From: Takakia lepidozioides
Lineage: Eukaryota > Plantae > Bryophyta
Assembly (NCBI GenBank): GCA_030704615.1
Contig: CM060731.1
Coordinates: 38,006,001 to 38,070,000 of the forward strand
Reading direction: 5' to 3'
DNA: 64,000 nt
How positions within the stretch are numbered: the first letter of the stretch is position 1; each line of letters opens with the position of its first letter. This document shows positions 1 through 64,000 of the stretch, in pieces. The translations under genes and the position numbers were made by a program. The notes below the pieces were generated by a model. That model was given only the letters and a program-made list of their open reading frames with translations. It had not been told where the DNA came from and ran no database searches.

Positions 1-926
1 CATTGATAATTAAGTATCAGTTTGCTTCATCAATCTATCGGTTTCCTTCACTCTTTCATTCAATCCACAGCTTCACTCAGATCTCTCTACACAGTGTGAT
101 TGTATCGTATAAGTATCAGATTATGATTTATCAGGTATCAGGCCGAAGCCATTGTGTCTCTAATCTGCTCTACAATATCACTACAGCTTTGCATATAACA
201 AGCATCTACTAATCCTCTTTCCTCCTTCATCGTGCTCTCCATCCTTTGCTTCCGATCTCCGCTCCCGCCTGACTAAGAAGTCCTCCTGGAATAATGATCC
301 CCCTCAATTCCCCGTTTTTCCCTTTATCTTCCTATCCGTAGTTCTAACCGTTTCCCTCACTAACCGTCGTCTGTGAACTAACATGTTCCCTTCAGGTGTT
401 GTTCCCCACAGTCGTTCCCTGTCCTACTCTTCGTTCCCTATGATCGTGACAGCTGTGTCAAGCTGTGACTGGCTGTGTGAACTGTGACGGCTGTGACTGG
501 CTGTGCGACTGTGTTTGGCTGTGTCGGGCTGTGACTGGCTGTGTGGCTGTGCCGGCTGTGTCGGCTGTGTCTGCTGCTGTGACGACTGTGACGGCTGTGA
601 TGGGCTGTGTCGGGCTGTGTTGGGTGCTGCTGTGACGACTGTGACTGGCTGTGTGGCTGTGTTGGCTGTGATTGGCTGTTACTGGCTGTGTGGCTGTGTT
701 GGCTGTGACTGGCTGTGTGGCTATGCCGGGCTGTGTCGACTGTGTAACCCCCTTCTACAGTGCGCTGTTGTCACCCCTAAGGCTCCTGTTGGTCTCAGTC
801 TGTGCAAAAATTAAGGGTACCCTACAGATCCCGTATAAGTGTCTAAGTCCCCTACAGTCTGTGCAAAAATTAAGGGTACCCTACAGATCCCGTATAAGTG
901 TCTAAGTCCCCTACAGTCCTCTAACA
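1..926 (-). repeat. Family A LTR (truncated by window edge)
   Basis: Ends ...CCTCTAACA at 926 (TGTTAGAGG on minus); GGCTGTG minisatellite ~450-745; 59-bp tandem duplication 796-913 bounded by CAGTC; homologous to the other LTR copies. Confidence 0.9.
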
Positions 927-1106
927 GTCCTTGAGGACCTGTTGTAGTTGTGGTGGAACTTCCACCAAGTGCTGGCCCTGAGCACTCCCTGCTACTGGCC
1001 CCACTATATTCACAGTATTCCCAGCTCCAGTTGCACTACTTCCCACACTCCCTGTCCCCCCAAAGCCAGATCCAGGCTACCCGCCTGATCCCCCTGAGCC
1101 GACACC
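927..1106 (-). pseudogene. 180-bp family A gag fragment left between two LTR insertions
   Basis: Matches 11908-12086 (GSGGSGG...GPQG region of gag). Confidence 0.85.
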
Positions 1107-2216
1107 TGTCGAGCGGCTTTTACTCACCCATCCCTTCGCTATCTGAGGTGGGAACTCCAAGATAGAAGAGTTGGAAATCTCTAAGCACTCAGCCCGCTCA
1201 GAACAATCAGTCATGACCTACAGCTAGTGTATCATGGGGGTGTTTCCTATTTGTACTCCTTCCCACATTCATGTTAGCGAGTTACCTTATTATCTGCAAT
1301 TAAGTATCAGTTTGCTTCAGAATTCTATCAAGTTCCATCCATTCATTCCACAGCTTCACTGAGGTCTCTCTACACAGTGTGAGTATGAAGTATGTATCAG
1401 ATTAATATCTATCAAGTATCAGGCTGAAGCCATGGTGTCTCTACATTACAATTCTACAGCTTGCATTCATCAAGTAACAACAGATCGTCACTTCTCCTAC
1501 TGCGTGCTCTTCATCTTTCCATTCAGAGATGTGCTCTCCCCTCTATTTCCCAGCCTTGATGTAAGAAGTCCCCCACCCAGAAGTGATCTCCAGACGTCCC
1601 CGCTCTTCGCTTTTTCTACCTACAAGCTGTTCTAACCGCTTTCCTAACTAACCGTCATCCATGTAGTACACGTTCCTTTTTCAGATGTCGTTCCCCCACC
1701 GTCGTTCCCTGCCAATGATAACCGTTCTCCAGTTGTGCCGAGCTGTGACTGGCTGTATCAGGCTGTATCGGGCTATGACTGGCTGTGTTGGGCTGTGTCG
1801 ACTGTGCAAAGCTGTGACGGCTGTGTGTCGACTGTGAGCTGTGTTGGGCTGTGTCGGACTGTGACGGACTGTGTTGGCTATGCGAAGCTGTGATGGGCTA
1901 TGTCGGCTGTGTCGGTTGTGTTGAACTGTGACGGGTTGTGTTGGCTGTGCGAGCTTGTGACGGGCTATGTCGGCTGTGTTGGCTGTGTTGGACTGTGACG
2001 GGCTGTGACGGCTGTGTCGGCTGTGTTGGACTGTGACGGCTGTGACGGGTTGTGTTGACTGTGACTGGCTGTGTTGGACTGTGACGAGTTGTGTATCTCC
2101 CCCCTAAAGCCTGTTGCTGTCCCCCCCTAAGGCTCTGTTGGTCTCAGTCTGTATAAAAATAAGGGTACCCCACAGATCCCGTAAAAAGCGGCTAAGTCCC
2201 AAGCAGCCCTCTAACA
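1107..2216 (-). repeat. 3' LTR of family A element
   Basis: TGTTAGAGG start (2216) next to PPT; ends ...AAGCCGCTCGACA (1107); minisatellite ~1730-2095. Confidence 0.88.
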
Positions 2217-2232
2217 TTTACCTTCCCCTCTC
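2217..2232 (-). other. Polypurine tract
   Basis: GAGAGGGGAAGGTAAA immediately before LTR; same tract at 30575-30591. Confidence 0.85.
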
Positions 2233-2254
2233 AAAAAGCCGTGTTGTCCACGGT

Positions 2255-5200
2255 TTACTGTTTGGGATTAGCAAACCTTTGTGAGCGAGCACCTTCTGAC
2301 GTTGAGAGTCTCGTGAAGGACTCCGTGTGCGAGCCCCGTGTCCTGTCACTGGTTGAGGGAGATGATTGAGCACTACCTGGAAATGTCAGTCCCTCCTTTG
2401 GCTGATATCGAGGTAATCGCTCAGGCATAGGAGACCCCCGTCGCTTCTTCTCTACCATCTGAATTGCATAGTCCTCTGCCATGTCAAAAGAGTCCGCTGA
2501 AGAAACAGTACTATCGAAATCCTCGTCCCCCTGAGGGTTGTTTTAACGGTCGAACTCTACGGAATTCTCTGGGGCAATACAATGTTGTCCCACCATGTCT
2601 GGAAGTTTAAACTGCAAAACTTGCTATAAGCGCTGAATGGCGAAATTGGTGAAGACCCTGAACTCTTTGTCCGAAAGGTAAGTGGTGTGCCAATGACTTG
2701 TGAATTGTGCAAGTATTTCCATGCCTCATTGTCTTTAAAGAAAATAGTCAGGTCCAAATTACTGTGTTGACAAATTGTTCAGGCCGCATGAAACCATGAA
2801 CGAATTTGAGAATCCTTTTGCATCATTAACTTTTTGCTTCATATAGGTACATATGAGGTGGCACTGCAGGTAAGATCCAATGATCCCCACGGGAATAACT
2901 CAGAAAAGCGCGATTGCATCTTCTGTTGCTCAATGTGATAACGTGCCAGAAAAAAAGCAGCGTAGTGCAGCCCATGACCATACTTGCTAACTCCTTGGTC
3001 TTGGTATAAATGAATCCATGTACAACTTGGAAGGCAATTAATTCCTTCAACATGGTACTTGCCCTCATGCAGTACCTTGCAAAGTGATGATCCTCAATTG
3101 GTCGATTGTTCGGAAGACCTTAGTCCTAGTTTGCCACTGGCAGCCAATGCGCACATGATCTGGTAGTAATGTGCTAACGACTGCGGAGGACTAAATTCCT
3201 TCCAAGCCAAATCCAACACATGGGAATTTGGTTTTGAAGGGGCATAATCATAGCCCGACTGTACTCCCGTGCAGCAGGAGTTTTAGGTGGGTTAAAAGCA
3301 GCATCCCCCCATACCTCAAGCTGTGGCGGCTGTGGTGTGGCTGTAGTAACAACAAGGTCAGCTACTGTCACAGTCACTTGTTGTGGTATTGGTATCACTT
3401 GCTCTTATACCACTGGCATCTCCTGCACCCCCTGCGAAGAAGACTGAAAAGCTAAAGTTCTGGCTTGTAAATATGAAGCCATCAGCTTGCTCTCAGGTAT
3501 AAAGACTCTTTGTCAATATTTGATGTCAGGTCCTCACCTAAGTCTGCAGGCCATCTACACTCCTCTTGTAGCTCCGCTATCCTACTATAGACATTGTCTA
3601 TAGTAGTTGTGGCAATGTTCTGCACCTGCAGCCTGAGTTCATTTATCTCGCCTTGGGTGAGCTTCCGTGGTGCTTTGCCTTCCACCGGCCCTTGCGCTAA
3701 CAAGGCTTGCAAAGGTGGTTATCCACCAAGTTGCGTGTGGCACCCCTGAGAGTCTGCTCCTTTGTGAGCCTGTACACATCTATCTGCTGTTGTAAAGCCT
3801 CCATGCGCTTCGCATGAGGTTCAACCAAACTCGCATAGGCAGCAGCCAGATTATTGGCTTCCTTCCAAGCCTTGTTAGCCACAGAGAGTTCATTCTCTTT
3901 ACCATGACCGTTTGTTGCAATTCCAGGATGTACCTCTCTTGGTCAGCTTCAACCTGTCTGTATTGCTTGAAAGTATTCTCATTGCAAGAGATTGTATTCT
4001 TCATATCGACAATGAGTTTCGCTTGCTCGACATTCTTTGCCTCTGCCTACGTACATCTTTCCGCTTGACTGTTAACTTCTATTGTACTTGCTCAAGCGTA
4101 GTTGTGAGTGTAGCACAATGTATGGCGCTGTTGCTTATGTGCTTCGTGCAACTGGTCCTGGCGCGAGCCTGCTTCATCAAATGTTTCCTTGGCCAACTGC
4201 AAAGAGCTGTTGTATCCTCTAACTCTTGCTGTAATTTGAGAGTGACCTCCTCATCAACCTTGTTTGGCACACTCAGTGGCAAGGTCGCGCTCAAACTCAT
4301 TCCTGAGTTCCTCCCTTAAAGCTGCCAATTGGGTAGTTGGAACATGGGATTTGACATAAGTGCCCAACAAATTAAGTGTCCGGCTTATGGAACTCATAAG
4401 CATGGCCTGTTGAGGGTCATCATGGTGAGCTTGCTGCTGTTCTCCCCTGATCCTCAACAGTGTGTGATGCCTCACGAACCATTCAGGCCATTGCCCCACC
4501 AGATTTTCTTCCTGAACCACCTCATCCACCACAGGTGCTGCAGTGTCTTGATATTCTCCTCCTGGTACCTCCGTCACAGGTTGGGGTTATTACATGCACA
4601 GCAGGGTTTCCCTGGACACTCTCTGCACCTATGGAATCATTGTTTCCCTTATCAAGCCAGAATTTTCATAGAGAAGGTCACCCTTCTCAATTTCGGCCAC
4701 GACCTGTTCTGTAGTGGGAATGTCTAATCTTTCTCCTTCTTGAGCAATTGGGGTGATGTCACAGGCATATACTAATTGTGGAAACTCTAAAACAATAGAG
4801 TCAATTTGCTGTGGTGGCTGTGACATCGAAGTGACTTCCTTTTTCCCTCTCTGAAGGCCCTGCTTCCAATAATAGAGCTCTCTGTGCTGCTGTGCCCCTT
4901 CTTTGCACAAGAGCTTGGGAAATATTATCATGCGGCTTCGTGAAGCCAGTGGATCCGCCACTACAGTCTTTCCCCGCCGCTGTCTCTTAGACTGGGGTTG
5001 CATTGCCAGTCCACCCTCACTGTGTGAAGAGCCTTGCTCTTCAATGGCAGTGTTTCTGCTTCAAACCTCCCATCTCCTTTCTCTCCCGAGTATCAAGTAT
5101 GCAAGAATCAAGAATTATTTGAGCAATGATTGGACCGGACACAATGATTTGGAGACTTTGCGAGCAGTGCCTGAACCTCTCATCTGTCAACCAATCGTTG

Positions 5201-6150
5201 TACATTAACTCTGCCAGCAACATCCTCTCCCCTCAAAGATTTCAGGATCTCCTCTGTGAAAGACCTGCTCAAATATTGTTGGTTCTGTTTCATGGCAAAC
5301 AGAACGTTCAAGATTTGGCCAACCTCCCTAAGCCCTGGGTACTCGGCTTTGGTACAAACAAAACCTTGAGTTTTAAAGAAACTCCCTTCTTGAAACAAAT
5401 TCTCTATCCGCAATCTTGCCCTGTGCTCATCCACCTCCACATGTCCTGATGGCAAATCAAACAGTTGCTGCAGGGGGTACTGGGGAGTAATTTCTATATC
5501 TACTATCTACTCTACTCCCTCACCTGAGTAACTCCTGTCTGAGGCTCAAAGTTCTGAAGAAATTGTATCATGAACTAACGATGATGCAAGGACCAATCCT
5601 TGCGTAGCAATCCCTCCAATCGCAGCTTCTTCAGTAGCTGCATCGTCTGTGGTGTAGTAATCGTTTGCTTCTGTAAGATTGTGGTGCTCTTCACCCTGAT
5701 ATCCTCCATTCCTCTCACTCTCTTCATTCTAGACAAACAGAAAGGTTTTGGTTGCAACAACTGAAGAAATGCATGCAGGGCACAACACATAAAAGTATGG
5801 TTGGCGCAGAATGAAATGGGTAAGTGCTCGTAAGCTTGTGGGGCTTGCAAGTATCGATTAAGAGAAAAGGTACTATTTGTTCGTCCGTCCTTCGGCCACT
5901 GCGTAAGTAGTAATGCGAGTGTGTAGTTTGTTATTTCCGCAATAGCTTCAAAGCTATAGCTTTGATTGTCTCTCCTGACGAGACGCCCGTTACTTGGAAC
6001 GACGCCGACTCTTTCGCTCATAATCCCTCCATTTTCTTGATTTTGTTTCTTGGAAATTACCCTCTGCAGATAATTCTGGCTGGTGATTGGCTGTTGGCGG
6101 TGTGATTTGTTTTGTAATTTAATTTCCTCCCATGGATTTTCCATTCTGGA
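2255..6150 (-). pseudogene. Extra sense ORF downstream of integrase (Athila ORF2/env-like position), frameshifted
   Basis: Collinear fragments matching + strand ORFs 21472-23778 and 29159-30553; long coiled-coil; start position uncertain. Confidence 0.75.
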
Positions 6151-6484
6151 CTGTCCACTAGGATACCCATGTGAACATGGATTTCGCTTTTTGGTACTTT
6201 TAAAGGGTTCCGTTACCCTTTCCCTGTATGCATTAATGGGCCCATAATAAGTTAATATGCCATGTAGGTACTTTGACGGCCAATTTTGTCTTTCTGATGA
6301 CAGTTCGCTCTTTCTTGCAATCCATGTCCGGCTGTGTGTCTTGCCCTGGCGTCCACGTTTCCATATCCTAACGTGGCCTCCGTCCACTTTTCTTCTTCCG
6401 CCGGCCACTCTCCGGTTGTTAACCCACGTCCACCTGTCACTGATCCTATGGATTGTGTAACCCCAGTAAGTTTGTGTTTGAGTT

Positions 6485-6625
6485 GTGTGACAGGCTGTGT
6501 CATACTGTGGTACACTGTGATAGGCTGTGTGCCCTATGGTAAGGCTGTGATAGGCTTGTGACACGCTGTGGTAGGTTGTGATAGGCTGTTGTCACTGTGA
6601 TGGGCTGTGATAGGCTGTGCCACAC
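6485..6625. repeat. Internal 10-bp-period GGCTGTGATA-type array
   Basis: Repeated ggctgtgata/ctgtg units just after integrase; equivalent at 20740-20980. Confidence 0.8.
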
Positions 6626-6634
6626 TTGTACTGC

Positions 6635-9600
6635 CCGCCCTGGTCATATACGCTCGGCCTAGCGACAAGTGCTCCATACTCCGTTGGTATCACTGGCGCA
6701 GCCCGTGACTGCTTCTGCGTTTCAACATGCAAATCATGCTGCAATGGTTTGTCATGGATACCACTTACCCCTTCAACTTATTGGCATTGACTCTTCCCAG
6801 CATCTCTTTGTTAATGGTTTGTAACATGTTGGTGTTGTTATCATACTTTTTTGTATGACATAAGGTCCTTTCCATGGTGATTTAAGCTTAGAAGCTTTAA
6901 TCTTTCCCTTCTTCTGCAACCAGAGAACCAAATCTCCCGTCTTAAAAGTCTTTAACTTGCCTTCATCAAACTGTTCCTTTCTCTTCATCTGAATTCTGGT
7001 CATGTTATCAGCTGCATCAGCACGTACTTCTTCCACATGGTATAATTCATGGTTTCTGACCTTAATTGAATCTTGCAATTCCATTCTCTTTCCCCATTCC
7101 GTTCTCATGGTAGGTAACAGGAATTCCACTGGAAGTAAAGCTTCCATACCATAAACTAATTGGAATGGTGTATACTTAGTGGTGACTTTATATGAAGTCA
7201 TGTATGACCACAAAGCTGTCAGCAGCTTTGTATCCCAATCCGTTCTGTTTGCATTGACTATCTTAGCCAAGATAGTACATAGTATTTTGTTGGTAGCCTT
7301 TGCCTGCCCATTACCCTGTGGGTAATACGTTGTACTCTTCCTATGCACAATCATGAACTCTTTAGTCAATAGTTCAATGGTCTCATTAATGAAGTGACTT
7401 CCCTGATTACTGATAAATTCCAAGGGACAGCCAAATTGTGTAAGTATGTTCTCATACAGGAACCTTGCTGTGGACTTGGCTGTGTTGTCCCTCAAAGCTT
7501 TAGCTTCCACCCACTTCGTAGTATATATCAGTGGCTGTAATTATGTACCTGTTCTGTGTATTCTTGGCTGGTGGGTTAATTGGTCCAACAAAGTCTAGTC
7601 CCCATTTCTGAAATGGTTCCATAGGCATTGTAGGATGCAAAGCCATCTTCCCAGATCTTTGCAAAGGTCCTAGCCTCTGACATTCATCACAACTCTGACA
7701 ATACTTGTGTACATCTTTGAACAAAGTAGGCCACCAGTAACCTGCCAGTAGTATCTTCCTACTGGTAGTCTCTTCTCCAAAATGACCTCCAGCCACTCCT
7801 TTATGAACTTCCTCCAAAACTTTATTTACTTCATGGTGGTACAAGCATCGTTTAAGTACTCCATGAGGTCCTAGCTTATACATTCTGCCTCCTACCATAG
7901 TATAAGGTAGAGCCTTGATAGCGATTCTCTTCCTTTGCTCCCTTACCATAACTAGGTGGGCACTGACCATGAGTAAGGTAGTATTTGATTGGCCACTGCC
8001 AATCTAACCATTCATCTGCACTTCCTTGCACCTCCATTACAAATAAACTCGCATCAGGTAACTGATCGTCTACTCCTGTGGCGGCTTCTCTTGTTGTTAG
8101 TCGTGACAAATGATCTGCCACAAGATGCAAACGGCCAGGCTTGTAAACAACTTCGAACTCAAACTCGTGCAAGATTATTAACCACCTCGCTATCCTTCCA
8201 CTTATCAAAGGTTTGTTCACCAGATATATCAGAGCCTGGTGATCCACATAAAACACAAACTTTCTTCCCAATAGGTAATGCCTGAATTTCTTGACTGCAT
8301 AAATCATTGCCAGTGCTTCTCTTTCAGTTGTGCTATAGTTCCTTTCAGCACTGTTCATCAACCTGCTAGCATAGTACACAGGTGAATCTATATTTCCTGT
8401 AACATTTTGGGCTAACACCGCTCCCAACGCTTCTCCTGAGGCATCACAGTGAACATGAAATACTACATGCCAGTGAGGGTTAATCAGCACAGGTGTAGTT
8501 GTTACTGACAATGTAAGTTCCTCAAAAGCCTGTTGACATTCAGCTGTCCATGCAAACACTGCATCTTTCTTCAGAAGCTTGCTCAATGGTGCTGCTATTT
8601 GTGCATACCTTTTGACAAACCTTCTGTAATAACTGGTTTGCCCAAGGAATCTCCTTAGACTCTTAACATTTACTGGTGGTGGAGAGGCTTTAATGGCCTC
8701 TGTCTTCCTGGGATCCACAAGAAGTCCCCTCTTACACACAATGTGTCCCAGAAGCACCCCTGAGTTCACACAGAAATTACATTTCTCTGGATTCAGGCCC
8801 AGACCTCTCATTCTGCATCTGGCCAGACATAACTCCAACTTATGCAAGTGCTCATTCTTAGAGCTGTACACACTAAAATCATCCAAGAACACCTGCATGA
8901 AATCATCCAGATACTCATGAAAAGATTCACTTATCACTCTCTGAAAGGTTGCTGGTGCATTACAAAGTCCAAAGGGCATGACTTTGTATGCATAAGCACC
9001 CCAGTCTGTGATGAAAGCTGTCTTCCCTGGTCTTCTTCTGCCACTTACACTTGATTATAACCACTGAAGCCATCCATGAATGAGTACATCTCATGGCCTG
9101 CCACAGTGTCCAATACCGCTTTTGTGAATGGTAAGGGAAAATGATCTTTCTTCGTGCAAGCATTCAACTTCTTATAGTTCACACAAACTCTCAGTTTACC
9201 ATTCTTCTTGGGAACTATCACAATGGGTGACAACCAAGTTGTATACTCTATTGGGTATATAAACTTAGCCTCAGCCAACTTCTTGATCTCTTCTCCAACC
9301 TTCTGTGCATAGTTGGGATTCATTCTGTACCTTGCCTATTTGATTGGTACTGACCCTGGTTCCAGTTCAATCTTATGCTGACAGATTTCAGGTGGTATCC
9401 CTTTTAGATCCTCATAGCTCCAAGCAAATACATCTCTGTATTTGATGAACAAACTCTTAGCTTCTTCAAAGAATTCTGGCTCCAAATCAGCTCCTACCTT
9501 TACCATCCTCAGTTCCTCTTAGTTCCCACATTCACTTCCCTCACCTGCTCATCAGCCGTGATTGTCCAACCAGTCACCACTTCATCCTGTAAACTCACAG

Positions 9601-10210
9601 TGGTGGTTCCTCTAGGATTCCATTTCTATTCCAATAGAAATGTGATGGGTAACTGATGGTTTTCTCTTCAATTGTGTTGTTGACACTACACCACAGCAGA
9701 TACCTCTTAAACAACTTAGGCCTTCCAGCCGCATCTCTCCAACCTGCTCCCACTCTGGGTGTGCAGCGAACATGGTAGCTTCCTGCTCCTCATCAAGTCT
9801 TCCCCTCCAATCATACTCTCTGACCCCTCGAGGTCTTCTCGTAGCAGGTAATCTACTAGATTTCTTAGTGGTAATTTGTATCTCGTGCATCCCATTATGC
9901 ACAGTTAGTAACTGAGAATTCCAGTCATGGAATACCCTGGCCTGTTTCAGTCACGGACGTCCCAATAATAAGGAGTAAGCCTCCATGACTTCATCCATCT
10001 TTAACACAGTTACTGTGATCATAAAGATCATCTTCTGTATCTGTATCTTAACTTCTCTTATCAATCCCAATGGCTGTACACTTCTTTGATCTGCCATTGT
10101 AATTGTAAATGGGGCTGGTTTCATGATCTATCAGTACATCAGTTAGTTCTGTGCTTCCAATTCTCAATTGGATTATTGGCATAGAATCATCAAAGTCCAT
10201 GACTGTTTCT
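6635..10210 (-). pseudogene. pol: pol: aspartic protease (partly deleted), RT, RNase H, integrase
   Basis: MPFGLCNAPATFQR, FLDDF, HCDASG, YYASR, H..H..C..C integrase zinc finger, WGLDFVGP, YPQGNGQ, WKGPY; frameshifts. Confidence 0.95.
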
Positions 10211-13046
10211 CGCCCTTCCGGCTTCACATTATAACTGGTCACCTTGCTGTTCAGGTCTGTGTTTCCTGTCTCCTGGGCAATTCGATTGATTGCTTGATAC
10301 AGCCTGTGTCTACAATAAGGTGCCACAGCCAATAGTTGTCCAATGGTAATCTCTGCTTTGGTCTGGCATATTACTTCAGCCAAGGTCCCTTCATTACTTT
10401 GCATGTCTGCAACTTCTTTCTTCCTTTCATCCTCACTCACTTCTTCTTCTCCATCAGAATCAGAGGAATCTGCCACAGGAATATCAGTACTCTTCTGCAT
10501 TTCCCTTATGATATCTGCCACTTCCTTGTGCAGTTTCTTCTCATCTCTCCAAGCCTCATCATCTTCAGGCATATCACTGCCATCTTCATTATCATCATCT
10601 TCCTCAACTACTAGAGGTATTAGTTTGGCTTTGCTTCTTGTTATTATCATTGTACTTACTTCTGGTACAACACATGGCCTAACCATGTGAGCTGCCACCA
10701 CTGGGCCCTCATTCACAGGAGCTCTCATCTCATTCATCCAGAACAAACAGGCTGCCTTGCGATGTCCTGGCTGATTACAATAGTAACACAGTTCTTCACC
10801 ATTGGGTCCTCGCCCTTGGTCTGCTCTTGGATTATTTCTGTAATCCTGATTCCCTGGCTGGTAATTCCCCCTTGGATTACCCTGATAGTTGCTTCTGGAT
10901 TTTTTTTGATAATTCCCTCTTGAATTACCTCTCCCTTCCATGCCATTGTTATAACCACCAGGCCTACCATAGTGGTCATGATCACTGTTTCTTCTTGGCT
11001 GGGGCTGCACTTGATGCACCCTTACTTGCCTAGGTTCCCTAGCTGCTGTCCTTCTGTTGTAGTAACAATTCTCAGTAGAATGGTTATCCATTTTATAGAT
11101 AGTACAATGTTTCTCCTTCATGTGGCATTCAGTGGTGGTATGGCCTTCATTCTGGCATTTTGCACACCAAACATCCTTCCTCCAATGTGTTGCAGCCTCT
11201 GTGGCATACTTCTTCAAGATTTCTTCTAATCTTTTCTCATAGTTATCCCTCTTCAACTTCTCCTTTCTCTTACTCTTCCTTTTCAGTTCTTGCTCTTTTT
11301 CTTCATCTGACTCATCCTCAGAGTCCTCATCATCCATTTTCTCTCTCCTGAGCATTCCCAAATTGCTCAATTCTGTTTGCAGTTTCAAATGACTCCTCCA
11401 CTGTATTATGGGGTAACATATCCACTTTCTTCTGCAACTCTGGTCTTAGTCCACTCACAAACCAAGTCTTCTGTAAACCTGGTGCTGGTACAGCAGCCAG
11501 CTTTTTCATCATCAATTCCATCTTTTCCATATACTTCTCAACAGTTTCATGCTTCTTTTGCTTTAACTGTTGTAAACTTCCATACACTTCATCCTCAGTT
11601 TTACTTGTCCTGAACCTATTTCGGAATGCTGTATTCAAGCCATTCCAGGTTAGGAAATGATTATCAGGGAATCTTGCATACCATTCACTTGCTTTCTTTA
11701 TAAGTGAACAAGGAAACAATCTCATCTTGGCATCATCGCCATTCTCATTGTTCACTATATACATGTGCTCAAATTGGCTAATGTGTACTTCGGGATCCCC
11801 TTTTCATGAATATATTGGAAAAGGTGGTTTTGCCCGTGTTGGTTGTAACGCCATCTGTGGCCCTACCTTCTGCCCACTAACAGGTGCTGGCACCCTTGCT
11901 GGTGCTGGTCCTTGAGGACCTTGTAGTTGTGGTGGATCTTCCACCCAGTGGTGGCCCCTGAGCACTCCCTACTACTGGCCCCACGATATTGACAGTATTC
12001 CCAGCTCCAGTTGCACTACTTCCCACACTCCCTGTCCCCCCAGAGCCAGATCCAGGCAGCCCGCCCGATCCCCCTGAGCCGACACCTTCGTTGGCCTGTG
12101 ATCCAAGTGCTCCACTTGATCCAGGTCCAACGGGTTGGGATGTCCTGGTTGTAGTCTCAACCTCAGCTGTTGGGTCTACTTCTTCATACTCTTCCTCTTC
12201 CAATTTCTTCTCTCTATTTTCATCCTCCAAGTTCTGCCCTTGGGTTTCTTCTTCACTCATGTAACTCAACTGCAACGGTGTTGGAGAGTCTGAACTCTCC
12301 GTTGGCTCTGCCACATCCTCTCCTCCTTCTTCACCTTCCGCTTCAGAAACTGGAGTTCTTGCTTTTGGTGTTCCATGCCAACTCTTATCAAAGATTTCTT
12401 TCAAATCTTTTATCCAGGGATGTACCTCAGATCTTTCACCTCGTGGTTGATCTTCTTCCAGTACCAATTCCCTTAATCTTTCTTGCAAAGAAAAAGAAGG
12501 AGTGGCATCCAACTCTAGTTCTTCCGGTATGGGTGATGTACTCTCTGATCTTAATGGTGTGAGAGGTCCACATGATTCCCCTATGTCTATTCCTCTCTCC
12601 CAAAGATATGGATAATTAGCTTTCAAATAACTTTCTCTTTTTGCTGAATATCTCTGGAGTCTAGCTTCTCTTTCATCACTCATGTCCCATGTCTTTATCA
12701 CTCCTTTCTCTAGACCCCACTCAGGGTCAGCATCATGCACTCTCTTAAGAATGTTTTCTTTACAACCGTCTGGCAATTCCAAGAACCTCTGAAAGAATTG
12801 TTTGGACAATCTTTCCTTCTCAGTTTCACAGGGAATTTGATTCACATCAAATTCTTTGATTCTCCAACCACCATGATCCCACCAGATGCCTGTCACATCT
12901 GGTTGTTCATGACCCAATTCCCCAGTATGGTCGCCAAATGTCGAACGACTTTTACTCACCCATCCCTTCGCTATCCGAGGTGGAAACTCCAAGATATAAG
13001 AGTTGGATATCTCTAAGCACTCAACCCGCTCAGAACAATCAGTCAT
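10211..13046 (-). pseudogene. gag: gag with long N-terminal extension, capsid-like domain and three CCHC-type knuckles
   Basis: KMRLFPCSL..ASEW..W..L..AF..RF, CAKCQNEGHTTTEC, CYYCNQPGHRKAAC. Confidence 0.9.
12919..12936 (-). other. Primer binding site (tRNA-Arg-like)
   Basis: TGGCGACCATACTGGGGA 2 nt after LTR end ...CGACA; identical at 46774-46791; tRNA identity inferred from resemblance to TGGCGACTCCACTGGGGA. Confidence 0.75.
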
Positions 13047-13880
13047 GACCTACAGCTAGTGAATCATGGTTGTGCTTCCTATTTGTATTCCTTTCTGCCT
13101 TCATGTTATCAATTTATCTTACCGTGTATACTGAAGCATCAGATTGCTTCAGTATCTACTAAGTTCTAGTTAATCATGCATTCATTCCACAGCTTCTCTC
13201 GTGTCTCTCTACACAGTATGTTTGTATCAATTCAGTATCGGATTAAGATTAATCATGTATCATGCCTATGCCATGGTGTCTCTATTCCATCCTACTATAT
13301 AATTCTACAGCTTGCATGAACTAAGCCTCATTCAAGTCATCATCTCCTGTTCACTGTTTCCCGCTCTCCGTTACGTTTCTTCCTCCCTCCAACAAGTCGT
13401 CCTCCTCCCGCAGTGATCCCCTTCCCGTTGCCGCTCTCCTAATCTACCCGCAAGCTGTTCTAACCTCCTAACTAACTAACCGTCACCCCTGAAGTAACAC
13501 GTTCCCTCTGCAGATGTCGTTCCCTCACAGTCGTTCCCTGTCAATGATAACTGTTTCCCATGTACTATGACAGGCTGTGACAGGCTGTGTCAAGTTGTGC
13601 CGAGTTGTGACTGGCTGTGTAAAGCTGTGTCGGGTTGTGACTGGCTGTGCGAAGCTGTGTCGGGCTGTGTAAAGTTGTGTCGGGCTGTGTCGGGCTGTGT
13701 TGGGCTGTGTAAAGCTGTGTCGGGCTGTGACTGGCTGTGCGAAGCTGTGTCGGGCTATGTAACCCCCCTAAAGCCTGTTCCTGCCACCCCTAAGGCCCCT
13801 GTTGGTCTCAGTCTGCGCAAAAATTAAGGGTACCCCACAGAACCCATAAAAACGTCTAAGCCCCAAGCAGCCCTCTAACA
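12939..13880 (-). repeat. 5' LTR of family A element
   Basis: TGTTAGAGG at 13880, CGACA end at 12939 followed by PBS. Confidence 0.9.
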
Positions 13881-16800
13881 ATCTTCCGCAACGCCGGGCT
13901 GATTTTGAAATTCACTTGCGCATAAGAACTTGGTGCCTTCCGCTTGGTGCCTGCCATTTCTCTTAGTCTTGCGGTTGCTGTAAGGAATTGGAGCACCTAT
14001 TCCTGTATCACAAGGAGTATGAAGCACACTGGAAGTTGTGTATACAACAATTTCCAGTTTGCGGAAGAGAAGGTGAGGAGTTCGCTTCTCGGTTTAAGTA
14101 GGGGTTCTCCTCTAACTTCTCTCGAGGTTGTCGTGGAGGTAATTCTGTCCTGCTGGTTGTCTGAGTTTAAAGTGCAGTTAGCTTTAATTGCTGGGCCCAA
14201 GCTTACCAAGAAGCATTTAGCCTCTGGTAACGGTTTTGAGAAAACTTCATCCCTTTTGTGCTTGATTTTCTTCCGTTGGTTTTTTCTTCGTGATTTGCTT
14301 TGGTTAAAACTGATGGTCGTTGATGATTGTCCAGTTTTGGTCAGTTATGTTCATCCCTCTGAGCTATGTTCATCCACTTTGGTACGTGGTCTGTTTTTAG
14401 ATGGGCGGTGTGGGCGCAGTACTTGCAGGTTGGTTTAATGGCTTTGCCCTTATTATCCGCCGTCTTTTGGCAATCCGTTGGATTGCGCCGTCGTTCTGCC
14501 CGTGTTATGATCGAAGGGTAGTGGTGTATGATTACTTTGGTCGGTGGGATGATCTGGAGCGTACATCTCGGAGTTTAACACAAGCAGTGACTCGTTGGCT
14601 GCTTCGTATTCGTTCACGGTTCTGTAGGGCATTTGTGTTGGCCACAGTTCACCATACGGTATACGGGGTGGTAATGTTGTCCTCCAGATGAATGGTGGTC
14701 TAGCCGTCGTGGTGTCCTGAATTCGTGTTGCCACCTGTCTTAGTACATGCTGATTCACCGTGTCGTGATGAATGTAGTAGGCATTGGTGGTTTCGCGCTC
14801 CTCATCTTCAGTTTGATCTTCCTCGTTGGCGTATAAATCATGTATAAGGGCTTTGTCATGTATTCCCTAGTAGCCTTTTAACTTGTTAATATTAATTTGT
14901 CCCACGAATTCTTGTTCCAAGGTCTGCAAATCAACAGTTTCATTGTCATGTACCCTTTTGATTTGAAATGGTCCCATCCATGGCATTTTCAATTTTCCGC
15001 CCAGTTTGATCTTCTTGATTTTAGGTAACCACAAAACAATGTCCCCGTCCTGGAAAGATTTCTCTTTCCCTTCGGATATTCTTTTCCTTCGTTGTTCCTG
15101 AATCCGTGCCATGTTATCTGCGGCATCTGCTCGAACTTCTTCCAAATGGAATAACTCATATTCCCTGACTCGTAAGGATTCTTCTAAACCCCATCGTTCA
15201 TGAGTTCCGGTTCGTAGTGTGGGTATCATACATTCAATGGGTAATAGTGCCTCTGTTCCATACACTAGTTGAAATGGTGTATGCTTCGTGGTCACCTTGT
15301 ATGATGTCCTGAATGCCCATAGTGCTATGTTCAATTTGGTGTCCCAATCTGTACGATTGGCATTTACTATCTTGGTAAAGATAGTGCATAATATTTTGTT
15401 GGTAGATTCGGCCTGACCGTTTCCTTGAGGATAGTAAGCAGTACTCTTGTGATGTACAATCATGAACTCTTCCGTCAAGCATTTTATCGCATCATTTATG
15501 AAATGTGATCCCTGATCACTGACGAATTCCAGTGGGCATTTTCATATAAGAATTTGGCTGTTGATCTGGCAGTGTTGTCCTTAGTGCCTTGGCCTCTACC
15601 CATTTGGTAGTGTAGTCAGTGCCTGTGAGGATGTATTGGTTTTGTGTATACCTTGCTGGAGGTTTAATGGGTTCCACGAAGTCTAGCCCCCAGCGTTGAA
15701 ATGGTTATGTTGGTAGTATTGGGTGCAGAGTCCCCTTCCCCGTTTGTTCTACTGGTCCCATCCTCTGGCAGACATCACACTGTTGACAGTGTTCATAAGT
15801 ATCTCCAAATATAGTAGGCCACCAGTAGCCTGCTAGTAATATTTTCTTTGCTGTCAGGTCCGAACTGAAGTGTCCTCCTGCAATTCCTTCATGTAGTTCT
15901 TGCATTACTGTTTTGGCTTGGTCTTTGTTTACACATCTTCTCATTATGGAGTCAATTCCTCTTTTGTACAGAATCCCTTTGATTAATGTATATGGCTTGC
16001 TTTTCATTGAAAGCTTCCTCCTGTCATCTTTGGTGTAATCTTCAGGAAATTTCCCTGTGTTCAGATAGTATTTGATTGGCCATTGCCAATCATCTTGATC
16101 TTGATCCTGAATATTTTCTGATTCTTCTTTGGTGACTGTATAAGCTCCAATACTGATATTGGCCAATTCTTGATTGTTTGTTTCTTTGTTTTCCTTGTCA
16201 TCTTCTTCTTCTGGATCTGGCTCTTCTTCAATAATAAGTCCTTCATCAAGAGGTTCATCTTCATCGGATGAATCATCTTCTTCATCCGTGTCGTCCATGA
16301 GTTTGAGAGCATCTAGAAGGTCATAGTCTCCTTGAAACATTCCCAGAGCATTTATAGGATCTGTCTCTTCATCTGGTGCTTCTGGTTGAACAGCAAACAA
16401 AAATGCATCGGGAAGTTGATCCTCTATCCCCGTGGCTGGTTCTCTTGTAGTAATCCTTGACAGATGATCTGTTGTAACATGTAATCTCCCTGGTTTATGA
16501 ACAACTTCAAAGTCATACTCATGAAGAAGTAATAACCATCGAGCAACCCTGCCACTAGCTAGTGGTCGATTTGCTAAATGAACTAGAGCCTGATGATCAA
16601 CAATAAACTTAAAGCGATTGCCAAGTAAATAATGCCGAAATTTTTGAACAGCATAAATCATTGCCAATGCTTCTCTCTCTGTGGTGCTATAGTTCTTTTC
16701 TGCTGCTATTAACAATCTGCTTGCATAATAGATTGGTGAATCTATTGTGCCTGTCACATTCTGAGCTAGAACCGCTCCCAAGGCAATGCCTGATGCATCA

Positions 16801-17075
16801 CTGTGTACATGAAATGGTAAATCCCATCTTGGATTTATCAGAATTGGTGCTGCTGTGAGTGCCCTTTTTAGTGAATCAAATGATTCCTGGCAAGCTGGAG
16901 ACCATCTGTATTCGGCATCTTGCTTCAGTAGTCTATAGACTGGTGCCGCTCTGTGAGCATATTTGTCCATGTACATTCTGTAATAGCTCGTCTGTCCCAA
17001 AAATCTCTTGAGTTTCTTGGGATTTTTTGGTGGTGGTATTTTCTGGATAACCTCCACTTTCTTTGGATCTACCAG
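13881..17075 (-). mobile_element. Family C Ty3/Gypsy fragment (RT end, RNase H, integrase, 3' region)
   Basis: FLGQTSYYR, HSDASG, YYASR, HEGIAGGH...CDVC, YPQGNGQAE, WMGPF; related to but distinct from family A. Confidence 0.9.
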
Positions 17076-18372
17076 AGGATGATTCAGATGAGGAAGAAGA
17101 GCAAGAGCTGAAAAGGAAGAGTAAGAGGAAGGAAAAGTTGAAGAACGACAATTATGAGAAAAGATTAGAAGAAATCTTGAAGCACAGAGGCTGCAACACA
17201 TTGGAGGAAGGATGTTTGGTGTGCAAAATGCCAGAATGAAGGCCATACCACCACTGAATGCCACATGAAGGAGAAACACTGTACTATCTGTAAAATGGAT
17301 AACCATTCTACTGAGAATTGTTACTACAACAGAAGGACAGCTGCAAGAGAACCTAGGCAAGTAAGGGTGCATCAAGTGCAGCCCCAGCCAAGAAGAAACA
17401 ATGATAAGGACCACTATGGTAGGCCTGGTGGTTATAACAATGGCATGGAAGGGAGAAGGTAATTCAAGAGGGAATTACCAAGGAAATTCCAGAGGCAACT
17501 ATCAGGGTAATCCAAGGGGGAATTACCAGCCAGGGAATCAGGATTACAGAAACAATTCAGGAACAGACCAACGTCGAGGACCTAATGGGGAAGAACTGTG
17601 TTACTATTGTAATCAGGCGGGCCATCGCAAGCAACCTGTCCATTCTGGATCAGACACCAGAATGAGATGAGAGCTCATGTGAATGAGGACCCAGTGGTGG
17701 CAGCTCACATGGTTAGGCCATGTGTTGTACCAGAAGTAAGTACAATGATAATAACGAGAAGCAAAGCCAAGCTAATACCTCCAGTAGATGAGGAAGATGA
17801 TGATAATGAAGATGGCAGTGATGTGCCTAAAGATGATGAGGCTTGGAGAGATGAGAAGGAACTGCACAAGGAAGTGACAGATACCATAAGGGAAATGCAG
17901 AAGAGTACTGATATTCCTATGGCAGATTCCTTTGATTCTGAAAGAGAAGAGGAAGTGAGTGAGGATGAAGGGAAGAAAGAAGCTGCAGACATGCAGAGTA
18001 ATGAAGGGACTTTGGCTGAAGTAATATGCCAGTCCAAAGCGGAGATTACCATTGGACAGCTATTGGCTGTGGCACCTTATTGTAGACACAGGCTGTATCA
18101 AGCAATCAATCGAATTGCCCATGTGACAGGGAACACAGACCTGAACAACAAGGTGACCAGTTATAATGTGAAGCCGGAAGGGCGAGAAACAGTCATGGAC
18201 TTTGATGATTCTATGCCAATAATCCAATTGAGAATTGGAAGCACAGAACTAACTGATGTACTGATAGATGGAGGCTCTGGAGTGAATATCATGACAGACC
18301 AAATAAGGCAGAAGCTTGGTCTAAGTAACATGAAACCAGCCCCATTTACAGTAACAATGGCAGATCAAAGAA
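17076..18372 (+). pseudogene. gag: Family A gag C-terminus and protease fragment
   Basis: CTICKMDNHSTENC, CYYCNQAGH, VLIDGGSGVNIM. Confidence 0.9.
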
Positions 18373-18707
18373 GAGAGCAGGACAGGGAACGACTGTGGGG
18401 AACAACACCTGCAAATGGAACATGTTAGTTCACTGTGTAGAGAGATCAGAGTGAAGCTGTGGAATGAATTGATGAGTTGATGGAATCCGATAGATTGATG
18501 AAACAAACTGATACTTAATTATCAATGGTAAGGTAGCTAACATGAATGCGGAAAGGGAAACAAATAGGAAACACCCCCATGATACACTAGCTGTAGGTCA
18601 TGACTGATTGTTCTACGCGGGCTAAGTACTTAGAGATTTCCAACTCTTCTATCTTGGAGTTTCCGCCTCGGATAGCGAAGGGATGGGTGAGTAAAAACCG
18701 CGCGACA
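18373..18707 (+). repeat. Family A partial LTR (3' end), internally deleted
   Basis: Ends CGCGACA at 18707 followed by GGGTA; nearly identical to reverse complement of 28021-28290. Confidence 0.88.
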
Positions 18708-20734
18708 GGGTATTCCATGACTGGAATTCTCAGTTACTAATCGTGCATAATGGGATGCACGAGATACAAATTACCACAAAGAAATCTAGTAGATTACCTG
18801 CTACGAGAAGACCTCGAGGGGTCAGAGAGTATGACTCGAGAGGAGGACTGGATGAGGAGCAGGAAGCTACCCTGTTTGCTGCACACCCAGAGTGGGAGCA
18901 GGTTATAGAGATGCGGCTGGAAGGCCTAAGTTGTTTAAGAGGTATTTGCTGTGGTGTAGTGTCAGCAACACCAATTGAAGAGGAAACCAGCAGTTACCCA
19001 TCACATTTCTATGAAGAAAGAGAAGGAGAAATGGAAATCCTAGAGGAACCAGCCACTGTAAGTTTACAGGATGAAGTGGTGACTGGTTGGACAATCACAG
19101 CTGATGAGCAGGTGATGGAAGTGAATGTGGGAACTAAAGAGGAACCAAGGATGGTGAAGGTAGGAGCTGATTTGGAGCCAAAATTCTTTGAAGAAGCTAC
19201 GAGTTTGTTCATCAAATACAGAGATGTATTTGCTTGGAGCTACGAGGATCTAAAAGGGATACCACCTGAGATCTGTCAGCATAAGATTGAACTGGAACCG
19301 GGATCAGTACCAATCAAGCAGGCAAGGTACAGAATGAATCCCAACTATGCACAGAAGGTTGGAGAAGAGATCCAGAAGTTGGCTGAGGCTAAGTTTATAT
19401 ACCCAATAGAGTATACAACTTGGTTGTCACCCATTGTGATAGTTCCCAATAAGAATGGTAAACTAAGAGTTTGTGTGATCTACAAGAAGCTGAATGCTTG
19501 TACAAAGAAAGATCCTTTCCTTTTGCCATTCACAGAAGCAGTATTGGACACTGTGGCAAGCCATGAGATGTACTCATTCATGGATGGCTTCAGTGGTTAT
19601 AATCAAGTGCAAGTGGCAGAAGAAGACCAAGGAAAGACAGCTTTCATCACAGACTGGGGTGCTTATGCATACAAAGTCATGCCCTTTGGACTTTGTAATG
19701 CACCAACAACCTTTCAGAGAGTGATAAGTGAATCTTTTCATGAGTATCTGGATGATTTCATGCAGGTATTCTTGGATGATTTTAGTGTGTACAGCTCTAA
19801 GAATGAGCACTTGCATAAATTGGAGTTATGTCTGGCCAGATGCAGGATGAGAGGTCTGGGCCTGAATCTAGAGAAGTGTACTTTCTGTGTGAACTCAGGG
19901 GTGCTTTTGGGACACATTGTGTGTAAGAGGGGACTTCTTGTGGATCCCAAGAAAACAGAGGCCATTAAAGCCTCTCCACCACCAGTGAATGTTAAGAGTC
20001 TAAGGAGATTCCTTGGGCAAACCAGTTATTACAGAAGATTTGTCAGACGGTATGCACAGATAGCAGCACCATTGACCAAACTTCTGAAGAAAGAAGCAGT
20101 GATAGTCAATGCAAACAAAACGGATTGGGATACAAAGCTGCTGACAGCTTTGTGGTCATACATGACTTCATATAAAGTCACCACTAAGTATACACCATTC
20201 CAATTAGTTTATGGTATGGAGGCTTTACTTCCAGTGGAATTCCTGTTACCTACCATGAGAACGGAATGGGGAAAAAGAATGGAATTGCAAGATTCAATTA
20301 AGGTCAGGAAACATGAATTATACCATGTGGAAGAAGTACGTGCTGATGCAGCTGATAACATGACCAGAATTCAGATGAAGAGAAAGGAACAGTTTGATGA
20401 AGGCAAGATAAAGACTTTTAAGACGGAAGATTTGGTTCTCTGGTTGCAGAAGAAGGGAAAGATTAAAGCTTCTAAGCTTAAATCACCATGGAAAGGACCT
20501 TATGTCATACAGAAGATGTATGATAACAACACCGCCATGTTACAAACCATTAACAAAGAGATATTGAGAAGAGTCAATGCCAATAAGTTGAAAGGGTACA
20601 GTGGTATCCATGACAAACCATTGCAGCATGATTTGCATGTTGAAACGCAAAAGCAGTCACGGGCTGCGCCAGTGATACCAACAGAGTATGGAGCACTTGT
20701 CGCTAGGCCGAGCGTATATGACCAGGGCGGGTAG
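18708..20734 (+). pseudogene. pol: Family A pol with RT fused to integrase C-terminal half by an in-frame deletion (~20099)
   Basis: ORF 18743-20734: FLDDF RT, then ...LLKKEA joined to VIVNANKTDWD; RNase H and integrase N-half absent. Confidence 0.9.
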
Positions 20735-20739
20735 TACAG

Positions 20740-20980
20740 GCGCGACACAACATATCACAGCCCAGCACGGCGCCACACAGCCTATCACAGCCCAGCACGG
20801 CGCGACACAGCATATCACAGCCCAGCACGGCGTAACATAGCCTATCACAGCCCATCACGGTGTCACACAACCTATCACAACCTACCACAGCATGTCACAG
20901 CCTATCACAGCTTACCACAGTGCCACACAACCTATCACAGCGTACCACAGTATGACACAGCATGTCACAGCTCAACACAG
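20740..20980. repeat. Internal decamer array (CACAGCC core, 30-bp higher order)
   Basis: cctatcacag/cccagcacgg/cgcgacacag units in exact 10-bp register. Confidence 0.85.
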
Positions 20981-21299
20981 CCTACTGGGGTTACACAATC
21001 CATATGATCAGTGACAGGTGGACGTGGGTTAACATCCGGAGAGTGGCTGGCGGAAAATTGGACAGAGGCACGTTTAAAAATAGACACGTGGATGCCTGGG
21101 CAAGACACACAGCTGACATGGATTGCAAAGGCCAATGTCATCAAGGAAGAAGACAAAATTGGCCGTCAAAGTACCTACCCGGCACATTAACTTATTATGG
21201 GCCCATTAATGAATACGGGGAAAGGGTAACGGAACCCTTTAAAAATACCGAAAAGCGAAATCCATGTCACATGTGCTATCCTAGTGGATAGTCCAAAGT

Positions 21300-23757
21300 G
21301 GAAAATCCATGGAAGGAAATTAAATCTAAAATCCAGTCACAGCAGTTACAGCCAATCATAAGCCAGAAGCAGGACCAAGAAATTGGAGGGATTTAAAGCG
21401 CAAGAGTCGGCGTCGTTCCAAGTAACGGGCGTCTCGACGGGACAGACCATCAATGCTATAGCTTTGAAGCTATGGAGGAACTAACAGACTATACGCTTGC
21501 GATACTACTTACGCAGTGGCACGGGGATAGAAGAACAGAGAGTATCTTTTCTCTTAATCGATGCTTGCAAGCCCCGCAGGCTTACAAGAAATTACCCATA
21601 GCATTTTGTGGCAACCATACGTTTATGCTTTGTGCCCTGCAAGCATTTCTTCAATTGTTACAGCCAAAACCTTTCTGTGGGTCTAGAATGAAGAGAGTGA
21701 GAGGAATGGAAGAAATCAGGGTGAAGAGCACCACAATCCTGCAGAAACAAACGATTGCTACTCCACAGGCGGTACAGTTACTGAAGGAGCTGTGATTAGA
21801 AGGATTGCAAAGTAAAGATTGGACATTGCACCATAGGTAGTACATGTTACAATTCTTGCAGAACTTTGAGCCTAGGACAGGAGCAACAATGGTGAAGGGA
21901 GTTGAATTAGAAATTACTCCCCTATACCTACAGCAATTGTTTGAATTGCCATCAGGTCAGGTGCATGTGGAGGAGCACAGGGCAAGACTGCAAATAGGGG
22001 ACTTATTCCAAGAAGGGAGTTTCTTTAAAACTCAGGGTTATGCTTGTACCAAGGCCGTGTACCCAGGGCTAAGGGAGGTAGGCCATGTATTGAATGTTCT
22101 GTTTGCCATGAAACAGAACCAACAGTATTTGAGCATATCCTTTACAGAGGAAATACTCAAAGCCCTGAGAGGAGAAGAGGTAGCATGGGCGGACATAATG
22201 TACAACGCACTGGTAGAGGAGATGAAAAGATTACAGGGCACTGCCGCAAAGTCTCCTATCATAGTGTCTGGCCCAATCATTGCTCAAATAATTCTTGATT
22301 CTTGAATACTTAATGCTCGGAAAAGAAATGAGATGGGATTGTTTGAGGCCGAAACCACTGCAATGGAAGAGCAAGGCTCGTCACACAGTGAGGGTGGACT
22401 GGCAGGGCAACCCCAGTCTAAGAGACAGAGGCGGGGAAAGACTGTAGTGGCGGATCCACTGGCTTCACGGAAACCGCATGATAATGTTTCCCAAGCTCTT
22501 GTGTAGGAAGGGGCACAGCAGCACAGAGAGCTGCTATTATTGGAAGCAGGGCCTTCAGAGAGGGAAGAGGAAGTTACTTCAAGATCACAGCCATCACAGC
22601 CACATGATCGGATTGTCACAGAGTTACCACAAGTTGTCCATGCAGTTCCACCACAAATAATTGATTTGGAGAAAGAAGGGTTAGATATCCCCACTACAGA
22701 ATAGGTGGTGGCAGAAATTGAGAAGGGGGACCTTCTCTATGAAAATTCTGGTTTGGTCAGGGAAACAATGATTGCAGAGGTGCAGCGGTTGTCCAGGGGA
22801 AACCCTACTGTGCATATAATACACACACCTGTGACGGAGGTACCACAGGTAGAATGTCAAGACACTGCAGCACCTGTGACGGATGAAGTGGTTCAGGAAG
22901 AAAATCTGGTGGGGCAATGGCCTGAATGGTTCGTGAGGCATCACACTGTTGAGGATCAGGGAGAACATCAACAAGCTCACCATGATAACCCTCAACAGGC
23001 CATGCTTATGAGTTCCATAAGCATGACACTTAATTTGTTGGGCACTTATGTCAAATCCCATGTTCCAACTACCCAATTGGCAGCTTTGAGGGAGGAACTC
23101 AGGAAGGAGTTTGAGGCTCGACTTGCCATTGAGTGTGCAAACAAGGTCAATGAGGAGGTCACTCTCAAGATACAGCAAGACTTAGAGAGTACAAAAGCTG
23201 CTTTGCAATTGGCCAAGGAACAATTGATTGAGGCAGGCCTCGCGCAAGACCAGTTGCACGAAGCACATAAGCAACAGCTATACCAAATGCAGGTGAAGCA
23301 TGAAAGCAAGTTGCAAGAAGTGAATGCACTACATACGGAGTTGCAGACAGTGCATGACAGGATGGCCATACAATGTGCTACACTCACAACTACGCTTGAG
23401 CACACTACATTAGAAGTTAACAGTCAAGCGGAAAGATGTACGAAGGCAGAGGCAGAGAATGTCGAGCAAGCGAAACTCATTATCGATATGAAGAATACAA
23501 TCTGTCGCAATGAGAATACCTTCAAGCAATACAGGCAGGTTGAAGCTGACCAAGAGAGGTACATCCTGGAATTGCAACAAACGCTCATGTCCAATAGAAA
23601 TGAACTCTCTGTGGCTAACAAGGCTTGGAAGGAAGCCAATAATCTGGCTGCTGCATATGCGAATTTGGTTGAACCTCATGCGAAGCGCATGGAGGCTTTA
23701 CAGCAGCAGATAGATGTGTACAGGCTCACAGAAGAACAGACTCTCAGGGGTGCCACA
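21300..23757 (+). pseudogene. Family A extra ORF, N-terminal and coiled-coil part
   Basis: ORFs 21472-21795, 21844-22305, 22705-23778 collinear with 3740-5950. Confidence 0.8.
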
Positions 23758-26700
23758 AGCAACGCATCTGGTAATTGATCATCTATTCCTGTGGCTGGTT
23801 TTCCTGTTGATAACCGTGACAAGTGATCCGCCACAAGATGCAGTCTCCCAGGCTTGTAAACAACCTCAAACTCAAACTCGTGCAAGATTATCAACCATCT
23901 TGTTATTCTTCCGCTTATCAGAGGTTTGTTTACCGGGTATATCAGAGCCTGGTGATCCACATAGAACATAAACTTCTTGCCCAACAGGTAATGCCTGAAT
24001 TTCTTCACTGCATAGATCATTGCCAATGCTTCTCTTTCTGTTGTGCTATAGTTCCTTTCAGCACTGTTCATCAACCTGCTAGCATAGTACACAGGTGAAT
24101 CTATATTTCCTGTAACATTCTGGGCTAACACCGCTCCCAATGCTTCTCATGATGCATCGCAGTGAACATGAAACACTACATGCCAGTGAGGGTTAATCAG
24201 CACAGGTGTAGTTGTTACTGACAGTGTAAGTTCCTCAAACGCCTGCTGACATTCAGTTGTCCAGGCAAACACTGCATCTTTCTTCAGAAGCTTGCTCAAT
24301 GGTGCTGCTATTTGTGCATACCTTTTGACAAATCTTCTGTAATAACTGGTTTGCCCAAGGAATCTTCTTAGACTTTTAACATTCACTGGTGGTGGAGAGG
24401 CTTTAATGGACTCTGTCTTTCTGGGATCCACAAGAAGTCCCTTCTTACACACAATGTGTCCCAGAAGCACCCCTGAGTTCACACAGAAAGTACACTTCTC
24501 TGGATTCAGGCCCAGACCTCTCATCCTGCATCTGGCCAGACATAACTCCAATTTATGCAGTGCTCATTCTTAGAGCTGTACACACTGAAATCATCCAAGA
24601 ATACCTGCATGAAATCATCCAGATACTCATGAAAAGATTCACTTATCACTCTCTGAAAGGTCGCTCGTGCATTACAAAGTCCAAAGGGCATGACTTTGTA
24701 TGCATAAGCCCCCCAGTCTGTGATGAAAGCTGTTTTCCCTTGGTCTTCTTCTGCCACTTGCACTTGATTATAACCACTGAAGCCATCCATGAATGAGTAC
24801 ATCTCATGGCCTGCCACAGTGTCTAATACTGCTTCTGTGAATGACAAAGGGAAAGGATCTTTCTTTGTACAAGCATTCAGCTTCTTGTAGTTCATACATA
24901 CTCTTAGTTTGCCATTCTTCTTGGGAACTATAACAATGGGTGACAACCAAGTTGTATACTCTATTGGGTATATAAACTTAGCCTCAGCCAACTTCTTAAT
25001 CTCTTCTCCAACCTTCTGTGCGTAGTTGGGATTCATTCTATACCTCGCCTGCTTGATTGGTACTGACCCTAGTTCCAGTTCAATCTTATGCTGACAGACT
25101 TCAGGTGGTATCCCTTTTAAATCCTCATAACTCCAAGCAAATACATCTCTGTATTTGATGAACAAGCTTTTAGCTTCTTCAAAGAACTCCGGCTCCAAAT
25201 CAGCTCCTACTTTCACCATCCTCGGTTCCTCTTTAGTTCCCACATTCACTTCCCTCACTTGCTCATCAGCTGTGATTGTCCAACCAGTCACCACTTCATC
25301 CTGTAAGCTCACAGTGGCTGGTTCCTCTAGGATTTGCATTTCTCCTTCTCTTTCTTCATAGAAATGTGATGGGTAACTGCTGGTTTCCTCTTCAGTTGGT
25401 GTTGCTGTCACTACACCACAGCAGATACCTCTTAAACAACTTAGGCTTTCCAGCCGCATCTCTGCAACCTGCTCCCACTCTGGGTGTGCAGCAAATAGGG
25501 TAGCTTCCTGCTCCTCATCCAGTCCTCCTCTCCAGTCATACTCTCTGACTCCTCGAGGTCTTCTTGTAGCAGGTAATCTACTAGATTTCTTTGTGGTAAT
25601 TTGTATCTCGTGTATCCCATTGTGCACGGTTAGTAACTGAGAATTCCAGTCATGGAATACCCTGGCCTGTTTCAGCCACGGACGTCCCAATAATAAGGAG
25701 TAAGCCTCCATGACTTCATCCATCTTTAACACAGTTACTGTGATCATAAAGATCATCTTCTGTGTCTGTATCTTAACTCCTCTTATCAATCCCAATGGCT
25801 GTACACTTCTTTGATCTGCCATTGTTACTGTAAATGGGGCTGGTTTCATGTTACTTAGACCAAGCTTCTTCCTTAATTGGTTTGTCATGATATTTACTCC
25901 AGAACCTCCATCTATCAGTACATCAGTTAGTTCTATGCTCCCAATTCTCAATTGGATTACTGGCATAGAATCATCAAAGTCCATGACTGTTTCTCGCCCT
26001 TCCGGCTTCACATTATAACTGGTCACCTTGCTGTTCAGGTCTGTGTTTCCTGTCTCCTGGGCAATTCGATTGATTGCTTGATACAGCCTGTGCCTACAAT
26101 AAGGTGCCACAGCTAATAGCTGTCCAATGGTAATTTCTGCTTTGGTCTGCCATATTACTTCAGCCAAAGTTTCTTCATTACTTTGCACGCCAGAAACTTC
26201 TTTCTTCCTTTCATCCTCACTCACTTCTTCTTCTCCATCAGAATCAGAGGAATCTGCCATAGGAATATCAGTACTCTTCTGCATTTCCTTATAGTATCTG
26301 CCACTTCCTTGTGCAGTTCCTTCTCATCTTTTCAAGTCTCTTCATCTTCAGGCATATCACTGCCATCTTCATTATCATCATCTTCCTCAGCTACTGGAGG
26401 TATTGGTTTGGCTTTGCTTCTGGTTACTATCATTGTACTTACTTCTGGTACAACACATGGCCTAACCATGTGAGCTGCCACCACTGGGCCCTCATTCACA
26501 TGAGCTCTCATCTCATTCTGGTGTCTTATCCAGAATGAACAGGCTGCCTTGCGATGTCCTGGCTGATTACAATAGTAACATAGTTCTTCACCATTGGGTC
26601 CTCGCCCTTGGTCTGTTCTTGGATTATTTCTATAATCTTGATTCCCGGGCTGGTAATTCCCCCTTGAATTACCCTGATAGTTGCCTCTGGAATTTCCTTG

Positions 26701-28020
26701 GTAATTCCCTCTTGAATTACCTCTCCCTTCCATGCCATTGTTATAACCACCAGACCTACCATAGTGGTCCTGTTCATTGTTTCTTCTTGGCTGGGGCTGC
26801 ACTTGATGCACCCTTACTTGCCTAGGTTCTCTTGCAGCTGTCCTTCTGTTGTAGTAACAATTCTCAGTAGAATGGTTATCCATTTTACAGATAGTACAGT
26901 GTTTCTCCTTCATGTGGCATTCAGTGGTGGTATGGCCTTCATTCTGGCACTTTGCACACCAAACACCCTTCCTCCAATGTGTTGCAGCCTCTGTGGCATA
27001 CTTCTTCAAGATTTCTTCCAATCTTTTTTCATAGTTATCCCTCTTCAACTTCTCCTTTCTCTTACTCTTTCTTTTTAGTTCTTGCTCTTCTTCTTCATCT
27101 GACTCATCCTCAGAGTCCTCATCATCCATTTTCTCTCTCCTGAGCATTCCCAATTGCTCAATTCTGTTCGCAGTTTCAAATGCCTCCTCCACTGTATTAT
27201 GGGGTAACATATCCACTTTCTTTTGCAACTCTGGTCTTAGTCCACTCACAAACCAAGTCTTCTGTAAACCTGGTGCTGGTACTGCAGCCAGCTTTTTCAT
27301 CATCAATTCCATCTTTTCCATATACTCCTCAACAGTTTCATGCTTCTTTTGCTTTAACTGTTGTAAACTTCCATACACTTCATCTTCAGTTTTACTTGTC
27401 CTGAACCTATTTCGAAATGTTGTATTCAAGCCATTCCAGGTTAGGAAATGATTATCAGGGAATCTTGCATACCATTCACTTGCTTTCTTGATAAGTGAAC
27501 AAGGAAACAATCTCATCTTGGCATCATCGCCATTCTCATTGTTCACTATACACATGTGCTCAAATTGGCTAATGTGTACATCGGGATCCCCTTTTCTTGA
27601 ATATATTGGAAAGGGTGGTTTTGCCCGTGTTGGTTGTAACTCCATCTGTGGCCCTACCTTCTGCCCACTGACAGGTGCTTGCACCCTTGCTGGTGCTGGT
27701 CCTTCTGGACCTTTTGTTTTTGTGGTGGATCTTCCACCAAGTGGTGGCCCTTGATCACTCCCTGCTTCCGGCCCCATGATATTCACAGTATTCCCAGCTT
27801 CAGTTGCACTACTTCCCACACTCCCTGTCCCCCCAGAGCCAGATCCAGGCAGTCCGCCTGATCCCCCTGAGCCGACACCTTCGTTGGCCTGTGATCCAAG
27901 TGCTCCACTTGATCCAGGTCCAACGGGTTGGGATGTCCTGGTTGTAGTCTCAACCTCAGCTGTTGGGTCTACTTCTTCATATTCTTCCTCTTCCAATTTC
28001 TTCTCTCTATTTTCATCCTC
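23758..28020 (-). pseudogene. Inverted family A gag-PR-RT-RNase H segment
   Basis: ORFs 26332-28122, 24521-26284, 24147-24551, 23676-24140; stops at DQLPDA; PBS and gag N-terminus deleted at 28020. Confidence 0.92.
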
Positions 28021-28907
28021 GCGACTTTTACTCACCCATCCCTTCGCTATCCGAGGCGGAAACTCCAAGATAGAAGAGTTGGAAATCTCTAAGTACTCAG
28101 CCCGCGCAGAACAATCAGTCATGACCTACAGCTAGTGTATCATGGGGGTGTTTCCTATTTGTTTCCCTTTCCGCATTCATGTTAGCTACCTTACCATTGA
28201 TAATTAAGTATCAGTTTGCTTCATCAATCTATCGGATTCCATCAACTCATCAATTCATTCCACAGCTTCACTCTGATCTCTCTACACAGTGTGATTGTAT
28301 CGTATAAGTATCAGATTATGATTTATCAGGTATCAGGCCGAAGCCATTGTGTCTCTAATCTGCTCTATAATATCACTACAGCTTTGCATATAACAATCAT
28401 CTACCAATCATCTTCCCTCCTTCACCGTGCTCTCCGATCTTGCTCTCTGCCTGATCTCCTCTCATGCATGACCAAGCCGTCCCCCCCCCGTCAAGTGCTT
28501 TCATCAAAATCCCCCTACCCGTGGCTCTAACCGTTTCCCTCACTAACCGTCATCCGTGAACTAACATGTTCCATTTGCAGGTGTTGTTCCCCACAGTCGT
28601 TCCCTGTCCTGCTCTCCGTTCCCTATGATCGTGACAGTTGTGTCAAGCTGTGACTGGCTGTGTGAAACTGTGACGACTATGTCGGGCTGTGACTGGCTAT
28701 GTGGCTGTGTCGGCTGTGACGACTGTGACGGGCTGTGTTGGCTGTGTTGGCTGTGACGGGCTGTGACGACTGTGACGGGCTGTGTTACCCCCCTCTACAG
28801 TGAGCTGCTGTCACCCCTAAGGCTCCTGTAGGTCTCAGTTTGTGCTAAAATTAAGGGTACCCTACAGATCCCGTATAAGCGTCTAAGTCCCAGACAGTCC
28901 TCTAACA
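28021..28907 (-). repeat. Family A 5' LTR
   Basis: TGTTAGAGG start at 28907 flanked by TACCC (GGGTA on minus); minisatellite 28635-28785. Confidence 0.9.
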
Positions 28908-29152
28908 TACCCTGGCCTGTTTCAGCCACGGACGTCCCAATAATAAGGAGTAAGCCTCCATGACTTCATCCATCTTCAACACAGTTACTGTGATCATAAA
29001 GATCATCTTCTGTATCTGTATCTTAACTCCTCTTATCAATCCCAATGGCTGTACACTCCTTTGATCTGTCATTGTTACTGTAAATGGGGCTGGTTTCATG
29101 TTACTTAGACCAAGCTTCTTTCTTAATTGGTCTGTCATGATATTTACTCCAG
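28908..29152 (-). pseudogene. Family A protease fragment (target of the LTR insertion)
   Basis: SGVNIMTDQ...LLLGRPWLKQARV. Confidence 0.85.
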
Positions 29153-30553
29153 AGCGAGATGAATGAGCTCAGACTGCAAGTGCATAACATTGCCACAACT
29201 ACTATAGACAATGTCTATAGTAGGATAGCGGAGCTACAAGAGGATGTAGACGGCCTGCAGACTCAGGTGGAGGACCTGACATCAAATATTGACAAGAGAG
29301 TCTTTGTACCTCAGGAGCAACTGATGGCTTCTTATTTACAAGCCAGAACTTTAGCTTTTCAGTCTTCTTCGCAGGGGGTGCAGGAGATGACAATGGTACA
29401 AAAGCCAGTGCCACCAACACCACAACAAGTCACTGTACCAGTAGCTGACCTTGTTGTTACTACAGCCACACCACAGCCACCACAGCCTGAAGTATGGGGG
29501 AATGCTGCTTTTAACCCACCTAAAACTCATGCTGCACGGGAGTACAGTCGGGCTATGATTATGCCCTTCAACCAAATCATTGTGTTGGATTTGGCTTGGA
29601 AGGAATTTAGTCCTCCGCAGTCGTTGGCACATTACTATCAAATCATGCGCATTTGGCTGCCAGTGGCAACTAGGACTAAAGTTCTTCCGAACAATCGACC
29701 AATTGAGGATCATCACATTGCGCAGTACTGGCATGAGGCAAGTACCATGTTGAAGGAATTAATTGCCTTCCAAGTTGTACATGGATTCATTTATACCAAG
29801 ACCAAAGAGGTAGCAAGTATTGTCATGGGCTGCGGGTTATACTACGTTGCTTGTTTTCTGGCACGTTATCACATTGAGCAGCAGAAGATGCAAACGCGCT
29901 TTCTGAGTTATTCCAGTGGGGATCATTGGGTCTTACCTTCAGTGTCACCTCATATGTACCTATATGAGGCAAAAGTTATGATGCAAAAGGATTCTCAGAT
30001 TCGTTCATGGTTTCATGCGGCCTGGAACAATTTGTCAACACAGAAATTCGGCCCTGACGATATTTTCTTTAAGGGACATGAGGCATGGAAATACTTGCAC
30101 AATTCACAAGTCATTGATACCCCACTCACCTGGACAGACAAGGAACTCAGGGTCTTCACCAATTTTTCCATTCAGCGCTTACAACAAGTTTTACAGTTTA
30201 AACTTCCAGACATGGTGGGACAACATTGTATGCCCCAGAGGATTCCACAAAAAGTTCGGCCGTTAAAACACCTGAGAGGCGATGAGGATTCTGATACAAC
30301 TGTTTCTTCAGCGGACTCTTTTGACATGGCAGAGGACTATGCAATTCAGATGGCAGAGAAGAAGCGACGAGGGTCTCCTATGCCTGAAAGATTACCTCGA
30401 TATCAGCCTCCAGAGGGACTGACATATCCAGGTAGTGTTCAATCATCTCTGTCAACTAGTGACAGACCTCGGGCTCGCACACAGAGTCCTTCACGAGACT
30501 CTCAACGTCAAAAGGGTGCTCGCTCACAAATGTTTGCTAATCCCAAACAGTAA
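29153..30553 (+). pseudogene. Family A extra ORF C-terminal part (464-codon open frame)
   Basis: ORF 29159-30553 homologous to 2255-3650. Confidence 0.85.
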
Positions 30554-30591
30554 ACCGTGAGGACACGGCTTTTTGAGAGGGGAAGGGGTAA

Positions 30592-31170
30592 TGTTAGAGG
30601 ACTGCCAGGGACTTCGGCACTTTTATGAGTTCTGTGGGGTCTGGGACTTAGACATTTTTATGGGTTCCAAAGGGTACCCTTATTTTTTTACATAGACCAG
30701 TCATAGCCCATCACAGTCACACAGCCAGTCACAGCTTAACACAGCCGACACAGCCCATCACAGTCACAGAGCCAGTCACAGCTTAACACAGCCGACACAG
30801 CCCGACACATTCGCACAGCCAGTCACAGCTTAACACAGCCGACACAGCCCGACACAGTCGCACAGCCAGTCACAGCTCGACACAGCCCGACACAGCTCGA
30901 CACAGCCCGACACAGCCCGTCACAGTCCAACACAGCCCGTCACAGCCCGACACAGCCGCCACAGCTTTGCACAACCCTACACAGCCCGCCACAGCCTGAT
31001 ACAGCCAGTCACAGCTTGGCACAACTGGGGAACAGTTACCATTGGCAGGGAATGACTGTGGGGGAACGACATTTGAAAAAGGAACGTGTACTACAGAGAT
31101 AACGGTTAGTTAGGAAAGCGGTTAGAACGGCTAGTAAAGAGATAAAGCGGGAAGCGGGGTTTCCATCACT
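30592..31170 (+). repeat. Family A 3' LTR, truncated, preceded by PPT 30575-30591
   Basis: GAGAGGGGAAGGGGTAA|TGTTAGAGG; CACAGCC minisatellite 30700-31025. Confidence 0.88.
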
Positions 31171-33806
31171 AGGGGCATTGGCTACACCTTCAGCAAGCAG
31201 CAGTGGGACTAGTGAGACTGGTGGTACCGTAGCTACGACGTCCACCCAAGCCACTACCGCACCAGCTCCAGTACCCGTGCCCGCCTTCAACCCCGTTGTG
31301 GAGTTCTTCAGAGAGTTGAGAGGGAACTACCAAGGGGTGAGGACAAAGAAGTTGCGGAGCTTGCAAGAGTTCCAACGGAAGCCTACTAAGAGCTTGAGGG
31401 AGGCTTTCACTCGCATGAGGCGCTTGATAAATGTAACCCAAGGGATTACGGAAGCTCAGGCAGTCCAATTCTGGTATGGGGTATTGGACAAGGAGCTGAG
31501 GAGAAGGGTGCTAGATGCAACTCTCCTACAAGCGGCCCAACCCACTTTAGCAAATGTGTTTTTGTTGGCAGAGCGGATAGAGCTCAACATGGTGGAGGAA
31601 TGAGTGGTCATGGTGGGATTTGCTAAGGAGACACCATGGGGTAGTGGTGCTCCTAGTCAACCATTACCCCAACGTGCTCAAGGCAACAAGGGGGTCCAGG
31701 TGAAGCCCAGGGAAGGACAGAGAGGACCTCAGATGCAGGGGTCTCTCCCTTTATTTGTAGACCAACAACGGGCGGAGGTGGTGTGTTGGACATGTGGAGG
31801 ACCCCATGTCAAGAAGGATTGCCCAGAGGGAGGGAAAGGGCCGGCACATGCACAACCTGCACAGTTGCAGTGTGGGCATTGTGGCAAGCACGGGCATGGA
31901 GAGGCCCAGTGTTATGGTTTGCATCCTGAGTTGCGCCCATGCCAGTTCCAAGGGAACAATGGTGGCGAGGGCAAGGTGGAGCAGCCCAGAGAGGACAAGG
32001 TGGCCAGGCACGAGGTGCAGGCCAAGGGCAAGCTCAACATGGCCAAGGACCCGGAGGTCAGGGTGTTGACCAAGGCATGGCCAACCGGCTTCAGTAGCTA
32101 GAGCAGAGGCTCGTTGCCATGGCTACAGCTCAGGTGGTACCGGATCCAAGGCCGGATGGTCCACCTCTGGCTCCTGAGGGAGAAGATATGGGAGATATGG
32201 GATTCATGTACGGGGCAGCACTACCACTAGTGCAAGTGGAGTCGGCGGCAACAGTGACCCGAGGAGCAGCACGAGTTCCTGAGCCACGAGGTTGGATCCA
32301 CAGCGTGGGGAAGCAAGCCGTCAGGCCAGGCTTCCTCAGTCATTCACATTGGTGGAGACAGTGTCGACACCATCCATGGCACCTAGTTCTCGCCCGAGTG
32401 CTACCGAGGCGGAGATTACTATGCCATTGGGGAGAGTTACCTGACTACAGACACAAGCAGCACACACAAGAGGTCCTTTTGGATTGATGGTCGGCCAAAT
32501 CCTCCATGGGTCATGACACAAGGTCAAGGACAATGTGGTGAGGGCACATTCTTCGACCTATTTCAGCCTGTTTTGCCCTCTCATCAGACTCAGCCCTGAG
32601 ATGCATATTGAATTCTGTACGTTAGCTCGTTGGGTACCATGATTTGGTATTCTTCATGATGTTTACAAGGTTTTTGGTAGAGTAGCACCACTACCTGCTG
32701 CCAAGGCTACGACAGCTAGTGTGCTGCTAGGGGCGGCCACATCTGTGTGCCAGGCTCCATTGTTCTCGGCTACCATGATTGCGATGCCGGGGGTAAGACC
32801 AGCTGAGGTGTTCATGCTGGCAGCTACACTCTGTAAGAGTGGGGATGTTACTTCATCTTCTGCGGAGATAGTGGGAGGTGTAGTGCCGGAAAGATCCTCG
32901 GATTTGAGGGTCAAGATTGCCACAGCAGCGCCATGGCAAAGTGCAGCTGCCAGGTTGATGGAGCTGCCAGCTAGGCCAGCCATTGAGCGCGCCATGGTGA
33001 CACCTGGAATTGTCATGTTAGACAACCAGGATGACATTTTCTGTTTGAGTGAACCGGCAGGCAAGAGGTACCGCCCACTGTGGGTCTTGTTGGACTCGGG
33101 AGCTCAGCCATTGATGCTGGGCAGAGCTGCCATTGCAGGCTTGGGCCTCACAGAGGCGGATATGGAGCCTTGTCCTTTCCAGATACAGACGTCTCTGGGA
33201 GGATCGGAGCAGGCTCGGGGCATGACACGGCGTGAGTTGGCTATCAGACCACGGCCGGATCACCCTACAGATGGCTCAGTGATGCGAGCCAAGGCCATTG
33301 TGACAGACGTGGTCTCGTACAATGTCCTGGTTGGTGGGGCAGTGTTGTACCCCATGGGCTTCACCCTGGATTTTTGGGAGGCGTCAGCTTTCTATAGGCC
33401 TGGATGGCAGTTAGGGGAGGGTCGGCGTGTGCAGCTCCCTGTGACGTTCATAGGAGGAGTTGCGGTTGCCCAGCGAGGCAAGATGTCGACACTAGCAGCA
33501 TTCACAGCTGCAGTGAGTTGGCCTGGAGAGTTGCTTGAGGGCAACGCTCATTCAGAGGATGTGTCACCTCCGGTAGAGCAGGATGACATGTATGGTATGG
33601 CGGAGTTGCCTGCCATGGTTGCTCAGACTCCATTGTGGGGCACGAGCAAGGATTTGCAGCGGGTTGCTGATCGACGGGTGCAACAAGCCTAGGTGGAGGC
33701 TTTTGTACCATCAGGAGAGGAGGAGAGTGTGGGTACTGCACCAGGACCACCTCAGTTGTCTCCATTGGACACCACACCTATTGTGTGGCAGTATCCGGAT
33801 GAAGGC

Positions 33807-34770
33807 ATTTGTCTTCTAGACTTGTTTGGTGGGATCAGCACCGGATTGACTACTGTGTTACAGGCAGGTGTTCGAGTTCGGCGTTACCTGTATGTGGAGA
33901 GGGATGAGACTACACGACGCGTTTCACTTCGCCATGTTGCTCAGTTGGTGCTGCAATACCCTGAGTTGTTGCCGGTGTCTGCAGTTCGTGGATATCAGTA
34001 GGCCTTGCCAGCAGACATTTCGTTGTTGGGGGCGCAAGATTTGGAGCGGGTTGGCTCCATTGATCTGGTAGTGGCAGGTTGGCCCTGCCAAGGGCATTCA
34101 TTAGCCGGGCATGGCAATGGATTGCGAGACTCAAGGTCGGGTTTGTTTTGGGAGATGGTGCGGGTTTTGCGCCACTTACAGCTTCATCAAGCTGTATCTC
34201 CAGCATACATCTTGGAGAATGTGCCACTAATGGGTGATTCTCAGGCCAGGGTGATGGCCAGTGTGCATCAAGTCCAATCGTGGCTTGGGTCAGCAGTGTT
34301 GCTAGATGCAGCTGCAGTGGGGTCACAGGCTCATCGTCCACGACTATGGTGGACTAACTTGATGTCACTTGCACTACTCAAGCGTGCATTTGATGGGGTG
34401 CAGCGGCCACCAAACCTGACGGTGGATAGCATTTTGGACACAGGGAGGCAGTCTCAGCGTGTGAGACACGATGACCGTTCGCTTTTGGCAGTGGTCAACA
34501 GGATAGGTCAACCACGAGCAACATTACCTACACTGCTCATCTTCCCAGAATCGCATGCTTTCCGGGATAGTGGACCTGGTCTCCTGTGGGATGCTCAGTT
34601 GCAGCAGTTAGTGGAGCCTAATGTTGACGAGCGTGAGCGGGCGATGGGTTTTACCACTGGTACCATGGCGGTGCCGTCTCTTTCTGAGGCATCACGTCGT
34701 CAGGTGTTGGGGCAAACAATGGATCTCAATTGCTTGACTTGGATTATTAGCTTGGCTATGGCTGAGCAGC
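33807..34770 (+). pseudogene. DNMT3-like C5 cytosine DNA methyltransferase domain within Gypsy polyprotein
   Basis: Motif I LLDLFGGI, II YVE, IV DLVVAGWPCQGHS, V SGLFWE, VI ILENV, VIII AHRPRLWWTN, IX ERERAMGF, X RRQVLGQ; one premature TAG at 33999. Confidence 0.92.
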
Positions 34771-37700
34771 GTAGAGTGCGGCGTATACTTCTCTCGATGG
34801 TCTCTTTGCCTACCGAGACGGTACAGGCAGTGAGTGGGGGCGAGCATGTGAGGACCATGGGGTGCAGGCATCCATGGCACACGTGGGAGGTGCTCGAGGT
34901 TCAGAGGGAGTTGGCAGCCAAGGCGGCGGTGATGGATGAGGTTGGGGATTTTTCTCAGGTTGAGGAAGTCCTCGAGGATGAGATGATGGGGCAGGATGAG
35001 GCCTTATCATTGACTGAGCAGGTAGGGAGTACTGCTCAAGAGGTTGCAACATAGCAACCACTGGACGCGTCCTCTATCTCTAAGCCCACTGGACTTAAGG
35101 TTGCAGTTACGGAGGACAATTGGGAGCCTGACATTGGACCCATTATCACCGGAGGAGAGAGACAACGTATACGGCGGTTCCTGAGGGCTTACAGGAATTG
35201 CTTTGCCTTCAGTTTGAAGGACTTGGGAGCACTGAAGGGTCAAGAGATCCGTATTGCGTTGGCCACTGACACGCCAATCTTTTGGAGACCCTATAGATAC
35301 AGTGACATGGAGAGGTCTTTGATTCAGATGAGGACTCAAGATCTCTAGGAGGCAGCTTTGGTGGAGCTCTCTGGTAGAGAGTATGCTTCATCCAGAGTGA
35401 TGTCAGCCAAGAAGGATATCTATGGCAATTGGACGGAGAGACGTATGTGCGGTGATTACCGGCCTGCAAATCGTCAGACCAAGTCCGATTAGTATGTCAT
35501 GCCAACACCAGAGGAGATCTTTGATGCCATCGGGCATGCTAAGGTCTTTAGCACTTTGGATTTACGATCCGGATATCACCAGTTGCCAATCAAGGAGGCG
35601 GACAAGCAGAAGACGACATTTTGGGGGATCAATGAGCACGGCAAGGATTGCCTATATCAGTGGCGGTTCTTACCATTTGGGCTTAAGAACACTCCTGCAG
35701 AGTTTCAGAGAGTCATGGATAGGATTCTAGCAGGGGTGGACTTTGCTTAGTGTTACATAGATGACATCATCATCTTTAGTGCTACGGTGGAGGAGCATGA
35801 GAGACACCTTCAGGTGGTATTGGAGCGCTTGAGAGCGCATGGATTGAAGTTGCATCCAGGGAAGTGCAAGTTTTTCCACAACCAGATTGAGTATCTGGGT
35901 CACATGATACATCCTGGAGGATTGGGGGTACAGCAGACTAAGGTAGAGGCCATTGCACAAATTCCACGCCCCACGGACGTGAGCCAAGTTCGAGCTTTCA
36001 TGGGGTTGGCAAACTATTATAGACGGTTTGTCAAGGGATTTAGTGCCATTGCAAAGGCTCTAACCAAGCTGACCAAGGTAGACCAAGAGTGGCAGTGGGA
36101 AGATGAGCAGGAACGAGCTTTTCAAGAGCTCAAGGCAAGGTTGACTTCGGCGCCTATCCTGAGACGACCTATCAGGGGGTGTCCCTTTCAGCTGCATACG
36201 GATTGGAGCATGTTGGGGCTTGGAGCGGTGCTCACATAGGTGGATGATGAGGGGAGAGAGTTCGTAGTGGCTTATGCTAGCCGCTCGAACAACGCTGCAG
36301 ATGCTAAGTATAGCTCAGATGAGGGAGAGTGCTTAGCTGCAGTGTGGGCCGTGGCACACTTCAGGTGTTATCTATATGGCAATCTCTTCACCTTTGTCAC
36401 GGATCACCAGCCACTCAAGTGGTTGATGGAGTCAGACAAGCTTACAGGGAAGCTTGCACGGTGGGCACTCATACTCCAGGAGTATGACTTTCAGGTTGTG
36501 CATCGACCGGGTTTGGTCAATCGGGATGCGGATGGATTGAGTCGCAATCCATGCACGAGCCAGCAGGATGACACTGGAGCTCAGTGGCATGGTGAGACGG
36601 ACGAGGAGATGGTGCCGGGATGGCACGCATCTGCATTTTTGTGTATCTTGGCATCGGAAGGTCAGGTTGGACCTACAACAGGGATGACTGTAGATGGAGT
36701 GTCTGAGGACCCTGAGGCTAGTGATGAGCCAGGTGGTGCCAGAGATATATATGAGGATTTGGCTGTGTTGGACTACCTCCGTACAGGAGACACGACAACC
36801 ACTGTGACTGCCAGGGAGAGGGATCGGATCCTGCAACGAGCCAAGAGATTCAAGTGGGAGGGGATACACCTGCTCCGAGTATGGGAGGATGGTCGGGTGA
36901 GGATTGTGCCTCACCCCACACAGCGTGCACGGTTGGTGCGGCTTGCCCATGAGGAGTTGGGGCAAATTGGAGTGCGATGCACTCACAGTTTACTGCAGGG
37001 GCAGTATTGGTGGCATGGTATGCATAAAGAGGTGCAACAGTTTGTGGCTAGGTGCATGGTGTGTGACATGGTGTGTGCTTTATTCAACACCCCTACACCA
37101 TAGTTGCATCCTTTACCAATCATGGGATTGGGCTACAGGTGGAGTCTTGACTTCGCAGGACCGTTGCCACTGACTATGTGCCACCACAGATATGTGTTGG
37201 TGATGGTGGAGCACTTCTCCAAGTGGATTGAGTTGGTTTCATTGCTTGACAAGGCTAGTGAGGGGGCTGCGTATGCATTCTTGGATCGTGTGCTTAGCCG
37301 ATTCGGTGCTCCAGCTGAGGTACTCACGGAGAGAGTTCTTGGGGGAGTTTCAGGCTTTGTGTGATAAAGCCTTGATAGACCACCGCACCACTTCTCGAGA
37401 TCATCCTGAGGCCAATGGCTTGGCAAAGAGAGTTGTTCAGACGGTGAAGAGGGGTTTGCGCAAGTATGGCTTGTAGAAGGGACACCTAGGAGATTGGGAT
37501 CTTCAGGTACCTTGGTTAGCCATGGGCTACAGGTTCAGCAAGCAAGCATCACTTGCCTCCTTCTCACCATATTTCTTTCTCCTTGGCTGAGAGCCGGATT
37601 TGCCTGTAGCCATTCGTAGGGACACTGCTCAAGTCCTTAACCTTGACAATCCGGACATGGGTACGTGCATGTGATCAGCGTGCAGAGTTGTTCAAGAAAG

Positions 37701-38040
37701 TTATGCCCATGGCTTTTGAGAACCTGACCATTGCACAACACCGTGATATGTTGAGGTATGCCATTATACGTGGTGGAGGATATCGTCCTGGGGTTTGGAG
37801 GTTTAGCCCTGGTGACTATGTTTATTTGCAGCAGACTGCCCCTACGACCCTGGATGTCACTGGATGTCAGGGCGTGTTATTCTGAGGGTTCGAGAGGTGT
37901 TGCCCTCAGGAGTCCTGATCTTGGAGGGCCGGGATGGCATGACTTGGAAACACCATGTGCGTAATTGTGCGCCATGTCACCTTCCCAATGTTGATGGCAG
38001 AGTTGACCCAAACTTGGCAGTGGTACCTGCAGGTTTGAGG

Positions 38041-38184
38041 TGCATGCTCTGTGGGTCTGCCAAAGGGGCAGCCACCATGTTGGTGTATGATCGATGCTCA
38101 AGAGGTTGGCATATGGGATACTTGACACCACCTCTTGAGAGGGTTCCTGATGGAGATTGGTTATGTCCACACTGCTTGGGATAG
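38041..38184 (+). other. PHD finger at integrase C-terminus (copy 1)
   Basis: CMLC...(C/Y)DRC.RGWHMG(C/Y)LTPP..VPDGDWLCPHC; two Cys mutated to Tyr. Confidence 0.85.
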
Positions 38185-38444
38185 TGGCAGTGGACATGAC
38201 TAGAGGCAGCTAACAAGACATGGGAGGCCAAGCTCATAGGAGTCAATACACGAGATCCCAAGCTCAAGTTCACAGGTTGCAAGACGGCGACTAACGATGG
38301 GGCAACTCTTGCACCCGGCCTCTTGATCTATCGAGTTTGAGTGTAGTAGGGACAGTGGTGGAGGACTTAGTGAGGCTACGGTCACTATCACATCTTGTGG
38401 CTACCTGGACTTAGAGGGACCTAAGCACTAGCTAGGGGGGAGAT

Positions 38445-38620
38445 TGTGTGGACTAGCGACTGCCATAGTAGGCAGCATAGTGGCAGCCTAGTGACTGACT
38501 AGTTGTAGCCTAATGGTTGGACTAGTGGTGGACTAGTAGTATACTAGTGTGTGGTGTGCACATGTGTTGTGTGGTTTTGGACAGCGATGTAGTTGTGTAG
38601 CGATATGTATGCGCATGACA
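38445..38620 (+). repeat. Family B 3' LTR (176 bp)
   Basis: Starts TGT after PPT, ends GCGCATGACA where similarity to copy 2 stops. Confidence 0.7.
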
Positions 38621-39385
38621 AATCATTTGAACACAAACGATGGGTTCATCTTTTGAATCAATATCAATTGACCTGATACTCGACACGTACCTCTGACAAT
38701 GTATCTCGAACACACTCGCAATGTTTGAAAGCAATAAAAAATCATTTGAACAGCGAACGATGGGTTCACCCTTTCAATCAATTTTGATTGACTTCATACT
38801 TGAGAGGAACATGTGACAAAGGTATGTCGAACACACTCGCAAAGATTGGAAGCAATCAAAAATCATTTGTACAGCGAACGATGGGTTCACCCTTTCAATC
38901 AATTTCGATTGACCTGATACTCGACACGTACCTCTGACAAGGTATGTCCAACACACTCGCAATGTTTGAAAGCAATAAAAAAATCATTTGAACAGCGAAC
39001 GATGGGTTCACCCTTTCAATCAATTTTGATTGACTTCATACTTGAGAAGAGCATGTGACAAGGTATGTCGAACACACTCACAAAGATTGGAAGTAATAAA
39101 AAATCATTTGAACAACGAACGATGGGTTCACCCTCTGAGCCAATTTTGATTGACCGCATACTTGAGAGAAGCCTGTGAGAAGGCATGTCCAACACTCTCG
39201 CAAAGATACGAAGCAATCAAAATTCATTTGAACAGTTCACGATGGGTTCACCCTTTCAATCAAATTTGCTTCACCTGATACTTGAGAGGACCTCTGACAA
39301 GATATGTCCAACACACTCGCAAAGAATGAAAGCAATAAAAATTCATTTGAACAGCGAACGATGAGTTCACCTTTTTAATCAATTT
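38621..39385. repeat. ~120-bp tandem repeat, about 6.3 units
   Basis: AATCATTTGAACAGCGAACGATGGGTTCACC recurs at 38621, 38740, 38861, 38982, 39102, ~39221, ~39340. Confidence 0.92.
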
Positions 39386-39389
39386 CTAC

Positions 39390-40150
39390 GCGATCGCCAG
39401 TGGGGGCTCGGAACCTCCCGGTCCCCATCACTTTTTTATTTTTTTCCTTTGTTTTTTGTACCCCTGCGGCTACTGTTGTGGCGGTCGCCGGTTGGGGAGT
39501 CGGGATCGCAAGACTTTCTTAAAATTTGTTTACCCATTCAGCGGTCCTTTATTTTGGTTTTTTTTTTTAAAAATAAAAACAAATTAAAACCCAGGAGGCG
39601 ACTGCTGTGGCGGTCGCCGATTGGGGGCTCGGGACCGCGAGTCTGGCGGTCCGCACCTTTTTTTTTTTTTAATGTTTCCACTTGGTTTTTTACCCATGAG
39701 GCGACGGCTTCGGCGGTCGGCGATTGGGGGCTCGGGACCGCGAGACTGGCGGTCCCCACCTTTTTGGTTTTTTGTTTCCACTTGTTTTTGTACCCATGAG
39801 GTGATCGCCTCGGTGGTCGCTGATGAGGGGCTCGGGACCGCCAGACTGGCGGTCCCCACCTTTTCATTTTGTTTCCTTTTGTTTTTGTACCCATGAGGCG
39901 ACCGCTGCGGCGGTCGCCGTTTGGGGGCTCGGGACCGCCAGACTGGCGGTCCCCATGTCGCTCCTGGCTGTGTGGGGGGGGGGGTGGGGGGGGGGTGGGG
40001 GGGCTGCCAGGCGACCGCTATAGTGGCGGTCGCCACCATCGCCATGTCACCCAGCACACAAGCGACTGCCACTGTGGCGGTCGTCGGAATCGCCACGTCA
40101 TGTGCCCCGTAGGCGACCACCATTGTGGCAGTCGCCCGTCTTGCGACCCT
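39390..40150. repeat. GC-rich ~110-bp tandem repeats separated by T tracts
   Basis: GGCGGTCGCCG..TGGGGGCTCGGGACCGC.AGACTGGCGGTCCCC about 6 times. Confidence 0.85.
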
Positions 40151-40713
40151 TCCTGCCCTCTTAAAGTGTAGTGTATTAATTGGAAGAGGGCAATGGCTGT
40201 GGGCTTGGGGCGCTTATAAAGGAGGGTAGGCCCCTCTTCACTTTCACTCCAATCTCAGCTTTGTTGCCCTCGGATGCGTGACATTCGTGGAAGAGAGTTG
40301 GCTAGGAGGGGCCCATGGAAAGGGGTCATGAAGTTTTGCCTTTTCTTCCATGGAAACCACTGGTAAACCTTTGAACCCTTTTCATTTGATTTAAACTATT
40401 TTTCAAATGTTGTGTCGTGTAGTTGAAGAGATGCAAGTAGTGAAAAGGGGAGACAAATGGGTCAAGCCTCCTCAGTGTTGACATAGGTACGACATATGTA
40501 AATATATTTTGTAAGTATGATCATGGTGGAGGTAGTCACAAATGATCACTACAGAGTATTGTTTTGGTTCTCTGCAGGGCGATTTGCAGGCCAATATTGA
40601 AGGGTTGTGAATACAAGCACGCATGACATTCCCCGCAAAATGGCTGAAGGAAGCAAAGATGGGCGTCCCGTACCCCAACATATTGGACCTGAGCAGGCAA
40701 GCAACAAATCTTA

Positions 40714-42975
40714 TTGCAAAGATGTAAGGCAACAATTGAACAGCGAAATTTCACAAAATTGGGACATGTTCTGGCCGAAGAGGGTTGGGAGGACTTTCCT
40801 TTGAATTGCAAGTGGACATGGTTTCGATGCACAAAAATACGTGAAAATGCATCATATAAACTGTTTGTGGCCTTTGGAAAGACATGCGGTGCAAACGAGG
40901 CAAAATTGTTCGGAATTCGCTTCCTGCATGAACGAACATTTTCGGCATAGGCCACGTGAGGTGAGCCTTAAATTCTGGGGCGAGGAGTTGTACAAAAACC
41001 AAATTAACGACACCTTAGCAGCTATGGTGTATGTAGAGCTTGTTTTGCACAGAGTTGTGGATTGGCAAACCGCCACAAAGAGGAAGAAGCCGAAAGTATG
41101 GCCTGGTAGTGACATTCCCGACACTTTTGTGCAACAGCTTCAACCCACGGAGCAAGTGCAGGGTAAGTCTGCATTGTTGGAGCATGAGGCTTCAACGCTC
41201 GAATCAATGCAACCAAGTCTCATGAAAGAACTGGCCACACGAGACCGTCGAATCAAAGAATTGGAGGAGCTCGTTGAAAAGCAGAGGAAACAAATACTGA
41301 ACTTGCAAATGAAAGTGGAATCAACTTGCCATTCCGTCGATGTTTATAATTGTACCGCACCAGTCATCCATAGAACCGCCAACTATAAACAGATGCATAC
41401 TGAAGGGAGCCAAGGGGTAGGAGAAATGGTCATGGCAGATTCCAAAGCCAGGCCAATACCCTGGTATATGGAATACATTGTGCCAAAGGAACAACAAATT
41501 GTGAATGAAAGAAGTCGGAAAGGGAAAGAGGTCATGCTTGAATCTGGAGAATGTTCGAGGACAACCGTTCACACTGATTATTTTGGTGAATTGTATGAGG
41601 TGGTTAGGGAGCGGGATACTGCTAGGGCGGTTGCCTCCCGTTTGGCGCACGATATGGACATTCGGAGGTATGTACCAGGGCACTGGGAAAATTGGGTGTG
41701 GTTTGGAAAAAATTTGGCATCATGAGTACGAGAAAAGAAGTGGGCGTTGTCTCAACTACAAGAGATTGCAGGTATGCTAGGCGGCCTTTATCGAGACAAC
41801 ATTACCGCTAACTTGGAGAGGTATAACAATTATATTCGCAATAAGGAGAACTTGCAGTTAATTGGGTTCACCCTCTGGGCTGATGTAGAAGAAATGTTTA
41901 ACCGTTGTTCGCACACAATTTCTAATACCAACATGAGCATTAACTGGCCGGAACTAGAGCTTGAGGAAGAGTGGGATACGAGGCCGCGAAAATCAGCCCA
42001 TGTGAAACTCAATGATCGTACGGATATACCACAAAACCATGTGCCTTCATTCATCACAGATGGATTAGTATGCACGATTTGTGAAAACCCCTTTGGACCA
42101 GAGGAGCACACATGCTTGGGTCTTGTGGGCATTTCTTCCACAACACATGTCTTGTAACAGCTGCCCTTACTCGGTGTGCATGCCCAAAGTGCCATACGCC
42201 AATCCATCGTCAATACTATGAATTGTATGGCTTGGAGGAGATCATGCCAATAGGGTACGAATACAACAGACACAACTTGCCAATGGACCAAGAGCCTTTC
42301 TCGTTTGTCAATTTGCGGCATTGGGGTGAAGTCATGTTGTGGAATCCATATACAAGGATGCATGACCTACTTGCGGAGGATACAAGCAGAGAGTTCAACA
42401 TGGATACATTTTGGGTCACATCAAACTGGGAAATCACGAAATGTGCGCGATGCATACCCAATGCTGAAGAAATAGAACTGTTTTGCCGGCATTTTGGAGG
42501 ACATTGGAGTGAAAGAATAGGTAGGTTCTTCCGAATGCCAGAGTCTCCTGTGACAGGGGTGAATATGGAGAAATACGACGAACAACCACTTGGGAGGATG
42601 TCATTTCAACTCACAATGGAAAGACCATCCATAGAATATATACACCTCCTCGACGCACACAATGTCGATAGTACAGATGAAGAGGAGGAGGATGCAAAAG
42701 CGAGAGAGATGATGGATGAATATAAATCAACAATCAATTCAATGTTGAAGAACTGGAACATATTAGTGGATACCCCGTGGTCTTCCTTATTGGCATTTGG
42801 TGGATGGCCCAACAATAATTGCAGAATTGAATGCAACCTTTGGTTTCAACTACAATGTTGCTTGCAACTTACCTTCACTAGCACGGCGCCAAAATCAACG
42901 TGCCGAAGAAATTACAGAAGCACATTCATCTGTGACACAACGATTGATGGGAGGGGTGGAATATGCTTCTGTTGA
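40714..42975 (+). pseudogene. Frameshifted coiled-coil + RING-H2 finger gene, probably TE-borne
   Basis: Coiled coil RDRRIKELEELVEKQRKQILNLQ; CTIC...(frameshift ~42110)...CGHFFHNTC...CPKC. Confidence 0.65.
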
Positions 42976-43456
42976 TAGCGCTATCACGCTTTGATCCATG
43001 TTTCCTCTTTTTCCCTGATGAACTTCCCGTCCCAGTGCTAGACCCTGTTCCAGACATTGCTTGGTATGTTATGGCAAGAAAATGAAATCAGATCTTGGAA
43101 CAAACTGCACAAAAATAGATTGTCTCCCGACACCCCCCCTCAACTGGCCTAAACCCTTCCCCCTCCCAAATCGGTTTGTGCACCTTTTCGGTCACACGCT
43201 GGACGTGACTCCAAACCAATTCTCTCGTCAGTTCAAGGATAAAAAACTCAAAAATCTCCCCCCTCAAATGCCAAGCACCCTTGCCTAAGCCAATTCTCTC
43301 GTCAGTTCAGGGAAAAAAAAATCAAAGACCTCCCGCCTGCCCTTTTATACCCCTCCACCCTCCGCCCTGCCCATACCCCCAAACCCAACCCCCCACCCGC
43401 ATCCCGCCACACAGCGATCGCCCATCCCGCACGCGGCGCCACGTGGTGGTCCCGCC

Positions 43457-46400
43457 ACTGTGATCATAAAGATCATCTTCTGTATCTGTATCTTAACTCC
43501 TCTTATCAATCCCAATGGCTGTACACTTCTTTGATCTGCCATTGTTACTGTAAATGGGGCTGGTTTCATGTTACTTAGACCAAGCTTCTTCCTTAATTGG
43601 TCTGTCATGATATTTACTCCAGAGCCTCCATCTATCAGTACATCAGTTAGTTCTGTGCTTCCAATTCTCAATTGGATTACTGGCATAGAATCATCAAAGT
43701 CCATGACTGTTTCTCGCCCTTCCGGCTTCACATTATAACTGGTCACCTTGCTGTTCAGGTCTGTGTTTCCTGTCTCCTGGGCAATTCGATTGATTGCTTG
43801 ATACAGCCTGTGCCTACAATAAGGTGCCATAGCTAATAGCTATCCAATGGTAATTTCTGCTTTGGTCTGGCATATTACTTCAGCCAAAGTCTCTTCATTA
43901 CTTTGCATGTCTGCATCTTCCTTCTTCCTTTCTTCCTCACTCCCTTCTTTTTCTCCATCAGAATTAGAGGAATCTGCCACAGGAATATCAGTACTCTTTT
44001 GCATTTCCCTTATAGTATCTGCCACTTCCTTGTGCAGTTCCTTCTCATCTTTCCAAGTCTCTTCATCTTCAGGCATATCATTGCCACTTCCATTATCATC
44101 TTCTTCCTCTTCTACTGGAGGTATTAGTTTGGCTTTACTTCTTGTTACTATCATTGTACTTACTTCTGGTACAACACATGGCCTAACCATGTGAGCTGCC
44201 ACCACTGGGCCCTCATTCACAGGAGCTCTCATCTCATTCTGGTGTCTTATCCAGAATGAACAGGCTGCCTTGCGATGTCCTGGCTGATTACAATAGTAAC
44301 ATAGCTCTTCACCATTGGGTCCTCGCCCTTGGTCTGTTCTTGGATTATTTCTATAATCCTGATTCCCGGGCTGGTAATTCCCCCTTGGATTACCCTGATA
44401 GTTGCCTCTGGAATTTCCTTGGTAATTCCCTCTTGAATTACCTCTCCCTTCCATGCCATTGTTATAACCACCAGACCTACCATAGTGGTCCTGATCATTG
44501 TTTCTTCTTGGCTGGGGCTGCACCTGATGCACCCTTACTTGCCTAGGTTCTCTTGCAGCTGTCCTTCTGTTGTAGTAACAATTCTCAGTAGAATGGTTAT
44601 CCATTTTACAGATAGTACAGTGTTTCTCCTTCATGTGGCATTCTGTGGTGGTATGGCCTTCATTCTGGCACTTTGCACACCATACACCCTTCCTCCAATG
44701 TGTTGCAGCCTCTGTGGCATACTTCTTCAAGATTTCTTCCAATTTTTTTTCATAGTTATCCCTCTTCAATTTCTCCTTTCTCTTACTCTTTCTTTTTAGT
44801 TCTTGCTCTTCTTCTTCATCTGACTCATCCTCAGAGTCCTCATCTTTTTTTTTTCTCTCCTGAGCATTCCCAATTGCTCAATTCTGTTCGCAGTTTCAAA
44901 TGCCTCCTCCACTGTATTATGGGGTAACATATCCACTTTCTTTTGCAACTCTGGTCTTAGTCCACTCACAAACCAAGTCTTCTGTAAACCGGGTGCTGGT
45001 ACTGCAGCCAGCTTTTTCATCATCAATTCCATCTTCTCCATATACTCTTCAACAGTTGCATGCTTCTTCTGCTTCAGCTGTTGTAAACTTCCATACACTT
45101 CATCCTCAGTTTTACTTGTTCTGAACCTATTTCGAAATGCTGTATTCAAGCCATTCCAGGTTAAGAAATGATTATCAGGGAATCTTGCATACCATTCACT
45201 TGCTTTCTTGATAAGTGAACAAGGAAACAGTCTCATCTTGGCATCATCGCCATTCTCATTGTTCACTATACACATGTGCTCAAATTGGCTAATGTGTACA
45301 TCGGGATCCCCTTTTCCTGAATATATTGGAAAGGGTGGTTTGCCCGTGTTGGTTGTAACGCCATCTGTGGCCCTACCTTCTGCCCACTGACAGGTGCTGG
45401 CATCCTTGCTGTTGCTGGTCCTTCTGGACCTGTTGTTTTTGTGGTGGATCTTCCACCAAGTGGTGGCCCTTGAGCACTCCCTGCTTCTGGCCCCACGATA
45501 TTCACAGTATTCCCAGCTTCAGTTGCACTACTTCCCACACTCCCTGTCCCCCCAGAGCCAGATCCAGGCAGCCCGCCTGATCCCCTGAGCCGACACCTTC
45601 GTTGGCCTGTGATCCAAGTGCTCCACTTGATCCAGGTCCAACGGGTTGGGATGTCCTGGTTGTAGTCTCAACCTCAGCTATTGGGTCTACTTCTTCATAT
45701 TCTTCCTCTTCCAATTTCTTCTCTCTGTTTTCATCCTCCAAGTTCTGCCCTTGGGTTTCTTCTTCACTCATGTAACTCAACTGTAATGTTATTGGAGAGT
45801 CTGAATTCTCCGTTGGCTCTGCCACATCCTCTTCTCCTTCTTCACCTTCTGCTTCAGAAACTGGAGTTCCTGCTTTTGGTGTTCCATGCCAACTCTTATC
45901 AAAGATTTCTGTCAAATCTTTTATCCAAGGATGTACCTCAGATCTTTCACCTCGTGATTGATCTTCTTCCTGTACCAATTCCCTTGCAAAGAAACAGAAG
46001 GAGTGGCATCCAACTCTAGTTCTTCCGGTATAGGTGATGTACTCTTTGATCTTATTGGTGTGAGAGGTCCAGATGATTCCCCTATGTCTATTCCTCTCTC
46101 CCAAAGATATGGATAATTAGCTTTCAGATAGCTTTCTCTTTTTGCTGAATATCTCTGGCGTCTAGCTTCTCTTTCATCACTCATGTCCCATGTCTTTCAT
46201 TTCTTTTAATGTGGCAATAACCAAAACTCTCTTCTGTAATATCTCTCGTATATGCCTGGGTTTCTTTCAAGCTTCAATGCACCCTTGGCTATACTTGAAG
46301 TCTCCGTTACCATATAACCATATGGCAAACAAGTCTGAAAAGCTGTTCTTGGTGTGAGTTTGATCCACAAAATATCCTTTGGAATCCAATTCTTTACCAG

Positions 46401-47678
46401 TACAAGCTCTTCATGCATATGAGTATAAACATTCACCTTTCTTTCTTCCCAGCCTTCAAACTCTACTCGCTTAATGGATAGCAATGCTATCACATAAACC
46501 AATGTTGGTAACCAACGTGCTCTTCCTCTACAGGCTACCTGATAAATCTTTATCACTCCTTTCTCCAGACCCCATTCCGGATCAGCATCATGCACTCGCT
46601 TAAGAATATTTTCTTTACAACCGTCTGGCAATTCCAAGAACCTTTGAAAGAATTGTTTGGACAATCTTTCTTCCTTCGTTCCACAGGGAATTTGATTCAC
46701 TTCAAATTCTTTAATGGTCCAACCACCATGATCCCACCAGATGCCTGTCACATCTGGTTGTTCATGACTCAGTTCCCCAGTATGGTCGCCAAATGTCGCG
46801 CGGCTTTTACTCACCCATCCCTTCGCTATTCGAGGCGGAAACTCCAAGATAGAAGAGTTGGAAATCTCTAAGTACTCAGCCCGCGCAGAACAATCAGTCA
46901 TGACCTACAGCTAGTGTATCATGGGGGTGTTTCCTATTTGTTTCCCTTTTGACATTCATGTTAGCTACCTTACCATTTATAATTAAGTATCAGTTTGCTT
47001 TATCAATCTATTGGATTCCATCAACTCATCCATTCATTCCACAGCTTCACTCAGATCTCTCTACACAGTGTGATTGTATCGTAAAAGTATCCGATTATGA
47101 TTTATCAGGTATCAGGCCGAAGCCATCGTGTCTCTAATCTGCTCTACAATATCATTACAGCCTTGCATATAACAAGCATCTACTCATCATCTCTCTATCT
47201 TCACTTCCGTTCTTCATCTCTGCCCGATCCCCTCTCCTCCATGACCAAGAAGTCCTCCACCCAATGATATTTCCAAAATTCCCCGCTTCTCCCTTTATCT
47301 TCCTACCCGTGGTTCTAACCGTTTCCCTCACTAACCGTCGTCTGTGAACTAACATGTTCCCTTTGCAGGTGTTGTTCCCCACAGTCGTTCCCTGTCCTGC
47401 TCTCCGTTCCCTATGATCGTGACAGCTGTGTCAAGCTGTGACTGGCTGTGTGAAACTGTGACGGGCTGTGACTGGTTGTGCGACTGTGTTTGGCTGTGTC
47501 GGGCTGTGACTGGCTGTGTGGCTGTGTCGGCTGTGACGACTGTGACGGGCTGTGTTGGCTGTGTCGGCTGTGACTACTGTGACGGGCTGTGTAACCCCCC
47601 TCTATAGTGCGCTGCTGTCACCCCTAAGGCTCCTGTTGGTCTCAGTCTGTGCAAAAATTAAGGGTACCTTACAGATCC
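43457..47678 (-). mobile_element. Family A 5' portion (LTR 46794-47678, PBS 46774-46791, gag, protease), truncated
   Basis: ORFs 46206-46901, 44796-45275, 43840-44769, 43345-43830. Confidence 0.92.
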
Positions 47679-48245
47679 TGTGCCCTTTGCCTTCAACACT
47701 ATGAAAATGACCTCCTGCAGATCTTACACTAGAAGAGCTATGCGCTCTTTCTATACTGTGCAAAAGTTTCGGGTTACCACTAACATGTTTGCTTGCTCCC
47801 GAATCAACGTACCAATCTTCATCCTCGATTTCTGCAACAAGGGCATTCTTTTCGACTTCAAGTGTTGCCATCGCAGCTTCCAGAATTCTATTGTGGTATC
47901 TGAAGTATCACCCCCATCAGCTTCATCGTCAGGCTCATTCTCCTCTTTAATTGCGTTGACTTGTCGATTTCTGGCTTTGAGAATTTTTTCGTAAGGAGGC
48001 ACAGTTCTTTGCCCAATGACCAAACTTACCACATCTGTTGCACGTCATTGTCTGCTTTCTATCGCCAGTCTGCTTTCCTCCAAACTTTTGATCTCCCTCA
48101 GGCCTCCTTCGAAACTTCACCCACAAAGCCTCTTTGTCCTTCTTTTTGTTTTTCAGCTCCCTCCTGCTTTCTTCGTGTAGCAATTTTGCAGTCAGTTCAT
48201 CAAGTGTGGGAAGATCTTTTTGACTCAATATAGATTAAACATAAC
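47679..48245 (-). mobile_element. Ty1/Copia gag-protease fragment
   Basis: LDELTAKLLHEESR, CNRCGKFGHWAKNC, WYVDSGASKHVSG, VEGKG. Confidence 0.88.
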
Positions 48246-48277
48246 TGTTAGAGGACTGTCTGGGACTTAGACACTTA
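48246..48277 (+). repeat. 32-bp terminal stub of a family A LTR
   Basis: TGTTAGAGGACTGTCTGGGACTTAGACACTTA, essentially the piece missing from the LTR ending at 47678. Confidence 0.8.
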
Positions 48278-50160
48278 AGGGAGAGAAACTTTACAGCGTC
48301 CACAGGAAGGTGTTAGAGAGACAGAGAGAGAGGTGCGGGACATCGGACAGACAAAGGCTTCCAAAATGAGACGCAGAAAAAAGTCTTGCCTTTTGGTGTG
48401 CATGTAGTTGTTACAATTCATTATATGCATGTGGCAATTCCTTTGGAGGGACCAGTGGTGCAATAAAGAAAATTACAGATGTTCTGTATGTGCCTGGGTT
48501 GAGGAAGAAATGGTGGCCGGGGGCGAGGTGGAGCACCTCAAAGAGCATAAGGTGGTCAGGCATGAGGTGCAAGACGAGGCCAAGCACAACATGGCCAAGG
48601 TCGTGGAGGTCAGGGCATTGACCAAGGCATGGCCAACCGGCTTAGGAGGAACGGGGGGTGGACCCTCACGTCTTGGAGCTGGTACTACATGAGTTGTGGC
48701 CATGGCAGCAAGCCTCTGCTCTACCAACAGCGTCATCTTGATGGAGGAGACATGGCAGGCATGGGAGTCATGGGATTTATGTGCGGGGCAACACTTGAAT
48801 GGCCCACTTATACAGGTGGATTCTGCTGCAGCCGTGACTCGAGGAATAGCACGAGTTCATGAGCCACGAGGAGCAGAGGTGGAGTTAGATCCACAGCGTG
48901 GGGAGGCAAGCCGTCAGGCCAGGCTGCCTCAATCATTCACATTGGCGGAGACAGTGTTGACGCCATCCATGGCACATAGTTCTCGCCCCACGGATACCGA
49001 GGCGGAGGTTATTGTGCCATTGGGGAGAGCTACACATGCAGCGCCGATACCTGCTGCTAAGGCTAGTGCAGCGAGTGTGCTGTTGGGGGCGGCCACCTCT
49101 GTGTGTCAGGCCCCACTGTTCTCGGCAACCATGATTGCGACGCCGGGGGTAAGACCAGCTGTAGTGTTCAGACTAGCAACAACACTGTGTGAGAGTGGGG
49201 AGGTCACTTCATCTTCTGCGGAGTTAGTGGAAAGTGTAGTGGCGGAAGGATCCTTGGATTTGAGGGTCAAGACTGCCACGGCTGCGCCATGGCAAGCTGC
49301 AGCTGCGAGGTTGACGGAGCTGCCAGCTAGGCCAGCCTTTGAACGGGCTATGGTGACACCTGGAGTTGTTTTGTTGGATAAGCAGGATGGTGTTTTCTGT
49401 TTGAGTGGGCCGGCGGGCAAGAGGTTTCAGCCACTACGAGTACTGCTGGACTCGGGAGCTCAGCCACTTATGCTGGGCAGAGCTGCTATCGCAGGTTTGG
49501 GGCACAGAGGCGGACATGGAGCCTTGTTCTTTCCAGATACAGACATCTCTGGGGGGATCAGAGAGGGCTCGAGGCATGACACGCCATGAGTTGTTCATTA
49601 TACTACAGCCGAATTATCCTACAGATGGCTCAGTTATGCGAGCCAAGGCCATTGTGACGGACGCAATTTCATATGATGTGTTGGTTGGTGGGGCAGTATT
49701 ATATCCCATGGGCTTCACCCTGGATTTTTGGGAGGAGTCGGCCTCGTATAGGCCTGGATGGCAATCAGGAGATGGCCGTTGTTTGCAACTCCCTATGACA
49801 TTCATTGGGGGTGTTGCAGCTGCCCAGCGGGGCAAGATACCGATACTAACAGCCTTCACAGGTATAATGAGTTGGCTTGGAGAATTGCTAGAAAGCAATG
49901 CTCATGCAGAGAATGTGCCACCTCCAGCAGAGCAAGATGATATGTATGGTACGGCGGAGTTGCCTACCATGGTTGCTCACACTCCATTATGGGGCATGAG
50001 CAAAGATTTGCAGCAGGCTGCTGATAGACGGGTGCAACAAGCCTGGGTAGAGGCATTTGTACCGTCAGGAGAGGAGGAGAGTGCGGTGATTGCACCAGGA
50101 CCACCTCAGTTGTCGCCATTGGATACCACACCTATTGTGTGGCAGTACCCGGATGAAGAC

Positions 50161-51110
50161 ATATGCCTTCTAGACTTGTTTGGCGGGATCAACACTGGAT
50201 TGGCTACAGTGCTGTAGGCAGGTCATGTACAAGTTCGGCGTTACCTGTATGTGGAGAGGGATGAGACTGCACGACGCGTCTCACTGCGCTATGTTGCTAA
50301 GTTGGTGCAGCAATATCTTGATTTGTTGCCGGTGTCTGCAGTTCGTGGATACCAGCAAGCCTTACCAGCAGACATCTCTTTGCTGGGGGCGCAAGATTTG
50401 GAGCGGGTTGGCCCGATTCAATTGGTAGTGGCAGGTTGGCCCTGCCAATGACATTCATTAGCCGGGCATAGCAATGGGTTAGAAGACTCAAGGTCACACC
50501 TGTTTTGGGAAATGATTTGCAGCTTCAGCAGACAGACTCTCCGACATATATCTTGGAGAATGTGCCACTGATGGGTGATTCTCGGGCCAAGGTGATGGCC
50601 AGTGTGCATCAAGTGCGGTCTTGGCTTGGGTTACCAATGTTGCTGGATGCAGCTGCAGTGGGGTCACGAGCTCATCGCCCACGACTATGGTGGACCAACT
50701 TGATGCCACCTGCACTGCTCAAGCGTGCATTTGATGGGGTGCAGCGGCCACCAAACCTGACGGTGGATAGCATTTTGGACATAGGGAGGCAGTCTCAGCA
50801 TGTGAGACACGATGATCGATCACCTTTGGCAGTGGTCAATAAGGTGGGTCACCCACGAGCAGCATTGCCTACACTCCTCAGCTTTCCAAGATCTCATGCT
50901 TTCTGGGATGGTGGACCTGGCCTCTTGTGGGATAGCCAGTTGCAGCAGTTAGTGGAGCCCAATGCTGACGAGCGCAAGTGGGCGTTGGGTTTTACCACTG
51001 GTACCACGGCGGTGCCATCTCTTTCTGAGGCATCATGTCGTCAGGTGTTGGGGCAAGCAATGGATCTCAATTGCTTGACCTGGATTATCAGCTTGGCTAT
51101 GGCTGAGCAG
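50161..51110 (+). pseudogene. DNMT3-like methyltransferase domain, copy 2
   Basis: ICLLDLFGGI, LVVAGWPCQ, YILENV, AHRPRLWWTN, VLGQAMDL; stops and frameshifts. Confidence 0.9.
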
Positions 51111-54090
51111 TGCAGAGTACGGAATACACTTCCCTTGATGGTCTCTCTGCCTACCGAGACGGTATAGGCAGCAAGTGGGGGCAAACAGGTGAGGATCACG
51201 AGGTGCACGCCGCATCCATGGCACACGTGGGAGGTGCTCGAGGTTCAGAGGGAGTTGGCAGCCAAGGCGGCGGTGATGGATGAGGTTGGGGATTTTTCTC
51301 GGGTTGAGGAGGTCCTCAATGATGAGATGATGGGGTAGGATGAGGCATTGTCACTGATAGAGCAGGCAGTGGTCACTGCTCAAGAGGTTGCAGCATAGCA
51401 ACCACGGGACGCGTCTTCTACCTCTAAGCCTGCTGGACTCAAGGTTGCAGTCATGGAGAACAACTGGGAGCCTGATGTTGGACCCATAGTCACCAGAGGA
51501 GAGAGACGACGTATACGGTGGTTCTTGAGGGCTTACAGGAATTGCTTTGCCTTCAGTTTGAAGGACTTAGGAGCACTGAAGGGTCAAGAGATTCGCATTG
51601 AATTGGCCACTGACACGCCAATCTTTCGGAGACCCTATAGATACAGTGACATGGAGAGGTCCTTGATTCAGATGAGGACTCATGACCTCTGGGAGGCTGG
51701 TTTGGTGGAGCTATCTGGTGGAGAGTATGCTTCAGCCACAGTGATGCCAGCCAAGAAAGATGTCTATGGCAATTGGACGGAGAGACGTATGTGCGGTGAT
51801 TACCGGCCTGTAAATCGTCAGACCAAGTCCGATAGGTATGCCATGCCAACACCAGAGGAGATCTTTGATGCCATTGGGCATGCCAAGGTCTTTAGCACTT
51901 TGGATTTACGATCCGGATATCACCAGTTGCCGATCAAGGAGGCGGATAAGCAGAAGACGACATTCTGGGGGATCAATGAGCACAGGAAGAATTGCCTATA
52001 CCAGTGGCGGTTCTTACCATTTGGGCTTAAGAACGCTCCTGCAGAGTTTCAGAGAGTCATGGACAGGATTCTAGCAGGGGTGGAGTTTGCTCGGTGCTAC
52101 ATAGATGACATCATCATCTTTAGTGCTACGGTGAAGGAGCATGAGAGACACCTTCAGGTGGTATTTGAGCGCTTGAGGGCACACGGATTGAAGTTACATC
52201 CGGGGAAGTGCAAGTTTTTCCACAACCAGATTGAGTATCTGGGTCACATGATATATCCTGGAGAATTGGGGGTACAACAGACTAAGGTAGAGGCCATTGC
52301 ACAGATTCCACGCCCCACGGATGTGAGCCGAGTTTGAGCTTTCATGGGGTTGACAAACTATTATTGACGGTTTGTTAAGGGATTTAGTGTCATTGCAAAG
52401 GCTCTAAGCAAGCTGACCAAGGTGGACCAGGAGTGGCAGTGGGAAGATGAGCAAGAACGAGCTTTTCAAGAGCTCAAGGCGAGGTTGACGTCGGCGCCCA
52501 TCTTGAGACGACCTATCAGGGGGCGTCCTTTTCAACTGCATACAGATTGGAGCATGCTGGGGCTTGGAGCGGTGCTCACACAGGTGGATGATGAGGGAAG
52601 AGAGTTCGTAGTGGTTTATGCTAGCCGCTCGAACAACGCTGCAGAGGCTAAATATAGCTCATATGAGGGAGAGTGCTTAGCTGCAGTGTGGGCCATGACA
52701 CATTTCAGGTGCTATCTATATGGCAATCTCTTCACCCTTGTCACGGATCACCAGCCACTCAAGTGGTTGATGAACAAGGTGGCGCCAAAGATATACATGA
52801 GGATTCAGCTGTGTTGGACTATCTCCGCACTGGAGACACAACAGCCACTGTGATTGCCAAGGAGAGGGATCGGATCCTACAACGAGCCAAGAGGTTCAAG
52901 TGGGAGAGGACACACTGCTCCGAGTGTGGGAGGATGGTCGAGTGAGGATTGTGCCTCACCCAACACAGCGGGCACGGTTAGTGCGGCATGCCCATGAGGA
53001 GTTGGGGCATTCTGGGGTGCGACGCACTCATAGTCTATTACAGGGGCAGTATTGGTGGCGTGGTATGCACACAGAGATGCAACAATTTGTGGCTAGGTGC
53101 ATGGTGTGTGACAGGGTGCGTGCTTCATTCAACGCCCCTACACCACAATTGCACCCTCTTCTGATCATGGGATTGGGCTATAGGTGGAGTCTTGACTTCG
53201 CAGGGCCGTTGTCATTGACCATGCGCCACAACAAGTACGTGTTGGTGATGGTGGAGCACTTCTCCAAGTGGATCGAGTTGGTTCCATTGCTTGATAAGGC
53301 TAGTGAGGGAGCTGCGTATGCATTCTTGGATTGTGTACTTAGCCGATTCGGTGCTCCAGCTGAGGTACTCACGGACCAACGGAGAGAGTTCTTGGGGGAG
53401 TTTCAGGAGTTGTGTGACAAGGCCTTGGTAGACCACCGCACCACTTCTCGGGATCATCCTGAGGCCGATGGCTTGGTAAAGAGGGTTGTTCAGATAGTGA
53501 AGAGGGGTTTGTGCAAGTATGGCTTGCAGAAGGGACACCTAGGAGATTGGGACCTTCAGTTACCCTGGTTAGCCATGGGTTATAGGTTCATCAAGCAAGC
53601 ATCACTTGCCTCCTTCTCACCATACTTTATTCTCTTTGGCCGAGAGCCAGATTTATCTGCATCCATTCATAGAGAAGCTGCTACAATTCTCAACCTTGAC
53701 GATCCGGACGTGTGGACACGTGCATGTGATCAGCGTGCAGAGTTCTTCAAGAAAGTCATGCCCATGGCTTTCGAGAACCTTGCCATTGCATAACATCATG
53801 ATATGTTGAGGTATGCTACCATACGTGGTAGGGGCTATCGTCCTAGGGTTCGGAGATTTAACCCTGGTGACTATGTTTATCTGTAGCAGACTGCTCCTAC
53901 GACCCTAGATGTGACTGCAAGACGTACTATTTTGAGGGTTCGAGAGATGTTGCCTTCAGGAGTCCTGATCTTGGAGGGTCGGGATGACATGACTTGGAAG
54001 GACCATGTGCGTAATTGCGCACCATGTCACCTTCCGAATGTCGATGGCAGGATTGACCCAAACCTGGCAGTGGTACCTGCAAGTTTGAGG

Positions 54091-54234
54091 TGCATGTTGT
54101 GTGGATCTGCTAGAGGGGCAGCCACCATGCTGGTGTGTGATCGATGCTCAAGAGGTTGGCATATGGGATGTTTGACTCCACCTATTGAGATGGTTCCTGA
54201 TGGGGATTGGTTATGTCCGCATTGCATTGGATAG
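54091..54234 (+). other. Intact C4HC3 PHD finger at integrase C-terminus (copy 2)
   Basis: CMLCGSARGAATMLVCDRCSRGWHMGCLTPPIEMVPDGDWLCPHC. Confidence 0.92.
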
Positions 54235-54491
54235 TGGGAGTTGATACAACCATGGAAGGCAAACAAGAAATGCAAGGCCAAGCTACTAGGAGACCAATAC
54301 ACGAGATCCTGGCTCAAGTTCACAGATTGCAAGACGGCGACTAACGATGGGGCTACTTTTGTACCCGACCTCTTGGTCTATAGAGTTTGAGTACAATAGG
54401 GATAGTGATAGAGAACTTAGTACGGCTGTGGCTATTACTTCTTGTAGCTATCTGGAGTTAGAGGGACCTAACCACCAGCTAGGGGGGCGAT

Positions 54492-54576
54492 TGTGATAGA
54501 CTACTTTATTGTGCATATATGTGTGGTAAAGTTTGGATAACGATGTGGTTGTGTAGCGATACGTATGCGCACGACA
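54492..54576 (+). repeat. Family B 3' LTR (85 bp)
   Basis: TGTGATAG after PPT; ends GCGCACGACA. Confidence 0.65.
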
Positions 54577-56624
54577 GCTGTCAAGTTAAATAAACACAGT
54601 GTGAAACTAACTAGAATAAATCTAGTTCTGAAAGAATTGTGAGGTGATATCAGAGATTGAGGCAAGTGCAGAAGGGCCGGCTACCATGTTTGGCTTGCTT
54701 GGGCAGTGCTCCAGACTCTTGGGTATGTGCCCCTTCAATATCTTTTCACCTCCAATATTTTAATCATGCTGTGCATGTGGTACTTGCAACACTGTGTCCC
54801 GGTGGGCTCCCCTTAGCCTGCCACGCATTGGTTTTACAAAAACATTATGACATATCTATTTTTCATGTTTCAAGAGCTTATAGTATCCATTGGATGCTGG
54901 CCTACCTAGTGATGCATTGTTCTGCAGTAAAATTAACTTGCTTGTCTATATTGCAAAAAAGCAGGGCGGCTCAAGAGCTATGGCGTAGTGGCTCACATGT
55001 GGGGCCACTTGAAGGCGTCTCCTCGAGTGGCCTTCAAAGTACGGGCATCCAGTTTGCCAACTCCTTCTACCTTTTCTCTCTCACTACAACAACAGTCCAA
55101 GAATGTGGCCCTTGCAGTCGTGAAAATTGCAGCTCTAGTTTTCACCGGGTATCGCTTCCAAGATACCACTAGACAGTCCGATGTTGTTGAAATACAGCCC
55201 CATATTTTCTTTTCATACCTTCTGGTTACACCAGTTACCTCTCTATGTTTAGAGGATAGAAGAACATATTCTTGGATGCTTTGTGAAATGCTCTGAAGTT
55301 TATATCTGAACTCGTCCGCTATATGTATCATGCCTGTAGGTAGTGAGGGCATGTGCATGACACTCAGTTTAATTTTGGCAGGAAGATTTTCTTCATCGAG
55401 AATACAATAGCCTGGAAGTAATAACCATGCGGACTAGCTAAGACTTTTGAGGTGGCCTACATTCAAAGCATGGGCCTGAAGATCTAGTGTTAGAGGATCA
55501 GTACATACGCTAACACAAGATCTTCAAGTGCATGCATTGGATAAGGCTTCACAGGTAAAGACATCAGCGAAAAAATTTACAAAGAGGTTTATGGTGACAT
55601 CCTCAAATCTGCAATTGTATCAGATGTCATTCACGACACTACCCTCATGTCTATATATGCTGAACGGAGCTGTCCCATTTGACAGATTGATTACCTTCGA
55701 GATATTACATGTTCATATGTAAAGGGGGCAAGTGTTATGGTGTACCAGCCCTGACTTTGGCCCACATGCAAGGCACTTGGTGCCTGGGCATGCCAGTGGG
55801 TTCAACTCCCACTTGGGTCTTGCACTGAACTTGTATTCACTTTGCAAAGAAGCCTTCCCCTTTTGGTTGCACTTGGAAATTTTTATATGAACTTGCAAAC
55901 AATACACACAACTTTGACCAACATTTTAAGACTTGGGCATTTTTCTCTCCAACATTTAGTTGGACTTCAATCACAAATTTGGTGTGTTCCCCAAATGTGG
56001 CCATTGACTATATTTGGTTAGAGACATGAATTGGGGTTTAGTCAAAATTCTCTGTTTTTACTATTTCTGATTTAGAAAAGTTTGCAGCGGGATGGTATGC
56101 AAATTTGGCAGTCTTGCCATAGTTGATCATAGCTACTTTGCTTTTAGCAAGGGTGGCTATTGGATGGCAAAAGTAGAATAGCCAGAAATATTGTTCACAA
56201 CTTCTTTACCCCCATCCAAGTAAGGTACAAAGGATGCCCCATCAAATCTGCATATTTTGAAGTGAAAATTTTCAGACATATGCTTGACTTGATTATGGAC
56301 TAGAATCCATTCCCAATTTCCCATGTTTTTTGGAAAATATTTCCGTGGTTTATTTTGCCATCCAACATTTGACAGAGCCAGCTATGTTGATTTCACCATT
56401 GGCCCAAGATCAAACTTTATAATCTCAGAGATCCAACGGTGGTTTCCTGTTTTGTTTTCGGCATTGGATGCGGAAGGTGTGGGCATCCAACCCTACGGTG
56501 GACAAGACTGGTTCGTCCACAATCTAGAGCTATGGTCCCCAACCTGCTAGGGGGTCTGCCAGGCCAATTTCCAGCCCACCCAGGGTCCTTTAAGGGTTAA
56601 TATAATAGTTTCACATGATTCTTT

Positions 56625-56756
56625 TCACAATTGCTTCTCAATTTGGTTTTGATGCATCCAAGTATATTGGCTGGTTTGCAAGTCACTAGACATGGAGGCA
56701 AACCAACAAGTGTACTTGGATGCTTCAAAACTAACCACTTGAGAGACATATTGTGA
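56625..56756. repeat. Imperfect inverted repeat / fold-back hairpin
   Basis: TTTTGATGCATCCAAGTATATTGGCTGGTTTGC pairs with GCAAACCAACAAGTGTACTTGGATGCTTCAAAA; ~55-bp arms. Confidence 0.75.
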
Positions 56757-56925
56757 TTGGAAGCTGGAAGCTGCCTGCTGGCCTTGGTTATTTGTTATTT
56801 CCTATGTGGTTTGTAATCAATATGGCCTCTCTGGGGGCTTCTTCTTTCCCTTTCTAATATTAAAATGTAATTTTTTAATTTGTTTCCAAGAAACACAGGG
56901 CCACCCAGCCCCAGCTATGTGATTT

Positions 56926-57116
56926 TTCTTTTTTCTTTTTCTTTTTTTTCCCTTGAGGGGGAAAATAAACCCCCTTTCTAAGGGGAGCCATGGCCGAGGC
57001 ATCTCAGGGGCAGAGCCCCAGCGGGAAAGCAGAGAGACAGATGACAGGGGTTTGAACCCCAGATCCACCGGCCAATACATGAGTGGCTTACCGCAGGGCC
57101 ACAGCCCTGTTCTGTA
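56926..57116 (-). mobile_element. tRNA-derived SINE with A-rich tail
   Basis: A box TGGCCCTGCGG, B box GGTTCAAACCC, A-rich tail, TSD ATGTGATTT at 56917-56925 and 57117-57125. Confidence 0.8.
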
Positions 57117-57278
57117 ATGTGATTTGTTTTCCAAAAAAAGAAGTAAAAAAAAACTGTTTCTCTTAACGTACATAAATGTCTTACAATTAACTTATGAGTT
57201 GATGAAAACCTCTTTCAATCTGGATGGATCCAGCATGTCTTGATTGCATTGCTATGGAGAGTGCTGATTTAGTCAGCT

Positions 57279-57429
57279 TAAAAAAAAGAAAAAAAGTGAA
57301 CGCGTTGCCGAAGCAAGCGTAACCCGGTGGGAAGGTGGACAGCGTATATGACTTCCAATTGGTGGATTGAACCCACAACCACTCGTGAGACGGTATGTGC
57401 CCTTACCACGGGGCTACATGCTGGTTGTC
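57279..57429 (-). mobile_element. Second tRNA-derived SINE with T-rich tail
   Basis: A box TAGCCCCGTGG, B box GGTTCAATCC, T tail, near-perfect TSD TTAGT(C/T)AGCT at 57269 and 57430. Confidence 0.6.
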
Positions 57430-57769
57430 TTAGTTAGCTACTTTGTAATCAGACGGTGTGGTACTGACATTGGTATTGCAATCAGCACTTCTAACAAGTG
57501 TGGCATTCTACATGCGATGTGTGGTCAGGGAAGGCAGAGCCAAATGGGCTCTCACATAGTCATAATAGTGATCATCAGTCTATGTTATGTGTTATGAGTA
57601 GACAAGGGAAAAGTGAATGGGTATATCACATCAACAAGTGTTTCTGGCTTTGTTCCTCTCTCATGTTTTCTTCCATTTTGTCCCATAAGCTCTATGAGCT
57701 TTCCGCGGACGTTATAAAGCACCATTTCATTTCATTTCATTTCATTTCCAATCTACACAAACTGGACAT

Positions 57770-59120
57770 TTAGCTCACTTCTGTCTCTTTCAACTTGTAC
57801 ACAAGTATAGACATACAGCTCACCAGATTAAAATTAAATAAGCTGAACTGATCCGTGCTGACGTCGCTCCACAGGCATGCATCTCGTTTCCAAGGAGACG
57901 TGCAAATACTAGTGTAGAGATGAACACGTCAATGGGTGGGAGATTCTTAGAGTACTGTCATGTCCACCGCTGCTTTGAAAGCAGCTCTGTTGTAACCAGC
58001 TGCAAGTAGATCAAATCCATGATCAATTTGGGCATCTACCTCACTTTTTCTCTTTCAACTTGCACACAATTGTGCACATCCAGCTCACCATACTGAGATT
58101 AAATAAGTTGATTAACTGATCCGTGCACGCGTCGCTCTAGCCACATGAATCTCCTTGTAACCAAAGGAGCCGTGCAAATAGTGGTGGAGGGATGAGCCAC
58201 GTCGATGGGAGGGAGATGCTCAGAGAGTACTGTCATGTCCACCGCTGCTTTGACAGCTCTGTTGTAGCCTGCAATTTTGGGTAGACACACCGACCAAGAT
58301 GGCGACGTTCGCTTTGCTGAGCCACGATCAGCAGCTCTGGTTTGTCGGTTGTAGGCTCAGTAGCTGCTCAACAGACGTTAGCCATCGAATCCGCATACGC
58401 GAAGTTTCTGCAGTAATGGGCTTGATGTGCTTGGATCAATCCAACCGTTTTACAGACAGACATACAGCTCACCATATTAAAATTAAATAAGTTGAACTGA
58501 TCAGTGCTGACGTCGCTCCAGCGGCATGCATCTCGTTGTAGCCAAGCAGACGTGCAAATAGTGGTGCAGAGATGAAACACGTCGATGGGAGGGAGATTCT
58601 TACAGTACTGTCATGTCCACCGCTGCTTTGAAAGCAGCTCTGTTAATGTAACCAGCTGCAAATTAATCAAATCTATGATCAATTTTCGACATCTAGCTTA
58701 CTTCTGTCTCTTTCAACTTGCACACAATTGTGCACATCCAGCTCACCATACTGAAAATAAATAAGTTGATTAACTGATCCGTGCATGCGTCGCTCTAGCC
58801 GCATGCATCTCGTTGTAACGAAGGAAACGTGGTGCAAATAGTGGTGGACCGATGAGACACGTAGATGGGAGGGAGATGCTTAGAGTACTGTCATGTCCAC
58901 CGCTGCTTTGACAGCTGGTGTAGCCTGCCGCAAGTTGCGTAGACACACCGACCAAGATGGCGACTTTCGCTTTGCCGAGCCACGATCAGCAGCGCTGGTT
59001 TGTCGGTTGTAGGCTCTGTAGCTGCTCACCAGACGTTAGCCATCGAATCCGCATATGCGAAATTTCTGCAATTTCTGTTGGAATGGTCAATGGGCTTGAC
59101 ATGCCTGGATCAATCCAACC
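57770..59120. repeat. ~658-bp tandem duplication, each unit with two related ~265-bp subunits
   Basis: CAGCTCACCA..AAATAAG at 57817, 58081, 58465, 58739; GTAGACACACCGACCAAGATGGCG at 58282 and 58939. Confidence 0.85.
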
Positions 59121-61789
59121 GTTGTGTTGTTGTTGTTTTGTTTTGTTTTGTTTTTTTCCCATGCAGTTCACTTACCAGTAGTGAAAGCAACTAATTACAT
59201 ATCCTTAAGAGAAAGTATTGAATTGAGCTTAAGATATATACCGTACAGAGTCTGTAAGTTTGTTTTCAATCTGCAGTAGAATAAGGATTCATCAGAAGAT
59301 TCAATGGAGCTCACTAAGTCATGAGTCCCACTAGAAAATCTATGATATTATTTACCTTAACTTTAATATGTCCAAGCTGTTTTAGTTTGCTGAGCCATGA
59401 TCAGCAGCGCTGGTTTGTTGGTTGTATCTGCATCCACGCACAGTTGTTTAATGTAAAGGACAGTGGAACTTAGCCTCAACTTAGCATACTGCACGTACGT
59501 GTTCCTTGCTCTTTGCCTTTTGTATTGATCAGAAGTCAGGAACATCAGGAATTCGTCGTAGCTTGTTTATCGTAGAATTCAAGTTGTGTGGTGTAATGTA
59601 ATCCGTACATTTAACCAGGAGTGCAGATCGGCAGACTTTATTAGTGCTGAGTCTACCACACTGCCAAGATTGTGAAACCCTGCAGATTAATTTAGCAAGG
59701 AAGTTACTGCAATCAAAACAAGTTGAGATTGAAAGAGGTTGCAGTCAGCAACTGCCTGAGTTGGCTTACCAATAGTCGATCCCATCAGGGGCAGCCATAG
59801 GCCAATTTGTGGAACACGATCTTGTCCCATCGATGAGATGTAATGTAGGGTTGAAATGGAGCCAAGTGTCAGCATGACAGCCTAGTGGAACCATGATTTG
59901 ATTTGAGTAGATTGAGCAGATTTTTATGTAGCGGAAAGTTGCTGCCCGCGGACTCGACGGAAAGTCGGCGGGCAGGAACTTTCCGCCATACCGCAGTGTA
60001 GTCAGTGCCTTGTCTGCTCCCATCCAGGGGCAGGGGGGAGGGGTATAAGAGAGGGAGCGGAGAAGGGAGGAGCAGGGTTCCACCAGGTGTCTCATGACTT
60101 CAGTCACCATGACCAGCTCTTTTCGCTATTTGATCTCAAGGAAGAAGGGAGAATGTTCAGTAAACTAGTGAGGTTGTTGATGCAGGGGCACACACTAGCT
60201 GATACAGGGGCAGCCTGTTTGAGCTCCTCTCGCTCTTGACTCGAGGAAGAAGGGAGAAGGCTAAATGAGACAGTGAGGACTTACGGAGGTAGAGGCAGGA
60301 AAAGGAGGGACATAAATTGCTCAGGTAATTAAGCCTGTTTAACTGAGCTTATGGGAGAGGAGGTCGTATAGTTTTGAGGACCGTTTGCTTCGGCTGTACG
60401 GTTCAATCAATGATCAGACCTGCAAAAGCAACTTCCAAAGAAGTCCACAGATCAGATGAAGCCAAATTTGCAGTTGGAAGCAAAGAGCAGACGAAGCACA
60501 CTCCCGCATGAACGTAAATGCTTCCCTTGTTGATGGACCTTGCGTTCAATGAATGATCAGACCTGCAAACTTCCAACTGCAAGCTTTGTGACTAGTCTCA
60601 GCGGATCTCTTCGCTAGCAACTTGCTGCAAAGAAATCCGTTGAGACTAACACAAAAATTGCTGGTGGAAGCAAAGACATGAAGAGGTTGAGTTTGAGCTA
60701 TTGGATGCTTCTACCATCCGTTTTTCAAGGAATGACCTCTATCCTCGCTGTACGTGTAGCATGCTCATTTGATACAAAATGTCATGAAATGTTTGTTTTT
60801 GGAGTAAGACCCAAGTAAGATGGGTGATGGGGTGACTGTATGATCCTCAAAGTGCACCTGCCCCAGCTCCAGAACAGATAGCTGCTGAAAAAGCCCCATC
60901 TGGTGCATCTGATGAGTTTCACGGATCATGGAATGCACCGGACAGACCTGATCTGGTAAGTGGTGGGAACTTGTGTGGAGGTGATATCGCATGGCCGTGG
61001 GTTTGAATTAACTAGCTCTAGACTTGCTCAGATTCCCTCCTGTACCTAAAATAATGAAGGGGATATGATTAAGGCCACATGGTTTAGGCGAGCAACATTT
61101 TTTTCTTCAAGATTTCATCAGTGTCAGGACAATTCATTTTCATGACAGGGATACTAGAGGGACACTCGAGGGACATTCTATACTAACAAACATCCTCTGG
61201 CTTAGTTGGCTGTATCTTTCTGTTTAATGCTCAGAGTCCATGGTAACCATATTGCTACCAGGTTTAATGACCTTCATCTCCTGTTTTTTTGTCCTTAGTC
61301 AGATGACCTGTGCAATTCTAGCTGGTGAAGGGGGATGGCTTCTAGTCAGTTTTGCTTATATAGATGCTCTTAAGCGATCTTTCTATTTTGTGCATGCTAA
61401 TTTGTAGGATCTCCTCTGCACACCGACGCAACCAGCCCTGAGATTGTGGGGAGCCCTTCTAGGAGGTTTCCACCCGGACAGAACCATCTTCCTGGCTCTC
61501 GATCGCACATATACGTACAGGGGAGGCTTTTTCTTGTAGTTCTCATAAGGATGCCCTACCCCTATACGAGAGTTCAAGGGCTAGGAATTCTTATGAGAAC
61601 ACCAGAAAAATCCTCCCAGTCGCAAAGAATGGAGAAATGCTTTCCTTCAGGTTTCATATTTTTTCAGATTATGGGATTCCCTATCGATGTCGATTTACTG
61701 TTGATAGCAGGTTACACCAAAAATACCTGCTGGGAGATAAGCTCCAGGACGAAGCCTCACTCCATCGGTAATTATACTCACAGCCCTAC

Positions 61790-62950
61790 CTCTTTTGCTC
61801 AGGATCCCTCTTCGTGTCCCCTGGATCTGTATGTGTATGGACATTAGTCTGTTCTCCTCTGCCTGCTTGCTCAATCCCGCAGCTAGTCTCCTCTTCTTAA
61901 TTTTAGTGTCTTTCCATGAGTAATTAAACTGCCCATCAGACATATTTTGCTAATGGATCCCTCTTTTGGTCCCTAGATCTGTATGTGTATGTATTCTCTT
62001 CCTCTGCGTCCTTGTTCAGCAATCCTGCTAGTCTCCTCTGCTGTCTCAGTTTCTCACCTCCGGTGTGGAGTGAAAGCTGGAAAAATGATTGAACGCCTCA
62101 CACGCTATGGTTCACCCGTCTATAATATTGGTTGCCAGATGAAAACAAAATGACGAGAGCAGGTTCCCTCTTCCGGAAAGCCAGCTGTGAGCTCACCACT
62201 GCTACTCCTCATATCAGCTCATCATGTGAGGCATTGATTCTGAGTACAAGGCTGAGGATCTAATGGCAGAAAATTCAGAGGAGTCCCAGACTTGCTTAGA
62301 GCCAATGTGGAGATCAGCCCCGAGGATGCGGGCGAAGATTGTTCAGCGCCCTGAGCTGCCAACCCACCAGGGACGACAACCACCTTCCTGGTTATGGCAC
62401 ACATAAGCATCGGTACTTCAACTCCTGGCCACCTTACTTCTTTTGCTCATCGATCCCTCATTTTCGTCCCTATATCTGTATGTGTATTTCACCCTGCTCT
62501 CCCTTTGCCTGCTTGCTCAGTCTTGCTAGTCGAGATCCTCTCCTCTTCTGTATCATACAGTCTTCCGCAAGTAATTTTAATCTCCCCATCCTCCCTCATA
62601 TATCACCAAGTCATGGCTATGGCAGTGAGACCAAGAATGAAGACGTACCCCATCGATTATGAAACTCCGATCCCCATCTTATAACCTCTTTTGCTCATCG
62701 ATCCCTCGTTTCTTTCCTGGATCTGTATGTGTATGTCAACCTGCTCCCCCTCTGTCTGCTTGCTTAATCTTGCTAGTCTTGTCTTCCATATCAGTGTCTT
62801 CCATAAATCTCCCCAGCCTCACTCTAATTTTTCTTATCGTGTCTTCTGGATCATGTCCATCAGTAATAAAACTCTGATCATCCTCAACGGATCATCCTCC
62901 CTTTTTGGGTCATTTGATCCCACTTTTTGTCCCTACATCTCTGTCTATGT
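61790..62950. repeat. Degenerate dispersed ~100-150-bp CT-rich repeat
   Basis: CTTTTGCTCA..GATCCCT...ATCTGTATGTGTAT...CTGCTTGCT..GCTAGTC near 61790, 61945, 62438, 62686, 62900. Confidence 0.65.
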
Positions 62951-64000
62951 GAGTCTCCCTCCAGATGCTTCATTGTTCAATATAGTACTTAACTTTACTT
63001 TTCTCCCTCCTATTTCTGTTTGGAGCAAAAAAGATTGGACATCTCAATGTATAGTTCACTTGTCTACAATGGTGGCAAAACGAAGACAAAGATGAAGAAT
63101 CTTGATAGGAGCCTGCAGGTTCCTATCAACGCAGTGTGTATTCCATCACTGTCAAATCCAATTTATCATGAAGAAAACTCACCAAATGTTCAATGCATCC
63201 ATACAAATGCACCTTTGGTCGTACCATACTCCAAAGATATTTGATTTTTTAGGATTACGGTTTAGAATTTCTAGGCTCTCTAGGTGCTTGGCCACCCAAG
63301 GTACCAAAATATATGCCTGAGGATCAACAACAAGTACATTTTCAGTCACCCTAAACTCTAAATTCTCTATTGGTAGTTACAGGGCTCACTAAGGTAGACA
63401 TCCCAAGATGCCCACTAAATTTGTGACTATCAAACAAAATGGAGAGAGAAATGTTGGCCCACTCTGGCAGCCACCACCAGAATTTGCCAGATTGAAGTAA
63501 TAAAATGGAACAGAAGTGAGATCTACCTTTGGCACCCCAAGGTGGCCATTCTGTTTGGCATTTAAAAATATGATAGAAAATGGTAGGGCCATTTCAAGTG
63601 ATACTTCCAATAAAGTGTGCGCACTGGTGCAAGCTGTGGCCAGGGAGATGTTAAGATGACAGTTTTCATGAAAGAAGAAAGTATCTCTACCACACACTGT
63701 CATTGTCCCTGCCCCTCCAATCTAGAATGAATGCGCCTCAAATATATAAAGGAAGTGTTTAACAATACCCTAACAAAAAGTTGTGTCATGGAGCCTGTTC
63801 TGGGTCTGCAATCTGTACATATATGCCAAATGTCCCTAAAGAAGCTCAATTTGAGTACAACCTAACAGCCCAGAGTACTTTGCGGTCATAACCTACTAAC
63901 CTTCAACCTATGTGCAAAAAGTGACAATCTGCCTGAAACTCAGGTTTGGAGAGATGATTGACAATGTGCCAAAAGGCAATCGGCCAACCTTATCTGTGTG

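Follow-up and report, generated by a model that had tools for sequence, protein, structure and literature searches.

Copy 2, one of two related elements in the window (the whole 64,000-nucleotide stretch of Takakia lepidozioides DNA analysed here), is a dead copy of a high-copy Ty3/Gypsy retrotransposon. In this family a DNMT3-like cytosine methyltransferase (DNMT) domain and the reverse transcriptase (RT) have evolved under purifying selection, and a conserved stop codon between them likely makes Gag-protease-DNMT the major product and RT-RNase H-integrase-PHD the minor one. As a whole, we consider this account probable. That the DNMT is a family feature under selection is not a new conclusion, as it repeats the published Klebsormidium result in a new lineage. 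The additions made here are the conserved read-through-type stop that ties the DNMT to Gag, the land-plant range, and split element ends with integrase-type target duplications. The original prediction overlooked both the stop after the DNMT and the split-repeat ends.

Architecture and state of the two copies

Copy 2 extends from 48509 to ~54627 and is decayed and truncated; all features described here are on the forward (+) strand. Its domains follow the order gag remnant-protease (PR)-DNMT-RT-RNase H (RH)-integrase (INT)-PHD, which includes the PR-RT-RH-INT order of Ty3/Gypsy elements and is identical to the order in copy 1 (31160..38620), a member of the same family by nucleotide alignment. 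The shared PR-DNMT-RT architecture that had been predicted was therefore recovered, Pfam matches and motif order agreeing in both copies. The 5' end of the element and most of gag are gone from copy 2: the 3' remnant of gag with the gag-protease spacer (48509..49355) is 74% identical to 31958-32440 and then 88% from 49040, and no gag-core or zinc-knuckle match was found in this copy. The aspartic protease (49356..49833; LLDSGA, with DSG at 49449) carries a 2-nt deletion after 49501, and its assignment is supported by a weak Asp_protease_2 match, under the cut-off, in the relative L020. Downstream of the DNMT are the stop in its TAG CAA CCA context (51396..51404), which is common to both copies, the RT (51519..52334; YIDD at 52098, RVT_1 E 1e-33), a partial RNase H (52368..52772; Pfam) followed by a deletion of ~300 nt of RNase H and spacer, the integrase with its H2C2 and rve parts (52801..53886; Pfam), which has a 1-nt deletion after 52914, and a PHD finger (54091..54225; PF00628 E 4e-11) at the end of the second frame.

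The DNMT3-like C5 cytosine methyltransferase domain of copy 2 (50137..51101) was recognised by Pfam (PF00145), motifs, dN/dS and permutation. The predicted retention of WPCQ, ENV and RPR was confirmed: LDLFGG is at 50170, WPCQ at 50437, ENV at 50556, HRPRL at 50673 and GQAMD at 51051, and we take these readable motifs to be I, IV, VI, VIII and X. The domain has stops at 50215 and 50449, the latter directly 3' of WPCQ, and a 16-nt deletion after 50514; the copy 2 DNMT is dead. DNA_methylase was above the Pfam cut-off in both copies (copy 1, E 9e-13; 5' piece of copy 2, E 2e-6), and the 3' piece of copy 2 alone (50472-51164) gave no Pfam match. The many nucleotide differences that had been claimed between the copies were also seen, identity being 88.2% over 3751 nt and 86.5% over 1746 nt, with 113 differences in 310 DNMT codons, 57 of them at third positions.

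In copy 1, the 5' end is replaced by a fragment of another element. Its DNMT (33783..34760) is a single frame with one internal stop at 33999, and this sequence, with X at the stop, was the query for the searches and the fold prediction. The TAG CAA CCA junction aligned to that of copy 2 is at 35052..35060. The 16 best PDB sequence matches of the domain were DNMT3A (best E 3e-11), followed by DNMT3B/C and then M.HhaI. The predicted structure (pLDDT 90.8, pTM 0.90) had DNMT3A as its best PDB match over the whole length (E 7e-19, TM 0.73). By best match in both sequence and predicted fold, the domain is DNMT3-like; it is intronless and its motif order I-IV-VI-VIII-X is unrearranged, as in Gypsy-DNMT3 elements.

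The neighbourhood is rich in other repeats. Tandem arrays of 120/241-bp and ~100-bp units lie directly 3' of copy 1 (38620-39386 and 39589-39955), and positions 1-31159 and 43200-47700 hold several copies of another Gypsy family, nested and for the most part 92-98% alike; this family has 10-bp tandem arrays and gave no DNMT or PHD match. Open frames of 296-470 codons at 40805-42975 and 29141-30553 had no Pfam match. CpG o/e was 0.46-0.50 in the DNMT elements (31160-38440, 48500-54490), 0.21-0.23 in the neighbouring Gypsy family (compared over 18700-20700 and 24500-28100) and 0.28 in the flank.

Selection on the DNMT domain

The check proposed with the original prediction was a comparison of dN/dS between DNMT and RT. 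With stops and gaps masked, the Nei-Gojobori estimate between copy 1 and copy 2 was 0.29 for the DNMT (95% 0.19-0.42; 307 codons) and 0.25 for the RT, so that the ratio is well under 1 across the DNMT; it was 0.23 for the integrase, 0.16 for the protease and 0.38-0.46 for the linkers. When transitions were weighted 4x, the values became 0.39 (0.26-0.56) for the DNMT, 0.34 for the RT and 0.31 for the integrase. The signal was weaker in the 3' part of the DNMT alone, at 0.39 (0.19-0.78), or 0.52 (0.26-1.03) with transition weighting. Since 425 of the 542 differences between the copies are transitions, we used a permutation null that kept base and CG/CHG/CHH context (2000 permutations). Under this null 71.1±4.4 amino-acid-changing codons were expected in the DNMT and 50 were observed, a number as low being reached in 0 of 2000 permutations. 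Protease, RT and integrase gave similar results, RNase H gave P 0.004 and the 3' part of the DNMT P 0.03; the three linkers were not significant (P 0.15-0.40).

Lower ratios were found among less decayed relatives: DNMT dN/dS was 0.13 for L020/L019 and L020/L030, 0.11 for L019/L030, and 0.09-0.10 for L041/L047 and L033/L047. Near-identical siblings gave 0.49-0.98 for the DNMT and 0.64-0.68 for the RT, which is decay alone, after insertion. From the contrast between 0.09-0.13 in relatives and 0.49-0.98 in siblings we conclude that the window copies come from two active lineages, the value for the window pair being the outcome of selection along these lineages plus later decay. The claim that the methyltransferase was under purifying selection before both copies decayed is supported by the pairwise dN/dS, by the permutation and by the less decayed relatives. 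Synonymous divergence between 33000-37320 and 49356-53370 falls from 0.60 in the protease to 0.28 in the DNMT and 0.16 in the RT, and this drop suggests recombination between subfamilies.

Independence of the insertions and element ends

Homology between the copies is limited to the interval from 48509/31958 on the 5' side to 54576/38620 on the 3' side, and no flank homology was found beyond either limit. As the flanks of the two copies are unrelated, segmental duplication is excluded. The original prediction held that both LTR and flank differ. The part on the flanks stood; the part on the LTR is correct only to a degree, because neither copy has an LTR pair within the window and the repeat that follows the polypurine tract (PPT) is homologous between them (57 nt at 84%). 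The canonical arrangement of two LTRs, PBS and target duplication was not found in the window, where the PPT is present. At the 3' end of copy 2 (54481..54627) the PPT and repeat B, which runs to 54576, are followed after a 2-nt spacer by repeat A, which begins at 54579; the junction resembles those of L002, L030 and L031. Repeat A is cut near 54627, where runs X1 and X5 show loose ends. In copy 1 the element stops with the terminus of repeat B, joined to a 120-bp satellite. These different repeat ends explain why the LTRs had seemed to differ. No second B repeat, upstream A repeat or gag N-terminus was found for either copy within the window, and for this reason no target duplication is readable there.

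Complete ends were visible in relatives. Elements of both clades have split repeats in the order A1-body-PPT-B1-A2-B2, complete in L031 and L052 (close clade) and in L044, L047 and L053 (distant clade), and 4-bp target duplications were found in 5 of 6 relatives with both ends visible. Of this layout the window retains only B and the start of A in copy 2 and B alone in copy 1. The split-repeat loci were L031 (1679-10805), L052 (2857-12066), L047 (2634-11948), L053 (2280-11949), L060 and L044, and the regions of the window compared with them were 54481-54627 and 38434-38620. Their termini are TGTCA..GACA, with an internal CA-NN-TG junction. The A1..B1-A2-B2 layout corresponds to a two-LTR circle opened inside an LTR, despite the DDE integrase; the single-B ends of copy 1 and several loci look as if B1 and B2 had recombined.

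Relatives and abundance

The protein search returned 42 longer matches and 141 of similar length, of which 120 were listed. Named relatives were from Marchantia polymorpha, M. paleacea, Calypogeia fissa, Riccia sorocarpa and three Sphagnum species, and distantly from Haematococcus; the named Marchantia, Calypogeia, Riccia and Sphagnum proteins were 46-74% identical. Among the matches listed there was no vascular plant name and no named Klebsormidium sequence. On the nearest named relatives alone, a bryophyte host is likely. Metagenome contigs gave 304 confirmed relatives, 80 of which were kept; these loci were found by DNMT motif patterns, which biases them towards motif retention. The order PR-DNMT-RT was present in metagenome relatives wherever both sides were visible, and the DNMT and RT trees of 18 selected rows had their starred groups in common (FastTree only, midpoint-rooted, 18 and 32 selected rows). 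Unrelated flanks, PR-DNMT-RT in the relatives and congruence of the trees in their main groups thus bear out the view that the methyltransferase transposed with the element as a family feature.

Summed contig depth in run X1 was 4.5-5.8e5 for the DNMT, 2.8-3.6e5 for the protease and 1.0-1.1e6 for the RT, against 82-308 in unique-looking flank bins; this depth is not a count of copies, and the window may itself derive from X1. We take the depth to mean no more than an order of thousands, with the DNMT as a normal part of the element. A viral source of the element was considered and gave no sign, the 45 loci on viral contigs being weak and partial matches only (best E 2e-15, 22-48% identity).

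A second, distant DNMT-Gypsy clade (L041-L078, L080) shares ~40% DNMT identity, has GWECQ and ENT motifs, and has an open DNMT-RT linker without the stop. Four proteins under the source's name Haematococcus lacustris (P0034, P0036, P0037, P0039) have a related DNMT between RNase H and integrase, and P0034, P0036 and P0039 of these also have a terminal PHD.

A conserved stop between DNMT and RT

Between 32685 and 37320, 14 codon positions have a stop in either copy and only one is common to both, the TAG at 35052/51396, which stands 41-42 codons before the RT and is followed by CAA CCA. We compared 62 sequences whose DNMT and RT are no more than 1 kb apart. In the RT frame, 30 of the 33 from the close clade have a stop followed by CAR-YY, against 0 of the 29 from the distant clade. 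The close-clade misses were L023 (linker deleted), L026 (stop lost; counted here though the identity cut put it among the distant sequences) and L037 (CAR lost); L079 has its match at another distance. The number of independent lineages is smaller than these counts: 27 of 31 close-clade loci are one peat-moss-type family, matched in its linker by protein P0031 of Sphagnum fallax, and some of these loci are probably one insertion assembled twice, so that the lineages number four or five, not thirty.

The exact CAR-YYA context is found in the window copies, L019, L020, L030 and L071, and the peat-moss-type family has CAA-CCC, one letter off the consensus. The contexts CAA-CCA, CAA-CCC, CAG-TTA and CAA-TCA encode different residues (QP, QL, QS), and CAR-YY is kept across lineages whose synonymous sites are saturated. 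The linkers measure 354, 408, 417, 468 and 477, in each case a multiple of 3. L020 is made up of two frames, both unbroken, with 1369 codons for Gag-PR-DNMT, 1047 codons for RT-RH-INT-PHD and this one stop joining them. No variant at 2% or more was listed at 51396-51404 among 513 run-X1 contigs. Proteins of Marchantia (P0003, P0004, P0009) and Calypogeia (P0002, P0087) end 80-82 residues after the DNMT, which is where the peat-moss-type stop lies. No conserved RNA structure was found 3' of the stop against mononucleotide shuffles, z being +0.9 and -0.5 for the window copies, -0.6 for L002, -2.3 for L020 and -2.6 for L030. One contig, from a run that is guessed to be RNA but may be DNA, is continuous across the stop and carries no weight here.

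For TMV and other plant viruses, a CAR-YYA placed 3' of the stop has been described as enough to cause read-through (PMC2194720, in part). The TAG likewise stands in frame between two open frames, and low-rate read-through by ribosomes, as in TMV-type signals, is likely on the pattern of conservation. Two open frames with one in-frame stop are also found at the SIRE1 pol/env and MuLV gag/pol junctions, and the TMV-type signal has its CAR-YYA directly 3' of the stop, as here. In SIRE1 and MuLV the stop stands before env or after gag, whereas here it comes behind the protease and a captured enzyme (PMC2194720, in part).

Proposed mechanism and alternative explanations

We propose that Gag-protease-DNMT would be the main product, ending at TAG-CAA-CCA, and that RT-RNase H-integrase-PHD would be a minor product made by read-through of the stop; this division, with the replication enzymes supplied by read-through, is likely from the frames and their junction. 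The protease inside the particle would release the DNMT, packaged in many copies per particle, and the DNMT would methylate cytosines in the element's newly made cDNA ahead of its integration, and a new copy would thus arrive pre-marked. For this predicted enzyme, many-copy packaging and methylation of cDNA before integration are an evenly balanced proposition. The PHD finger may tether the integrase to chromatin. Elements of the distant clade do without the stop, and Gag-level DNMT is therefore not needed by all such elements. The published argument on retrotransposon-borne DNMTs assumed DNMT and RT in one ORF.

The alternative that survives best, somewhat unlikely in our judgement, is that the DNMT is conserved for a role that is non-catalytic or does not concern cDNA: RNA or DNA binding in the particle, host chromatin methylation in trans, or self-limitation. 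Such alternatives are listed in the 2018 paper, in which KnitGypsy-Dnmt3 showed no activity in yeast (PMC5890265, in part). In the same direction point motif IV of the distant clade, which is GWECQ and not GWPCQ, and the CpG depletion of both window copies, which host methylation would explain equally well. However, every unbroken close relative inspected (L002, L019, L020, L030, P0001-P0003, P0016-P0022) retains the catalytic Cys, ENV and motif VIII, and the related SymbioDIRS-Dnmt3 domains methylate CG de novo (PMC5890265, in part).

It is also conceivable, though quite improbable, that the element and its selection are as described and the RT-integrase part is reached by splicing out the stop, as in Ogre, or by separate initiation. 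The automatic gene models P0006 and P0031 join DNMT to RT and skip the stop region, but they skip different stretches, and an intron would not need to keep CAR-YY beside the stop, to hold its length to a multiple of three in five lineages, or to leave the frames open on its flanks. In the peat-moss-type family an ATG lies two codons past the stop, yet from the stop to the start of the RT no Met occurs in copy 1, L020 or L030. As Tca2 shows, a stop in frame is not necessarily a local read-through signal (PMC2194720, in part). A last reading is refuted and has almost no chance of being right: that the two copies arose by segmental duplication, or that a host DNMT3 fragment was captured a single time and carried along passively, the common stop being an inherited lesion. 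In its favour, both copies are broken and lie 16 kb apart, and the linkers are nearly neutral. Against it stand the unshared flanks, dN/dS well under 1, and the recurrence of the domain and the stop both among lineages whose synonymous sites are saturated and in an element that has no other stop.

Comparison with known systems

KnitGypsy-Dnmt3 was described from Klebsormidium nitens by de Mendoza et al. (2018; PMC5890265), who reported purifying selection with Ka/Ks under 0.2, found no methylation by its domain in yeast, a result they deem inconclusive, and counted 33 DNA_methylase genes in Klebsormidium. As far as the consulted part of that article goes, their survey table contains no liverwort or Sphagnum and the main text does not contain 'PHD'. 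The window family shares with KnitGypsy-Dnmt3 the Gypsy domains with an intronless, non-rearranged DNMT3-related domain, and purifying selection, the Ka/Ks of less than 0.2 being matched by relatives (0.09-0.13) and the window pair being at 0.29; the split direct repeats A1..B1-A2-B2 are likewise DIRS-like in both (PMC5890265, in part). Unlike KnitGypsy-Dnmt3, where DNMT, RT and RNase H are in one ORF, the window family is split by the in-frame stop and has its DNMT with Gag; its relatives occur in land plants and are far more abundant. The single ORF is found in the distant clade and in P0030. Because the window family works like KnitGypsy-Dnmt3 but lacks the single ORF, it is a variant of that kind, assigned by features rather than by descent.

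Ogre elements similarly express the protease with Gag, apart from RT-RH-INT, but unlike the window family they have a long spliced-out spacer and an extra RNase H (PMC6317226, in part); neither methyltransferase nor PHD is named in the consulted part of the main text of that survey. SymbioDIRS-Dnmt3, which is active on CG (PMC5890265, in part), and EpiLTRs are also retrotransposon-borne cytosine methyltransferases, but these are tyrosine-recombinase elements or carry DNMT4-related domains with DAM and chromodomain (PMC5890265; bioRxiv 10.64898/2026.05.21.726589; both in part). As far as these sources go, they and the window family are independent captures. Literature searches, with subscription journals mostly not covered, found no paper on land-plant DNMT-Gypsy elements or on the stop, two papers mentioning 'streptophytes' without detail, and no relevant passage in the consulted parts of PMC9477723, PMC11982613, 10.1101/363937 and 10.1101/2021.11.30.470311.

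Significance

Split ends would escape LTR-pair finders, and DNMT-Gypsy elements inflate DNMT gene counts in bryophyte annotations. A conserved recoding signal by which the DNMT is made at the level of Gag argues for a bulk role inside the particle, and Marchantia polymorpha, with its relatives of the element, offers a model plant in which to test this. The fullest reading is a tentative one, and we consider it rather doubtful: a widespread bryophyte retrotransposon lineage in which programmed read-through would put an active DNMT3-like enzyme into the Gag product and so into each particle at capsid-level numbers, where it would methylate the cDNA, and which would integrate from a circularly permuted intermediate. 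If this holds, the thousands of copies in each genome would amount to a source of de novo methylation that has gone unrecognised in seed-free plants.
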